The notes under the pieces are model-generated. The model had not been told where the DNA came from and did not search any database. It saw nothing but the letters and a program-made list of their open reading frames with translations. The position numbers were made by a program, and so were the translations under genes. Positions 1 through 64,000 of a stretch of DNA of 64,000 nucleotides are shown one piece after another (position 1 is the stretch's first letter; each line of letters opens with the position of its first letter). Source of the stretch: an uncultured Gemmatimonadales bacterium (lineage in GTDB: Bacteria > Gemmatimonadota > Gemmatimonadetes > Gemmatimonadales > GWC2-71-9); the NCBI GenBank assembly GCA_963798915.1, contig CAWCVB010000006.1, forward strand, positions 288,001 through 352,000. The letters are read 5' to 3'.

Positions 1-865
1 CCCGGCCCACCTGCAAGAAGTAGCGGAAGGCCCGCTGCCGGAGTTCCTGATCCGTGGGTGCGGCGCGCAGCATCTGCTGCAGCATGGCCACCGTCTGCGC
101 GGTGTCCGCCTTGGCTTCATACAGGGCCGCCAGTTCGGTCATCGCCTTGATACTGAGGGAATCGCCCTTCACCGCCGCGGAAAGTTCCTTGATTTTGGTC
201 GCAGGGTCGCTGGAGAGCTGCGCCAGACAATAGTGCGCGAGGCCGTTCTCGGGCATGCCCTTGAGGACGTCTTCGGCCTTCTTGCGTGCGTCGGCTGGCT
301 TGGAAACCCGCTGGTTCATGCATTCGCGAGCATCACTCAGGACCTCGAGTCCCTGCTTCAGCGAATCCACGGCAGCGACACCCATTGACGGAACCTGCCC
401 GCTCTGGTTGACGTGAACCGTGACACCGGCGTCGTCATTGACGCCGGCAAGGCGCGAAACCATCGACCAGCGGCCAGCCGGACCCTTGGCCATCTGCGAC
501 GTGATCAACACCCGGCCCGACAAAGCCTGGGCCAATTTGCGGGCCGGGTCCTGGCTCAGGATCGCGTCTGGCGCATAGCCGAACGAGAGCAGAGCTCGAT
601 TCATCATGGAATCGGGAATGACGCTGTAGTCGGATCGGGACGCGACGCGCACCAGGCGATCCCGCATGGCCTGACCCACGGCCACCGCCGTGGCCGAGTC
701 GGCGCTGGTAAAGACGTACGGATTGGCGACCATGATCCTGGTGGCCGCAACCGCTGCACCACGCGATATATGGGCTCCGCGCGGAATACCCTGAGCCGCC
801 AGCGGAGCCTGGACCATGGCCGTCATCGCCGCGCCCACGAAGATCAGAACTCGCCTCAGGTGCAT
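1..865 (-). CDS. Secreted TPR-like protein, partial (runs off the left edge; absent from the ORF track)
   Basis: Hand translation from ATG at 865: MHLRRVLIFVGAAMTAMVQAPLAAQG (signal peptide, AxA cleavage site), open to the window edge. Later TPR-like helices (PENGLAHYCLAQL, AMTELAALYEAKADTAQTVAMLQQMLRAAP). GGAG RBS upstream. Confidence 0.75.
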   Translation of the reverse strand, partial: MHLRRVLIFVGAAMTAMVQAPLAAQGIPRGAHISRGAAVAATRIMVANPYVFTSADSATAVAVGQAMRDRLVRVASRSDYSVIPDSMMNRALLSFGYAPDAILSQDPARKLAQALSGRVLITSQMAKGPAGRWSMVSRLAGVNDDAGVTVHVNQSGQVPSMGVAAVDSLKQGLEVLSDARECMNQRVSKPADARKKAEDVLKGMPENGLAHYCLAQLSSDPATKIKELSAAVKGDSLSIKAMTELAALYEAKADTAQTVAMLQQMLRAAPTDQELRQRAFRYFLQVGR

Positions 866-932
866 TCGTATCTCCGAAAGTGGGATCTTGAATCGACACA
901 TGGCGGGAGTGAAGCCGCCAAAAGCCGCGCAG

Positions 933-1007
933 TGGGCGAAGAGGGATTCGAACCCCCGACATCCTGCGTGTAAGGCAGGCGCTCTGGACCAGCTGAGCTA
1001 TTCGCCC
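933..1007 (-). tRNA. tRNA-Val (TAC), CCA not encoded
   Basis: GGGCGAA...TTCGCCC-A acceptor stem, D arm TAGCTCAGCTGG, anticodon arm CCTGC-CTTACAC-GCAGG, T loop GGTTCGAATCC. Confidence 0.97.
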
Positions 1008-1076
1008 GAACAGATCGGCCGGCCCGCTCCATCATGCCCCAGATGCAGGGACCGTGCCGTGGCGTGCGTCACCGCG

Positions 1077-1268
1077 TCACAGTGCTATTCCAAGTGGAAA
1101 CAAGACGCAGTAACCGGCCACGAGCAACACAGCGGCGGCAGTTGGATGGCCGGCGGACAGCACGGCGTACCCGGCGATGAGTGTCAGAACGGCAGCCGCG
1201 AGGAAGAAGATATTCCTGCGGGCCAGCAAGCGCTGCGGGGCCATTGCACCAGCCTGCGGTTTGGTCAT
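1077..1268 (-). CDS. Small two-TM membrane protein (DUF3098-like)
   Basis: 63 aa; RRNIFFLAAAVLTLIAGYAVLS and AAVLLVAGYCVLFPLGIAL are two hydrophobic helices. Confidence 0.7.
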   Translation of the reverse strand: MTKPQAGAMAPQRLLARRNIFFLAAAVLTLIAGYAVLSAGHPTAAAVLLVAGYCVLFPLGIAL

Positions 1269-1277
1269 AAGCGGTTG

Positions 1278-1306
1278 ACGCTAAACACTGTGGCCCGGCT
1301 GGTCAA
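1278..1306 (-). promoter_or_regulatory. Candidate sigma70 promoter for the small membrane gene and tRNA-Val
   Basis: TTGACC (1306-1301), 17-nt spacer, TAGCGT (1283-1278). Confidence 0.4.
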
Positions 1307-2174
1307 GTTCATCGTCGTCTGGAGGCGCTGGCCAGCCGATATCAAGGGCGGCGCGCCGAGGCCCATCCAGGACCCGGCGGATCCACGAGGCGATGACAAC
1401 CGCCACGGCAACCAGCAACCAGAGGCCGCCCAGCGTCAGCCATCCCAGCACGCCGTAGCGACGGCGCACGTCCCGCTGCCAAGCCACTCCGAACTGGCCC
1501 GGCGTGAGTCCGGTCGTCCGCCGGAGCGCCGTATCGAACGGCTCCCCGGAGGCCAGCAAGGTCAACAATGGCTCCAGCGAGTGCTCCGGGTGACGCCGGG
1601 CCAGGTCCATCACAGCGGTCATGGCCAGTCCATAGGCAAGCGATGCGTCGGCCTCGGTTCCCTGCAGGCCGCGGTTCAGGTTGTCGAGGTCCGGGATGCG
1701 CCCGCGCAGGACGGCGAGGTTGATGCCAACCGCATCCATTCGGCTCCACTCACCAGCCGCGTAGGCGGCGTAGCCTTCGTCGAACCAGCGGGGAACGCTC
1801 GAATGGATGGCGCGGCGCAGCGCCAGGTGCGCCAGCTCGTGTCTCAGCGTGGCTTCCGTCTGGCCCGCGTCGGCGCGGATCAGAATGGTGCGGCTGGATG
1901 GCAGCGCGACACCCGCGCCCCACGACGGTGCACGCCCGCTGGTATAGCGCTGCATGGTCGACTGGTCCGGCACCACGATCAGGCGGATCGGTCCCGGGTC
2001 GCGCCTGCCCAGGCCGGGCCAGGTGTGGACATGATCCGCCTCGTCGCCAAGCTGGAGGGCCAGCGGCATCTCGCGCGCCGTCGCGACCACCGTGACCTGA
2101 CCGACCTGTGCTGCCTGGGGCTGAGGCGGCGCCTGAACGAACGGGCGAAGAGCGATGAGCGCGAGTGCGCTCAG
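1281..2174 (-). CDS. Peptidase MA-like (gluzincin) metalloprotease with C-terminal TM anchor; start uncertain
   Basis: LRHELAH (HExxH) followed by VPRWFDEGYA; C-terminal hydrophobic helix and basic tail. Start placed at the CTG overlapping the upstream stop; the ORF track gives 2342. Confidence 0.8.
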   Translation of the reverse strand: MSALALIALRPFVQAPPQPQAAQVGQVTVVATAREMPLALQLGDEADHVHTWPGLGRRDPGPIRLIVVPDQSTMQRYTSGRAPSWGAGVALPSSRTILIRADAGQTEATLRHELAHLALRRAIHSSVPRWFDEGYAAYAAGEWSRMDAVGINLAVLRGRIPDLDNLNRGLQGTEADASLAYGLAMTAVMDLARRHPEHSLEPLLTLLASGEPFDTALRRTTGLTPGQFGVAWQRDVRRRYGVLGWLTLGGLWLLVAVAVVIASWIRRVLDGPRRAALDIGWPAPPDDDELDQPGHSV

Positions 2175-3055
2175 GAACGCGCGGAACGCGGGATGGTCCC
2201 TCCGGCAGCGGCGGTGTCCAGCATGTCCTTGCACCGCTTGCCCCACTGATTGAATCGGTTGGCGCGATGGCCCTCGGTCCACGACTCGGTGGCGCCCTCG
2301 CGATCGCCGGAAAGCCACTGCGCGCGTCCCAGCTCGTACCACGCCTCGATCAGGTTGGGTCCCAACTGGAGGGTCTTGCGGAAGAAGGCCTGGGCGTCCT
2401 CGAACATCTCGCGCTCGAGATAGACCAGGCCCAGGTAGTAGTGGGCGTAGAGCGTGGCCTTCCGGTCGTTGTTCAGCCGAATGGCCTTGGAAAGATGTTC
2501 GATGGCTTCGCCGAAGATCCGCTTCTTGAGGCAGATGTACCCGACATTGATCCGGGCCAGCGCATTGGCAGGTTCTGCCATCAGCACCCGCGAGAATGTC
2601 GCCAGCGCCTCGTCATAGCGCTCGTCGAGCATCTCGGCCCAGCCCAGGAGGGACTGCGCCTGCGTGTCACCCGGTGCGAGTTCCAGGGCACGCTCGAGCG
2701 CCTGCACGGCGCCGGCATGGTCCCCCAGCGAAATCAGGCTCCAGCCCTTTTCAATAAACGTCGACGCACCGATATGATCCGAGTGCACCGCGGGCCTGGC
2801 TCCCGAGAACTGCGGTGGTTGTGCCCCATCCTCCGTCGCGCCTGAGGCGACCTGTTTGTAGCGCTCAACCAGCGCGCGGAGGTCGTCCTTCAGCCGGCTG
2901 AGCTCGCCCAGGGCCGCGTCAACCTCTCGGTACAGCGAAATAATGTCGCGCTTGAGGCGCTCGCGAGTGTCCACCCCGCCAGCCTCGCCAAGCCGCGCCT
3001 CCACCTCGCGATAGCGGTCACGATACATCGCGGCCGGGCCAGGTCGATCGGTCAC
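2171..3055 (-). CDS. TPR protein with N-terminal coiled coil
   Basis: About 5 TPR units (e.g. AWYELGRAQWLSGDREGA); heptad-like N-terminus; GTGA overlap with cheW. Confidence 0.85.
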   Translation of the reverse strand: MTDRPGPAAMYRDRYREVEARLGEAGGVDTRERLKRDIISLYREVDAALGELSRLKDDLRALVERYKQVASGATEDGAQPPQFSGARPAVHSDHIGASTFIEKGWSLISLGDHAGAVQALERALELAPGDTQAQSLLGWAEMLDERYDEALATFSRVLMAEPANALARINVGYICLKKRIFGEAIEHLSKAIRLNNDRKATLYAHYYLGLVYLEREMFEDAQAFFRKTLQLGPNLIEAWYELGRAQWLSGDREGATESWTEGHRANRFNQWGKRCKDMLDTAAAGGTIPRSARS

Positions 3056-3513
3056 GTTCCGGCCCGCTGCAAGGTGACGCGTTCGTCGCCGCTGAAGAGC
3101 CGACGGGCGTTGAGCAGCACGACGGTCTGCTCTCCGATATGCGCAACCCCGCTGATGTACTCGGCGGCGAGGCCGCGCACCAGCGGCGGCGGCGCCGCAA
3201 TCACTGATGCGTCCACCCGCACGACCTCCCGCACCTGATCGACCACCACGCCAATTCGATCGCGCTCGACTGTGATCACGATGACGCGGGTGTCCTCGCC
3301 CAGCTCCGCCGGTACGTCGAGGCGCTTGCGCAGGTCCACCACCGGAATGACCCCGTCTTCGAAGGGGAGGACACCCTCGAGAAAGGGAGGGGCCTTTGGC
3401 ACGGTCGAGGGCCGCTCGTATCGAAGGATCCGCTCGACCTGCAGGATGTCAAACCCGAAGTCCTGCTCACCGACACGGAAAGTCACCAGTTGCACGTCAT
3501 CGCCGGAGATCAT
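3052..3513 (-). CDS. cheW: Chemotaxis coupling protein CheW
   Basis: QLVTFRVGEQDFGFDILQVERI, VPKAPPFLEGV, IPVVDLRKRL, IGVVVDQVREV. Confidence 0.95.
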   Translation of the reverse strand: MISGDDVQLVTFRVGEQDFGFDILQVERILRYERPSTVPKAPPFLEGVLPFEDGVIPVVDLRKRLDVPAELGEDTRVIVITVERDRIGVVVDQVREVVRVDASVIAAPPPLVRGLAAEYISGVAHIGEQTVVLLNARRLFSGDERVTLQRAGT

Positions 3514-3932
3514 AGCCGACCCATTTCAAAGAGGCGCGCGCTCAACGCCGCAAGATCGAGCAGGGGGAGCAATTCCTTGCCATGGCGAACCAACGCCGCC
3601 GCCCACGGTACGGCTCGATCAGGGGGCACGGGTAGCGACTCGCCACGCTGTACGACTTCGGCATCATCGACTTCGAGGCACAGGCGCCTGCCCTCGACAG
3701 TCACCACAATGGCGGTGGAGGCCACGTCGGCAGGACACCGCTGCCCCGCCAGCAATGCCGCCAGATGAACCACGGGCAGGACCGCGCCCCGCATGGTCGC
3801 GACTCCGCGCACCGCCGGCTCGAGGCTGGGGACCGCAGCAACCGCACCCGGCACGGTCACCGCTTCCAGATGCTCCACCGGAAGCCCGATGGCGCGACCG
3901 CCAGCGTGCACCACCAGGAACTGCGTCATCAT
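3510..3932 (-). CDS. cheW: CheW-domain protein (divergent)
   Basis: [39 protein letters not shown]. Confidence 0.88.
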
Positions 3933-5005
3933 GAAGCCAGGCGGGTGAGACTGGCGTCGAGGACGGCCGCAATCCGCTCCACCGCAAGCACGTAATCCGC
4001 GCCACCGCTCAACCGCGCCGCATTGGGCATGCCATCAATGACAGCGCTGGCCCTGTCCTGCGCAATCCCGATACCGCCCGCGTCATGAATGGCCCGCAAG
4101 CCTGCAGCGCCGTCCCGCCCCAGCCCGGTCAGCACGACGCCAATCGCAGCGGGGCCGAAATACTCCGCCAGCGTGGTGAAGAGCGGATCGGCCGCCGGTC
4201 GCACGCCCCAGACGGTGGGCGACTGATCGAGGGCAATGACCGGACCACCGTCTCCACTGCGCACCAGCATATGGTAGTCGCCCGGCGCCACATACGCCGT
4301 ATCCTCCAGCACCGGGCTTCCCTGCTCGGCTTCGACCACGGTGTAGCGGCTCTGTGTGGCGAGGCGCTCGGCCAGACTGCGCGTGAACTTGGGCGGCATG
4401 TGCTGCACGATCAGGATGGCCGCGTGACGGCCTCGAGTCAGGCGCGGGACGATCTCCGCCAATGCTCGTGGCCCGCCGGTGGAGGCGGCGATGCCCACGG
4501 CACATCGGGCCCGACCGGGCAGGGTGGTCATCGTCGACGGAGGCATCGCCGGTCGTATCGGGCGAGCCAGCATCGGCAGGCGGAGGATCTCAGCTTCGCG
4601 GGCCGCATAGAGGGCCGCAAGCACCCGCCGGCCGAATCGGCCGATGGCCTCCTGGCCTCGGTCCTCGTCCTTCGCGACAAGATCCACTGCACCGAGTTCG
4701 AGCGCTCGAATGGCCGCCGCGGTGCCGGCGCCGGCGTACGCGCTGACGACAACGATGGGCCGGGGCGACTCGGACATGATGTAGCCGATGGCGCCCAATC
4801 CATCGAGTTCCGGCATCTCCAGGTCCATCAGCACGCAGTCGGGTTCGAGGGCATGGACCTTCTCAAGCGCATCCAACCCGTTCCGCGCCGTTCCGCAGAC
4901 CCGGAACGCTTCTGATCCATTGACCACATCGGTCAGCAGCCGCCGAAAAAACGGGCTATCGTCCGCAATGAGGACGCTGGCCGGTTCAGAGTTGCGTGGT
5001 GCCAT
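3929..5005 (-). CDS. cheB: Chemotaxis methylesterase CheB (receiver + esterase)
   Basis: Receiver motifs VLIADDS and [10 protein letters not shown]; catalytic [19 protein letters not shown]. Start set at ATG 5005. Confidence 0.96.
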
Positions 5006-5471
5006 GTGACACCGAGGTGATTTCCACCCGGCCATCAGCCGCCCAGACACGCACCGTCCGGCCGTAGTCGCCCCCGACCGCTTCACCGATCAGCGGGATA
5101 CCATGCTGGGCCAGGACCTGGCGCGACGCCACCACGTTCCGTTCCCCCATCTGGATGGTGCCGGGCGCCGTCAATGACGCGAACATGCTCGCACCGCCCA
5201 CCAGGCGACCTCCAACACGCCCGGACCGGGCCCCGAGCGATGCCATCCCGCTGAGCAGCGCCGGCACCGCCTTCTGGGGCACCTTGCCAGGGCGGTCATC
5301 GCTTGGTCGCACGAGCGCCGGCGACGGCAGGAGCACGTGCGCGAGCCCGGCCACGTGGGCCACCGGATCGTACAGGATGATGGCGACACAGCTGCCCAGT
5401 CCGATGGTGACGAGCTCGTCATCGAGTCGGCCCACGCGCAGGTCGGCGACCCGCACCACGATGTCGCTCAT
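4986..5471 (-). CDS. cheD: Chemoreceptor glutamine deamidase CheD
   Basis: [35 protein letters not shown]. Confidence 0.95.
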
Positions 5472-6286
5472 TCCCGCCGCCGGTAGATGCGTTCACGGAT
5501 GTCCACCAGGTCGACCAGCTCACGGGCCGGGCCCAGCAGCGTCTCCACCTTGCCGAGCACCAGGATGCCATGTGGTGCAAGGCGCTCCACGAACAGCGAG
5601 AAGACCTGTTCCTGCAGGGGACGATCGAAGTAGATCACCACGTTCCGGCAAACAATCAGCTGATAGGCGGTGGCCAATGGGGTGGCCCGGCTCAGGTCCA
5701 GCTCTGCTACCGTAACGCGTTCGCGAATGGCAGGAACCACCGCGCGACCTGCCGCGTCAGGCACCGTATACCGATCCTGCAAATCCGCCGGCAGATCCTG
5801 GAACGCCTCCACACGGTAGACGCCCGCCCGCGCGCGCTCCATGGATGCGCGATCGACATCGGTCGCATGAATGGCTGCGCGACTGCTCCACTCCGGCCGG
5901 CCAGCGAGACGGCACTGTTCGGCGAACAGCATTGCCATCGTATACGGTTCATCGCCGGAGGCGCAGCCGGCACTCCACGCCAGCAGTCGCCCGGCATTCG
6001 CCTCCCACAGCGCCGGCAGAAACCGGCCCGCGAGTGCACTCCAGGTCTCGGGATTCCGGTAGAAGCGCGTCACATTGATGGTGAGCGCGTCCTTGAGGCG
6101 ATCCAACTCCTCCGGCTCACGCTCGACCAGCGCCCGATATTCGTCGTAGTCGCGGCTGCCACACGCGCGCATCCGCACCGCCACCCGGCGACGGATGCAC
6201 TTGTCCTTATAGGCATCGAGGGTCATCCCCACGGCTGATGAAACGGACCCAAGCAGCCGGGCGAAGGCCGCGTCGTCGGTCATCAC
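5468..6286 (-). CDS. cheR: Chemotaxis methyltransferase CheR
   Basis: LTINVTRFYRN, WSAGCASGDEPYTMAM, IVCRNVVIYFD. Confidence 0.96.
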   Translation of the reverse strand: MMTDDAAFARLLGSVSSAVGMTLDAYKDKCIRRRVAVRMRACGSRDYDEYRALVEREPEELDRLKDALTINVTRFYRNPETWSALAGRFLPALWEANAGRLLAWSAGCASGDEPYTMAMLFAEQCRLAGRPEWSSRAAIHATDVDRASMERARAGVYRVEAFQDLPADLQDRYTVPDAAGRAVVPAIRERVTVAELDLSRATPLATAYQLIVCRNVVIYFDRPLQEQVFSLFVERLAPHGILVLGKVETLLGPARELVDLVDIRERIYRRRE

Positions 6287-7902
6287 GAGGCAGCATCCAG
6301 CATGTCGAGGTTGGCCCGGGCGAGCTGATGCCCCGGATTGAGTTCCGCCGCACGTTGCCAGCAGCTGCGAGCCTGGTCGGTTTCGCGCCGCTTGAAGGCG
6401 ATGTTCCCCAGCTTGAAATAGAGGTCATCGCCGAGCTGGGGATCGAGCTTGGCCGCACGCTCATACATGCTCGCGGCCTCGTCGTAGCGGCCTGAGCGGT
6501 AGCACAAGTCACCCAGGTTCTTGGAAATCTGCGGCACGCCAGGCTCATCGGATAACGCTGCCCGGAGCAGCAGTTCCGCGCCGGCTACATCGCCATCGTG
6601 CTCCAGCATGACGGCGAGGTTGTTGCGCAGGATGGCGCTCGCGGGATGGGTCCGAACCCCTTCCTGGGCCACACTGAGGGCTGCGTCGGCACGATCGGCC
6701 GCGGCTGCAGCAAGCGACTGCGCCCAGTACCAGATCGCCGGCACGATGCCGTCCTTCAGCAACTCACGGGCGCGCGCCAGCCGGCTCTGGGCGGCTTCGG
6801 TGTCGCCGCGCCGCAATGCCAATACGCCCCAGCCCAGCTGGATCCGTGCATCTTCGCGGGCCCGCCCCGCCGCGTCCGCGAACACGCGCTCGGCCTCATC
6901 GAGCTGTCCGAGCTGCTCGAGTGCGATGGCCAGATCATGGAGCACCACCGGCCGGGGGCCGCCCTTCTCCAGGCAGTCGCGGAACGCCTGGGCGGCCTCG
7001 CTCCAGCGCGCCTGCCGCGACGCGATGAGTCCCAGGTGAAAGGGTGCCGCCGCCTCGGCCGGTCGCAGGTCGGCGACGCGCCGAAACTCACGCTCCGCTT
7101 CATCGAGCATTCCGGTCCGAAAGAACGCGACGCCCAGGTTGCGGTGCTCTTCCACCCGCGAGTCACTCGCGCGAGGCGCTGCGGCGGCACGCGACGAACC
7201 GGTGCGATGGGCGAAGCCGGCAGCGAGCAGGCCATAAATGGCCTTGCCGACCTGGAATTCCACCAGGCCGGATTCCTCCATGACCTGCTGCACATCACGG
7301 GTGCCGTCGAGAAGCGGCACGATCCGTTCCTGCTCGGCGCTGAGCGTCACATCGCTGTCGGCCACTCGCGATGGGTCAGCACTGAAGATGAGATCGAAGG
7401 TGGGAATCTTCTTCGCGATGAGACTCCACTCATCCACCCGTCGTGCCCCCTCGAGCAGGAGGCTCTCGGGATTGATGGAGACCAGGACATCCTGTTCCTC
7501 CGGACGCTCACCGGCCTCGAAGTTGAAGGTGCCGCTGCTCCAGGTGAACAGGAAATACACCGCTTCCTCGATTTGCAGCGCCACGAACTCCCGAAGCGCG
7601 TCCGGCGTGATGGCGCCGAGTTCGAGCAGTATCTGGCCAATGCGACGTTCCGGGCTGGCCGCCTGCTGGTCGATGGCTTGCTGCAGCACGTCCGCTGAGA
7701 GCCTGCCGTTGCGGACCAGCAGGTCCCCAAGCCGGTCACGCCGATTGACGATCGAGGCGAAGACGATGCGGCCGTCCTCGAAGTAGATGTAGCCGAAGTT
7801 CTGCCGGTCAGCCACGGCCAGGCAGCCGGAGCGTCGACCCAGCGCGAGCAGCTGGATGACATCCGGAAGACTCGCCTCGGACAGGCTTCCCTTGATGGCC
7901 AT
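6283..7902 (-). CDS. DUF4388 (PatA-N-like) protein with MshEN-like motif, wHTH-like segment and C-terminal TPRs
   Basis: [19 protein letters not shown]...GYIYFEDGRIVFA; ESLLLEGARRVDEW; many TPRs in the C-terminal half. Confidence 0.9.
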   Translation of the reverse strand: MAIKGSLSEASLPDVIQLLALGRRSGCLAVADRQNFGYIYFEDGRIVFASIVNRRDRLGDLLVRNGRLSADVLQQAIDQQAASPERRIGQILLELGAITPDALREFVALQIEEAVYFLFTWSSGTFNFEAGERPEEQDVLVSINPESLLLEGARRVDEWSLIAKKIPTFDLIFSADPSRVADSDVTLSAEQERIVPLLDGTRDVQQVMEESGLVEFQVGKAIYGLLAAGFAHRTGSSRAAAAPRASDSRVEEHRNLGVAFFRTGMLDEAEREFRRVADLRPAEAAAPFHLGLIASRQARWSEAAQAFRDCLEKGGPRPVVLHDLAIALEQLGQLDEAERVFADAAGRAREDARIQLGWGVLALRRGDTEAAQSRLARARELLKDGIVPAIWYWAQSLAAAAADRADAALSVAQEGVRTHPASAILRNNLAVMLEHDGDVAGAELLLRAALSDEPGVPQISKNLGDLCYRSGRYDEAASMYERAAKLDPQLGDDLYFKLGNIAFKRRETDQARSCWQRAAELNPGHQLARANLDMLDAAS

Positions 7903-9875
7903 CAGCGCCAGTCCTCGATCAACCGTGACGCGGGATCAGGCCAGTCCCCGATCATCTTCTCGCGATTCTGGGCAATCCCGGCCCCGCCATGGACCACGCC
8001 GCTGGATCGCACCATGGTCGAGCGGCGGCTGGATCCGCGTGTGCTCCCTCCCTCCAGCGCTTCGCGCGCAAGCAGCGCCGTCGGAGGCACACCGCGACTC
8101 TCAGCTGCGTGCAGCACCCGCTGCACCAGCCCCAGCGTGCTGCGCATCGAGTCGGCGGGGCGAGCCGCCACATAGGCCGCCAGTTCCGGATCCACCGCGT
8201 CGAGCTTGGCAGCCAGCAGACGTTCGACAGCGCGCTGCCTGAGCTCCCGGTCGGGTGAAGGCAGGTCAGCCACCAGCCCTCCCTCGAAGCGCGTCAGCAG
8301 GCGTGGTTCGATCCCGGACAGGTGGGCCGGCTGCACCCCGGCTGAAAAGACCATCTGACGGCCCTGCTCCTGGAATTCGTTGAACAACAGGAAGAGCTCT
8401 TCCTGGGACCGCTCCTTCCCTGCAAGGAACTGGATGTCATCCAGCAGCAGGGCATCGGCCCGCCGCCACCGGGCGCGCCAGCGCGGAACCGATTCCTGCT
8501 CGATGGCCGCGATCAATTCGTCCACGAACACCTGTGTGCTGGCGCACGCAACCCGCCGGCCACCCGCCGCGATCGCGTTGCCAACAGCATGCAAGAAGTG
8601 GGTCTTGCCATTCCCGCTCGGGCCGGCGATAACCAGCGGATTGTAGCGGGTGCCCGGTTCCTCGATGATGGCGCGAGCTGCCTGTACCGCCATGCGATTG
8701 CCCTGGCCCTCGAGGAAGGTGTCCAGGTTCCAGTGCGGGGAGGGCCCGGGTGGCGGCTCAGCCGCAGCCGCGGCGCGCTCCCGCAGCGCTTCCGCTGCCG
8801 CCAGCTGGTCCGGATTGCGGAGCACGGCGTCGCTGGCCAGGTCCGGTGCGAGATCCGCAACGTCGGCGTGGAGCACCCTGAGCCGTGCGACGTCACGTTC
8901 GAACGCAGCCAGTTCGGACGCCGGGTCCTCGGCCAGTTCCTGGTCGAGCAGCGCCGCCAGCCGGTCAACTCGATAGCCCTCTCCTTCCCAACGCAGCATC
9001 GCCTCGCCTATCCGGCGGCGCCATGACTCAACCTGCTCGGTGACCGTGGCCATGACGTCCTGAAGGAAGTCGGTGAACTCGTCTACCGGACCGGCGCCGA
9101 ACATCTCTCCGGCGACCGCGGGTACCGGCGCGCGCACAGGGCGCCGACCTGCGCTGCTCAGCTGCGCCGACGCCTCGCGGGCTTCCTCCGCGGTGATGGG
9201 AGCATCGCTCACGGCCTGCATCGCCGCGACGCGGTTCAGCGCGCCGAGCAGCTCGCGAACGCTCTCCGGCTCTGGCTCGGCGATGCCCTCCAGCACCGCG
9301 GCGGCCAGCTCCAACTGGCGCTGACCGGCGCGACGATGGAGGATCGCGACGCGCGTCTCGTAGTCGGGTATCCCGATGTCCACGACCAGTCCGCCCCCCA
9401 GCCGCCGCGCCAGGCGTTCATCCAGCGAGGGGATGTCGCCGGGCGGTCGGTCGCTGGCCAGGACCAGCTGGCGGCCGGCGGCGGCCATGGCATCGGTCAC
9501 CCGCAGGAGTTCGGCCTGCATTTCCCTCCGCCCGGCGAGGAACTGCACGTCGTCGAGCAGGAGCAGGTTCACTTCAAGCAATCGCCGGCGGTAGGCATCC
9601 CCACCACCGGACGCGATGGCCGCATGGAACGCCTCCAGGAACTCGTCGAGGGTCAGGTACTCCACCACCAGCTGGGCATTGATGGCGCGCGCGGCGTGGC
9701 CGATGGCGCCAAGGAGATGCGTCTTGCCGAGGCCGGGGCGCGCGTAGACGAACAGGGGGTTGTAGACCGCGCCGGGCGACTCGGCCACGGCGCGTGCCGC
9801 TGTGACGGCGAGCCGGTTCGCGCTGCCGACGACCAGCTCCTCGAACCGGAACTGCGGGGGAAGCTCGGCTGTCAT
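7902..9875 (-). CDS. DnaA/Hda-family protein with two AAA+ modules and no DNA-binding domain IV
   Basis: Module 1: [18 protein letters not shown]...LLLDDVQFL. Module 2: [18 protein letters not shown]...LLLDDIQFL. Confidence 0.92.
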
Positions 9876-10474
9876 CCCACGGCGCTTCCGGCTGCCAGCC
9901 GCCGCAAGACCTGCTCGGATATTCCCTTGAGCGTCTCGAACACCCCGCTGCCGTGAAGTGCGTCCGCCGGATAGCTGAGCACGTCGCGAAAATTCAGGGC
10001 TTCGTCCAGCGCCTCGCGAGACAGCACGAGGTCGGCCGGCAGATCCTGCTTGTTGTATTGCAGCACGACCGGCAGCGCCCGGATGTCCACGCCCTGCTCC
10101 AGGAGATTCTCCTGAAGGTTCTGCAGGCTCTCGAGGTTCTCGTCGAAGCGCGCAGCCTGGCTGTCCGCGACGAAGACCACACCGTCCGAGCCCTGCAGCA
10201 CCAGCTTTCTGGTGGAGTTGTAATAGGTCTGGCCCGGCACCGTGTAGAGCTGGAACCGGGTGGTAAAACCGCTGATCGAGCCAAGATCGATCGGGAGAAA
10301 GTCGAAGAAGAGGGTGCGATCGCCGTGGGTGGCAAGCGACACCATGCGCCCCCGCCGCCCCTCAGGCACCCGACCGAAGACGTACTGCAGGTTGGTCGTC
10401 TTGCCGGACCGTCCCGGTCCGTAATAGACAATCTTGCAGGTGATTTCGCGGGTCGTAAAATTGACGAGCGACAT
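9872..10474 (-). CDS. mglA: Small Ras-like GTPase MglA
   Basis: [40 protein letters not shown]. Confidence 0.96.
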
Positions 10475-10476
10475 GA

Positions 10477-10938
10477 TCAGCGTCCGAACAGCGCGTGCAG
10501 GCTGGCGTTGAGGTCATGTTCAAAATTTTCCGCCAGCACCGGTCCCTGGGGCGTCTCACGGGGCGCGGCGGCGGCGAGTTCCCGACAAAGGCGGCCGAAG
10601 AAGAGCTGCACCAGCCCGACACTGGTGTCATCACCGAATACGACGAGCCCGATCCAGCGTCCGCGCGGAGTGTCGAAAGCGGAGATGAACAGTCCATGCT
10701 CGGTGCCCTGGTGCACCAGTGCGCCAAAACCCGGCTCGCCCATGAGCCGCGCCACTTCAGACGTGGAGGCGACAATGCCGGCTCCGAGGGCCGACGCCGC
10801 CATGACATCGAGCGAGCGCGAAAAACCGTGTTGTGCCACCACCTGGCCCGCGGAGGTCATGAGCAGCACCAGTCGGGCCGAGGACTCGGACAGAAATGCG
10901 TCGAGCGGCTCTGCAACCCAGGGTTCGAGCGTGCGCAT
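10477..10938 (-). CDS. mglB: Roadblock/LC7 protein, MglB-like (probable GAP)
   Basis: [50 protein letters not shown]; directly upstream of mglA; ATG 10938 overlaps the upstream TGA. Confidence 0.85.
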
Positions 10939-11285
10939 CAGCCGAGGCCTCGCGCTACCTCGAGCATCTCCAACCGCGCGAGGCCCAGGTTGGCATCGCG
11001 TGACGTCACCGCCACCACCAGGATCTCGGCGCCAGCCGGCACCGCCAGCACGGAGCCGAATTCGGCGCGAAGGTGCACCAGCTCCGGAGCCGGCATGCCG
11101 GCGGCCCGCGTGGCTCGGCCCAGCCGCCCGACGAGGCTCGACGCCAGTGCGGCGATGGCCTGGCCGTCTATGCCGTCCATGAGGGAGTCGGCGACGACCA
11201 GCCCGTCGGGCGCGGAGACGAGCATCGCGCCTCGCACGCCGCGGATCCCGCTCACTCGATCGAGGGTCGCGGTGAGGTCGTTCAC
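10938..11285 (-). CDS. Roadblock/LC7 domain protein
   Basis: GVRGAMLVSAPDGLVV, AIAALASSL, DANLGLARLEM; GTG start in a GTGA overlap with GGAG RBS. Confidence 0.88.
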   Translation of the reverse strand: MNDLTATLDRVSGIRGVRGAMLVSAPDGLVVADSLMDGIDGQAIAALASSLVGRLGRATRAAGMPAPELVHLRAEFGSVLAVPAGAEILVVAVTSRDANLGLARLEMLEVARGLG

Positions 11286-12142
11286 GGCAATCGCTCCAGC
11301 CATCGACGCGCGGCTGCGGCTGCCCGTTCGGCGATGACCGCGAGCCGTCCGGCGGGCACGCTGGCATCGCGCTTCAGCAGCAGGACAGTCGAGTCCGATG
11401 GGGCGCTGAGATGAAGATTGCCGCTCCCGCATTCGGCCACGACGCTCTGCCACGCCCCGAGGCCCAGCAGCCGGGCGGTGCGCGCCGCCTCACGCTGCAC
11501 CCCTGCCAGATGCGCGGCCACCGCATCGCTCACGTCATGATTGGCGACGTCCCGAAGCCCGCCGCCCAGCCGCAGACCGCTCTGGTCCAGCAGGAGCAGT
11601 CCGTCCTGTGCACCGTCGAAGCCCTTGAAGAGCTCGTCCTCCGCGACGTGGCCGGCCGTCGGGGAATCGTCCTCCTCCAGTGAGAAGGGCACCGACGCCT
11701 GTTGGGTGGCCACCGTCGGCGTGCTGGCACCCGCCTCTTTCTGCGCCATGGCATCGCGCACCCGCTCGATGGCGCGGTCGAGTCCGGCCGACCCATGCTG
11801 CTCATGCGCCAGCTCCAGGTGCCGCAGCGCCCTCGGCAGATCATCGGCCCGGAAATACAGGAAGCCGAGTCCCTTGTGGGCGCCGAGATGCCCGGGATCG
11901 CTCTGCAAGGCATCCATCCATGCGTCGAACGCCGCTTCGCCATTGCCCAGATCGCTGTGGATGCGCGCAAGCAGGTCGTGCGCATCGGCCAGTGCTGGAT
12001 AGCGCTGGACACCCGCCACGGCCACCTTGAGCGCTGCAGCCGCCTGGCCGCGACGCCGGAGAGCCTCGCCCAATTCGAGGAAGATCAGGCTGCCGGGATC
12101 GGACGCCAGTTCGGCAGTCATGGCCCGCACTTCGTCAGCCAT
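11282..12142 (-). CDS. TPR plus Roadblock/LC7 fusion protein
   Basis: N-terminal TPRs (DPGSLIFLELGEALRRRGQ); C-terminal LLLLDQSGLRLGG...VAAHLAGV...VPAGRL. Confidence 0.82.
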   Translation of the reverse strand: MADEVRAMTAELASDPGSLIFLELGEALRRRGQAAAALKVAVAGVQRYPALADAHDLLARIHSDLGNGEAAFDAWMDALQSDPGHLGAHKGLGFLYFRADDLPRALRHLELAHEQHGSAGLDRAIERVRDAMAQKEAGASTPTVATQQASVPFSLEEDDSPTAGHVAEDELFKGFDGAQDGLLLLDQSGLRLGGGLRDVANHDVSDAVAAHLAGVQREAARTARLLGLGAWQSVVAECGSGNLHLSAPSDSTVLLLKRDASVPAGRLAVIAERAAAAARRWLERLP

Positions 12143-13289
12143 GTACCATCCTCGTCGCCTGGCTCAGCAGCCTGGCAGCCTCGCGCATCCTGTTCACCCA
12201 GCCCCCTTGCGCATCTTCATCGGGTGGACGCGCCGGCAGCCTGCTCCATGCGTCCCACGTCTCAATCGCCTCCTCGAAACGGCCATCTCCCGCCAAGGCC
12301 ACACCCAGCAGCCGTCTCGCGGCGGCGTCGGCCGGATCCAGGTCGGCCGCCTGGCGAAAAATGTCCACCGCATCCATGGGCCGCCCGAGTGCCAGCAGGG
12401 CCCGCCCGTGCATCACCAACGTTGCCACCTGCACGCCAGGGGAAGCCTGCCTGGCCTCTTCCACCGCCGCGAGCGCGGCTCGGGCATTGCCGGCGATCAG
12501 ATAGGCGTCGGCTCGCGCCAGCAGTTCGGCGATCTCGCCGCCGACCGCGTCCGGCACCTTTCCCTGTTGCGGATCCTGAAGCAGGATGACTCCTGCCGTG
12601 GCAAGGCCAAACAACGTCCGGGCCACGTCGAAGTCGGACCGGCGAACGGCAGCTGCGAGGTCGCGCACGTTCCGGGTTCCATCCACCGCCGCGAGTACTT
12701 CCCATTCCGCCGGATGGAGATCCATCGGTCCAGCATCGCCTCCCTCAGGCACGACGAGAGAGGGCACCACGTCGAGATGCGGGATCCTGGATTCGATCCG
12801 GCTCCACTCGTCGATGCGGCGTGCGGCTTCCATGAGCAGCGCTTCCGTCGGGATGCGCACCGTCGCCTGCGCCGGCACCGCCTCAAGCGGTGCTTCTGAG
12901 AATGAGAAATACCCCTCGGACCAGCCCATCAGCTCAAAAATGACTTCTTCGACCTGCACCCGCATCTGCCGCTCCAACTCGCGACGCGTGATGGCACCGA
13001 TCTCGACCAGCACGTCTCCGAGGCGCCGTTCATCCCCTGCCTGCTGCATGTCACGTGCGCGATGCAGGTCGGCTTCGGCCAGCTTCCCCATCCGGACCAG
13101 CACCCGTCCCAAGGGGTGGGGATTGCTCTGAATCTCCGCCGCAACGACAGCACCCTTGTCGAAGTAGACCGTCCCGCCATTCTGGCGAAGCTCGGATGTG
13201 ACGCGCAGCATGCCGGTCTTGCGGGCCAGGTCAAGCAGCTGGAACACATCGTGGATCCCGAGCTCGCGCAGCGGGCCTTCAATTGGCAT
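12135..13289 (-). CDS. Second DUF4388 protein with degenerate MshEN-like motif and TPRs
   Basis: MPIEGPLRELGIHDVFQLL...VYFDKGAVVAA; EALLMEAARRIDEW; C-terminal TPRs. Confidence 0.9.
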   Translation of the reverse strand: MPIEGPLRELGIHDVFQLLDLARKTGMLRVTSELRQNGGTVYFDKGAVVAAEIQSNPHPLGRVLVRMGKLAEADLHRARDMQQAGDERRLGDVLVEIGAITRRELERQMRVQVEEVIFELMGWSEGYFSFSEAPLEAVPAQATVRIPTEALLMEAARRIDEWSRIESRIPHLDVVPSLVVPEGGDAGPMDLHPAEWEVLAAVDGTRNVRDLAAAVRRSDFDVARTLFGLATAGVILLQDPQQGKVPDAVGGEIAELLARADAYLIAGNARAALAAVEEARQASPGVQVATLVMHGRALLALGRPMDAVDIFRQAADLDPADAAARRLLGVALAGDGRFEEAIETWDAWSRLPARPPDEDAQGGWVNRMREAARLLSQATRMVHG

Positions 13290-15975
13290 GGTCAGCGCCT
13301 CCCGCGGTCAGGATATGCTGGAGGTCACGGGCGGATCGCGCCCGGCTCCGCGCAATCGTGGCCAGCTCGGTGGAGGGCCCGAGCTGCACCACGCGCTCCC
13401 ACGCATCCACCGCAGCCGTGAACTGTCGTTCCCGCGCCAACGCGACGCCGCGATAGAAGAGCGCCTCCGTTTGCTCGGGCAGGAAACGAAGGATGCGGGC
13501 AAACGCCTCCAGCCCTTGAGCCGTCCGGCCATCATCGAGGAGGGCCCGCCCCAGCAGCAGCAATGCGTCAAATTCGTAGGGGTCCGCCGAGAGCATGTCG
13601 ACCAGCAGGGCCACGGCGGCCCTGGGCGATTCGGTGCGCCGCGCGAGGTCGGCCCGCCCCAGGGCCGCAACGGTGAACGTTGGCAGCAGATCCAATGCGC
13701 GGCCATAGGCGGCGTTCGCTGCCGTCCAGTTCTCGCGCTGCTCTTCCAAACGGGCCAGCTCCAGCCATACCTGCACCAGTCCCGCATCGACACGGAGGGC
13801 TAACCGGCATGCGTCGAGCGCAGCATCCACGTCACCCAGCTGAGAGCAGATGACAGCCTGCAGCTGGTAGAGTTCCGGTTGACCAGGCGAGACCGCCAGC
13901 GCACTGCGAACGGCCTGCAACGCGCCCTCGAGGTCGTCGCCCGCGAGCCGGGCCTTGCCGAGGGCCGTGAGCACTTCCCCGTCGTCGGCTCGGGCACGCG
14001 CGAGCGACTCCGCAACCGGAATCGCCTCTGCGCCGCGTCCGAGCGCCACCAGCGCACGGACCTCACCCAGCGTTGCGCGCCAATCGTCCAGCCGGACCGA
14101 GCGTGCCTGGCGAAACTGCTCCAGTGCTTCGCCGTGGAGGCCCCGGCGCGCATGGATTTCACCCAGCAAGGCGGCCACGGCGCCGGCGTCGGCGCCTCGA
14201 GCGCGGGCGCGGCCCACCTCGGCATTGGCCAACTCGAGCAATCCCTTGGTCGCGTAGTCCCGCGCCAAGGCAAGTGGATCCTCCTCGGCCGCCAGCTCGG
14301 GTTCGTACGGGACGGTGGTCGTCAATTCGGCGAACAGGTTATCCAGGGTGCCCGACTCGAAATCGAACTCGCCCGCGAGCAATTCCCCACCCACATCGCT
14401 GGTGAGTGGGGGCGCAATGGCAATCGTCGGGTCTTCGTACTGGAGGTCGAGCGCCAGCGTGTACTTCTGGGGGACATAGAACGGCTCCAGCTCGAGCGCG
14501 CGCTTGGTCTCGCGCAGCGCACCGTCGAAATCCCCAAGCTGGCTCATCGTAAAGCTCAGGTTGTAGTGCGCTGACGCCAGCGAATCCTCAGCTTCCACCG
14601 CACGTTGAAACGCCGTGCGGGCTTCGCCATACCGCTTCAGTTCCATCAGGACCAGTCCGACGCCATTCCATGCGATGGCGTTGCGCGGCTCCTCGGCCAG
14701 GGCCGAGCGATAACCTTCCAAGGCGGGCTGCAACTCATGCCGCTGGAAGTGGAGCAATGCCAGATTGAGCCGCACCGTAATGGGAACGTGCGGGCCCCGT
14801 GCGGCGCGCCGGAAGGTTGCGAGCGTCGCCTCCGCGGCCGGATCCTGAGCACGCAGCACGCCGAGATTGTTCCACGCGATCACATAGTCGGGATCGAGGT
14901 CGACGGCACGAAGATACGAAGCCTCAGCGACGTCGCGGTGGCCCAGCTGCTGCAGGCAGACGCCACGCTCGGACCACAGCTTGGGTGACTCGGGAAACTC
15001 GTTCACGAGCTGGTCGTAGAGCTGCAGCGCCGCTGCGAGTTCTCGCCGAAGCAGCTCCACCTCGGCCATGGCCTGCAAGGCGAGGCGCCGATCCTCGCCG
15101 GCATCCAGCGCCAGCCGGTACTCGCGCAGGGCCTCGCTGAAATAGCCCTTCTGGCGAAAGGCCAGGCCGAGATTGAAGTGCGCCAGCGCGGCGTCGGTCA
15201 CCGGTTGCGGCACCGCGCGCGCCTGGCCGCCCGCGCCGTTTCCGCTCGCCCCGTTGCGCTGCAACATGAGGTTGGTCTGCGCGCGCGCCAGCGCCGGATT
15301 CAATTCAATGGCCCGCTTGGCCGCCTGCCGCGCCAGGCCATGCTGGCCCATGTCGCCGTGGACGAAGGCGAGCAGGTAGTGCGCGTCAGCATACTCCGGA
15401 TTCCGGGCCACGGCGCCCTGGAGGGCAGCCAGGGCCGGCTCGTTCAATCCGCGGTTGTAAAGCGTCTCGCCGTAATAGAACAGGGCCACCGAACTGTCGG
15501 GATCGCGGCGACACGCCTCGGCGAACCATTCGGTGGCCTCCTCGACCCGACCCCGCGCCCGCTCGCTGAGCCCCAGTTGCACCAGCACGGCCACATCGTG
15601 CGGGTGCCGCGCGAGCAGCGCCTGAAACTCGTCGGCAGCAGCATCATGCTGGCCCAGCGAGGCGTAGGCGCGGCCGAGCTCCCAGCGCGCGTCTCGCTCG
15701 TCTGGATTGTTCCGGAGGCGACCCTGCAGTTCGGCGACCCGATGGTCGTAATGGCCACTGTCGCGATAGGCAATTTCGAGATTGGTCTGCGCGATGGTCA
15801 TGCGCGAGTCCAGCTCGAGCGCCCGCTGGAAGGCCGCCACCGCTTCGGGAATCAGTCCTTTGTGGTAGTAGAGCACGCCGAGGTTGTTGTGCGCCCCGGC
15901 ATCGGCGGGATCGATGCGCCGCGCGAACGACCGCAGTGCCGACAGGTCGTGTTCGGACAGTACGGGCGCAGGCAT
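13279..15975 (-). CDS. Large cytoplasmic TPR protein (898 aa)
   Basis: Many TPR consensus repeats (AHNNLGVLY, AWNNLGVL, AWNGVGLVL, AHYNLS); no signal peptide. Confidence 0.92.
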   Translation of the reverse strand: MPAPVLSEHDLSALRSFARRIDPADAGAHNNLGVLYYHKGLIPEAVAAFQRALELDSRMTIAQTNLEIAYRDSGHYDHRVAELQGRLRNNPDERDARWELGRAYASLGQHDAAADEFQALLARHPHDVAVLVQLGLSERARGRVEEATEWFAEACRRDPDSSVALFYYGETLYNRGLNEPALAALQGAVARNPEYADAHYLLAFVHGDMGQHGLARQAAKRAIELNPALARAQTNLMLQRNGASGNGAGGQARAVPQPVTDAALAHFNLGLAFRQKGYFSEALREYRLALDAGEDRRLALQAMAEVELLRRELAAALQLYDQLVNEFPESPKLWSERGVCLQQLGHRDVAEASYLRAVDLDPDYVIAWNNLGVLRAQDPAAEATLATFRRAARGPHVPITVRLNLALLHFQRHELQPALEGYRSALAEEPRNAIAWNGVGLVLMELKRYGEARTAFQRAVEAEDSLASAHYNLSFTMSQLGDFDGALRETKRALELEPFYVPQKYTLALDLQYEDPTIAIAPPLTSDVGGELLAGEFDFESGTLDNLFAELTTTVPYEPELAAEEDPLALARDYATKGLLELANAEVGRARARGADAGAVAALLGEIHARRGLHGEALEQFRQARSVRLDDWRATLGEVRALVALGRGAEAIPVAESLARARADDGEVLTALGKARLAGDDLEGALQAVRSALAVSPGQPELYQLQAVICSQLGDVDAALDACRLALRVDAGLVQVWLELARLEEQRENWTAANAAYGRALDLLPTFTVAALGRADLARRTESPRAAVALLVDMLSADPYEFDALLLLGRALLDDGRTAQGLEAFARILRFLPEQTEALFYRGVALARERQFTAAVDAWERVVQLGPSTELATIARSRARSARDLQHILTAGGADHAN

Positions 15976-15984
15976 CTCGACGTC

Positions 15985-16605
15985 CTACGGCAGGCGGATA
16001 GCGTCGAAAATGGCGCGGAGCGAAGGCATGTCCGGCAGGAGGAGGAAGTGCCCGTTGAGGCGCTCGCGCTCCTTCCCGACCTGGAAGGAGGTTTCGACGC
16101 AGAAGACGAACTCGCGTTCCTGGCCAAAATTCAGATAGGTGCTGGTGATGACCGCGGCGCTCTGGTCCACCACCAGGCCCGGCACCGACGGGACCAGCAT
16201 CATGCCCATGAAGTCACTCAGCGCATTCAGGTAGGCGCTGACCAGGATGTTGCCAACCTCCTTGAGGCCGCTCTGCTCCATTTCATGGAATTTGGTGGTG
16301 GCGCCTTCCGCACGGTTGAACAGGATGTCACACAAGCGGCGCGCGGCGTCGTCCGGAAACAGGATGAGCGTCCGGCCCGTGAGGTCACCCATCATCTGCA
16401 TCAGCACGGCGGCCACCACGGCATCGGGAGCGCCGAGCAGGTCGGCCACCTCCTCGAGGGGCCGAACGTTGACCTCCGGTACGCTGATCATGATCGTGCG
16501 GTTGGTCATCTGCGAGAGCGCCGTCGCGGCGTGACCCGCCCCGATGTTGGCAACCTCGCGCAGCGCATCCAGCTGCAGATCCTTGAGCCCGCGGGCGTCT
16601 TCCAT
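15985..16605 (-). CDS. cheC: CheY-P phosphatase CheC
   Basis: Two ExxN sites: DALREVANIGAGHAATALS and SGLKEVGNIL. Confidence 0.95.
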   Translation of the reverse strand: MEDARGLKDLQLDALREVANIGAGHAATALSQMTNRTIMISVPEVNVRPLEEVADLLGAPDAVVAAVLMQMMGDLTGRTLILFPDDAARRLCDILFNRAEGATTKFHEMEQSGLKEVGNILVSAYLNALSDFMGMMLVPSVPGLVVDQSAAVITSTYLNFGQEREFVFCVETSFQVGKERERLNGHFLLLPDMPSLRAIFDAIRLP

Positions 16606-16617
16606 GCGGTCCTCGAG

Positions 16618-18459
16618 TCAGACGATCGCAGCGGCGTCGAGAATCAGCGCCGGCGACCCATCTGCCAGAATGGTGGCCCCTCCGAAGAACGTCGGCATCC
16701 CGCGGGGTGCCTCGAAGGGTTCGACAACGATGTCCTGCTGGCCCAGCAGGCGGTCCACGATCAAGGCGGCCCGCCGGTCCCCGACTTCGAGGATGATGCC
16801 CGGCCGCCGTCCGGGCGCCTCACCGCCGACGCGCACCAGCTCGCGGAGATGCACGGTCGGGATGGCGCGGTCGCGCACCACCAGTGCCTGGCGATCGCGC
16901 ACTGCGGTGACGCTCTTCAGGTCGAAATCAACCGTCTCGGCCACATAGGCGATCGGCACCGCATAGCGCTCGTCGCCGACACCGGCGAGCAGCGCACGGA
17001 CAATGGCGAGCGTCAGCGGAACGCGGAGCGCGAAAGTGACACCCGCCCCCTCGCGGGCGCTCACCGAGAGAGTACCACCCAAGGAACGCGCCCGCGTTGC
17101 GGCCACATCCACGCCGACGCCGCGACCTGAGACTCCGCTCACGGCGCCGGCCGTGCTGAACCCAGGCCGGGCAAGCACGCGCAGCAGCAGGTCGTCACTG
17201 AGTTCCTGGACCGCGGAGTCGATCACGCCGTCACGCTTGCCGCGCTGCAACATGGCATCCCGCTCGATGCCCCGGCCATCGTCCATCACCCGGATCACCA
17301 CCGTATTCCGCTCCCGGGCGGCGCTCACCACCACCCGGCCCTCGGCCGGCTTGCCCCGTGCCACTCGTTCGGCCGGCGACTCGAGACCATGGTCCACCGC
17401 ATTCCGGATCAGGTGCAGCAGCGGATCGCCGATTTCGTCGAGCACCGCACGATCCAGCTCTATGCCGCCGCCCTCGCTCTCGAAGCGCGCCTGCTTGCCG
17501 AGATCGCGCGCCAGGTCCCGGACCACCCGGGGAAATCGATCGAAGACCTCGGAGACCGGGCTCATGCGCGCCTGCAACACCTCGGCCTGCAGCTCACCCA
17601 CGAGCCGCGAGACCCGGTCGGCGACTGCCGCCAGTGGCATGTCGTCGCGCCCGGCAGCCAGATCGGCCAGGCGATTGCGGGCCACGACAAGCTCGCCGAC
17701 CTGCTTCATGAGCGCATCGAGGCGGCCGAGGTCGATCCGGATCTGGCGAGGCACCGCCGCCGCTCCAGCCGAGCCGTCGGCCAAACCGTTGCCGACCCGC
17801 ACCTCACTGATATCACCCGCACTCCGGATAGCGGCCTCGACCACGCTCAGATCGGCTCCGCCCCCAATCCGGAACGAGAAGTGGCCGTCGAAGTCGTCCC
17901 GCTCAAAGGCGGCAATACCGGGCCGGATGTCCGACACCGCACCCAGTGCCTCGGCCCGCCGCAGCGCCAGCATCGCCCGCCCACCGCGCAGCGGTGCATC
18001 AGGTCGGACGGCAACGAATACGCGTTGCGAAACAGGCTCCGTCGAGGCGCGCTCGGCAGGGGCGACCTCGCGCCACGCCGCCTGCGCCGCTCGATCCAGG
18101 GCGGCGGCGAGCTCGGCGTCATCGGCGCCGCTGCTCTCGCCACCGGCGCCAGCGCGGCCGACCGCCGCGGTAATGCCATCAACGGCCCCGAACAGAAGCT
18201 GAATGAGGGCCGGTGTAACCGCCACTCGGCCACCGCGGACGGCGTCCAACAGGTTCTCGGTGCGATGGGCCAGTCCTGACACACCCTCGTACCCCATGGT
18301 CGCCGCCATGCCCTTGATCGTGTGGATGGCGCGAAAAAGGCCAGCCACGGGTTCCACGGCTGCCGGATCGCGCTCCCATTCAAGCAGGTACTGATTGCAG
18401 GAGGTGAGATGCTCGCGACTCTCGGCAAGGAAGAGTGCCGCGTACTTGGACAGGTCCAT
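16618..18459 (-). CDS. cheA: Chemotaxis histidine kinase CheA
   Basis: HPt FRAIHTIKGMA, P2 domain, HLIRNAVDHG, DDGRGI, PGFSTA, SGRGVG, C-terminal CheW-like P5; start MDLSKY. Confidence 0.97.
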   Translation of the reverse strand: MDLSKYAALFLAESREHLTSCNQYLLEWERDPAAVEPVAGLFRAIHTIKGMAATMGYEGVSGLAHRTENLLDAVRGGRVAVTPALIQLLFGAVDGITAAVGRAGAGGESSGADDAELAAALDRAAQAAWREVAPAERASTEPVSQRVFVAVRPDAPLRGGRAMLALRRAEALGAVSDIRPGIAAFERDDFDGHFSFRIGGGADLSVVEAAIRSAGDISEVRVGNGLADGSAGAAAVPRQIRIDLGRLDALMKQVGELVVARNRLADLAAGRDDMPLAAVADRVSRLVGELQAEVLQARMSPVSEVFDRFPRVVRDLARDLGKQARFESEGGGIELDRAVLDEIGDPLLHLIRNAVDHGLESPAERVARGKPAEGRVVVSAARERNTVVIRVMDDGRGIERDAMLQRGKRDGVIDSAVQELSDDLLLRVLARPGFSTAGAVSGVSGRGVGVDVAATRARSLGGTLSVSAREGAGVTFALRVPLTLAIVRALLAGVGDERYAVPIAYVAETVDFDLKSVTAVRDRQALVVRDRAIPTVHLRELVRVGGEAPGRRPGIILEVGDRRAALIVDRLLGQQDIVVEPFEAPRGMPTFFGGATILADGSPALILDAAAIV

Positions 18460-18463
18460 GGCG

Positions 18464-18826
18464 TCAGCCGAGGACGCGCTGTACGGCCTCGAGGACGCGG
18501 GACGGTTGAAATGGCTTGACCACAAAATCCTTGGCGCCGGCCTGGATCGCCTCCACCACGAGCGCCTGCTGCCCCATGGCGCTGCACATCAGGATCTTGG
18601 CGTCGGGGTCAACCTTGCAGATGGCCCGCACCGCGTCAATTCCACCCATGTCCGGCATGACGATATCCATCGTGACCAGGTCCGGCTTGAGCTGATGGTA
18701 CTTGTCCACCGCCTGCACGCCGCTCTCGGCTTCGCCGACAACCTCGAAGCCCGCCTGGGTCAGGATGTCGCTGATCATGGTACGCATGAAGATGGCATCA
18801 TCGCAGACCAGCACAGTATGACCCAC
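18464..18826 (-). CDS. cheY: Response regulator CheY
   Basis: Single receiver: CDDAIFMR, MDIVMP, MCSAMG, VKPF; GGAGG RBS. Confidence 0.96.
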   Translation of the reverse strand: MGHTVLVCDDAIFMRTMISDILTQAGFEVVGEAESGVQAVDKYHQLKPDLVTMDIVMPDMGGIDAVRAICKVDPDAKILMCSAMGQQALVVEAIQAGAKDFVVKPFQPSRVLEAVQRVLG

Positions 18827-18857
18827 GCACCACCTCCGTAACGGTCAGATATCTGCG

Positions 18858-19313
18858 TCAGCTCGACGCCACGCGCTCGGATGACAGGACCGGACCGCAC
18901 AGCGCGTCCAGATCAAGAATGACGAAGTGCTCGCCTTCATGCCGCGCGACGGCCCGGACCATCACTGGATCGACGCCTGGCAACTGTTCTCGTGCGGCGA
19001 CTGACGACTCCGGGAGGGAAAAGAAGTCTCGCACCTCACCAACCTCGAGCCCGATCAGTCGCCCCACGACCTGCACGACCAGGATGGCGCCCTCGTCGCC
19101 CTCGCCACGGGGCTGCTGCAGCAACCGGTGCGCGTCCAGCACGGTCAGCAGGCCTCCCCGTACATTGACGAGGCCCGAAACCGCTGATGCCACCCCCGGG
19201 ATCCTCGTTGCCTGAAGGCTCGGGAGGATCTCCCGCACAATCCCTGCCGAGGCCCCGCAAATCAGGGTCCCGACTCGAAACACGACGGCGTGCAATACCG
19301 GAGAGTCAGGCAT
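18858..19313 (-). CDS. cheW: CheW
   Basis: TRIPGVASAVSGLVNVRGGLLTVLD; start MPDSPV overlaps the rluD stop. Confidence 0.92.
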   Translation of the reverse strand: MPDSPVLHAVVFRVGTLICGASAGIVREILPSLQATRIPGVASAVSGLVNVRGGLLTVLDAHRLLQQPRGEGDEGAILVVQVVGRLIGLEVGEVRDFFSLPESSVAAREQLPGVDPVMVRAVARHEGEHFVILDLDALCGPVLSSERVASS

Positions 19314-20310
19314 CTCTATTGAAGAACCGAAGATACCGAAGCGGCGCATCCTGAGCAACAAGTTCTGTGTCAGCTGCGAGCCTCAGGGCCGGCATCAGGT
19401 CCGCGGGCCAATCCGCCTGTAGTACGAGCGGTTTACCGCTGGCCGGATGGCGAAATGCCAGAGCGGCCGCATGCAGCGCCTGACGTGGCGTGGCCCGTTC
19501 GATCCGTTCTGCGAGCGGCCGCGCCGCCCCGCTGATCCTCCGGCTCCCCCCTGCCCCGTAGGTGGCATCGCCGACGACCGGATGCCCAATGTGTTCCAGA
19601 TGCACACGAATCTGGTGAGTCCGGCCCGTCTCGAGGTCGATCCGGAGCAGTTCGCAGACCTCGAAGCGACCGATCACCTGAATTTCCGATGCTGCTGCGC
19701 GGCCGTGGGGCGAGACCGCCATTCGCTTCCGGTCAGCCAGTGCCCGGGCGATCGGCTGCTCGATGCGCACGGGCGACTGGGGCAGGTGGCCCCACGCGAG
19801 CGCAGCGTAGGTGCGATGCACCTGTCGCGCAGCAATGGCGCGACTGAGTCGGCGGTGTGACTCGTCAGTTTTTGCGACGATCATGAGCCCGGATGTATCG
19901 CGGTCGAGCCGATGGACGATGCCCGGCCGTCCGGCCGCGCCGCCCGCCAGGGTCAGGCCTCGGGCCACCAGAGCGTTGACCAGCGTGTCATCCCAATGCC
20001 CTGGGGCCGGATGCACCACGAGGCCGGCGGGCTTATTGACCACCGCGAGTGCCTCATCCTCGTATACGATATCGAGTGGAATGTCGGCCGGCGTGAGCCG
20101 GCGCGGCGGCTCAGCATCAGGAAGATCGAGTTCGACGAGATCGCGCCGCTCGAGCACGCGCGACGCGCGCACGGTGGCTCCGTTGACCCGAACCCGCTGC
20201 CCGGCGAGCAGCCGGGCGACCTGGGTTCGGGAAAGCTGCAGCTGGTCGGCCAGGAAGCGGTCGATGCGCTCCGTCACCTCGACCAGAACGCAGAGACCGA
20301 TGGCCGGCAC
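19306..20310 (-). CDS. rluD: RluA/RluD family 23S rRNA pseudouridine synthase
   Basis: S4 domain (ERIDRFLA), NKPAGLVVHP, HRLDRDTSG, TGRTHQIRVH; start approximate. Confidence 0.95.
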   Translation of the reverse strand: MPAIGLCVLVEVTERIDRFLADQLQLSRTQVARLLAGQRVRVNGATVRASRVLERRDLVELDLPDAEPPRRLTPADIPLDIVYEDEALAVVNKPAGLVVHPAPGHWDDTLVNALVARGLTLAGGAAGRPGIVHRLDRDTSGLMIVAKTDESHRRLSRAIAARQVHRTYAALAWGHLPQSPVRIEQPIARALADRKRMAVSPHGRAAASEIQVIGRFEVCELLRIDLETGRTHQIRVHLEHIGHPVVGDATYGAGGSRRISGAARPLAERIERATPRQALHAAALAFRHPASGKPLVLQADWPADLMPALRLAADTELVAQDAPLRYLRFFNRDA

Positions 20311-20320
20311 AGGTGACGGT

Positions 20321-20839
20321 TCAGGAGGTCGGCGGAGCGGGCGCGGGAGCCGACGCGGCGCGACGCGCGTCCTCACGCCAGAGCGAAAGCGCCAGCGCGA
20401 TTGCGCCGCACGTCACACCAGAGTCCGCCACATTGAACGTGGGCCATCGGTGCATCCCGATGCCGACATCCAGGAAGTCGGTCACCCCGTGCGCAGTGCG
20501 GATCCGGTCCACCAGGTTGCCCGCCGCACCGCCAGCCACCAGTCCCAGCGCCAGTTGCCGCACCCAGTCCCCGGGCGGCGTGTTGCGGGAGAACCGGAAC
20601 AGGAGCACCACGGCCAGAATGGCAATGGCCATGAAGATCCACCGGGAGTAGGCGCCGAGGTGCAGCCCGAAGGCGGCCCCCTGGTTGAAGACCAGGTGCA
20701 GGCGCACCCAGTCCCCGAGAAGGGAGACCGTGCGACCGTCCCCCAGGAACGACTCGGCCAGATACTTCGTGACAGCGTCGAGCGCCAGAACCAGCGCCGC
20801 CGCGGCCGCGAAGACCTGCCGGTCACTTCCGTTTCGCAT
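20321..20839 (-). CDS. lspA: Lipoprotein signal peptidase II
   Basis: NQGAAFG, GGAAGNLVDRI, VTDFL, FNVADS. Confidence 0.96.
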   Translation of the reverse strand: MRNGSDRQVFAAAAALVLALDAVTKYLAESFLGDGRTVSLLGDWVRLHLVFNQGAAFGLHLGAYSRWIFMAIAILAVVLLFRFSRNTPPGDWVRQLALGLVAGGAAGNLVDRIRTAHGVTDFLDVGIGMHRWPTFNVADSGVTCGAIALALSLWREDARRAASAPAPAPPTS

Positions 20840-21206
20840 CCTCTTCCTTCTCCTTGCACGAGATGCAGAGCCGCGCGTGGGGCAGCGCGTCAAGCCGCTC
20901 GAAATTGATTTCCTGTCCGCAGGTGTGGCAGCGCCCAAACTTCTCGGGACTGGAGTACATGCGGCGGAGCGCCTCATTCACGTGCCAGAGGTAGCGCCCT
21001 TCCTGGGAGGCGAAAAGAAATTGCTTCTCGCGCTCCATGGCATCGGTGCCCTGGTCGGCCATGTGAAACGAATAGGAGGACAGGTCGCCGTCACCGCCCT
21101 GCAGCGAGGCGTTGAATGACTCGTCGTAGTAGCCCAGTTCCTTCATGACCCGGGCGCGCTCCTCGAGGAGTCGCTTCTCGAGGTGTGCCAGCTGCTTCTT
21201 GTTCAT
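20823..21206 (-). CDS. TraR/DksA C4 zinc-finger protein
   Basis: HMADQGTD coiled-coil tip; CHTC...ERLDALPHARLCISC. Confidence 0.93.
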   Translation of the reverse strand: MNKKQLAHLEKRLLEERARVMKELGYYDESFNASLQGGDGDLSSYSFHMADQGTDAMEREKQFLFASQEGRYLWHVNEALRRMYSSPEKFGRCHTCGQEINFERLDALPHARLCISCKEKEEDAKRK

Positions 21207-24200
21207 GCTGCATCCACTGGTTGAGGGTCTGAGCGATCATCCGGCTGCTCATGCCGCGTGAGTCCTACCAGGAGCGTCGCACCGTCGAGCTCCACGCGTT
21301 GCTCCCACTCGGGCTTCGGCGCGCGAGCCCCGAAGTCCAGCCGCCGCGCCAGCGTTTCCTCGCCGATGGTGCCGGCGTGCGGGCGCAGCGCATCCAGGAC
21401 GGCGGGGTCGCCGTCCACGTACAGCGCGATCCGTGACGTGTACTCCAGGCCGGCATCCTTGCGAAGACGCTGGACCCGGTTCACCATCTCACGTGCGAGC
21501 CCTTCGGCCCGGAGCTCGGCATCCAGCGCCGGATCAAGGGCCGCCACGTAGGGCCCGGCACTCCGTACCAGCCAGTCACTCGCCACTGCACGCTCCACGG
21601 TGACGTCCTCGGGCTGCAGCATCAGCCGCTCGCCGTCGGTCGCCACTTCGACCGTCCCGCCCGCTTCCAGGGTTCGCAAGTCGTCAGCCGACAGCGCCGC
21701 GGCGACCCGCGCCACCTCCGGCGTGCGCTTGCCGAACCGCTTGCCCAGCGATCGGAAGTTGGGTCGAGCCCGGAGTTCCACGAGTTCCGCATCGGATTCG
21801 GCCACGGTGACCGACTTGACGTTCACCTCCGACGCGAGGAGACCAAGCAAGGCGTCGAAATCCGGACCGCGCACCTGGGCCGGAACGGCGACCTGCAGTC
21901 GGGCGAGAGGCTGCCGCACCCGGAGGCCGGCGTCCTCACGGCCCGAGCGAGCCAGCGTGGCCAGGCGACGGACGGCATCCATGGCTCGCTCCAGCGGTTC
22001 GTCGCGATCTCCGGCCTCGGGAAATGCCGCGAGATGTACCGAGGTGTCCGTGAGCGACCGGTGCATCCAATCGGGGGCAAACGGGGCGACCGGCGCCAGC
22101 AACCGGGCGACCGTCACCAGCGCCTCGTGCAGAGCCCAGACGGCTGCCGGATCGGCCGCGCGGTCGGGCGCCCAGAAGCGGGCGCGGTTGGTGCGCACGT
22201 ACCAGTTGCTCAGATCGTCAACGACGAAATCCATCACCGCGCGTGTGCCCGTGGTGACATCGTAAGCGCTCCACGCCGCCGTTACACTCGCCACCGTTGC
22301 CGCCAGCCGGCTGCGCAACCAGCGATCGGCCCGAGTCGGCTCGCCCGGCTCGGCCGGCAGTGCCTCGCCGGCGTACCGCCGGAAGAACTCATAGGTGTTG
22401 CGCAGGGTATTCTGAAAGCCGCCGACCAGTTCGGGAATGCCCCGGGCGTCGAACCGCTTGGGCAGCCACACTTGGCTGGCGGCCAGCAGATAGAGCCGAA
22501 CGGCGTCGGCGCCGTAGGCGTCGATGACTGCCCACGGCTCGACAATATTGCCCCGGGTCTTGGACATCTTCTGCCCATCCGGGTCCAGCACAAGTTCGTT
22601 GACGATCACATGGCGATAGGCCGGCGCATCGAAGGCGGCAGTGGCAATGGCAAGCAGCGAATAGAACCAGCCACGGGTCTGATCCACGCCTTCGCAGATG
22701 AAGTCGGCCGGAAAGTGACGCTCAAATTCGGCCTGGTGCTCGAATGGGTAATGCCACTGGGCATAGGGCATCGATCCGGAGTCGAACCAGGTATCCACGA
22801 CTTCGGGCGTCCGGCGCATGGTACCGCCGCAGGCACATGGCCACGTGTAGTCATCCACCGCGGGCTTGTGCGGATCGAAGTCCTCCGGCAACACCGAGCC
22901 GTGCCGCTCCGCGAGTGAGGCAAAGGAGCCGATCACCTCGACATGCGCATCATCCAGGTCGCAGACCCAGACCGGCAACGGCGTGCCCCAGTAGCGGTCA
23001 CGGGACAGGGCCCAGTCCACGTTGTTCTCGAGCCACTCGCCGAAGCGGCCGGCGCCCAATTCGGGCGGATGCCAATCAACCTGACGGTTGAATTCCAGCA
23101 TCCGCGCCTTGACGGTCGAAGTTCGCACGAACCAGCTGTCCCTCGCGTAGTAAATCAGCGGACTGCGGCAACGCCAGCAATGGGGATAGCTATGCTGGTA
23201 CGGCACGCTCAGGTGCCAGCGACCCGCCTGCTTGAGCCGCTGGACAATGAGCTCGTTGGTCTCACGGGCCGTGACAAGCCGCCCCTCGATCTCGGGCCAC
23301 CGCGTGCCTTCGAAGGTGCCGTCGGCCGCCACCGGCCGCACCAGCGCCAGGCCGTGCTCCCGGCCGGCCGCGTGATCATCCGCCCCGAACGCCGGCGCCA
23401 TATGCACCAGCCCGGACCCATCGTCGCCACTCACGAAGTCGGCCGGCACGACCACACACGATTCGCGGTCGTCTGGCAGCGCCACCTCGTCGATCGGCCT
23501 GGCGTAGCGAAGTCCCACCAGTTTCCGGCCCGGAAAGGTCCGCTCGGGTCCCAGATCCTGGAACGCCGGCGCCCCCTTGGCGGCACTGCTGGGCAGGGCA
23601 TCGCGCGCCACCGCAAGGATCAGCACGCGATCACCCACCCGATACTCGCCATACTCCAGCGCCGGGTTCACTGCCACGGCAACATTGGACAGCAATGTCC
23701 ACGGAGTCGTGGTCCAGACCAGCAACTCACGGCCAGTCCCATCCGCCAGCGGGAAGGTGACGTAGATGGAGTTGGTCGTGACGTCCTCGTACCCCTGCGC
23801 GAGCTCGTGACTCGAGAGCACCGTCCCGCAGCGCGGGCAATACGGCAGGACGCGATGACCCCGATACAGGAGCTTGCGCTGGTGCAGCCGGTGGAGGAGC
23901 CACCAGACCGTCTCCACGTAGTCACGCGAATACGTAACGTAGGGATGCTCGTAGTCGAGCCAGTAGCCGATCCGGTCGCTCAGCGACTCCCAGTCCTCCT
24001 TGTAGCGGAAGACGGAAGCTCGGGCACGCTGATTGAATTGGGCGACCCCATACGATTCAATGTCCTTCTTGCCCGACAGCTGCAGTTCCTTCTCAACCTC
24101 GATCTCCACCGGCAGACCGTGCGTGTCCCAACCCGCGATGCGCGTAACCGAGCGCCCCTGCATGGTCTGGAACCGGCAGATCAGGTCCTTGATGCTGCGC

Positions 24201-24382
24201 GAGAAGACGTGGTGAATGCCAGGACGACCATTGGCAGTCGGTGGACCTTCGAAGAAGACAAATGGTTCACCAGCTCGCGTGGCCTCGAGCGTCTTTCGGA
24301 ACAGGCCTTCGGCCCGCCAGCGTTCGAGCAGGTCCTGCTCGAGCTGGGTGGCTGGTCCTTCAGGCCAGGGCCGAAATGCCAT
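21203..24382 (-). CDS. ileS: Isoleucine--tRNA ligase, type 2
   Basis: EGPPTANGRPGIHH, GWDTHGLPVE, WTTTPWTL, DWALSRDRYWG, KMSKT; type 2 C-terminus (EGLAREMVNRVQRLRK). Confidence 0.97.
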   Translation of the reverse strand: MAFRPWPEGPATQLEQDLLERWRAEGLFRKTLEATRAGEPFVFFEGPPTANGRPGIHHVFSRSIKDLICRFQTMQGRSVTRIAGWDTHGLPVEIEVEKELQLSGKKDIESYGVAQFNQRARASVFRYKEDWESLSDRIGYWLDYEHPYVTYSRDYVETVWWLLHRLHQRKLLYRGHRVLPYCPRCGTVLSSHELAQGYEDVTTNSIYVTFPLADGTGRELLVWTTTPWTLLSNVAVAVNPALEYGEYRVGDRVLILAVARDALPSSAAKGAPAFQDLGPERTFPGRKLVGLRYARPIDEVALPDDRESCVVVPADFVSGDDGSGLVHMAPAFGADDHAAGREHGLALVRPVAADGTFEGTRWPEIEGRLVTARETNELIVQRLKQAGRWHLSVPYQHSYPHCWRCRSPLIYYARDSWFVRTSTVKARMLEFNRQVDWHPPELGAGRFGEWLENNVDWALSRDRYWGTPLPVWVCDLDDAHVEVIGSFASLAERHGSVLPEDFDPHKPAVDDYTWPCACGGTMRRTPEVVDTWFDSGSMPYAQWHYPFEHQAEFERHFPADFICEGVDQTRGWFYSLLAIATAAFDAPAYRHVIVNELVLDPDGQKMSKTRGNIVEPWAVIDAYGADAVRLYLLAASQVWLPKRFDARGIPELVGGFQNTLRNTYEFFRRYAGEALPAEPGEPTRADRWLRSRLAATVASVTAAWSAYDVTTGTRAVMDFVVDDLSNWYVRTNRARFWAPDRAADPAAVWALHEALVTVARLLAPVAPFAPDWMHRSLTDTSVHLAAFPEAGDRDEPLERAMDAVRRLATLARSGREDAGLRVRQPLARLQVAVPAQVRGPDFDALLGLLASEVNVKSVTVAESDAELVELRARPNFRSLGKRFGKRTPEVARVAAALSADDLRTLEAGGTVEVATDGERLMLQPEDVTVERAVASDWLVRSAGPYVAALDPALDAELRAEGLAREMVNRVQRLRKDAGLEYTSRIALYVDGDPAVLDALRPHAGTIGEETLARRLDFGARAPKPEWEQRVELDGATLLVGLTRHEQPDDRSDPQPVDAA

Positions 24383-24428
24383 CGTCGCACCAACTCCGGT
24401 CTTGCGGTTCGAACAGCGCCCGGCGGCC

Positions 24429-25109
24429 TTACGGGCGAGCGCCGAAGAGCACGGTGCCGAGACGCAGCATGGTCGCGCCCTCGGCCACGGCCGCCGGATA
24501 ATCGCCTGACATGCCCATCGACAGTTCCGGCAGGTAGTGCCCCGCCGCCCGAGCGCGGTCGCGCAGCGCGCGCAACCGGGCAAAGGTCTGTCGCTGGACG
24601 GCCTCGCCGGCATCGGCAGCTGCCATGGTCATCAAGCCACGCATCTCGATTCCCGGGAGGCCTCGCGCCTGATCCAGCAGCGTCTCCAGTGCGTCAGGCG
24701 CAACGCCGCCCTTCTGCGGCTCGTCCGAGCAATTCACCTGGATCAGCACCGCCTGCGGCGACGAACCCGCGCGCTGGCTGATCTGCGCCGCCAGCTCGAT
24801 ACGGTCCACCGAGTGAATCAGGGCGAACGCCCCGGTGGCGCTTCGGACCTTGTTCCGCTGGAGGGTGCCGACCAGGTGCCACTCGACTGCGAGGCCCGCG
24901 AGCACTTCCTGCTTGGCGAGCGCCTCCTGCACGCGGTTTTCCCCCACCGCATCGAGCCCTTCGCGCACCGCGGCGGCGACCGCCTCGGGTCCGAAGGTCT
25001 TGGTGATCGCGACGATGCGCACCGGATGGGACCACCCGCCCTGCCCCTGCCGGACGGCAATCTCCTCCCGCACCAGCCGGAGGCGCTCGCCGAGAGGCTC
25101 GAAATACAT
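24429..25109 (-). CDS. yggS: PLP homeostasis protein YggS/PLPBP
   Basis: VAITKT, GENRVQE, WHLVGTLQRNK, LSMGMSGDY, RLGTVLFG. Confidence 0.96.
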   Translation of the reverse strand: MYFEPLGERLRLVREEIAVRQGQGGWSHPVRIVAITKTFGPEAVAAAVREGLDAVGENRVQEALAKQEVLAGLAVEWHLVGTLQRNKVRSATGAFALIHSVDRIELAAQISQRAGSSPQAVLIQVNCSDEPQKGGVAPDALETLLDQARGLPGIEMRGLMTMAAADAGEAVQRQTFARLRALRDRARAAGHYLPELSMGMSGDYPAAVAEGATMLRLGTVLFGARP

Positions 25110-25155
25110 AGCCTTCAAATTTAGCGGAACTGAGGTCTGGAGAGAAGGTTGCGCG

Positions 25156-27543
25156 TCAGGGCGAGGTGGAGTCGCGAGCGTCCGGAGCGCCCTCGAAACG
25201 CCGAGCACGCAGCTCGTCATACGCCGCCTGCACGGCCGGATCATTCGCGAGCTGGACGGCCCGTTGCAGGTTGGCCAGTGCCCGCTCAACATCGCCTCGC
25301 TCTGCATAGGCGAAGCCCAGCGCCGTGAGCGGATAGGAGAGCGCTCGCGCCTGCACCTGGACGGATGGATCCAGCTCAGTCGGTTCGCCCTCGAGCAGGC
25401 GGGCATAGCGATAGGTATGCCAGGCGAGCGAGTCCGTCATTGCCAGATCCACCGGCCATTGCCCCAGCACGCCGGTCAGGATACCTGGCGCGCTGGTATC
25501 CGGCGGGACCGGAAGGATGCGGTAGCCGAGCCCGCGCTGCAGCACGCGGTCGCCCAACCCGCCGAACGAGCGCCCCGCCGTGATGGACCAGACAATCGGA
25601 CGGCGTCCCAGGTTCTGCTGCAGCATGCGAATGACAAGCACGTCGTTGGGATAGAAGATCGTGCCCGGCGGATACACATGGGTGAAGCTCCCGAAATTGA
25701 CCGACAGCGCTTCGGACAACTGGACCGGCGCACCGGCTTGCTCGATTTGCGCGTCCGTCATCGTGTGCAACGGCCAGGTGGGGCGCACGGCAGGCGTATC
25801 ACGCCAGATGAGCGGCAATGCTTGCCGGTTGAGATTGCGGATCGGATTGTCGCGAAGTTGCCGCATGTACCAATTGGTCTGGCTGAGCGCCAGGCAGACC
25901 ACGGTGACATCCTGGCGAATTCCCTCCACTTCCTGCGCCCACCAGAGCGGGAACGTATCGTTGTCGCCGTAGGTCACCAGGATCCCGTATGGCGGCGCCG
26001 TGTTGAGCAGGTCATAGGCAAAGTCCGCGGCCAGCCGGGCGTCCGGGCCATGCCGGCGCGAAGCTGATGTCCAGTTGAGCGCCAGCGGGACCAGGGCGAT
26101 GGCAAGCACCGCGCCGCCGGCCGTGCGCGACCAGCCGGCGCCTCGTTCCCAGACCTGTCGCGCGAGGACCGTGAGGCCGACGCCGGCCCAGAGGGCCCAG
26201 ACCACGAAACTCACCACGAAGAAATAGTCGCGCTCCCGCACCTCATGATTCTCGGAGCCAGGAAATGCTCCGTAGCCCAGGCTGAAGCCAGGCTTGAAAT
26301 TCATGTATGCCACGAGGCCGAGGCCGGTCACGAGGAAGAGGGTGAACAGGAGCCACCAGGCTGGACGGTTGGCCCGTCGCTGGTGCACCCAACCCGTCCA
26401 CCCGAACCAGAGAAATGCGATCGTCACGAACGAGCGTAGCGGGATGCTGAGCAGACGCGCCCCAAGGCTTCGGGCAAACTGCCAATCGAAATACTGCACA
26501 TAGTTGAGGAGCTGCAGGCCGACGATCTGCAGTGACCGACCCGGATTGTCGGGACCGTGGAACACCGTGGGATCGTCGAACGGGGTTCGCACCGGATACT
26601 GCGCGCGGCGAATGACCGCGAGCAGCGCGTTCCAGGTCTCCGGCGCGGCCTCGTTCAGCATGGGGTGCTGGGCCGATCGGATGTAGAGATAGAGATAGGG
26701 CGTGACGCCAATGGCGGCGACGAACAGCGCCACCAGGCCGAAGGACAGCGCACCGGCGCCGGCCGCAAACGCGAGCGCCGCCACGAAGCAGATGAGCCCA
26801 AGAACGGTGAGGGTGACGTTGCCCAGCCCGGACCCCACCAGCAGCGCCCAGATGCCGGTGACGATGGCCAGTTCAGCCCACTCACGCTTCTGTTGCTGGG
26901 GATCGGCCGCAGGCTCGGCCCGCAAGGTCGCCCACATGAACACCATGACCGCCGGACCGGCCAGCAGCGCGAGGAGGTGATTGCTGATCGAGACGCCGCC
27001 AAGGTAGACGATCAGCAGCAGAACGCGCCGCGCGGTACCGGTCCCTCGCCGATGCCGCCAGACGTGGCAGAGCCATGCGATGGCCCCAATCGTCATCGTG
27101 GCCACGGCATAGACTTCGGTTTCGTTGGAGTTCTGCCAGTTGGTGAACGTGAACGCGCCAGCACACGCTGCTGCCGCAGCCCCCGCCAGCGCCAGCATGC
27201 GGCGTTCGCCCGCCGGCATCCCGTGCAGAACGCCCCGCAGCGACTCGTGGACAACCAGGAAAAAGAACCCCGCTCCGGCCGCACTGAGCAGTGCACTCAA
27301 CATGTTGGTCCGGAAGGCAAACTCACCGATCGGCACCAGCAGACCCCAGACATGGGCGATCAGCACGAACAGGGGAGTGCCCGGCGGGTGCGGGATGCCG
27401 AGAATCCTCGCGGCCGCGATGAACTCGCCCGCGTCCCAGAAGGTCACGGTCGGCGCCAGCGTCAACAGGTACACGGCGAATATGGCGGCAGTAACCGCAA
27501 TGGCGGCGCGGTACGGCGGAGGGCTCTCGTCCGGTGTTGTCAT
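25156..27543 (-). CDS. DUF2723 multi-TM protein (TMEM260-like putative glycosyltransferase)
   Basis: TLAPTVTFWDAGEFIAAA..LGIPHPPGTPLF, ETEVYA, EVRERDYFF, TYGDNDTFPLW. Confidence 0.9.
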   Translation of the reverse strand: MTTPDESPPPYRAAIAVTAAIFAVYLLTLAPTVTFWDAGEFIAAARILGIPHPPGTPLFVLIAHVWGLLVPIGEFAFRTNMLSALLSAAGAGFFFLVVHESLRGVLHGMPAGERRMLALAGAAAAACAGAFTFTNWQNSNETEVYAVATMTIGAIAWLCHVWRHRRGTGTARRVLLLIVYLGGVSISNHLLALLAGPAVMVFMWATLRAEPAADPQQQKREWAELAIVTGIWALLVGSGLGNVTLTVLGLICFVAALAFAAGAGALSFGLVALFVAAIGVTPYLYLYIRSAQHPMLNEAAPETWNALLAVIRRAQYPVRTPFDDPTVFHGPDNPGRSLQIVGLQLLNYVQYFDWQFARSLGARLLSIPLRSFVTIAFLWFGWTGWVHQRRANRPAWWLLFTLFLVTGLGLVAYMNFKPGFSLGYGAFPGSENHEVRERDYFFVVSFVVWALWAGVGLTVLARQVWERGAGWSRTAGGAVLAIALVPLALNWTSASRRHGPDARLAADFAYDLLNTAPPYGILVTYGDNDTFPLWWAQEVEGIRQDVTVVCLALSQTNWYMRQLRDNPIRNLNRQALPLIWRDTPAVRPTWPLHTMTDAQIEQAGAPVQLSEALSVNFGSFTHVYPPGTIFYPNDVLVIRMLQQNLGRRPIVWSITAGRSFGGLGDRVLQRGLGYRILPVPPDTSAPGILTGVLGQWPVDLAMTDSLAWHTYRYARLLEGEPTELDPSVQVQARALSYPLTALGFAYAERGDVERALANLQRAVQLANDPAVQAAYDELRARRFEGAPDARDSTSP

Positions 27544-28721
27544 CCGTTGAAGTCCTGACCCCCGAAGTCCCGGGCAAACCGCAGGGCGTGGCAGGTAGTG
27601 GCGACGTCATGCACCCGGAAGAGCCGCGCGCCGCGCTCGTAGCAGAGCGCGCAGCAGACGGCGGTCACCGCATCCCGCAGGACGAGCGGAGCGTCCGGCG
27701 CCACCCCGAGAAATCGCTTTCGTGACGGACCGACCAGCACGGGATAGCCTGGCGCTACGAGGGTCCTCAGCTGATCGGCGATCAAGATATTCTGCTCCGG
27801 CCGCTTGGAGAAGCCAAGACCTGGATCGAGCACCAGTCGATCGAAGCTCACACCCGCCTCCAGCGCCGACGCCGCGGACGCGAGCAACTCGCGGCGTACC
27901 TCGCCGATCAGGTCCCCGTACGACGCATGTACGTAGGAAGCGAGCTCGAGCGGAGTGCCGCGCGAGTGCATCAGCACCAGCCCGGCGCCAGCGTCGGCCA
28001 CGATCCTGGCCAGGGCGGGCTCGTGTCGGAGCGCGGTAACATCATTGATTGCGTGCGCCCCTTCGGCGAGCACGGCGTACGCCACATCAGCCTTCATCGT
28101 ATCCACCGAGATCGTCACGTCGGGAAGGCGCCGGACGATGCCGCGGAGGATCGGCAGGAGGCGCGCGAGTTCTTCAGCCGCCCCTACCGTCGTCTCCCGA
28201 CCTGGACGGGTGCTCTCGCCACCAAGGTCCAGCACCTCGGCGCCCTCGCTCACAAGGCGCTCGGCATGCGCCAGGGCCGCCGCCGGCGTCCGGTGCAGGC
28301 CGCCATCCGAGAAACTGTCGGGCGTGACGTTCAGGATGCCGACCACGACGGGCGCATCCAGGGAAACGGTGTGCCCGCGAACCCGCCATACGCGGGCTGG
28401 CGCGGCCGGGAGTGCCGCCGCCACTGCGGTCGCCAGGTCCGCCAGCTGCGGCGGTACCGTCCAGGGACGTGCGAGGGCGCCGAGTCGCGATGTGCCCCCG
28501 GCCACGACGACCCAGTCCGATCCTGTGACCACTTCCAGGCCCATCGGTCCCGCGAACGGCACGAGGGCCTCGATCGCCTGAGCGTCGAGACCCTCGATAT
28601 GTACTGCCACCGGCGACAGACCGGCGGCGGCGTCCGCCGCCAGGGCCGGGTCCCATCCGTGTCGTACAAGGACGTCCCGCACCGCGCGGCCGGACCGCGC
28701 GTCGAGCGGGGTGGCGATCAC
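27540..28721 (-). CDS. folP: Dihydropteroate synthase with N-terminal extension
   Basis: GILNVTPDSFSDGG, GGESTRPG, DPGLGF, SRKRF, RVHDV. Confidence 0.96.
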   Translation of the reverse strand: MIATPLDARSGRAVRDVLVRHGWDPALAADAAAGLSPVAVHIEGLDAQAIEALVPFAGPMGLEVVTGSDWVVVAGGTSRLGALARPWTVPPQLADLATAVAAALPAAPARVWRVRGHTVSLDAPVVVGILNVTPDSFSDGGLHRTPAAALAHAERLVSEGAEVLDLGGESTRPGRETTVGAAEELARLLPILRGIVRRLPDVTISVDTMKADVAYAVLAEGAHAINDVTALRHEPALARIVADAGAGLVLMHSRGTPLELASYVHASYGDLIGEVRRELLASAASALEAGVSFDRLVLDPGLGFSKRPEQNILIADQLRTLVAPGYPVLVGPSRKRFLGVAPDAPLVLRDAVTAVCCALCYERGARLFRVHDVATTCHALRFARDFGGQDFNG

Positions 28722-30700
28722 GCGCCGGCAGGCTCGGCGGGTGGAATGCCGAGAATGGGCGCCCGACCAGGCGCACCATCGGGCCGAGGCGTGGGAGCGA
28801 GCCGGGCTGGCTCGGGTGTCTCCGGTGGTCGCGGTGGCAGCGTCCCGCCCCGGAAGAGCGTCATCACGGCTTCGTGATCGATGGTCTCGCGTTCCAGAAG
28901 CGCATCAGCCACCCGGTTCAGGAGATCCCGCCGATCGGTCAGGATGGTGTGGGCGCACTGGTAGGCAGCATCCAGCAGCGCCTTTACTTCCTCGTCGACG
29001 ATCCGGGCCGTGTGCTCTGAGATTTCACGCCGCTGGGCAAAATCGCGGCCCAGGAAGACTTCCTGCTCACGCTCGCCCACCGCCATCAGGCCGACGCGAT
29101 TGCTCATGCCGAATGTGGTGACCATCTGCCTGGCAATATTGGTGGCGATCTGGATGTCACTCCCCGCACCAGTGGTAACCTTGGAAGGCCCGAAGACCAG
29201 TTCCTCGGCCACCCGTCCGCCAAAACTGATGGCGAGTCGGCCCACCAGAAATTCCCGCGTGTGGCCATAACGGTCGCGCTCGGGGAGCGAATGCATGACG
29301 CCAAGCGCCCGCCCGCGTGGAACAATGGTGACCTTGTGCACCGGGTCCGCGCCAGGCGTGTACAGCGAGACCACCGTGTGGCCGGCCTCGTGGAAGGCGG
29401 TGAGGCGACGATCCTCCTCCGAGAGCACGAGGCTCCGCCGCTCCAGGCCAAGGGTGACCTTGTCCTTGGCATCCTCGAAGTCGGCCATGCCCACGAGGGA
29501 CTTGTTGCGCCGGGCCGCCAGGACAGCCGCTTCGTTCACCAGATTGGCCAGGTCCGCGCCAGCCATGCCGGGGGTACCCTTGGCAACCACGTCGAGCTTC
29601 ACGTCACTGGCGAGGGGAATCTTCCGGGTGTGAACGCGCAGGATGCCCTCCCTGCCCTTCACGTCGGGCGCGTCGACCACGATCTGCCGGTCAAAGCGTC
29701 CTGGCCGCAGCAGCGCCGGATCGAGCACATCGGGCCGGTTGGTCGCCGCCAGCAGGATGACTCCGTCATTCGATTCGAAACCATCCATTTCCACCAGCAG
29801 CTGGTTGAGCGTCTGCTCCCGCTCGTCATGACCGCCACCCAGCCCGGCTCCCCGATGCCGGCCCACCGCGTCAATCTCATCGATGAAAATGATGCAGGGC
29901 GCGTGGGCCTTCCCCTGCTCGAAGAGGTCACGAACGCGCGAGGCGCCAACACCAACAAACATTTCGACAAAGTCGGATCCGGACATGGAAAAGAACGGAC
30001 GTCCGGCCTCGCCGGCCACCGCGCGGGCGAGCAGGGTCTTGCCCGTACCGGGCGGGCCCACCAGCAAGGCCCCCTTGGGCAATCGCCCTCCAAGGCGCGT
30101 GAACTTCTGCGGGTCCTTGAGGAACTCGATGATTTCCTGCAGTTCAACCTTGGCCTCATCCGCACCGGCGACGTCCGCGAAGGTCACCTTGGGCGTGTCA
30201 CCGGCCAGCAGCTTGGCCTTCGATTTCCCGAACGCGAACGCGCGGCTGCCGCCCGCCTGCAGTTGCCGCATCAGGAAGATCCAGAGCGCGATGATCACGA
30301 CCCACGGAAGCGCCGCAATGAGAATGGCCGCCAGGGCTCCTCGCTGCTCCTTGGCCTTGATGATGACACCCGCGTCCTCCAGCCGCTTGACGAAGGCCTC
30401 GCTATCGGCCACGGGGAGGAGCACCTTGAAGCTCTTCACCGCGTGCCCGCTCACGGTCACCGGCGCCCGGAAGTCTCCCTCGATGTACTTGCCATCGAAG
30501 ATCTCGACGCTCGAGACATTGTGGGCCTCCAGCTGCTGACTGAATTGCGTGTAGGAGAGCTCCTGCGATGCGGCCCGCTGGCTGTTGATGTACTGAAACG
30601 CAGCGAGCGCCACGAGGCCGAAGAGCACCCACAACGCGAGATTCTTGCTCAAATTGCCCCAGCTGCCCTTGGGAGGGCGGGGCGGCAGTCGTTCCGCCAT
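28718..30700 (-). CDS. ftsH: ATP-dependent zinc metalloprotease FtsH
   Basis: Two TMs, [28 protein letters not shown]. Confidence 0.98.
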
Positions 30701-31267
30701 CTAGTCGTCCGACTCCAGATCCCCGATAAACGGGAGATGTCTAAAGTTCTCCGCGTGGTCCAGGCCGTAACCGACCAGGAACGCGGGAGGTGCATCAAAG
30801 CCGACGAAGCGCAGCCCCGGCGGCGTGCGAGGCGCCACATGCTTGTCCAGCAGGGCGCAAATAGAAATGCTCTGCGGATTGCGGTTGCAGAGGATTTCCA
30901 TGAGGCGCACCAGGGTGCGCCCCGAATCGATTATGTCCTCGACCAGCAGAATGTGCTTGCCGGCCAGCTCGGTTTCCGGATCATAGAGCAGCCGGACCGT
31001 CCCGCTGGAGACTGTTCCGCGCCCATACGAGCTGGCAACGAGGAAGTCCACGTGAATGGGCCGCTCGATACGCCGCACCAGGTCGCTGAGGAAGATGAAA
31101 CTGCCCTTCAGCAGGCCGAGCACGAGCAACTCGCCATCCGGATAGGCGGCCGTGATTTCAGCCCCAAGTTCCGCAACCCGGCGCGCGATCGTTGCCTCGT
31201 CAAAGACGATTGAGCGCATCCGCCGGCCGCCGGTGCGGCGCAGGACATCAGGGCTGGATAGCGTCAA
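30701..31267 (-). CDS. hpt: Hypoxanthine phosphoribosyltransferase
   Basis: LLKGSFIF, LVEDIIDSGRTL, FLVGYGLD; start could be ATG 31219. Confidence 0.96.
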   Translation of the reverse strand: MTLSSPDVLRRTGGRRMRSIVFDEATIARRVAELGAEITAAYPDGELLVLGLLKGSFIFLSDLVRRIERPIHVDFLVASSYGRGTVSSGTVRLLYDPETELAGKHILLVEDIIDSGRTLVRLMEILCNRNPQSISICALLDKHVAPRTPPGLRFVGFDAPPAFLVGYGLDHAENFRHLPFIGDLESDD

Positions 31268-32579
31268 TCCTCAGGGCCTCCGTTCCGGGTTCCGGCAGAT
31301 CTGCCTGGCTTCGGCACACTCCGGGCAGCCAGAGTGCGCTGCCCTCCAGCTCGATCACCGGCCACCGGCGCCGCTGACTTGACGGGATCCGCGCCTCCTG
31401 GAGAAGGCGCACCAATGGCCGATGCCCAAGGCTCCCCAGCGGTTGCATTCGCTCGCCCGTGCGGGGCGGACGCACCGCCATCCCGGCAACGCCAAACCAG
31501 GCGACCGCGCCCCGGCGTTCCTGGCGCGCAGGCGCCTCGTCAGGAGTGACATGCAGCCTCCAGCCGCCCCACCGGAACTCACTTTCTCCGGCCGTGAGCT
31601 GAAGGCGCTCTGGTACCGGCTCCGGACGCTCCAGGCGCAGGCGCCCGAAGGCGCTGGCCGCGCTCCACCCCTGACCCAGCGGCACCCAACGCCCACTTCC
31701 ACCGCTCCTAGCGAGCCCCAATGCACGTTCCGCACCGACCCTGCTGAGTACCAGTCCGACGCGTCGGGCAAGTGCCTCCAGCACGGCCAACGACACTTGG
31801 GAAGAATACCCCCCCAGCGTCCCCCCAGCAACGGAAATACCGTCGCTCTCACCGACCACATCGAGGTTCGGCAGCAGGTCCAGCACTGCATCCCACGCAT
31901 CCCGCCGCTCGGCTGATCGCGTCGCAACCCGGTCCAGCGTCTCGGTGACGCGCGGCCAGCGACCTTCGAGCAGCGGCATCATCCGATGGCGAATCCATGC
32001 ACGGTCATGCCGCAGGTCACGATTGGCGGGATCACTCCAGTGCCCGAGGCCGCGAAGGTGCAGGTACTGCGCCAGTTCGTCACGCCTGAAGGGCAGAAGG
32101 GGACGCAGGATCCGGCCATCATCGGCAGCCATCGCCGCCAGGCCGGCAGGTCCGCTCCCCCGGATCACTCGCATCAGGACGGTTTCCGCCTGGTCATCGA
32201 GATGGTGCGCCGTCACGATGAAATTGGCCTCGGTGGCCATCCGCATCCGTTCGAGTGCGGACCAGCGCCCTGCCCGGGCCAGGGTTTCAGTGGCGTCTGC
32301 CCCGAGTTCCAGCCGCTCCAGGACAAATGCGAGATTGCGACGCGCCGCCTCCGCTGCCACGTCATCGGCAACCGCCGGGCTGGCTGCCGCGATGCCATGA
32401 TCCACGTGCGCCACTGTCAGCATCAACTCGAATTCCGCCGCGCACCTGGCCAGCAGCTCGAGCAGGGCCAACGAATCGGCGCCGCCCGAGACCGCCACCA
32501 GCAACCGCGTGCGTCGGACACCGAGCGACCGTAAGGCGCGCTCGAATTGCTGCTGGAGATTGCTGGGAGACGTGGTCAT
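31248..32579 (-). CDS. tilS: tRNA(Ile)-lysidine synthetase
   Basis: VAVSGGADS, HVDHG, TAHHLDDQAETVLMR, RPLL; tilS-hpt-ftsH-folP synteny. Confidence 0.96.
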   Translation of the reverse strand: MTTSPSNLQQQFERALRSLGVRRTRLLVAVSGGADSLALLELLARCAAEFELMLTVAHVDHGIAAASPAVADDVAAEAARRNLAFVLERLELGADATETLARAGRWSALERMRMATEANFIVTAHHLDDQAETVLMRVIRGSGPAGLAAMAADDGRILRPLLPFRRDELAQYLHLRGLGHWSDPANRDLRHDRAWIRHRMMPLLEGRWPRVTETLDRVATRSAERRDAWDAVLDLLPNLDVVGESDGISVAGGTLGGYSSQVSLAVLEALARRVGLVLSRVGAERALGLARSGGSGRWVPLGQGWSAASAFGRLRLERPEPVPERLQLTAGESEFRWGGWRLHVTPDEAPARQERRGAVAWFGVAGMAVRPPRTGERMQPLGSLGHRPLVRLLQEARIPSSQRRRWPVIELEGSALWLPGVCRSQADLPEPGTEALRIDAIQP

Positions 32580-32642
32580 GGCAATAGCGGAATGAAACAC
32601 CACCGCGCACGACCGGAAAGGACTGGCCGCGCCTGCTCCGGA

Positions 32643-33824
32643 TCAGTCTGGAACCGGTAGCTGCCTGGCTGGAGCCGGGAAGAGACGCCGCAGGCGGCGG
32701 CGTCCGAAACGCCAACCGCGCAACGGCAACCGCAGCAGCCAACGGAGCGGGGCCACGTAATGCTCGACCGTGCTTCTGCGCAGCAGCCGGCGCACCGCCT
32801 GATCCAGGTCCGATGGCAGGCCATGCTGCAGGACCTGATCGTAGTTATGCCGGGAGACGAGATGTCCGGATGCTGGAAGGCCCTCAACCGAGGCTGCGAG
32901 CGTGGACGTTCCTTCCAGCGTGGGAAAGGCGTCGAGGACCCCCAGCGACGCAAGCATCAAGCGAGTGCGAACACACTTGCCACAGCGCGAGCAATTGAGA
33001 CGGGCATCCCGGTTCTCCCAGCAGACCCGCAGGTACTGCCGAGCCAGTGGCTCATTCGCCAGGAGCCGCAGCTTCTCGAAGCGCGCATAATCTTCGCCTA
33101 CATGCTCTATGGCGAGATGGTCGTCACTCCAGAGCGGATCCAGATCTGGATGGGATCCCCAGGGGCGATGCATCATCCTGGGAAACGACGAGGAGATCAA
33201 CAGGCGGCCCAGCCGATCCGACAGCATGTGACCGACGGCTGCCAGTGCGCCACCATGGGTGCGTCCCCAGTGCACGCTGCGATAGTCGGGATGCTGTCGG
33301 AGATTGGTGCGTACCACTACCACACGCGCACCGCAGATGCGCGCCACGGCCTCTGCCTGCTCACGAACGGCCCGTGCCCGTTCCGTGTCAGCGAGCGGAA
33401 TGTCGAAACCGTGCACGAAGACCAGCCAATCCACTTGACGGCCGGCGGCCAGCAGGGAGAAAAATGAATCGACGCCACCGGTGAACCCGAGGCCCGTCAT
33501 TGGGCTCCGCGCCGGCGCATCGGTCGGCTCCCGGATCATGACGGCCGGCTGCAGCTGCGGGTAGCGCCACCAGGCCCGACAGAAATGCATGATCGCACCC
33601 AGATGGCTGACCCATGCGGCCGCAACTGGCCCCTCCAGCACCAGACGCCGCTTCGCGGCGAGTGCGGGAATCAAGAACGCAGAGCCGAAACCTTCAGTGG
33701 AAGGCAGGAGCGCAGCATCCTCGCACTCGAACCACACCTCCGTCTCGCCCACCTCGGCCGAGACGCGCCAGCCTCCGGTGCTCCGCTCCAATCGGGGCGT
33801 GCCAATGCGAAGCTCATCTCCCAT
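32643..33824 (-). CDS. Uncharacterised PP-loop ATPase with QueC-like Cys4 motif
   Basis: GFTGGVDS PP-loop; LRVCWENRDARLNCSRCGKCVRT; overlaps the upstream gene. Confidence 0.75.
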   Translation of the reverse strand: MGDELRIGTPRLERSTGGWRVSAEVGETEVWFECEDAALLPSTEGFGSAFLIPALAAKRRLVLEGPVAAAWVSHLGAIMHFCRAWWRYPQLQPAVMIREPTDAPARSPMTGLGFTGGVDSFFSLLAAGRQVDWLVFVHGFDIPLADTERARAVREQAEAVARICGARVVVVRTNLRQHPDYRSVHWGRTHGGALAAVGHMLSDRLGRLLISSSFPRMMHRPWGSHPDLDPLWSDDHLAIEHVGEDYARFEKLRLLANEPLARQYLRVCWENRDARLNCSRCGKCVRTRLMLASLGVLDAFPTLEGTSTLAASVEGLPASGHLVSRHNYDQVLQHGLPSDLDQAVRRLLRRSTVEHYVAPLRWLLRLPLRGWRFGRRRLRRLFPAPARQLPVPD

Positions 33825-34728
33825 GAATCGTCTCTGTCGCGAGCAGGGATGGCCGGCGGACCGGGTTGTGAGGCCGTTGCAGCGGGAGGATTGCCAGGCG
33901 TGCGCGCACTTGTGCCGGCGTCGCGATGCCACGTTCCAGGGTGTGGGCAAGCGCAACTACCCGCTCCACCAGCTGGCGATTGCGAGCCAGCGTGGTGCGG
34001 CGATCGTCCAGCCAGATATTGTCTTCGAGGCCCACCCGCACGCCATCGCCCCAGAGCAGGCCGAGGGTATTCGCCCTGAGCTGCTGGCGGCCGATGCCTG
34101 CAAGGCACCAGATGGATTCCGCCGGCAGGGCGCTCAGGATCGCAGCGAGCTGGGCCGGCGTGGCCTGCGCACTCGCAATGTTGCCGAGCAAGATGTTGAA
34201 GTAGTATGGCGGCGTAAGGGCGCCTTTTTCGATCAGGTAGTGAGCGTAATTCACCATGCCGACGTCGAAGACTTCCAGTTCCGGCCTGATGCCGCGTTCC
34301 TGCATCCTCTCGGCCAACTGACGCACCATCTTCGGCGCGTTGATGCTTGCCTGTTGCGGAAAATTCAGCGACGCCAGCGTCAGGCTTCCCATGTCGGGGC
34401 GAAGATCGCCCCGAAGTTCCAGGGGATCGGCACGCTGCTCCAATGCGCCGAAGTTGCGCCCGCTGAGCGACACGCAAATCGTCAGGTCAGGGTGCTGCTC
34501 GCGGATCGCAGCAATCTGGCGCGCGTAGATCTCCCGACCATAGTGCGGCGCCCCATTCGCATCGCGGGCATGCAGGTGCACCAGGTTCGCGCCCGCCTGG
34601 ACGCATTCCACCACGTCGGTCACAATCTCGGCGGGCGTCAGGGGAACGTATGGCGTCAGGGCTTTCGTCGGCACCATGCCGGTGGGACAGAAGTTGATGA
34701 TCGCTGGACGATGCTCGGGCCCCGTCAT
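33814..34728 (-). CDS. Beta-keto acid cleavage enzyme (BKACE/DUF849, Kce family)
   Basis: PTG, VPLTPAEI, VHLHARD (metal-binding His pair), PELEVFD, RVGLEDN. Confidence 0.93.
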   Translation of the reverse strand: MTGPEHRPAIINFCPTGMVPTKALTPYVPLTPAEIVTDVVECVQAGANLVHLHARDANGAPHYGREIYARQIAAIREQHPDLTICVSLSGRNFGALEQRADPLELRGDLRPDMGSLTLASLNFPQQASINAPKMVRQLAERMQERGIRPELEVFDVGMVNYAHYLIEKGALTPPYYFNILLGNIASAQATPAQLAAILSALPAESIWCLAGIGRQQLRANTLGLLWGDGVRVGLEDNIWLDDRRTTLARNRQLVERVVALAHTLERGIATPAQVRARLAILPLQRPHNPVRRPSLLATETIHGR

Positions 34729-35291
34729 GCTCGCACTCCCGCGCGCTGCTCCGCCACCAGATGGGTGAGTGACTCGCGCCCCGGAAAGCCGCGATGCAGC
34801 GCCCACCATGTCTGGGCGCGCAGGTGAAAACGATGGAGCGCATGCCGAATCGGCTCTTCACCCACAGGCGCGTAGCCAAAGTGGCGTTGATACCAGGCGA
34901 TTGCCGCCGGGTCGTCGCTCCAGGTATGAATGCGCCGCGCGCCGGCGTCCCACATTGCCGCCATCCGGCTCCGCTGGAGCGCGCCGCCGACGCCGGAGCT
35001 CCGATGTGAGTGCAGCACGCTGATCAGCACGGTCTTGGCGGCGCGGGTGTCCCAATCAAGCCAGTCCCAGCAACAGAACCCCACCACGACGTCATTCTCG
35101 AGGGCCAGGAGCGCGCGCTCACCGAGGTCCACATCCACGATTGCATTGCGCATCGACAGCAGCGACTCAGCTGGGCAATCAGGGTCAGCGAGCGGCATCG
35201 GCCCGAGCAGGTGCACCCGGTATTCAGCGAGCACGCCAAACACGGCCGGCATGTCCGAGGCCTCGGGAGGGCGAATCCGGAAGGCGCTCAT
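34725..35291 (-). CDS. GNAT family N-acyltransferase
   Basis: FRIRPPEASD, VVGFC, motif A SVLHSHRSSGVGGAL, AIAWYQRHFGY; ATGA overlaps at both ends. Confidence 0.85.
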   Translation of the reverse strand: MSAFRIRPPEASDMPAVFGVLAEYRVHLLGPMPLADPDCPAESLLSMRNAIVDVDLGERALLALENDVVVGFCCWDWLDWDTRAAKTVLISVLHSHRSSGVGGALQRSRMAAMWDAGARRIHTWSDDPAAIAWYQRHFGYAPVGEEPIRHALHRFHLRAQTWWALHRGFPGRESLTHLVAEQRAGVRA

Positions 35292-35542
35292 TGAGGCGGC
35301 TTGCCCATGACGGCCTCCTGTGGCGCGGCCGCGACGGGACAGGTGTCGACGCGAGGCCACAGCCGTAGCGCCCGTCGCCAGTCGCGAGATGTGTTCAACC
35401 CTTGCTGCGCATCCTGCGCCCAGTCCGCCCCTGAAGCCACGAGCCGCCCGCGCAGCTCCGAGGGCGACGACAGCCATGCCGACGCGAACGTCTCATGAGC
35501 GGACCGATGCAACGGACTGGCAATTACCAGCTCAGGCGCCAT
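35288..35542 (-). CDS. Possible 84-aa hypothetical protein or gene remnant
   Basis: Its stop overlaps the GNAT start (ATGA) and it fills the gap; no recognisable motif. Confidence 0.4.
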   Translation of the reverse strand: MAPELVIASPLHRSAHETFASAWLSSPSELRGRLVASGADWAQDAQQGLNTSRDWRRALRLWPRVDTCPVAAAPQEAVMGKPPQ

Positions 35543-35654
35543 GGCGAGCTTTCAGGAAATCGGTCCACTATTAACAGAGGTCAGGGCTGGAACCAGCAAG
35601 GAGCAGGCCACCGACAGAACGGGCAGCGCGGGCGGGACGAGGGGGACGAGCAGG

Positions 35655-36431
35655 TTAGGGCGTAAGATCCAGATGCCAGCTGATCGCGACGAATTCCGGC
35701 GCCAGGAGAACTCTCGGAGGACGAAGACCGAAGATGCGCCACCGGCCACTGATGAGTCGCGCGCTGGTCACGCCGATGGCCGCGCCGCTCGCCACGTCGC
35801 TGAGCCAGTGGCGATCATCATTGAGCCGGGACAGCGCCGTGCCGGTCGCCAGCGTGAAGAGCATCACCGAGCCAGCCCGGCTGTGGAGATCGTCGGACAG
35901 TGACGTCGCCACCGCGAAGGCCACAATCGTGTGACCCGACGGCAACGAGCCCCGGAGTTCGTTGCCAGCGGAGTCGCTCGCGGTGGAGAAGGGATCGAAG
36001 TCCGTGGCGCTGCGGAATCCCGCCGGGCGTCCTCGCCCCAGCCCCAGCTTGATGACGCTGCCCACGATTCCGCCGGCGCCAATGCTCGCGACCGCTCGAA
36101 GCCCCGCGTCACGAATGGACGGTGCCCCGGTGACCACACCCAGCAGCGCGATGCCCGCGGTTGACGCCACCATGACCCGCGGATCGCCGGCCTGGCGAAA
36201 GACGGAGGCAACGTCGTCGGTGGTGGAAGTGCGTCTCCGCTGCACCCATCGCTCGACTGGCGCATCGACCGTGAACAGGAGCAGCGATCCCGCCGTAACG
36301 CTTGCTGCCTCGTACCAATGGATTGAGTGATAGCCCGTATCGGCGACGACCACCGGACACGGCGCCTTGTCGGGAACACGCGCCGTGGCAACCGAGGCCG
36401 CCAGCAAAACCGCCAGGGTGCCGGAGATCAT
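35655..36431 (-). CDS. PAP2 family phosphatase
   Basis: KLGLGRGRP, LPSGHT, SRLNDDRHWLSDV. Confidence 0.92.
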   Translation of the reverse strand: MISGTLAVLLAASVATARVPDKAPCPVVVADTGYHSIHWYEAASVTAGSLLLFTVDAPVERWVQRRRTSTTDDVASVFRQAGDPRVMVASTAGIALLGVVTGAPSIRDAGLRAVASIGAGGIVGSVIKLGLGRGRPAGFRSATDFDPFSTASDSAGNELRGSLPSGHTIVAFAVATSLSDDLHSRAGSVMLFTLATGTALSRLNDDRHWLSDVASGAAIGVTSARLISGRWRIFGLRPPRVLLAPEFVAISWHLDLTP

Positions 36432-36447
36432 CGCAAAGGCATACGGG

Positions 36448-36837
36448 TCAACTGTAGGCGGCGCCGCTGTGACTGGTCGCTGTCACAGTCAGCAGAAAGA
36501 TTGCGCCGTCGGCCGAATGTACGGCATGTCGAACGCCCGGCCCGAGCGCAGCGACGGAGCCGGCCATCAGCGGCAGGTCCCGGCCACCAGTCTCCACAAC
36601 CACGTTGCCCTCAAGCACCTGCAGGGTGACTGGCCCACGGGCCTGATGCTCGCGCATGGACCCACCCGGCTTCAATCCGACAAGCGTCACGCTGAGTGGA
36701 CCCTGAGGGCCTTCCTTCACTAAAGTGCGAGCCGAGCGGGCCGGTGCGACCGCCAGGCTCTCGCGCAGGCGTCGGATTTCCTCATCAAGAGCAAAGGTGA
36801 GCACATCGCCGGTGAGCGGGCGGTCAACTGAAGACAT
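36448..36837 (-). CDS. Cupin domain protein
   Basis: EHQARGPVTLQVLEG, GVRHAVHS; GGAGGAG RBS before ATG 36837. Confidence 0.9.
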   Translation of the reverse strand: MSSVDRPLTGDVLTFALDEEIRRLRESLAVAPARSARTLVKEGPQGPLSVTLVGLKPGGSMREHQARGPVTLQVLEGNVVVETGGRDLPLMAGSVAALGPGVRHAVHSADGAIFLLTVTATSHSGAAYS

Positions 36838-36929
36838 GCGACTCCTCCGGTGAGTGACGGGCAGCGCCTGCAACCTGCACCAGCAGCCTGGTGCGCATCG
36901 GAAAGGTAGCCCCGTCCCCTACCCGGCCG

Positions 36930-37850
36930 TCATGCCGACGCCAGGATCCGGTCAAGCTCGGCCAGCTCTCGCTCGCCCAGCTGCCAGTCGGCCGCCCGCG
37001 CATTGGCACGCACCTGGTCCGGCGTGGTCGCGCCGGCAATGACCGAGGCAACGGCGGGTTGGCGCAGCAGCCAGGAGAAGGCCAGTGCGAGAATCGTATG
37101 ATCTCGGGACGCGCTGAACGCCATCAGCTGCTCGACAATGGCAAGGTTGTGATCATTGAACAGATCGGCATGGCGCCCGGACGCGATGCGGCTCCCCGGC
37201 GGCGGGGCATGGCCCAGCCGGTACTTCCCCGTCAGCATCCCGCTTGCCAGCGGAAAATACGGGATGAAAGCCAGGTTGAATGCACGGCAGAGCGGGAGCA
37301 ATTCGGGTTCCGGCTTGCGGTGCAGAAGGCTGTATTCATTCTGCACGCTCACGAACCTGGCGGCACCGGTGGCGGCCGCCTCATTGGCTTCGCGCAGTTG
37401 GGCTGGCGAAAAATTGGAGCAGCCGATCTCGCGCACCTTGCCGGCCACCACCAGATCATTCAGCGCCGAAAGGGTTTCGGCGATCGGCACAGCCGGATCG
37501 GGGAAGTGCAGCTGGTAGAGGTCAATACGGTCGGTCCCAAGCCGCTGCAGGCTGTCCTCGACAGCCCGGCGAACGTAGTCCGGCCGGGCGCCTCCATGGG
37601 TATCGTCCAGTTTGCTGCCAAACTTGGTCGCCAGGACGACCTGGTTTCGGCGGCCCGCCAGTGCCTTGCCAATAAAGACTTCACTTCGCCTGTTGCCGTA
37701 ACTGTCGGAGGTGTCAAGGAAGGTGATGCCGGCGTCGAGCGCAGCGTGCACAACGTCCGCCGTGGCAACCGCATCGAGTTTGTTCCCGAAGTTGTTGCAT
37801 CCAAGGCCGACTTCGGAAACCTTCAGACTGCCAATAAGTCGTGACTTCAT
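36930..37850 (-). CDS. Aldo/keto reductase
   Basis: GLGCNNFG, DTSDSYG, LATKFG, SLQRLGTDRIDLYQLH, IGCSN. Confidence 0.96.
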   Translation of the reverse strand: MKSRLIGSLKVSEVGLGCNNFGNKLDAVATADVVHAALDAGITFLDTSDSYGNRRSEVFIGKALAGRRNQVVLATKFGSKLDDTHGGARPDYVRRAVEDSLQRLGTDRIDLYQLHFPDPAVPIAETLSALNDLVVAGKVREIGCSNFSPAQLREANEAAATGAARFVSVQNEYSLLHRKPEPELLPLCRAFNLAFIPYFPLASGMLTGKYRLGHAPPPGSRIASGRHADLFNDHNLAIVEQLMAFSASRDHTILALAFSWLLRQPAVASVIAGATTPDQVRANARAADWQLGERELAELDRILASA

Positions 37851-37954
37851 GAGCTCCAGCCAGTGCGTGACAGTGGCAAGCTAATCACGGAAAGGATGTC
37901 GGCAGCGGCTTGAACACACGGAGCGGAATGAGGAGGCCCGCGCGACTCGCGGGT

Positions 37955-38126
37955 ATGGCAGGGGCGGGACTCGAGCCGAGGGCCGAGACCCCAGAAAAAG
38001 CCGCGGGTTACGAGACTCGTGTCCCGCGACCCGCGACCGATAGCAGGGGCGGGACTCGAGCCGAAGGCCGAGGCCCTGATCCTGGTATTGCAGCGAACCG
38101 AAATGCATAGCAGGGGCGGGACTCGA
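37955..38126. repeat. Direct repeats of the tRNA-Met 3-prime end (two 37-bp copies plus the tRNA's own 20 bp)
   Basis: 37955-37991 and 38040-38076 match at 34/37 nt; atagcaggggcgggactcga at 38040-38059 equals 38107-38126. Confidence 0.92.
37993..38030 (-). terminator. Probable intrinsic terminator downstream of tRNA-Met
   Basis: Minus strand reads GTCGCGGG-ACACGAGTCTCGTAA-CCCGCGGC followed by TTTTTCT. Confidence 0.65.
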
Positions 38127-38181
38127 ACCCGCGACCCCGGCATTATGAGTGCCGTGCTCTAACCAGCTGAGCTACCCTGCC
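38108..38181 (-). tRNA. tRNA-Met (CAT), probably elongator; CCA not encoded
   Basis: GGCAGGG...CCCTGCT-A acceptor stem, anticodon arm CGGCA-CTCATAA-TGCCG, GGTTCGAGTCC; lacks the three G-C anticodon-stem pairs of initiator tRNA. Confidence 0.95.
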
Positions 38182-38192
38182 AAGGAGCGGCA

Positions 38193-38222
38193 ATCCTAGC
38201 CGCGCGGCCGGCCGGCCGTCAA
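38193..38222 (-). promoter_or_regulatory. Candidate sigma70 promoter of tRNA-Met
   Basis: TTGACG (38222-38217), 18-nt spacer, TAGGAT (38198-38193), 11 nt before the tRNA. Confidence 0.55.
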
Positions 38223-38509
38223 GGCGCGCCCGAACCCGCCGGCACCAGCTTGTAGAGTCGTTCGCCGGGCCGAATCATTCCATACTGCTCCCGGGCGATG
38301 CGTTCCTGAACCGCCGGGTCGGTCTCGACAGCCGTCCGCACCTTCTGGAGCGAGTCCACCAACCGCGTCAGCTCGGTCTCCCGTGCCTGCTCAGCCGTAA
38401 GGTCGCGCTGTAGCGCCCGGTAATCCCAGGTGCTGTACTCACCACCCTGGACCGCAAACGCCGCCATGACCAGGAGGAGCGCCAGGATCAGCCATCCGCG
38501 AACGCTCAT
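38219..38509 (-). CDS. ftsB: Septum formation initiator FtsB/DivIC
   Basis: N-terminal TM, coiled coil, ERIAREQYGMIRPGE; eno-ftsB synteny. Confidence 0.9.
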   Translation of the reverse strand: MSVRGWLILALLLVMAAFAVQGGEYSTWDYRALQRDLTAEQARETELTRLVDSLQKVRTAVETDPAVQERIAREQYGMIRPGERLYKLVPAGSGAP

Positions 38510-38516
38510 CGGGGCG

Positions 38517-40589
<2,073 letters not shown>

Positions 40590-40593
<4 letters not shown>

Positions 40594-41552
40594 CGGAAGT
40601 GATCAAACCCCGTGAGTGTGAGCCGGCTGCCGCGAAACATGGGCCGGACACCGCTGCCGCGGTGGCAGGAACCCACCCGCGTCAGCGTGAGCCCCACCTC
40701 CACCTCAAAGCGGCGCACGGCGGCGTCGGCAAAATCGGGAGGCAAGGCAACCAGCAGTTCATAGTCTTCGCCGCCCTTGGCCGAGAAGATCATGGGTTCA
40801 GCGCGGGCAGCCAGCGCGGCAGACACAGCGGCGGCATCCACCGGCAGCTGCTCCAGCACGATTTCGACTTCGATGCCGGATGCCGCCGCCAGGTGTCCGG
40901 CATCAGCCACCAGGCCGTCACTCACGTCGAGCATGGCCCTGGCGCCCTGTTCCGCCAACCATCGGCCCGCGCGGATCCGCGGCTCCGGCATGGCGAACCG
41001 CCGCCTGGCGGCGGCGTCAGGTGCCCGACCAGCACGAAACGCCTCCAGGGCAGCCCGCGCAGCGCCCAGCGTCCCCGTGACCCAGAGTCCGTCGCCGGCT
41101 CTGGCCCCGCGCCGAGTCATGGGTCGCTCGGCATGACCCAGCACCGTAACGGCGACCGTCCAGACGGCACTCCGCGACAGGTCCCCTCCGACCACACGAG
41201 CGGCGCTCGCGTGCGCCGCCTCACCCGCACCCTGAATGAGCTCTGAGACCTGAGGCAAACTCGAATCACCAGGCGCCGCGAGTGCGACCAGCACTGCCGC
41301 GGGTACAGCGCCGGCGGCGGCCAGGTCCGAGAGCGCCGCAGCCGTGCTCCGATACCCGATTTCCCGGTCGGTCAGCCAGTCGCGCTCGAAGTGCACATGC
41401 TCCACACTCATGTCGACACTGATCACAGTCCGACCGGCGCCATTGGGAACCACCGCGCAATCGTCTCCCAGGTCCGATCCGCTGGCGCCGAGAGCGGCCG
41501 CGATGGAGCGAATACGGTCGAATTCGGCGCCGGCGCCGAGCGCGGAACTCAG
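40590..41552 (-). CDS. thiL: Thiamine-monophosphate kinase (apparent CTG start)
   Basis: EFDRI, LGDDCAVV, LSDLAAAGA, VVGGD, MLDVSDGL, GGEDYELL; the reading frame extends 33 codons upstream of the ORF-track start. Confidence 0.93.
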
Positions 41553-43117
41553 GGCCGTATGGCCTCCCGCGCAAAACGGACAAGTCCACTGCCCGTGGCC
41601 ACCCAGACGTAGTCGGCATCGACGGCCACATCGCGCGCATCGGCCGGGATATCACCGATCCCGAAGAGGCGCGACACCGAAAACCCGAGCCGCGCGAATC
41701 CGAACCCCTTTTCAGCCGCGAACCACACGCCTGGCCCATCCACACGGAAGGCGCGGAGGTTGCCCAGCATTCCTGACAGAACCGGATCGACATGCCATCG
41801 TCCGCCGTGCTCGCGCCACAGCAGGCGATCGCGGGTCAGCGCGACGAGTGTGTCTCCGAGCCAGCCAATCTGAAGCACCGGATCACGGAATTCCGCCGGC
41901 TCCGTGCCGGCAGGCCGCAACAGGTCGCCGGTACGGCCCACGGTGTAGAAGATCCCGAGCTGCGTCCCGATCCACGTGGTATCGGCTGAGATCGAGACGG
42001 CGTAGGCTGCGTCGTGGAACTCCGGCGCCACCCGAAAGACCTCCAGACTGTCGGACACGCGTGCCGCACCGTGTGCTGTCGCCACCCCAATCCAACCCTG
42101 GCGCGACATCACGTCATAGACCCTGTCGTCCGGCAGGCCGCGACCTCGGTCCACCATGGTGACCTGCCCTGAGGCCGGGTCCACTCGAGCCACACCTCGG
42201 TCGGTCGCGAGCCAGAGGCCACGGCCCATCCCAACGATGCGCCGCGCCGTGCTGAAGGGCAGCCCCGTCGCCGACGGACCTTGCAGGTATCTGAAGTCGC
42301 GCAGGTCGGCGGAGCCGTAGGTGAGGGCCGCGAAGGCGGTCGGCGTTCGTTCGCTCACGGTCCAGATCCCGCCCGGAGCGCTGAAGAGCGCGGTGACGGA
42401 CGAGCCCAGCACCCCGAACGGCAGCGGCTGTGGAACGGCGGCACCCTCCTGCAAATAGAGGAGTCCCGCGCCTGACGTGCCGAGATACCAGCCCAGCCGG
42501 TCGAACGTGCGTGCGGCGGCCGTGAACTGTGCCGGCCGCATGCGTCCATCAAGCAGAAATGAAGACGACATGGCGAGCACCGATGGGTGCTCCTGAAGGA
42601 ACTGATCGGCGGTCACGGGGCGAAGCGGCTGCACAGGGGAATCGGCCGGGGATGTGCTCGTGCCGCCGCGCGCCAGTTCGTACCACCGCGTCCCGACCCG
42701 CATGAGCAGACCACCCAAGGGATTGGCCAGGTCAAAGCCGATCTCACTGATCCGGCCGGGCGCGGCGCCGCTGGACCATGTTTGGAGCTCGGGCTGGTAG
42801 TGGATCCAGGCATCCGGACGCGCCAGCCAGAGCGAATTGTCGAGTGGGTCAACCATGGACGTGAAGACGCCACGAAGCAGATCACTGGTCGGAGGGCTCT
42901 GAGTGCCCTCCCATTCCCGAAACTGGGCTTGCCGAATCAGCAGCTGATCCGGTGAAGTGGCAAACACCCGATCCGAGGCCGCCGCCACCGACGTGATGGT
43001 CGAAAAATCACCCACAATCACCCGGTCGGCGGGTCGCCAGTCCCGGGTTGGGCTTTGAGCGGACGCTGCCAGCGACACGAGCGCGAGCAATGCGACCAGG
43101 CCACTCACAGTCTTCAT
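41549..43117 (-). CDS. Secreted beta-propeller-like protein
   Basis: Signal peptide MKTVSGLVALLALVSLAASA; repeated blades (LWLATDRGV, WIGTQLGI, VWVATGSGL). Confidence 0.8.
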   Translation of the reverse strand: MKTVSGLVALLALVSLAASAQSPTRDWRPADRVIVGDFSTITSVAAASDRVFATSPDQLLIRQAQFREWEGTQSPPTSDLLRGVFTSMVDPLDNSLWLARPDAWIHYQPELQTWSSGAAPGRISEIGFDLANPLGGLLMRVGTRWYELARGGTSTSPADSPVQPLRPVTADQFLQEHPSVLAMSSSFLLDGRMRPAQFTAAARTFDRLGWYLGTSGAGLLYLQEGAAVPQPLPFGVLGSSVTALFSAPGGIWTVSERTPTAFAALTYGSADLRDFRYLQGPSATGLPFSTARRIVGMGRGLWLATDRGVARVDPASGQVTMVDRGRGLPDDRVYDVMSRQGWIGVATAHGAARVSDSLEVFRVAPEFHDAAYAVSISADTTWIGTQLGIFYTVGRTGDLLRPAGTEPAEFRDPVLQIGWLGDTLVALTRDRLLWREHGGRWHVDPVLSGMLGNLRAFRVDGPGVWFAAEKGFGFARLGFSVSRLFGIGDIPADARDVAVDADYVWVATGSGLVRFAREAIRP

Positions 43118-43170
43118 AATATCATATACAGCAACATTATAGCTTCTCACACATCAGGTGATTTCTCGCG

Positions 43171-44730
43171 TCATATTTCCGCCGGGGGCGGGAGTTCCCA
43201 CAGAAGTGGCGGGGCGAATGGCCCGGCGCCGGCGCGCTGCAGGTCCCAATCCCGCCAGACATCTGGCAGGGCTGTCACCACATCGGCCGGCCGCATCGCG
43301 TGTGCGGTATGGCGCCGCGCGGCCATATCGGCTGCACGACCAAGTGCCTGTGCCGCGGCTGCGCCGGCCGCGGCCGGCTCCCGGTGCTGCGCCAGAAAGG
43401 TTCCGCAGATCCCGCTCAGGATATCACCGCTGCCGCCGGTACCCAGCCCGGGATTTCCCGACGCCACGGTCCAAGCCGACCGGTCTGGCGCCGCGATCAC
43501 CGTGGGAACTCCCTTGAGCAGCACGACGACACCGAGGCGAACCGCTGCATCCTGCGCTGCGCCCCACGGGTTCACCTCGCGAGTGGCATCGAGGTCGGGC
43601 ACCAGCGACCGAAATTCTCCCGGATGCGGCGTCAGGAGGGCTGCCTTGCCGCGCACCGCGTCGGCAAGTTCGGGTGCCCTGCCCTGGAAGACCGTAAGGG
43701 CGTCGGCGTCGATCACTATTCGCCGGGCTGCACCCGCGATGATCTTGACGAAATCCACTCGCTCGTCGCTGCGACCCAGCCCCGGTCCGATCACCACGGC
43801 ATCAGCGCGCGCCACCAGCTCGAGAGCTTCCGGGCCAGGGCGTCCCGTGAGTGCACATGTCTGGGTAAGCACTTCCGGCTCGGCAAGACGCAACTCGTGC
43901 ACCGTTTCCTCCGGCGCGACGACATGCACATAACCTGCGCCGGAGGCAAAGGCGGCATGCGCCGCCAGCCGGACGGCGCCCGAAGTGCCGGGCGCGCCAC
44001 CGGCAATGACAACTCGGCCACGGGTGCCCTTGTGATCGCTGGCGCGAAACACCGGGAGTTGAGTCGCTGCCCAGGCGTCGGTGACGAGCCGGGGCCACGC
44101 AGGATCCGCGGTGGGCAGTCCGATGTCGATGACGATCAGGGTACCGACTTGATCGCGCGCCAGGAGGTGACCGCGCCGAGGACCGCCGAACGTGATGGAG
44201 AGCTGGGCGCCCGCATTGCCATGCACGACGCCGGTGGCGAGATCGAGGCCGGTGGGCCCATCCAGGGCAACAACCGGCACCCGCAGGTCATGCAGTCGAT
44301 CGAGAAGCGCCTGAGCGGGTCCGCGCGGGGCGCCACGAGCGCCGGTGCCGAGAATCGCGTCGATGGCGAGTGCGGCGCCGGGCCATGGTCCGTCTGGGGG
44401 CAGCTGCCGCACACCAGCAGCCAGTGCGAGTTCGGCGGCCGAGCGACAGGCATCTGAGCGGGTGCCCTCGACCGATGCGACCCATACCGGGGCGCCGGCG
44501 GCGGCCAACGCTCGCGCCGTGACCCATCCGTCCCCGCCGTTATTGCCTGCCCCGGCAGCCAGGATGGTGCCACTGGACAGCAGATGACCAAAGCGGGAAG
44601 CCACAATCCATGCGGCGCCCCGACCGGCAGCGTCCATGAGCGTCGGCAATGCGATGCCGGCGTTCCGCGCGCGTTCATCCCAGGCAGCGGCATCCTCCGG
44701 GGCGAGGACCGGCAGCATGGGGCGCGTCAT
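43171..44730 (-). CDS. nnr: Bifunctional NAD(P)HX epimerase/dehydratase
   Basis: GAGNNGGDG, DAILGTG, HKGTRG, IGPGLG, LTPHPGEF, GGSGDILSG. Confidence 0.96.
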   Translation of the reverse strand: MTRPMLPVLAPEDAAAWDERARNAGIALPTLMDAAGRGAAWIVASRFGHLLSSGTILAAGAGNNGGDGWVTARALAAAGAPVWVASVEGTRSDACRSAAELALAAGVRQLPPDGPWPGAALAIDAILGTGARGAPRGPAQALLDRLHDLRVPVVALDGPTGLDLATGVVHGNAGAQLSITFGGPRRGHLLARDQVGTLIVIDIGLPTADPAWPRLVTDAWAATQLPVFRASDHKGTRGRVVIAGGAPGTSGAVRLAAHAAFASGAGYVHVVAPEETVHELRLAEPEVLTQTCALTGRPGPEALELVARADAVVIGPGLGRSDERVDFVKIIAGAARRIVIDADALTVFQGRAPELADAVRGKAALLTPHPGEFRSLVPDLDATREVNPWGAAQDAAVRLGVVVLLKGVPTVIAAPDRSAWTVASGNPGLGTGGSGDILSGICGTFLAQHREPAAAGAAAAQALGRAADMAARRHTAHAMRPADVVTALPDVWRDWDLQRAGAGPFAPPLLWELPPPAEI

Positions 44731-44754
44731 GGGGAGGGACGCATCTTGACCCGG

Positions 44755-44949
44755 CTACTTGACGCTGTGCCCGATGGTCCGGCCTATGGAAATCTCCCCG
44801 TTGTCGATCCGGATATTGAAGCCGCAGTCCGGATTGGTGCAGACCCATGCCTTGTAGGTGATGGGCGCGCCATCCCGGCCGTAATCGGACAAAGGAATCA
44901 GCATTCCAGCATTGCACTTCCGACAGGCCGGCCACTCCCGTTGTTCCAT
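44755..44949 (-). CDS. Small zinc-ribbon-like protein (64 aa)
   Basis: CRKC...CTNPDC; GGAGG RBS before ATG 44949. Confidence 0.8.
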   Translation of the reverse strand: MEQREWPACRKCNAGMLIPLSDYGRDGAPITYKAWVCTNPDCGFNIRIDNGEISIGRTIGHSVK

Positions 44950-44960
44950 ACGTCCCTCCG

Positions 44961-45356
44961 TCATCCCGTCGCCGTTCTGGGAACTCCCTGCCAGGCATAC
45001 CGCCCGCCGAACACGTCATCGAATTCGTAGACGGAGGCAAAGTCGGATTCGCGATCCCCCGGCTGAGTGACCAACAGCCCAACCTCCACCAGGGTATAGA
45101 CGATGCGCCCGAAATCTTCCGTCCTGCTGATGCCCCAATGCTGGAGCACGCTCGCCGCCATCAGCCCGAACTGTTCGAGCGCAAACCCATGACACGCCCA
45201 CGCCAACTCCGCGCCGTTCACGTGACGCCGGGCCTCAAGCCCTGTCTGAAGGTACTCGACCGATGCGAGCACGAACAGATAGGCGCGCTCATCGTAGCGG
45301 CCCCCGTGTCGGCGGATCCGTGCCAGCATGCTGTCGGAGAACTGCAGTCCATTCAT
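44961..45356 (-). CDS. Conserved hypothetical protein (Minf_1886-like)
   Basis: [41 protein letters not shown]; family recalled from memory. Confidence 0.8.
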
Positions 45357-46621
45357 ACGGCGGCGTGGTGCCTCGCGGCATACAGGGGATACAGTTCGGC
45401 CAGCTCGTGCACCTCTCGCCGCACCTGCGCCAGCGTTGTTTCGTCCTGCCGGCTCAGCACCAGTGCGATGAAGCTGGCGATCCGCGCCATCTCCTCGGTG
45501 CCCATGCCGCGCGTCGTCAGGGCGGGCGTGCCAATACGGATACCGCTGGTGACAAAGGGAGACGCCGGATCATCGGGCACGGTGTTCTTGTTGACCGTCA
45601 TGCCGGCCTGGCCGAGCAGGCTTTCCGCCAGCTTCCCGGTCAGTCCGCGTCGGCGCAGGTCCACCAGCATCAGGTGAGTGTCGGTCCCACCCGAGACCAG
45701 GTCGAACCCCTCCGCCATCAGTCCCTCCGCCAGCGCGCGGGCGTTCTCCACGACGTGTCGGGCATACCGCTTGAATTCGCCCGTCAGTGCCTCCCCGAAC
45801 GCGACTGCCTTGGCGGCGATGATGTGTTCCAGCGGTCCACCCTGTGTCCCGGGAAAGACCGACTTGTCCACCGCCTTGGCGAGCTCGCCGTTGCAGAGGA
45901 TCATGCCCCCGCGCGGACCGCGCAGCGTCTTGTGCGTCGTGGTCGTGACAACCTGCGCGTGAGGCACGGGAGACGGGTGCACTCCGCCAGCCACCAGCCC
46001 GGCAAAATGAGCCATGTCCACCAGCAGGGTGGCGCCCACCTCGTCCGCGATGCTGCGGAAAGCCGCAAAATCGATAATCCTGGCGTAGGCGCTCCCACCG
46101 GCCACGATGAGGCCCGGCCGTTCGGCGCGCGCAAGCTCACGGACCGCGTCGTAATCGATCCTGCCCGACCTCGCATCGACACCATAATGAACGGCACGCC
46201 AGATGGTGCCGCTATGGCTCACCTTGGCGCCGTGGGTCAAGTGCCCCCCGTGCGGCAACGCCATGCCGAGCAGCGTCCCGCCCGGCGGCAGTACGGCCAT
46301 GAACGCGGCAAAGTTGGCCTGGGCCCCCGAATGCGGCTGCACATTCGCGTGATCAGCGCCGAAAATCTGGCGCGCGCGGTCGATCGCGAGCTGCTCGATC
46401 TGGTCCACCACCTCACAGCCGCCATAGTAGCGGCGTCCGGGATAGCCCTCGGCGTACTTGTTGGTCAGCGGGGTCCCGGCCGCGTCGAGTACGGCGCGAC
46501 TCGCAAAATTCTCGCTGGCGATGAGCTCCAGCCCATCCCGCTGGCGCGCGAGTTCCCGGTCGACCAATCCGGCGACGACGGGATCAGCTTGTCTGAGCGT
46601 GGCGTTCAGGTCCAGCGTCAC
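45353..46621 (-). CDS. glyA: Serine hydroxymethyltransferase
   Basis: [35 protein letters not shown]. Confidence 0.98.
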
Positions 46622-47061
46622 GGCGCCTCCGCGTCGATTTCGGCGACGCGACGGGCGTGGCGTCCGCCGGCAAAGGGCGTATCGAGGAACGTGTGGAGGA
46701 TCTGGACCGCCTCGTCGTCGGAGAGGAAGCGCGAGGGCAGCACCAGGACGTTGGCGTTGTTATGCTCGCGTGACAGCCGGGCCACTTCGTCATTCCAGAC
46801 CACCGCCGCCCGGACGCCATGATGGCGGTTGGCAGCGTATGACATGCCGAGCCCCGACCCGCAGAGGAGCACACCGCGCGCGGCCTTGCCCTGCCCAACG
46901 GCCTGTGCCACCTGATGCGCGTAGGGGGGATAGTCGGTCGAGGCGGCACTATGAGTGCCCAGGTCGTCGGGCTCGAACCCCAGGCGCTGCAGCTCGCCGA
47001 TCAAGTGCTGCTTCATTTCGAAGCCGGCGTGGTCCGCCGCGATTGGTATGACTTCAGCCAT
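46618..47061 (-). CDS. rpiB: Ribose-5-phosphate isomerase B
   Basis: [33 protein letters not shown]. Confidence 0.96.
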
Positions 47062-47079
47062 GGATGCCCTGCCTCTCGT

Positions 47080-48147
47080 TCAGCGCCGACCGCTCAGCCA
47101 GAGCTTGTCGAGCCCGTTGACGGCGGCGATCCGCTCCTCCGCCAGCCGGTCGGCAGCGCGATACGTCGCGATGCCATCCCGCTTCGCGATGGCAAAGATA
47201 CGCTGGATCGTGTCGTAGATTTCGCCGGCCTTCTTGTGCGAACGCTCCTCCGGCCAGTGGTGGAGCTCGCCGTACACGTTGATCAGCCCGCCGCCGTTGA
47301 TGACGTAGTCCGGAGCATAGCTGATGCCGCGGTCGTCGAGAATGTCGCCGTGCCGCTCCTCCGCGAGCTGATTATTCGCGCCGCCAGCGATCACCTCGAC
47401 CTTGAGGCGCTTCAAGGTCTCGTCGTTGATGGTCGCGCCCAGTGCGCAGGGAGCGTATATGTCTCCCTTCTCGTCGTAGATCGTGGAAGGATCGACGGGC
47501 CGGGCCCCGAATTCATCCACCGCTCGCTGCATCTTCTCGCGGTCAATATCCGTGACGACAAGCTTGGCTCCCTCGGCATGCAGATGCCGGCACAGGTAGT
47601 AGGCGACCTTGCCGGCACCCTGGACCAGGACGGTCCTGCCGGCCAGGTCATCGGTGCCCCAATGCGCGTGCGCTGTCGCCTTCATGCCCATGTAGACCCC
47701 GTACGCCGTCACCGGTGAGGGATCGCCCGAGAGTCCCATGAGTCCGGCTACGTGATTGGTCTCGAGACGGACAAACTCCATGTCCATTGGACTGGTGCCC
47801 ACATCTTCGGCGGTGATGTACCGGCCATTGAGCGATTCAACAAACCGGCCATGGGCGCGGAAGAGTGTCTCCCGGTCAGTTCGCTTGTTGTTGCCGATGA
47901 TCACCGACTTGCCGCCGCCCAGATTCAGCCCCGCCACGGCCGCCTTGTACGTCATCCCACGAGCCAGACGAAGGGCATCGACAATCGCGGCGTCCGTGCT
48001 CTCATACTGCCAGAATCGCGTGCCCCCGAGCGCCGGCCCGAGGGTGGTGTCGTGCACCGCGATCAAGCCGAAGTACTCGCAGGAAGGGTCATGGCACAGG
48101 ACCAGCTGTTCATGGCCATGCTCATGGATTTCGCGAAAGATGTCCAT
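47080..48147 (-). CDS. Glu/Leu/Phe/Val dehydrogenase (leucine dehydrogenase-like)
   Basis: [35 protein letters not shown]. Confidence 0.94.
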
Positions 48148-48226
48148 GGACGTGCGGCTCCGAGAAGAGTATGGAGGCCGCGCTTCGGCATCGGGCCGGG
48201 CGCGGAATCAGGTTCGCTGCGCGCAG

Positions 48227-49075
48227 CTACTGCCCGTAGCTGAAGAATCCCTGGCCGCTCTTCCGGCCGAGGTGACCGGCCGCGACCATGCGCCGCAGCA
48301 GCGGGCAGGGCCGGTACTTGGGATCACCCAGCCCCTCATGCATCACCTCCAGGATGGCGAGGCAGACATCCAGGCCGATGAAGTCGGCGAGCGCCAAGGG
48401 ACCCATTGGGTGCGCCATCCCGAGCTTCATGACCGTGTCGATCGCCTCGGGCTCCGCCACGCTTTCCATCACACAGAATATGGCCTCGTTGATCATTGGC
48501 AGGAGCACCCGGTTGGCTACGAAGCCGGGATAGTCGTTGACCAGCACCGGCGTCTTGCCCAGCGATTCGGCGATGGCCGTCACCTGCGTCGCCGTATCGT
48601 CGGACGTGTCCTGGCCCCGGATGACTTCCACCAGTTTCATGACCGGCACCGGGTTCATGAAATGCATGCCGATGATCCGGTCTGGGCGCCCGGTGCGGCC
48701 AGCGATTTCGGTGATGGAAATCGAGCTTGTGTTGGTTGCGAGTATGGTTTCGGGACGGCAGAGGCCGTCCAGCGCCTGGAAAATGGCGTACTTGACTGAA
48801 GGTTTTTCGCTGGCCGCCTCGATCACAAGTTCGGCGTTGTGTGCGGCCTCCAGCGTGGTGGCGGGCTTGACCCGGCCAAGTATCTCGTCGGCCGAACCCT
48901 CCGGCAACGCACCCTTCCGGACCTGCCGCTCGATGTTGGAACGGATGGTTTCCGTGGCCTTCTCCAGCGCCGGCGTCGCCGTATCGATCATCGCCACGGT
49001 CCAGCCATGCTGAGCCAGTACGTGGGCGATACCATTCCCCATGGTGCCGGCGCCAATGACCGCCGCATGCTTCAT
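48227..49075 (-). CDS. hbd: 3-hydroxybutyryl-CoA dehydrogenase
   Basis: GAGTMGNGIA, NTSSISI, GMHFMNP, HPMGPL. Confidence 0.94.
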   Translation of the reverse strand: MKHAAVIGAGTMGNGIAHVLAQHGWTVAMIDTATPALEKATETIRSNIERQVRKGALPEGSADEILGRVKPATTLEAAHNAELVIEAASEKPSVKYAIFQALDGLCRPETILATNTSSISITEIAGRTGRPDRIIGMHFMNPVPVMKLVEVIRGQDTSDDTATQVTAIAESLGKTPVLVNDYPGFVANRVLLPMINEAIFCVMESVAEPEAIDTVMKLGMAHPMGPLALADFIGLDVCLAILEVMHEGLGDPKYRPCPLLRRMVAAGHLGRKSGQGFFSYGQ

Positions 49076-49944
49076 GCTTGATCCTTTCGTAGCTGTCGCA
49101 GGACAATCAGGCAGGCCAGCCCGAGCGCGAACGTTGCGGCAAGGCCGCCCTCCGGGCCGAACGCGCCGCCGGTCATCCAGGACGGACCACCAGGGCGATA
49201 GTCCAGCATCGGGATGTCGAATGGAAATCCGCTGACCGGAGCGTCAAGCCCGGCCAGCGTCACGTTCCAGCCAACGTGGGCGCCGAACGCCGTCCACAAT
49301 CCACCCGGAGCAAAGAACGCCAGGCCAAGGAAGACTCCGGCCAGGGCGATGTTCCCGAGGCCGAGCCCGCTGACATGCGGATTGCCGAGGTGCGCGAGCG
49401 CAAATACGATCGAAACCGCCACAAGAGCGGCTCCTCGCCCGAACGCCCGCGCCAACAGGACCAGCGGCACGCCACGAAACAGCACTTCCTCCGCTAGGGC
49501 CGCGGGAGCGAGCACGATCCCGGTGAGTCCCACGGACGCCACGTACGGTCCGATCCCGCCGGCATCTGACGCCCATCCGGCGGATGTGGTGAGCGCCGCG
49601 AGGGTCAGGGCCGCGGCTGCCGCCAATGCACCGATGCCGAAGCCCCAGCCCAAGCCGTGCAGGCGCGATCCGGCATGAGTCCAGCGTACGGAAGGCAAGT
49701 CCAGCCCGGCGGCCTTGAATCCGACCAGCCAGGTGGCAGCCACCGCACCCAGCAGTGCAGCACAACCCTGAAGCAGTATGGAAGCGGGCGAGGCGTTCCT
49801 GAGCCAGGCCACCGCGCCGCGAGGCGAACCCGCAGCAAGGCCGGCCGCACCGATGGAAAACAGGCCGGTGATAACCGTGGCGAGGGCGAGAAACGCGATT
49901 GACCAACCGATCGCTGCTGCCGCACCCCTCCGCCCGGTCGCCAC
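49072..49944 (-). CDS. CPBP/Abi family intramembrane glutamic protease
   Basis: EEVLFRG, FALAH, HVGWN, GPEGG; start approximate. Confidence 0.92.
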   Translation of the reverse strand: MATGRRGAAAAIGWSIAFLALATVITGLFSIGAAGLAAGSPRGAVAWLRNASPASILLQGCAALLGAVAATWLVGFKAAGLDLPSVRWTHAGSRLHGLGWGFGIGALAAAAALTLAALTTSAGWASDAGGIGPYVASVGLTGIVLAPAALAEEVLFRGVPLVLLARAFGRGAALVAVSIVFALAHLGNPHVSGLGLGNIALAGVFLGLAFFAPGGLWTAFGAHVGWNVTLAGLDAPVSGFPFDIPMLDYRPGGPSWMTGGAFGPEGGLAATFALGLACLIVLRQLRKDQA

Positions 49945-49948
49945 AAGC

Positions 49949-50527
49949 CTAATGACGCGTGGTAAGTCGAGAGCGGCTGAAGGCCAGCACCACAGTGGCA
50001 ATTGCGACCTTGGTCAGGTCACCGGCGAGAAACGGCATGAGGCCCGCCCGGAACGCCAGTCCCGGATCTCCACCGAGCAGCGCCAACTGCGACACCCCGC
50101 CAAGATGAATAACGGCCATCGCCACGGTCAGCACCAGTGCTGTCCAGGCGATGCGCGCGGCACCGTGCAGGCGTCTGCTTCGCGCCAACCCCGCGACCGC
50201 CGCAGCGGCTGGGAAGGCCAGGAGATACCCGCCCGTTGGTCCCAGAAGGTGCAGCAGCCCGCCGTGGGCAAATGCGAAGACCGGAGCCCCTGCTGCCCCA
50301 GCCAGCAAGTAGGTTCCGAGCGCGGCCGCACCCTCGGCCGGACCGAGCCAGGCTCCCACCAGCAGCACGGCCAGCCCCTGCAGCGTAAAGGGAACGGGCG
50401 TGAAGGCGAGCGGAATCGACAGCTGGGCGCTGAGCGCCACGACGAGCGCGCCAAGACCCACTCTCAGGGCACGGGTCAGGACGTCTGGATAAGGAGAAAC
50501 GCGAGCATCGTTGGCTGGCTGCATCAC
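49949..50527 (-). CDS. bioY: Biotin transporter BioY
   Basis: [38 protein letters not shown]. Confidence 0.94.
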
Positions 50528-51711
50528 AGCTTCTCCACGGAGAGGGCCACGGCATTACCTCCGCCGAGGCAAAGTGTCGCCAGGCCGGTGGCCTTGTCCT
50601 GCTGATCCAGCGCCGCCAGCAACGTCGTCAGGATACGTGCGCCGCTTGCACCGATCGGATGACCCAATGCGACGGCGCCACCGTTGACGTTGACCCGATC
50701 CCAGTCCCAACCGAGTTCTCGGCCGTCAGCCAGGGCCTGGACCGCAAAGGCCTCGTTCGCCTCGATCAGGTCGTAATCCTTGATGCTGGTTCCCGCCCGC
50801 TTCATGAGGTTGCGCACGGCTACGATCGGCGCAAAGAAGAGGTCCTTCGGCTCGCCACCGCCGGCGGCATAGGCCGTGATGCGTGCTCGGGGCTTCAACC
50901 CGTTGGCCTTGGCGTAGGCGAGGGACGTCACCACCAGCGCGCTGGCGCCGTCATTGAGTCCGGGAGCATTACCGGCGGTTACCGAGCCTTCCCGTCGGAA
51001 GGCGGGCTTCAGCCTGCCGAGCGCCTCGAGCGACGTGTCCTTTCGGGGGCCCTCGTCCACATCGACAATGGTCTCTCCCTTCCGCCCCGGGACGGCAACG
51101 GGCACGATCTCCGCCTTGAACCTGCCGGCTTCCTGCGCTGCCACCGCTTTCTGATGGCTCGCCAGGGCAAACGCGTCCTGATCGTGCCGCGAGATGCCGG
51201 CCTTTTCGGCCGTGTACTCCGCGTACTCGCCCATGTGGTTGTCGCCGAAGGAATCCCACAGGCCATCGTGGATCATGCCGTCCACGACAGTCTGGTTCCC
51301 TGCCTTGACGCCGGTGCGGTAGCCATACAGGTAATGCGGCGCCGAGGACATGGACTCCTGGCCCCCGGCAAGCAGGCATGACGCGTCTCCCGCCTTGACC
51401 GCCTGGGCCGCCAGCATGACCGCCTTCAGGCCCGATCCGCAGACCTTGTTGATGGTCAGCGCCGGTACCGTGCCGGGAACGCCGCCGTGAATCATGGACT
51501 GCCGGGCCGGGGCCTGCCCGCTGCCACCCTGCACCACCTGGCCCATGATGACTTCATCGATGGTTGCGGGATCGATCGCCGCGCGAGCGATTGCCTCGCG
51601 AATGACGATGGCGCCCAACTGCGGCGCAGTCAGGCCAGATAGTCCGCCGAGAAACCGGCCGATGGGCGTCCGGACAGCCGAAACGATTACTGCCGTGGTC
51701 TCATCTGACAT
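50524..51711 (-). CDS. Acetyl-CoA C-acetyltransferase (thiolase)
   Basis: [26 protein letters not shown]. Confidence 0.96.
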
Positions 51712-51736
51712 GGGCGGGAAAATAGCCGGATCGCGC

Positions 51737-53677
51737 TCAGGGTGCGAGCGCACGGCTCCGCGTCCGATCCAGCACGCGAGCGATGAGATCGTCCACCGGA
51801 ATGATCTCCTGCTTGCGCCCGCTCCCGCGAACGCGAAGTGCCACCGTCCCCGCCTCCGCTTCCCGCTGGCCGATGACCGCCATGTACGGGACCTTCTGCA
51901 CCTCGCCCTCGCGAATGCGATAATTCAGCGTCTCGTGGCGGTCGTCCACGTGCGCCCGGATACCGTCGGCCTTGAGCCGGCGCAGCACTTCGTGCGCCCG
52001 CTCGGTCTCGCTTGCGCCAATTGGAATCAGCCTCACCTGCTCGGGCGCGAGCCATACCGGAAACGCCCCGGCGAAGTGCTCTATCAGGTTCCCGGTGAAG
52101 CGCTCCAGCGTCCCGAAGATGGCGCGGTGGATCATGACCGGCCGGTGCGGACGGTTGTCCGCGCCGGTGTATTCGAGTTCGAACCGCTCAGGCAGGTTGA
52201 AATCGAGCTGGATGGTCGGGCCTTGCCAGAGCCGGCCGATCGCATCCTTGAACTTGATGTCGATCTTGGGTCCATAGAACGCGCCGCCCCCCGCATCCAC
52301 TCGAAACGGGATGGACTTCCGTTCGAGAGCCCGGTGCAGGATGTCCTCCGCCTGATCCCAGATGTCGTCGCCGCCGAGCCGTTCCAGCGGTCGGGTGGAA
52401 ATCTCGAAGTCAAGTTCGAAGCCGAAGGTCTGGCGCACGATGCGGTCGACCTGATCGAGGCAGAGAAAGATTTCATCCTCGGCCTGGTCCAGCCGGCAAA
52501 AGATGTGCGCATCATCCATCGACAGCCCACGGACCCGGAGCAGGCCATGCAGTGTGCCACTGCGCTCGTTCCGGTACACGTTCGCCACTTCGCTGAGCCG
52601 CACCGGCAGATCGCGATAACTGCGCTGCTGGCTCTTGTAGATCAGACAGTGCATGGGGCAGTTCATCGGCTTCACGCGATAGCGCACGTCTTCCGACTCG
52701 CCCGCGCCGCTGGCCATCGGCGGAAACTGGTTCTCGGCGTACAGGGGCAGATGGCCCGAGATATGAAAGAGCTCCTCTCGAGTCACATTGGGGGTATAGA
52801 CGAGGTCGTAGCCCGACGCGACGTTGTCGTCTTCCACCGCGCGGGACAGCAGCCACTTCACCATGGCACCCTTCGGATGCCAGAGCACCAGGCCCGGGCC
52901 CACGATCTCGCTGATGGAGAAGAGGTCGAGCTGCTTGCCGATGACGCGATGATCGCGCTTGCGTGCCTCGTCCAGCCGGTGGAGGTAGGCGTCCAGATCC
53001 TCCTGGCGGAACCATGCGGTGCCGTAAATGCGCTGCAGCATCTGGCGCCGCTCGTCGCCGCGCCAGTAGGCGCCGGCCCCGTGGAGCAGCTTGAAATGGC
53101 GAAGGCGGCCGGTCGATGGCACATGCGGGCCGCGACACAGGTCGGTGAACGGACCATCGGTGTAGACGCTGATGGTCTCCCCATCCCCAAGCTCACGGAT
53201 TCGCTCCAGCTTGAGCGGATCGTCCGCGAAGCGCGCTTCCGCCTCGGGTCGGTCAACCACTGCCCGGGTAAAGGGATAGTCGGCTTTGACCACCTCGGCC
53301 ATGCGGGTTTCGATCCGCTCGAGGTCCTCGGGGGTGAAGGGACGCGGCACGTCGAAGTCGTAGTAGAATCCGTCCTCGATGGCGGGACCAAAGCCGATGC
53401 CGGCGCCGGGGAAGATCTCGCGTACGGCCGTGGCCAGCACGTGGGCGGCGGAGTGGCGCAGCAGCCCCAGGGCATCGGGATCCTTGTCCGTGACAATCGC
53501 GACGGCGGCGCCGTTGGGCAGTTCGCTGTCGAGGTCACGGATCGTGCCATCGACCCGCGCCGCCAACGCCGCCTTGGCCAGGCCCGGACCAATGCTCGCA
53601 GCCAGATCGCGTCCCGTGGCGCCCGTCGGCAGTTCCCGCTCGCTTCCGTCAGGAAGGGTGACGCGAATGCTGCTCAT
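51737..53677 (-). CDS. thrS: Threonine--tRNA ligase
   Basis: TGS domain, RHSAAH, DLCRGPH, KPMNCP, FYGPKID, MIHRA. Confidence 0.98.
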
Positions 53678-53826
53678 GGCAATTGCTCCTGTGAGGCAGG
53701 CGTCACGACCGCCGGTGTCGACGGGGCCAGCACCAGGTACATGACCACGCCGACAATGATCAGACCGGCGACAACCAGCCACCGCAGCAGATCGGACAGG
53801 GGTACTTCCAGCCGCTCTTCAGCCAT
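53674..53826 (-). CDS. Small single-TM protein (50 aa)
   Basis: MAEERLEVPLSDLLRWLVVAGLIIVGVVMYLVLAP...; ATGA overlap with thrS. Confidence 0.6.
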   Translation of the reverse strand: MAEERLEVPLSDLLRWLVVAGLIIVGVVMYLVLAPSTPAVVTPASQEQLP

Positions 53827-53949
53827 CAGCTCGTCCCGGATGCGGAAATAGGGTGGCGGAGGGTGTCTCAGCTCCAAGCAAAGCGTGTTAAACTTAACGC
53901 TGACCGAAACCAATTTGCACGAGGGACCGCGGTGCGCCGAAATGACTCG

Positions 53950-54369
53950 ATGTCTGTGGGAGAGATCGCCGGCTGGGGGGCTCTCGGGCTCGTCTCCGGC
54001 TTTCTCCTGGGAACCGCGCTCGGCGCCTGGGCGGGCGGGGTGACTCGAGAGCGGCTCGGCCGGGTCGCCCGTCGCCTGCGGCAACCCGTTGCCCTAGCGC
54101 CCCAATCCCTGGCGGCCACAGCAGCGGCCGCCTCGGAGGCGCTCGGCAGGGTGGCGTCACTGGCCGGGCTTCAGCTGGAGGCGCGTCCCATCGGCGTCCA
54201 TTCCGTGGAGCTTCGCGGGTGGGTGCCAGATCGGACTCAGCGCGCGCTCGCCGCCCGGACCATCCGGCAGCTGCCGGGCATCGAGACCGTCATCAACAGC
54301 ATCCTGGTGCGGGGCGAGGACGATCGTCCCGCCCAGGGCCCAATCCTGCCCGCCAACCAGACGGCATGA
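53950..54369 (+). CDS. BON domain protein with N-terminal TM
   Basis: Gly-rich TM; VELRGWVP...A...IRQLPGIETVINSILV. Confidence 0.85.
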   Translation: MSVGEIAGWGALGLVSGFLLGTALGAWAGGVTRERLGRVARRLRQPVALAPQSLAATAAAASEALGRVASLAGLQLEARPIGVHSVELRGWVPDRTQRALAARTIRQLPGIETVINSILVRGEDDRPAQGPILPANQTA

Positions 54370-57044
54370 GCGCGCCGCTCGCTCCGCAGTACGATCCCAA
54401 GGATATCGAAGCCCGGACCTACCAACGCTGGTCGGCCCGCGGGCTCTTTGCGCCGGAAGTCCGGCCGGACGGAGTACCATACGTGGTCATGATGCCGCCG
54501 CCCAATGTGACGGCGCAGCTTCACATGGGGCACGGCCTCAACAATGCGGTGCAGGACGCGATTATCCGATTTGAGCGAATGCGCGGCCGCCGCACCCTCT
54601 GGCTCCCTGGTACGGATCACGCCGGGATCGCTACCCAGAACGTCGTGGAACGCCTGGTCGCCGCGGAGGGATTCAGCCGTTTCGACCTCGGTCGCGAGAC
54701 CTTCGTCCAGCGCGTCTGGGAGTATGTCCGGGATACCGGGTCGACCATCCTGGATCAACTCCGGGCGCTCGGCGCAAGCTGCGACTGGTCGCGTACGTAC
54801 TTCACGCTGGACGAGGGATTGTCGCGCGCGGTGCGCGAGGCCTTCGTCCGGCTGTTTGAGAAGGGGCTCATCTACCGGGGCCACTACATCATCAACTGGT
54901 GCCCGCGCTGCCTGACGGCGCTGTCCAATGAGGAGGCGGAAAAGCACGAAGGTCCTGGCAAGCTATGGCACCTGCGCTATCCCCTCGCGAGCGGCGGTCA
55001 TGTGGTGGTGGCGACGACCCGCCCGGAGACGATGCTCGGTGATACCGGCATCGCTGTACATCCCGGGGACGCTCGTTACGCCGGCCTGATCGGCGCCGAA
55101 GTGCTCCTGCCGATCACCGGACGCCGCATTCCGGTGATCGCTGACGACGCGGTGGATCCCGCATTCGGCACGGGTGCGGTCAAGGTCACACCGGCTCACG
55201 ACGCGACGGATTTCGAGATCGGCCGACGTGCCGGGCTGGACACGATCGACCTGATGACCCCCGATGCTCGGATGAACGACCAGGTGCCCGAGCGGTTTCG
55301 CGGGATGGACCGGTATGAGGCACGCCGCGAGGTGGTGGCGGAATTTGAACGGCTCGGCCTGCTCGACGGCGTGGAGGATCACGTGCACGCCGTCGCCCGC
55401 TGCTATCGCTGCGAGACCATCGTGGAGCCCCGGCTCTCGGACCAATGGTTCGTGCGGATGGCGCCACTGGCGCGTCCCGCGCTCACTGCCTACCGCGACG
55501 GGCGCCTGCGGTTCATTCCCGAACGACGAGGCGAGGACTACGCGCAGTGGATGGAGAACATCCGGGACTGGTGCATCTCCCGCCAGCTCTGGTGGGGCCA
55601 CCGCATCCCCGTCTGGTACTGCATGGACGAGACCTGCGGTCAGGTGGCCGCGAGCCGGACCGACCTGCGGTGCTGTCCAGCCTGCGGCGCGGACGTGCGC
55701 CAGGACGACGATGTGCTGGACACCTGGTTTTCCTCCTGGCTGGTGCCGTTCTCCTCCCTCGGCTGGCCCGATGCAACGGCCGACCTCGCCACCTACTACC
55801 CCGGCAACACCCTGGCCACTGCGCCGGAGATCATCTTCTTCTGGGTCTCGCGGATGATCATGGCCGGCTGCGAGTTCATGGGAGATGTGCCCTTCAGCAC
55901 GATCTACCTCCACGGCACGGTACGCGACACCCAGCACCGGAAGATGTCCAAGTCGCTCGGCAATGGCATCGATCCGCTTGACGTGATCGAACGCTTTGGC
56001 GCCGACGCACTGCGCTACGTCCTCCTGTCGGGCATGGCGGTCGGGACGGACGTGATCCTGGATCCGTCCGATCTCGAGACATCGTTCGCGCCGGGCCGCA
56101 ATTTTGCGAACAAGCTATGGAATGCCGGGCGGTTCATCCTGGCCAACCTCGACGGCCCGACCCGGCCCATCGCGGGAGAACATCCGGAGACGATCCGGCG
56201 GCACGAGTTCACGCTTGCCGATCGCTGGATCATCGCCCGCTGCGATGCGACCGTGCGCGAGGCCACGGCGGCGTACGAGAAGTTTCGGTTGAATGAGGCG
56301 GCGGGCGCGATTTATCACTTCATCTGGTCCGATCTCGCAGACTGGTACATCGAACAGATCAAGCCGCGCCTGTACGGGGACCAGCCCGGTGGCGACGTGG
56401 CGCGTGCGGTCGCCGTCCGCACCTTCGACGTTGCGCTGCGATTGCTGCACCCGATCATGCCGTTCATCACGGAAGCGCTGTGGAGCCAGCTCCCGGAGCG
56501 TCGTGCGGACGACACCATTCTACTTGCACGCTGGCCGCAGCCCGACTCTCGTGCAATGGACCCTTCGGCGGAGCACGCCTTCGGCCTGGTCCAGCAAGTT
56601 GTCACCGCCATTCGGCAGATCCGCGCCGAATACGGGGTGGCGCCCGGAACCGGCATCGCCGTCCGGGTGCTGGCCGCGACTGCCTCGGTGCAGCGTGCCT
56701 TGGAATCGGAGCGCACCACCATCATGCGATTGGCCAAGGTGAACGAGCTCAGCTTTGGCGCGGCGAGCGACGAAGCCGGCGGCCACGCCGTGCTCGACGA
56801 CGGGACGTCGGTGTTTATTCCGCTCGGCCGGGCGATCGATCTGGAGCGGGAATGCGCCCGCCTCGGGACCGAGGTCGCGCGCCTGGAGACGTTGCTGGTG
56901 CAACAGGAACGCAAACTCGGGAACGAGCAGTTCGTGAGCCGTGCGCCCGCGCCTGTGGTGGAGAATGAGCGCCGGAAGCTCACGTCGTGGCAGGAGCAGG
57001 TGGAGTCGCTGCAGGACAAGCGAAGGCTGCTCGGATGCCGTTGA
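54366..57044 (+). CDS. valS: Valine--tRNA ligase
   Basis: PPPNVTAQLHMGH, DHAGIATQ, DWCISRQLWWGH, KMSKS, C-terminal coiled coil. Confidence 0.98.
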   Translation: MSAPLAPQYDPKDIEARTYQRWSARGLFAPEVRPDGVPYVVMMPPPNVTAQLHMGHGLNNAVQDAIIRFERMRGRRTLWLPGTDHAGIATQNVVERLVAAEGFSRFDLGRETFVQRVWEYVRDTGSTILDQLRALGASCDWSRTYFTLDEGLSRAVREAFVRLFEKGLIYRGHYIINWCPRCLTALSNEEAEKHEGPGKLWHLRYPLASGGHVVVATTRPETMLGDTGIAVHPGDARYAGLIGAEVLLPITGRRIPVIADDAVDPAFGTGAVKVTPAHDATDFEIGRRAGLDTIDLMTPDARMNDQVPERFRGMDRYEARREVVAEFERLGLLDGVEDHVHAVARCYRCETIVEPRLSDQWFVRMAPLARPALTAYRDGRLRFIPERRGEDYAQWMENIRDWCISRQLWWGHRIPVWYCMDETCGQVAASRTDLRCCPACGADVRQDDDVLDTWFSSWLVPFSSLGWPDATADLATYYPGNTLATAPEIIFFWVSRMIMAGCEFMGDVPFSTIYLHGTVRDTQHRKMSKSLGNGIDPLDVIERFGADALRYVLLSGMAVGTDVILDPSDLETSFAPGRNFANKLWNAGRFILANLDGPTRPIAGEHPETIRRHEFTLADRWIIARCDATVREATAAYEKFRLNEAAGAIYHFIWSDLADWYIEQIKPRLYGDQPGGDVARAVAVRTFDVALRLLHPIMPFITEALWSQLPERRADDTILLARWPQPDSRAMDPSAEHAFGLVQQVVTAIRQIRAEYGVAPGTGIAVRVLAATASVQRALESERTTIMRLAKVNELSFGAASDEAGGHAVLDDGTSVFIPLGRAIDLERECARLGTEVARLETLLVQQERKLGNEQFVSRAPAPVVENERRKLTSWQEQVESLQDKRRLLGCR

Positions 57045-58276
57045 GCAGGTTAGGCCTCGTGCTGGCGCTCGTCCTGGCATCATGCGCCAGGATCGAGCCG
57101 CCGCCGGGTGGTCCGCCTGACACCGCCCCGCCACGCCTGATCGGCGAGTACCCCGAATCGCTGGCCTCGCTCCCCGGCTTCGATGGCAATGTCGAGTTTC
57201 GCTTTGATGAGGTTGTCTCGGAAGGTTCGACGCCGAGCACCGGCAGCGGCACCGGCGATCTGGAGCGACTTGTCATCCTGTCGCCCAGCAATCGGGTGCC
57301 CGATGTGAGCTGGAAACGCTCGCGCATAACGGTGCGACCCGCGGAGGGATGGCAGCCCGGTCGCTTCTACCGGGTAGAGCTGCTGCCCGGCGTGGTCGAT
57401 CTGCGCAACAACCGCTCGACGTCGGCGCGAGCCGTCGTCGCCTTCACCACCGGCGGGCCACTCCCGGTGGACACGCTCCGTGGTCGGATCGTCGACTGGA
57501 CGACCGGCCAGCCAGTGCCTCGCGGCCTGATCGAGGCGATACTCCTCCCTGACAGCCTGCCCTACCGCTTTCGCTCGGATTCGGCCGGGACGTTTGTGGT
57601 GACTCCGCTGCCATCGGGCCGCTACGTCATCTACGGTGCCATTGACCAGAACAACAATAGCCGTCGGGACCTGCGGGAGGCCTACGACTCAGCGTCAGCC
57701 GCATCCAACGGTCCGGTCATCACTCTTTGGACCTTCCCGCACGACACAAATCCCCCCAGGATCCAGCAAGCAACCCCACGCGACAGTCAGGCGGTCGACC
57801 TCCAATTCAGCCAACCGCTCGACCCCGACCAGCGGCTCGATACCAGCCGAGCGGTCGTGCGGCACCTCCCCGACTCGGCACGAGTCGGGGTGAGCCTGCT
57901 CACGACATCGGCTGCCTACGACAGCATCAGGCAGGCCGCGCGCACGGATAGCGCCGCCCCTGGCATTGCCCCGGCCGTCGCTCCCGCCGTGGCTCCTCGC
58001 GTCGGCGACACACTCAAGCGCAGGCCGACTCTCAGCAATCGACTCGTGCTGGTGCTCGCCGCGCCCATGGACACTGCCGGACAATACCTGCTCACCATCG
58101 ACAGCGTCCGGAACGTGACCGGCGTGGCTGCGACGGTGCACGGCGTATTCTCCGCGCCGAAACCACTGCCAGCCAGGCTCGCCGAGCCGCTCAAGGAAGA
58201 TTCGCTTCCGGCTGATTCAGCACGCGTGCAGCCTGACAGCGCCGGCACCAGGCCGGTGCAGCCCCCACGCCGGTGA
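57035..58276 (+). CDS. Lipoprotein with bacterial Ig-like (Big_5) domains
   Basis: Lipobox LASC followed by PPPGGPPDTAPP; FRFDEVV; VDLRNN. Confidence 0.85.
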   Translation: MPLSRLGLVLALVLASCARIEPPPGGPPDTAPPRLIGEYPESLASLPGFDGNVEFRFDEVVSEGSTPSTGSGTGDLERLVILSPSNRVPDVSWKRSRITVRPAEGWQPGRFYRVELLPGVVDLRNNRSTSARAVVAFTTGGPLPVDTLRGRIVDWTTGQPVPRGLIEAILLPDSLPYRFRSDSAGTFVVTPLPSGRYVIYGAIDQNNNSRRDLREAYDSASAASNGPVITLWTFPHDTNPPRIQQATPRDSQAVDLQFSQPLDPDQRLDTSRAVVRHLPDSARVGVSLLTTSAAYDSIRQAARTDSAAPGIAPAVAPAVAPRVGDTLKRRPTLSNRLVLVLAAPMDTAGQYLLTIDSVRNVTGVAATVHGVFSAPKPLPARLAEPLKEDSLPADSARVQPDSAGTRPVQPPRR

Positions 58277-59631
58277 GCGACAGTGCTCGGCGGCCACCCT
58301 CCGTCGAACGCCTGCTGGCGGAACCTGCCATACAGTCGCGCTTCGCCGGGATCGATAGGGCCCGACTGGTTCGTGCCGCGCGAGCGGCCGTCGAGTCGGG
58401 ACGGCGAAGCCGGGACATCGCTGCGCGCGATTGGAGCGAGGAGATAGCGACCCAGCTACGTGGCGACGCCGCGGGGGACCTCCGGCCAGTGATCAACGCC
58501 ACCGGTGTCGTCCTGCACACCAACCTGGGCAGGGCTCCTCTGGCAGCGACCGCCATGGAGGCGCTCAGCCGGATCGCATCGGGATATTCCACCTTGGAGT
58601 ACGATCTCGGGAGCGGGGTCCGTGGCACGCGCGGCCTCGCCTGTCAGGCGGCCCTGGCTCGGTTGGGAGGTGCCGAGGCTTCACTGGTCGTGAACAATGC
58701 GGCGGCGGGCCTGCTCCTCGCGCTCAATACCCTGGCCCCTGGGAAGCAGGTTGCCATTTCGCGCGGCGAATTGATTGAAATCGGCGGCTCGTTCAGGGTA
58801 CCCGAGATCGCGGAGCGCAGTTCGGCCCAGCTGCTCGAAACCGGCACAACCAACCGGACCCACCTGGCGGACTATGAGTCCGCGTTGCGTGCGGGCGCCG
58901 AAGCGGTGCTGATCGTCCACCGATCGAATTTTGAGCAGCGCGGCTTCGTGTCGACGCCCCAGCCACGAGAGATCGCCCAACTCGCGGCGGCAGCCAATGT
59001 TCCGGTCATCTACGATATAGGCGGCGGCCTCGGCATCAACCTTGAGCGCTGGGGGCTTTCCGGTGAACCGACGCTGCAGGAGGCCGTCGCGTCCGGCGCG
59101 AGCGTGGTCGTCGCCAGTGGCGACAAGCTCCTGGGCGGGCCGCAGGCTGGGCTCGTGCTAGGCAGCGTCGCGCTGGTGGAGCGAATGCGCCGCAATCCGC
59201 TGGCACGGGCAGTGCGCGCCGATAAGTTGAGCCTGGCCGCACTGGGAGCGACGCTCGAGCTCTATGATGACGAGGTGCGCGCGCTCCGCGAGATACCGGT
59301 GCTGGCCATGCTCACTGCGGCGCCGGAGGAGTTGGCGCAACGCGCCACGCGGCTGGCTGAGGCATGTGGCGCATTCGCGACTGTGACCCTGAAGGATGCA
59401 TGGTCTGCGGTTGGTGGCGGCGCCTTTCCGGGCGCGCGGCTGGCCACCACGGTCGTCTCGGTGTCGCCCGGGCTGCTTGGCGCCGAGGCCATCGCCCTTC
59501 GACTGCGCCTCGGCGCCGTCCCGGTGATTGCTCGCGTCAGGGACGGTGCCATCCTGCTCGACCCCAGGACTTTCAGCGATGAGGTCGTGCCCGTTGTCGT
59601 CGAAATGCTGGCAGCGGCGCTCGCTGAATAG
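58273..59631 (+). CDS. selA: L-seryl-tRNA(Sec) selenium transferase
   Basis: VINATGVVLHTNLGRA, VVNNAAA, SRGELIEIGGSFRVP, SGDKLLGGPQAG. Confidence 0.95.
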   Translation: MSDSARRPPSVERLLAEPAIQSRFAGIDRARLVRAARAAVESGRRSRDIAARDWSEEIATQLRGDAAGDLRPVINATGVVLHTNLGRAPLAATAMEALSRIASGYSTLEYDLGSGVRGTRGLACQAALARLGGAEASLVVNNAAAGLLLALNTLAPGKQVAISRGELIEIGGSFRVPEIAERSSAQLLETGTTNRTHLADYESALRAGAEAVLIVHRSNFEQRGFVSTPQPREIAQLAAAANVPVIYDIGGGLGINLERWGLSGEPTLQEAVASGASVVVASGDKLLGGPQAGLVLGSVALVERMRRNPLARAVRADKLSLAALGATLELYDDEVRALREIPVLAMLTAAPEELAQRATRLAEACGAFATVTLKDAWSAVGGGAFPGARLATTVVSVSPGLLGAEAIALRLRLGAVPVIARVRDGAILLDPRTFSDEVVPVVVEMLAAALAE

Positions 59632-59636
59632 GCGCC

Positions 59637-60482
59637 TCAGTAGGTGAAGGTTCCCACCTGCTTGTCCGGATTCGCGTCAAACGCCCCGACGAACGCTCCC
59701 GTGATGACCTGGGGCTGGTGGCCGGCGATCGAGACGGTTACAACGTAATCGGACCTCGCGACCCCGCAGTCGTCGTGATAGGCCAGCACCACCTTATAGT
59801 CGCCATGGGGTGCCTTGCCGGCCGGCCAGACCACGTTCTCGCTGTTGGCCCCGTCGATGGTGCAGCCTGCATTCGAATCCAGATCGAGCGCGCCGCCGCT
59901 GGCGGAAGTCGGATTGCCGAAGTAGACCAGCTCGCCATTCGGATCGGTCACCCGGATGTCCACGTCGCTCGCTCCGGTCCAGCTGACGCTGACCTGCACA
60001 TCGCCGGTGCCCACGTGATGAATCGTCAGGTCCTGCGACGCCGACGGACTGATGTCCGATCCCGATCCCACGGACACCCGGAGCGAGAGCTCGGCGGCGT
60101 CGGCACCCTGCGCAATTCCGAGCACCAGTCCCTGAGCGGCGGACGAGGGCAATGTCAGCTGGTAGTATCCGTCGAGTCCATTCCCACTCACCAGCACCGT
60201 GGTGAACTCTGATGCCGCCGAGACGGTCAGGAGCGCCGTTCCGCCATTGACGACGGAGCCCGTCCCCGCCGTTGAGGGTGCGGCACCGCCGTCGGCCGCA
60301 GGCGGCGCTCCGGTGTGATACGTGGCGACGGTCGTTCCGTCGCTGGTGGCGACCCGCGTGACCAGGTCGCCAAGGTCGCCCTGCGGGCCCAGCGCCGATG
60401 GCGCCTCGCAGCCGATCATGGCCAGCGAGGCAGTGATGGCCAGAATGGATCGCAGGAGCGTCGGCCGGATCATCACGTGCAT
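59637..60482 (-). CDS. YfaP/DUF2135-like lipoprotein
   Basis: Lipobox-like MIGC; DVQVSVSW..SDVDIRVTDPNGE, GGALDLDSN, ENVVW; start approximate. Confidence 0.82.
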   Translation of the reverse strand: MHVMIRPTLLRSILAITASLAMIGCEAPSALGPQGDLGDLVTRVATSDGTTVATYHTGAPPAADGGAAPSTAGTGSVVNGGTALLTVSAASEFTTVLVSGNGLDGYYQLTLPSSAAQGLVLGIAQGADAAELSLRVSVGSGSDISPSASQDLTIHHVGTGDVQVSVSWTGASDVDIRVTDPNGELVYFGNPTSASGGALDLDSNAGCTIDGANSENVVWPAGKAPHGDYKVVLAYHDDCGVARSDYVVTVSIAGHQPQVITGAFVGAFDANPDKQVGTFTY

Positions 60483-60681
60483 CCTCTGTATCATGAGGCG
60501 GAAGAGTGAACGGTGCACTCGCGCGAAAGGCAATGACCGTACCAGTCCGTCCTGTCGGCCTGGCGCCCTGCAGCGGCCCCTTGCGGGCGACAGCGGATCC
60601 GCCCGCTTGTCATTCCGCAATGCCGTAGGGCACGATGCCACGTGCTATGCGAAATTCCGGTCCTCCGTTACTTTTGCGCCC

Positions 60682-61269
60682 ATGCCGATGCGGGTAGCCG
60701 TCTGTGTGTCGGGTGGCGGGAGCAACCTTGGCGCCCTTCTCGAGGCCTTCAGCTCGCCAGGTGATGTCGCGGAAATCGCGCTGGTGCTCAGTGACCGCCC
60801 AGCCGCCGGCGGACTCGAGCGGGCGCGGATGCGCAACATTCCGGCCTCCGTCCTGAAGGACCCCTCCGATGGCGATGAATGGTTGCGCCAGCTGGAAGAC
60901 TTGGAGATCGACCTGATCGTACTGGCGGGTTATCTCAAGCAGGTTCCAGTGGCGGTCGTTGAGCGGTTTCGCGGGCGTATGATCAATATCCACCCTGCTC
61001 TGCTGCCTGCTTTTGGGGGGCGGGGCATGTACGGACGCCGGGTCCACGCCGCCGTTCTCGCGAGCGGGGCATCGGAGTCGGGCTGCACCGTCCACCTCGT
61101 AGATGAGGAGTACGACCGCGGGCCGATTCTGGCCCAGGCGCGGGTCGCGGTGGAGCCCGACGATACGCCCGACACGCTCGCGGCCCGGGTACTCGCCGCC
61201 GAGCACCAACTTCTGCCCGCAGTCGTGCGGGAGGCGGCGCGCCGAGGGCGTCCGGTGCCGCTCCGTTGA
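60682..61269 (+). CDS. purN: Phosphoribosylglycinamide formyltransferase
   Basis: SGGGSNL, VLAGY, NIHPALLP, GCTVHLVDEEYDRG. Confidence 0.97.
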   Translation: MPMRVAVCVSGGGSNLGALLEAFSSPGDVAEIALVLSDRPAAGGLERARMRNIPASVLKDPSDGDEWLRQLEDLEIDLIVLAGYLKQVPVAVVERFRGRMINIHPALLPAFGGRGMYGRRVHAAVLASGASESGCTVHLVDEEYDRGPILAQARVAVEPDDTPDTLAARVLAAEHQLLPAVVREAARRGRPVPLR

Positions 61270-61309
61270 AACTGCCTGAACGCCTGGAAACGAAGGTACC
61301 TCGACCGTC

Positions 61310-62839
61310 ATGCCCAGGGCTCTCCTGTCGGTAAGCGACAAGCGCGGAATTGTCCCATTTGGCGAGGGCCTGGTCCGGCTCGGATGGGAGCTCATTTCCA
61401 CCGGCGGCACCGCGACCGCCCTCCGCCAGGCGGGAGTTCCGGTTCTCGGCGTGGAGGAAGTGACCGGATTCCCCGAAATCCTCGATGGCCGCGTCAAGAC
61501 GCTGCATCCGAAGATTCACGGAGGGCTGCTGGCACGGCGCGATGCGCCGGCACATGGAGCTGCGCTCACGCAGCACGGCATCGTCCCCATCGACCTGCTG
61601 GCGGTCAACCTGTATCCGTTTCAGGCCACCATCGCCCGGACCGATGTCGCGATGGAAGACGCCATCGAGAATATCGACATTGGCGGTCCCTCAATGCTCC
61701 GGTCGGCGGCCAAGAACTACGAATGGACCATCCCCGTGGTGGACCCGACCGACTACGGCGTGATTCTCGAACACCTCTCGCAAGGGGCGCTGCCAGACGG
61801 TCTGCGCCAGGAACTCGCCGCCAAGGTCTTTGCCCATACCTCGGACTACGACGCCGCCATCGCTCGCTTTCTTACGTCACCGGAGGACGGACTGCCGGCG
61901 CGGATTGGGCTTGCCATGGAGCGCGTCCAGGTCCTGCGCTATGGTGAGAACCCTTCGCAGCGCGCAGCCTTGTACGTCACCGAGGAACCGCGCGGGATGC
62001 GCGACCTGACGCAGCGCCAGGGCAAGGAATTGTCGTTCAACAACCTGCTTGACCTGGACGCCGCCATGACGGCGGCAGCCTGCTGGACCAACCGACCCGC
62101 GTGCGCCGTGATCAAGCACACCACACCGTGCGGCATCGCCCTCGGCGTGTCTGCGGCCGACGCCTTCGAACGCGCTCGATCGACCGATCCGGTGTCAGCC
62201 TACGGTTCGGTCGTTGCATTCAATACCGTTGTGGATGCGGCTACCGCGACGGCCATGAGTGACCTGTTCATCGAAGTGGTCGTCGCGCCCTCCTTTCATG
62301 AGGAGGCGCTGCAGCGTTTTGCGGCCAAGAAGAACCTGCGGGTCGTTGAGCTGCCCGTGGCACGCCCCGCAGGTGCCCTTGATTTCAAGCGAGTTCGCGG
62401 GGGATTCCTCGTCCAGGATGCGTTCGCGTACAATCCCGCCGAGCGGTCGTGGCAGGTGGCGACAACCCGGGCGCCGAGCGAACAGGAATGGAACGACCTG
62501 CGGTTTGCCTGGGCGGCCGTCGCGAACGTCAAGTCCAATGCCATCCTGCTTGCTCGCGACGAGATGGCGATCGGCATCGGCGCTGGCCAGATGAGCCGGG
62601 TTGACGCCGCCTTCCTCGCGGTGCACAAGGCCCGTGACCAGGGCCACGAGACTCGCGGGGCAGTGCTCGCGAGCGACGCCTACTTTCCGTTTGCGGATGG
62701 TATCGAGCAGGCCGCCGGGGCGGGAATCACTGCGGTGATCCAACCGGGCGGGTCCATACGCGATCCCGAGGTCATCGCTGCTGCCGACCGGCATGGCATC
62801 GCCATGGTCATGACGGGGGCACGGCAGTTCAGGCATTAG
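61310..62839 (+). CDS. purH: AICAR transformylase/IMP cyclohydrolase
   Basis: [42 protein letters not shown]. Confidence 0.98.
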
Positions 62840-62912
62840 CGTCGGGGCATGCGCCGCGGGTCCGGCGCCCGGCCTTCGCCGCGTTACGTCGACGCAATCG
62901 ATTGGAGCCTGT

Positions 62913-64000
62913 GTGACGATTGAGCAACGCAGACCGCCATACGTCTGGGCCGCGCTGACCGGTGCCATCGTGCTGGCGTTCTACATCGCCACGTTGTCCC
63001 CCACGACCGCCTTCTGGGACACATCCGAGTATATCGCGGCCGCGAAGGTCCTCGGCATTCCACATCCGCCCGGAAATCCGCTCTTTACGCTGCTGGCCCA
63101 TGTGTGGGGGCTGCTGCCGCTGGCGGCTGCCTATGCGGTCCGGATCAATATCTTCGCCGCCGTGACCAGCGCCTCCGCGGCGGCCTTCTGGTTTCTGGTT
63201 GCTGATCGATGGCTGGATCGCCTGGTGCCGTCGCCATGGTTCCGCCGAGCCGCGGCGTTCGCCGGCACGATGGTGGGTGCCACCAGCTGGACCGTCTGGA
63301 ACCAGTCGGTGGTGAACGAGAAGGTCTACACGGTGTCGCTGCTGTTCATCGCTGCCGTCGCATGGCTGACGGTCCGCTGGGCCGATCTGGAACCGGGACC
63401 GCGGCGGGATCGTCAGCTCATCTTTATGGCATATCTGCTTGCCCTCACCACCACCAACCACATGATGGGCATTCTGGTCGTTCCCCTCGTGGGGGTATAT
63501 CTGCTCCTCGCCGACTGGCGCAGCCTGACCAGACCGCGAATCGTGGGCGGCATCGTCATCGCGGTGCTCGTGGGTGTCTCGCTGAACTACCTCTACCTTC
63601 CGATGCGCGCGGCGCAGCACCCGCCCATCAACGAGGGCGAGCCCGAAGGATTCTTCAGTCAGGCGCTGAAAGACGTGCTCAATCGGGTCCAATACGGCAA
63701 GCCACCCGTGACCGACCGTCAGGCAGACTTCCTCTCGCAGCTCGGCAACTATTTCCAGTATTTTGGCTGGCAGTTCGCCCGGGGCTGGCAGTCACTCGCC
63801 CGCGTCGCCGCGGTCTTGTTTGGCCTGACCGGACTGGCCGGCCTCTGGACCCTGCTGCGCCGCGAGCGAGTCGCCGGACTGGCGGCGGCGGCTCTGTTGT
63901 TCACCCTGACGCTCGCGCTGATTGCCTACCTGAATTTCAAATACGGCTTCTCCTATCACCCGCAGGAAAACCTTTCCCGCGAAGTGCGTGAGCGGGACTA
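62913..64000 (+). CDS. Second DUF2723 membrane protein, partial (runs off the right edge; absent from the ORF track)
   Basis: Hand translation from GTG 62913 with GGAG RBS: MTIEQRRPPYVWAALTG...TLSPTTAFWDTSEYIAAAKVLGIPHPPGNPLF ... EVRERD at the window end. Confidence 0.9.
   Translation, partial: MTIEQRRPPYVWAALTGAIVLAFYIATLSPTTAFWDTSEYIAAAKVLGIPHPPGNPLFTLLAHVWGLLPLAAAYAVRINIFAAVTSASAAAFWFLVADRWLDRLVPSPWFRRAAAFAGTMVGATSWTVWNQSVVNEKVYTVSLLFIAAVAWLTVRWADLEPGPRRDRQLIFMAYLLALTTTNHMMGILVVPLVGVYLLLADWRSLTRPRIVGGIVIAVLVGVSLNYLYLPMRAAQHPPINEGEPEGFFSQALKDVLNRVQYGKPPVTDRQADFLSQLGNYFQYFGWQFARGWQSLARVAAVLFGLTGLAGLWTLLRRERVAGLAAAALLFTLTLALIAYLNFKYGFSYHPQENLSREVRERD

Follow-up and report, generated by a model that had tools for sequence, protein, structure and literature searches.

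Within a 64,000-nucleotide stretch of DNA from an uncultured Gemmatimonadales bacterium (the window), we found a gene for a tandem DnaA-type ATPase embedded in an operon of MglA/MglB polarity, PATAN-TPR and chemotaxis (Che) genes. The 657-amino-acid product, given the working name DnaA2x, consists of two copies of the AAA+ domain III of DnaA, a conserved helical domain between them and a conserved peptide at the C terminus. DnaA2x is not the replication initiator. As it is a fixed member of a polarity and chemosensory cluster, a replication module seems to have been re-used here for signaling.

Domain architecture of DnaA2x

The ORF has the codon-position GC pattern of a real gene (0.78/0.49/0.82). 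Pfam recognizes Bac_DnaA (PF00308) in two stretches (E = 1.2e-91) and neither DnaA_N nor Bac_DnaA_C at E ≤ 0.01, in line with the first-pass annotation, which had described a tandem DnaA-type protein lacking domains I and IV. The ORF and every motif that it quoted are present in the translation (GSANRLA/GQGNRMA, YNPL, GLGKT/GNGKT, DDVQFL/DDIQFL, ERLARRL/PRLLTRF and SVRELLG/SMRSTLG, plus the C-terminal tail). The DnaA model TIGR00362 also matches in two stretches, the best of which aligns residues 3 to 242 with profile positions 102 to 341 of 437, so that only domain III is represented. Domain III begins at residue 5, and after module 2 only 46 residues remain, 25 of them disordered. The gene is divided as follows.

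7902..9875, minus strand: DnaA2x gene (tandem DnaA-domain-III ATPase), ORF of 657 aa with an ATG start
9156..9863, minus strand: module 1, DnaA-type AAA+ core and lid, residues 5-240 (TIGR00362, alignment, Foldseek)
9084..9143, minus strand: disordered spacer, residues 245-264, 20 residues (pLDDT < 50, AF2 model)
8763..9080, minus strand: inter-module helical domain, residues about 266-371, ~105 aa (alignment, model)
8043..8741, minus strand: module 2, DnaA-type AAA+ core and lid, residues 379-611 (TIGR00362, alignment)
7965..8039, minus strand: disordered arm, residues 613-637 (pLDDT < 50)
7905..7964, minus strand: conserved C-terminal tail motif, residues 638-657, consensus REKxVWxWPxxxxRLIEE

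Each module closely resembles domain III of DnaA, at 41-42% identity to Bacillus subtilis DnaA by Foldseek. Against that protein, the alignment of module 1 is ungapped (residues 111-343) and that of module 2 (residues 112-342) has a single 2-residue gap, which implies that the helical insertion specific to initiators, located between strands 2 and 3, has been kept; the AF2 model has two helices between strands in each module (76-88/92-100 and 447-459/463-471). This insertion, together with Walker A, Walker B, the box VII arginine finger and sensor II in a DnaA-like arrangement, places DnaA2x in the AAA+ initiator/loader clade (DnaA, DnaC, IstB, Orc/Cdc6). The sites are K51 (Walker A), D108/D109 (Walker B), D142 (sensor I), R154/R158 (box VII) and R207 (sensor II) in module 1 and K424, D479/D480, R525/R529 and R578 (Walker A, Walker B, box VII and sensor II) in module 2, the arginine-finger match to B. 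subtilis R264 being taken from the alignments of both modules. Foldseek superimposes module 1 on B. subtilis DnaA (8bv3_A) with an E value of about 1.7e-20 to 1.8e-20, an rmsd of 1.8 over 232 columns and a TM score of 0.92 normalized to the target. The AF2 model of the whole protein has a pLDDT of 90.6 and a pTM of 0.56, so the relative placement of the modules is not confident and an intramolecular interface between them would be conjecture.

Conservation was counted over 98 distinct proteins of the family. In module 1, K51 is kept in 98, D108 in 98, D109 in 96 and R207 in 93, with the arginine finger R158 (79/98) and sensor I D142 (74/98) short of full conservation, and the module 2 counts are 95 for K424, 95 for D479, 92 for D480, 90 for R529 and 93 for R578. 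Judged from these counts, the catalytic motifs of both modules are under purifying selection. Decay of the ATPase motifs in orthologues, which would have spoken against the first-pass interpretation, is not seen in these counts (Walker A Lys in 98/98 and 95/98).

The region between the modules had been described as an acidic helical linker. It is indeed helical but is no mere linker, as the 20-residue disordered spacer, which varies in length and aligns poorly across the family, is followed by a conserved domain of ~105 residues with near-invariant positions (F270, G300, L306, L332, P355 and A361). Modeled alone, this domain is predicted to fold confidently (pLDDT, 93.5). It has no fold match in the PDB (best E value, 2.8), no match in NCBIfam and no usable match in the atlas, and it is conserved and family-specific. 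A methylation-site-like pattern ([ST]xx[EQ][EQ]) seen by eye in the inter-module helix is likely due to chance, the helix being rich in E and Q. The short C-terminal tail was correctly noted in the first reading, but it is a family hallmark and not an incidental add-on, with W645 in 94 of the 98 proteins, K640 in 93, E639 and P646 in 90 each, R651 in 85 and E654 in 80. It is retained even in a family subgroup with a decayed module 2.

Genomic context

All genes of the cluster lie on the same strand. The counts in the following list are loci of the Gemmatimonadota set described below.

18858-19361, minus strand: CheW (Pfam)
18464-18826, minus strand: CheY (Pfam; 16/16 loci reaching upstream to CheY)
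16618-18525, minus strand: CheA (Pfam; 16/16 loci reaching upstream to CheY)
15985-16605, minus strand: CheC/X (Pfam; 16/16 loci reaching upstream to CheY)
13279..15975, minus strand: TPR protein, 898 aa
12135..13289, minus strand: PATAN (DUF4388) plus TPR protein 1 (DUF4388, 7.9e-32)
11282..12142, minus strand: TPR plus Roadblock fusion (Pfam TPR families and Robl_LC7; 16/16 loci)
10938..11303, minus strand: Roadblock/LC7 gene, 121 aa (Robl_LC7, 37.2 bits; 7f8m_A, 1.6e-7; 28/36 loci)
10477..10938, minus strand: mglB, Roadblock/LC7, conserved 153-aa form (Robl_LC7; 16/16 loci reaching CheY)
9872..10474, minus strand: mglA, 200 aa (238 bits to Myxococcus xanthus MglA, 5ymx)
6283..7902, minus strand: PATAN (DUF4388) plus TPR protein 2 (DUF4388, 3.1e-38)
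5468-6286, minus strand: CheR (Pfam; 20/22 loci reaching the peptidase gene)
4986-5471, minus strand: CheD (Pfam; 21/22 loci reaching the peptidase gene)
3929-5086, minus strand: CheB (Pfam; 11/22 loci reaching the peptidase gene)
3510-3932 and 3052-3513, minus strand: two CheW (Pfam; each 8/22 loci reaching the peptidase gene)
2171-3055, minus strand: TPR protein (Pfam; 22/22 loci reaching the peptidase gene)
1281-2342, minus strand: Peptidase_MA_2 protein (Pfam; 22/22 loci reaching this gene)

By its sequence match, the gene upstream of DnaA2x is a true MglA. The mglB product matches the MglB model NF052242 (2.7e-9) under the model cut-off. The MshEN-related c-di-GMP-binding motif NF053729 is found above its cut-off of 38 in PATAN-TPR protein 2 (48.5 bits) and slightly below it in PATAN-TPR protein 1 (36.4 bits). 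No methyl-accepting chemotaxis protein (MCP) gene was detected by Pfam in the che/mgl cluster, and no type IV pilus or gliding genes were detected among the window ORFs scanned. The first-pass annotation had described the setting as coupling to mglA, which is right as far as it goes; the wider PATAN/TPR set, the three Roadblock genes and the Che pathway had been missed.

The overlaps that it had reported at both ends of the gene are real. The DnaA2x start and the mglA stop share 4 nt (ATGA; junction ...gtgggATGAcagcc), and the DnaA2x stop shares 1 nt with the start of the next gene (TGATG; junction ...cgcTGATGgcc). A promoter/terminator scan of positions 1-20000 gave 0 promoter-like and 8 terminator-like hits, the same as in shuffles (1.8 and 8.3), so the scan is uninformative.

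We mapped gene order in 36 loci from 34 Gemmatimonadota genomes, two genes each being split over two contigs; this number is a lower bound. The loci were collected with one peptide pattern from a 7-row alignment of the inter-module region, so the set is biased toward that motif. In all 29 loci with enough flank, mglA lies within 200 nt upstream and a PATAN-TPR gene within 200 nt downstream of DnaA2x, and 27 of 30 loci show the overlap between the DnaA2x start and the mglA stop. The lack of linkage to mglA in orthologues that would have counted against the first reading is therefore not seen, and DnaA2x shows conserved genetic linkage to both mglA and mglB. The order persists at DnaA2x identities down to 37-41%, despite the loss of CheB and CheW from some loci (kept in 11/22 and 8/22). 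As all loci come from one phylum and from a single-pattern search, part of the conserved order could reflect shared ancestry.

Family and relatives

The best 120 matches to DnaA2x are all 645-680 aa long and cover 100% of the query, and the family is a large one whose members, going by source labels, all belong to Gemmatimonadota. Among 34 representatives of the relatives scanned with Pfam, P0230 combines two Bac_DnaA domains with a receiver, P0187 and P0222 carry MshEN ahead of two Bac_DnaA domains, and P0247 and P0269 join TPR to Bac_DnaA. All of these fusion partners are signaling domains and none are replication domains, and they parallel the neighbors in the window (CheY, the PATAN proteins with the MshEN-related motif and the TPR proteins). 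The same scan detected Bac_DnaA_C in 20 of the 34, the canonical relatives. The one most similar to DnaA2x, P0211, has matches named Armatimonadota, Chthonomonadales and Capsulimonadales.

In the module tree, the first and the second modules fall into separate clades (SH-aLRT of 99 for both), and on this evidence the tandem arrangement is ancient and fixed. The tree has no outgroup, does not resolve the canonical DnaA backbone (with 32 of 78 inner branches left open) and omits five truncated second modules (P0175, P0191, P0230, P0205 and P0243). A table of a 2014 survey (PMC4316618), in its accessible part, gives a locus of Gemmatimonas aurantiaca T-27 as "PATAN>MglA>-PATAN>". The position corresponding to DnaA2x is taken there by an unnamed gene, which suggests that a cultured strain could serve for tests.

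Relationship to DnaA and Hda

DnaA2x shares the AAA+ fold and motifs of DnaA domain III (8bv3/8btg of B. subtilis, 2z4r of Thermotoga maritima and 3r8f of Aquifex aeolicus) in both of its modules. Unlike DnaA, it has two copies per chain, lacks domains I, II and IV, has a new helical domain separating the two copies, ends in a conserved peptide, and is encoded in a signaling operon and not beside dnaN. That it is not the replication initiator, as the first-pass annotation had concluded, follows from the absence of the N-terminal domain I and of the domain IV HTH and from the location of the gene in the che/mgl operon. Pfam detected no dnaN and no canonical dnaA within the 64-kb window, and no replication gene is linked to DnaA2x in the window or in the mapped gene order of the 36 loci.

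JGI sources nevertheless label family members "chromosomal replication initiator protein DnaA," and the whole protein exceeds the TIGR00362 cut-off (441.6 versus 343.9). That cut-off is passed only because two copies are summed, as single modules fall short of it (242.3 bits for module 1 and 202.3 for module 2). The conservation of the motifs across 98 proteins likewise argues against a decaying duplicate, and Gemmatimonadetes are listed, in the available text of PMC5109545, among the phyla with a dnaA-dnaN-recF-gyrB-gyrA replication operon, an indirect argument from other genomes. We therefore regard a real but unusual initiator, or a decaying duplicate of one, as extremely improbable. An assignment to Hda fares no better. 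Against the Hda model TIGR03420, the whole protein scores 169.2 with a cut-off of 194.8, and modules 1 and 2 score 86.4 and 89.1, well below their DnaA scores. Hda contains just one module (about 230-250 aa) and carries a clamp-binding motif at its N terminus. By inspection, DnaA2x is instead a tandem of 657 aa, and in its family only ~4 residues precede the LxP...F entry into domain III, which leaves no space for such a motif. Like Hda/HdaA, DnaA2x is an AAA+ protein derived from DnaA that lacks the DNA-box-binding domain; it differs in fitting the DnaA model better and in lacking a replication context.

These results bear on a coupling to replication, which the first-pass annotation had raised as a possible co-assembly with DnaA and in which DnaA2x would join or cap oligomers of canonical DnaA or stimulate its ATP hydrolysis in the manner of Hda, so that polarity or chemosensory signals would modulate initiation. 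Hda acts on DnaA through AAA+ interfaces and an arginine finger (regulatory inactivation of DnaA), and the similarity of both modules to DnaA domain III and their arginine fingers would suit such a role. The scores against the Hda model, the lack of space for a clamp-binding motif, the lack of linked replication genes and the exclusively signaling fusions in relatives all argue against it, and we consider this coupling improbable.

Two other comparisons were made. NtrC-type receiver-AAA+ ATPases work in a similar way, as signal-controlled AAA+ oligomerization switches, and P0230 has a receiver on the tandem core. They belong to another AAA+ clade, so the likeness is one of functional logic only, and DnaA2x lacks their sigma-54 interaction motif and HTH. 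A role in antiphage defense was rejected, as PADLOC returned only generic P-loop matches (DrmD, 23.8 bits; mad8, 18.3 bits), with no stretch of DnaA2x passing singly.

Possible partnership with MglA

The first-pass annotation had proposed a scaffold or effector for MglA, which fits the synteny and the translational coupling; binding itself is only weakly predicted. The modeled complex of MglA (with GTP and Mg) and DnaA2x scored 0.34, with 0.00 for the best control, and a pass at this level is rated as more likely to be false than true unless the pairing was already probable. In the calibration, 116 of the 157 solved complexes attained the mark, as did 2 of the 215 mismatched pairs; only 18 of the 157, but both of the passing mismatches, did so with scores of ≤0.60. 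Unlike the calibration, our run used custom alignments and riding ligands. At least 58% of contacts recur between runs, the partner pLDDT is at least 79, and no interface was returned.

Linkage of PATAN proteins to MglA/MglB is noted in the accessible text of PMC4316618, which, with its supplementary Table S2, names no AAA+ or DnaA-type partner there. MglA effectors and PATAN regulators that steer type IV pili or polarity are described in the portions available of PMC7519303, PMC7668184 and bioRxiv 10.1101/2021.06.11.447907. The M. xanthus TPR protein SgmX and the Synechocystis PATAN response regulators follow the same neighborhood logic (MglA/MglB plus TPR plus PATAN), and the same portions of these three sources mention no AAA+ or DnaA-type partner. 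In a literature search, no paper was found to connect MglA, PATAN or a Che cluster to an ATPase of the DnaA type.

Proposed role and alternatives

We propose, with about even confidence, that DnaA2x is a non-replicative, ATP-driven oligomerizing switch or scaffold of the MglA/PATAN/Che module. It would be the dedicated AAA+ ATPase of a Gemmatimonadota signaling operon that joins the MglA/MglB polarity switch, additional Roadblock proteins, PATAN-TPR proteins with c-di-GMP motifs and a Che pathway. With two ATP-binding modules per chain, each with an arginine finger and the initiator-type helical insertion, the ATP-bound modules would stack head to tail, both inside one chain and across chains, to give an open, DnaA-like oligomer acting as a platform. 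The inter-module helical domain and the REKxVWxWP...RLIEE peptide on its flexible arm may recruit partners encoded by neighboring genes, with MglA-GTP, PATAN-TPR or other TPR proteins as candidates. ATP hydrolysis would reset the assembly, and the output would be to control a machine for polarity or motility, in keeping with what MglA does elsewhere.

A DNA-linked role is conceivable, as module 2 retains the single-stranded DNA (ssDNA) contact residues of DnaA. In B. subtilis DnaA these are I190, K222 and T225 (bioRxiv 10.1101/2022.03.18.484894, available text), and their equivalents in module 2 are I455, K487 and S490 by alignment. Over the 98 proteins, these positions hold I in 60 (plus V in 7), K in 58 (plus R in 5) and T in 39 plus S in 24. 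In module 1, two of the three are replaced (position 84, H in 52 and R in 17; position 119, M in 47 and T in 8). A pure protein scaffold would not need the residues kept in module 2, and their retention counts against reading DnaA2x as such a scaffold. Going by the alignments, they are the only hint of a DNA-related role, and through them DnaA2x might assemble on nucleic acid or the nucleoid and so position MglA/Che complexes. This DNA-bound platform, for which the lack of an MCP gene in the cluster also speaks, would have a possible analogue in the Frz system of M. xanthus, whose nucleoid-bound FrzCD arrays are described in the accessible part of PMC5716589 as a chemosensory pathway of the cytoplasm, acting on MglA polarity with DNA as its scaffold. 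FrzCD, however, is an MCP that binds DNA via a basic tail, and DnaA2x is an AAA+ ATPase with putative DNA binding. The replaced contacts in module 1, the lack of a double-stranded DNA-binding domain and the position of the contact residues in conserved helices, where structural reasons may explain their retention, make us regard the platform as rather unlikely.

More speculative still, and in our estimate slightly less probable than the coupling to replication, DnaA2x could be the array-forming core of a chemosensory pathway whose cluster contains no receptor gene, in which an ATP-dependent filament of the DnaA type, perhaps assembled on DNA via module 2, replaces the receptor lattice. Some chemoreceptors tether CheR and CheB by means of a C-terminal pentapeptide. 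The arm with its aromatic motif (VWxWP...RLIEE) might similarly tether CheR/CheB or the TPR/PATAN proteins, and MglA-GTP and c-di-GMP would gate assembly. If so, DnaA2x would be a new kind of signaling scaffold derived from a replication-initiator module and might connect the state of the chromosome directly to cell polarity.

Domain III of DnaA is known as a replication machine, and Hda is its replication-bound regulator. DnaA2x adds a phylum-wide and well-conserved family in which this domain has been duplicated, origin recognition has been lost and a helical domain and a docking-type tail have been gained, the duplicated module being fixed inside an MglA/Roadblock/PATAN/Che operon. Its systematic misannotation as "chromosomal replication initiator protein DnaA" can cause errors when origins are predicted or genes counted in Gemmatimonadota genomes. 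Should the switch or scaffold role that we propose be true, the initiator-clade AAA+ fold would have a second career in signaling, and MglA-type polarity control would gain a class of partner that is absent from the papers found.

The DnaA2x gene and its product

The ORF listing of the window gives the gene for DnaA2x, a tandem DnaA-domain-III ATPase, as follows:

7902..9875 (-), DnaA2x, 657 aa

We consider it a real gene, as its GC content by codon position (0.78/0.49/0.82, in a window of 66-68% GC) fits one. Each motif that the first-pass annotation had quoted for a tandem DnaA-type protein is present in the translation, and its expectation of two Bac_DnaA matches was borne out by Pfam (E = 1.2e-91, in two stretches), with neither DnaA_N nor Bac_DnaA_C matched in the same scan. 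The NCBIfam model TIGR00362 also matches twice, and the best stretch covers profile positions 102-341 of 437, which corresponds to domain III only. The overlaps described at both ends of the gene were seen as an ATGA junction between the mglA stop and the DnaA2x start and a TGATG junction at the 3' end. The upstream neighbor is a true MglA, scoring 238 bits against that of Myxococcus xanthus (PDB 5ymx).

The two modules lie as follows in the protein:

Residues ~5-240, module 1, DnaA-type AAA+
Residues ~379-611, module 2, DnaA-type AAA+

Scored singly, each is a much closer match to the DnaA model than to the Hda model (242 versus 86 bits for module 1 and 202 versus 89 bits for module 2). Bacillus subtilis DnaA aligns with module 1 free of gaps (residues 111-343) and with module 2 with one 2-residue gap (residues 112-342). 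An AlphaFold2 model made with 75 family sequences has a mean pLDDT of 90.6 and a pTM of 0.56, the predicted domains being individually confident and their placement relative to one another not. Its Foldseek matches are DnaA domain III structures, including 8btg_C (E = 1.7e-20) and 8bv3_A (rmsd of 1.8 over 232 columns), and residues 245-264 and 613-637 are modeled as disordered.

The region between the modules had been described as an acidic helical linker, but residues ~266-371 form instead a conserved helical domain, in which F270, G300, L306, L332, P355, and A361 hardly vary and which is predicted to fold confidently when modeled alone (pLDDT of 93.5). This domain had no match in a PDB fold search (best E = 2.8) or in NCBIfam, and no usable match in an atlas search. 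The protein ends, after a 25-residue disordered arm, in the motif REKxVWxWP...RLIEE, which by sequence comparison ranks with the most strongly conserved segments of the family (E639 in 90, K640 in 93, W645 in 94, P646 in 90, R651 in 85, and E654 in 80 of 98 proteins).

Conservation of the ATPase motifs

Motifs were counted in a nonredundant set of 98 family proteins. Searches supplied 75 of them and complete genes at genome loci another 27, of which 4 duplicates were dropped.

Conservation of ATPase residues in the two modules of DnaA2x (number of proteins, n = 98)
Walker A Lys: module 1, K51, 98; module 2, K424, 95
Walker B first Asp: module 1, D108, 98; module 2, D479, 95
Walker B second Asp: module 1, D109, 96; module 2, D480, 92
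Sensor I Asp: module 1, D142, 74; module 2, not conserved (A 39, S 14, G 12, D 10)
Box VII first Arg: module 1, R154, 80; module 2, R525, 82
Box VII second Arg: module 1, R158, 79; module 2, R529, 90
Sensor II Arg: module 1, R207, 93; module 2, R578, 93

Decay of the motifs among orthologs, together with a missing linkage to mglA, had been named in the first-pass annotation as a result that would speak against its reading; apart from sensor I of module 2, the residues counted are largely kept across the family, a degree of conservation that indicates selection on these motifs. The arginine finger of B. subtilis DnaA, reported as R264 in a preprint (bioRxiv 10.1101/2022.03.18.484894), maps by alignment to R158 in module 1 and R529 in module 2. 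A small subgroup (P0175, P0191, and P0194) has lost the Walker A motif and lid of module 2 and keeps the C-terminal tail WxWP...RL[IV]E. The decayed-module-2 sister subgroup also takes in P0190, P0205, P0230, and P0243, which carry other C-terminal extensions, a receiver domain among them.

Family and range

The protein was searched against 5.8 billion proteins. The best 120 matches are all 645-680 aa long, with a query coverage of 100% and identities of 58-100%, the 100% match being the window's own protein. Where a source names them, the entry is "DnaA/Hda family protein" or "DnaA ATPase domain-containing protein," assigned to Gemmatimonadales or Gemmatimonadota except for a single "Bacillota" bin (P0071), and the JGI label of family members is "chromosomal replication initiator protein DnaA." In a separate search of 50%-identity representatives, 34 of the best 150 matches align end to end in a single stretch, with identities as low as 32-35%. 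P0169, which has diverged furthest among these end-to-end relatives, is labeled Gemmatimonadetes, and its own relatives Gemmatimonadaceae.

A genome scan with the inter-module domain found at least 36 loci in 34 genomes, a lower bound, as the scan ran on one peptide pattern only. The titles of 34 of these loci name a gemmatimonad, while one (L002) is labeled Limnocylindria and one (L007) Acidimicrobiia. As both have the same gene order and their proteins are 75% and 53% identical to that of the window, they are probably mis-binned contigs.

Prokaryotic small GTPases were surveyed in 2014 (PMC4316618); that survey assigns the MglA of Gemmatimonadetes to Group 1 and mentions PATAN proteins close to some mglA genes. 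Its Table S2 gives the Gemmatimonas aurantiaca T-27 locus GAU_1409 as "PATAN>MglA>-PATAN>", with an unnamed gene between MglA and PATAN, the position of DnaA2x in the window; this gene may be a DnaA2x ortholog in a cultured strain. Our search of the full-text literature found no publication on a DnaA-type ATPase linked to MglA, PATAN, or a Che cluster.

The operon and its conservation

DnaA2x lies in a tightly packed operon on the minus strand (window positions 1281-19361). It is preceded, in order, by genes for CheW, CheY, CheA, CheC/X, an 898-aa TPR protein, PATAN-TPR 1, a TPR-Roadblock protein, a Roadblock protein, MglB, and MglA, and followed by PATAN-TPR 2, CheR, CheD, CheB, two CheW, a TPR protein, and a Peptidase_MA_2 protein. 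Three of these genes are detailed here:

12135-13289 (-), PATAN-TPR 1; NF053729 at 36.4 bits, just below the cutoff of 38
10938-11303 (-), Roadblock/LC7 protein of 121 aa, between the TPR-Roadblock gene and mglB; Robl_LC7 at 37.2 bits
6283-7902 (-), PATAN-TPR 2; NF053729 at 48.5 bits, above the cutoff of 38

The 121-aa Roadblock gene, matched in 28 of the 36 loci, brings the Roadblock-domain proteins of the operon to three. NF053729 describes an MshEN-related c-di-GMP-binding motif, and its matches fall inside the PATAN domain, which suggests that c-di-GMP may be an input to the module. The Che genes of the cluster code for CheA, CheY, three CheW, CheC/X, CheR, CheD, and CheB. As no MCP signaling domain was found in any of the window ORFs scanned, the methylation enzymes must act on an unconventional substrate or on one whose gene lies elsewhere.

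The linkage to mglA claimed in the first-pass annotation holds across the loci found. Where the upstream flank spans 700 nt or more (29 loci), mglA is always at most 200 nt upstream of DnaA2x, and the mglA stop coincides with the DnaA2x start in 27 of 30 loci. Likewise, where the downstream flank spans 1700 nt or more (29 loci), the PATAN-TPR gene always follows within 200 nt. The 16 loci that extend to CheY all have the full set of eight upstream genes. In the 22 loci extending to the peptidase gene, we found CheR in 20, CheD in 21, and the TPR protein and peptidase in all 22, but CheB in only 11 and each CheW in only 8. These counts show that the core order survives both the loss of flanking genes and the divergence of DnaA2x (37-41% identity). 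Losses of CheB or the downstream CheW genes are seen at L014-L017, L019-L022, L024, L025, L027, L028, L030, and L031; genomes lacking CheB and the two CheW still keep DnaA2x, PATAN-TPR, CheR/CheD, the TPR protein, and the Peptidase_MA_2 protein.

Elsewhere, the window contains two paralogous genes for a TMEM260-like protein O-mannosyltransferase, at 25156-27543 (-) and 62913-63998 (+), and a gene for SelA (selenocysteine synthase) at 58273-59631 (+). In a 633-aa ORF at 38517-40418 (-), the enolase domains start only at residue 211, and the extended stretch ahead of them is probably an artifact of choosing the first start codon.

Module phylogeny and fused relatives

The tree comprised 81 domain III rows (20 canonical DnaAs, family modules, and other architectures, with five truncated second modules excluded). 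Family module 1 (25 rows) and module 2 (18 rows) each form their own clade with an SH-aLRT of 99, so the tandem was in place before the family diversified, and the modules evolved as separate units. The stem of the module 2 clade is the longer one in this unrooted tree, whose backbone lacks resolution. Neither clade takes in the modules of P0169 and P0180, which lie beside MshEN- and TPR-fused forms.

Of 34 representatives scanned with Pfam, 20 are canonical (Bac_DnaA plus Bac_DnaA_C). The others include the following fused architectures:

P0230: two Bac_DnaA plus receiver
P0187, P0222 (proteins of 1876-1990 aa): MshEN plus two Bac_DnaA
P0247, P0269: TPR plus Bac_DnaA
P0227, P0235: Bac_DnaA plus DUF835
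P0195: Bac_DnaA plus zinc ribbon

Receiver, MshEN, and TPR are also the kinds of domains encoded by the neighbors of DnaA2x in the window, and their fusion to DnaA domain III points to a functional tie of this module to signaling rather than replication.

Proposed role

DnaA2x is very probably a member of the MglA/Roadblock/PATAN-TPR/Che module of Gemmatimonadota. Within it, the best-supported reading, to which we give an even chance, is that DnaA2x would act as an ATP-driven oligomerizing switch or scaffold with a nonreplicative function. Direct binding to MglA is a tentative addition. It has weak support from the predicted complex of the two proteins with GTP and Mg, which scored 0.34 (runs of 0.33, 0.34, and 0.35; best control, 0.00); the runs share at least 58% of contacts, and the partner pLDDT is at least 79. 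The score passes a mark that 116 of 157 solved complexes had attained, along with 2 of 215 mismatched pairs; however, only 18 of the 157 passed at 0.60 or below, together with both of those mismatches, and our job, with its own alignments and riding ligands, differs from the calibration setup. By the tool's rating, a pass at this level is more often false than true for a pair that was not a likely one beforehand, and it is the fixed adjacency and coupling of the genes that raise direct binding to a possible, if not the favored, case.

A switch or scaffold anchored to DNA appears unlikely. The single-stranded DNA contacts of B. subtilis DnaA, given as I190, K222, and T225 in the same preprint (bioRxiv 10.1101/2022.03.18.484894), correspond to I455, K487, and S490 in module 2, where the 98 proteins have I in 60 (V in 7), K in 58 (R in 5), and T in 39 or S in 24. 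Module 2 would thus look more DNA-competent than module 1, whose equivalents are H84, R116, and M119 (position 84, H in 52 and R in 17; position 116, R in 66; position 119, M in 47, with T in only 8). The chemosensory array of M. xanthus, described in PMC5716589 as nucleoid scaffolded and working with MglA, could serve as a precedent by analogy. Coupling to replication is less probable still, as the fusions in relatives point to signaling, and the view of the first-pass annotation that DnaA2x is not the replication initiator was judged sound. A search aimed at the canonical DnaA of Gemmatimonadota returned Armatimonadota-type proteins; indirect support for a canonical dnaA comes from PMC5109545, where Gemmatimonadetes are listed among the phyla with a dnaA-dnaN-recF-gyrB-gyrA operon. 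The switch or scaffold proposed here would be the work of an uncharacterized and widely misannotated family.
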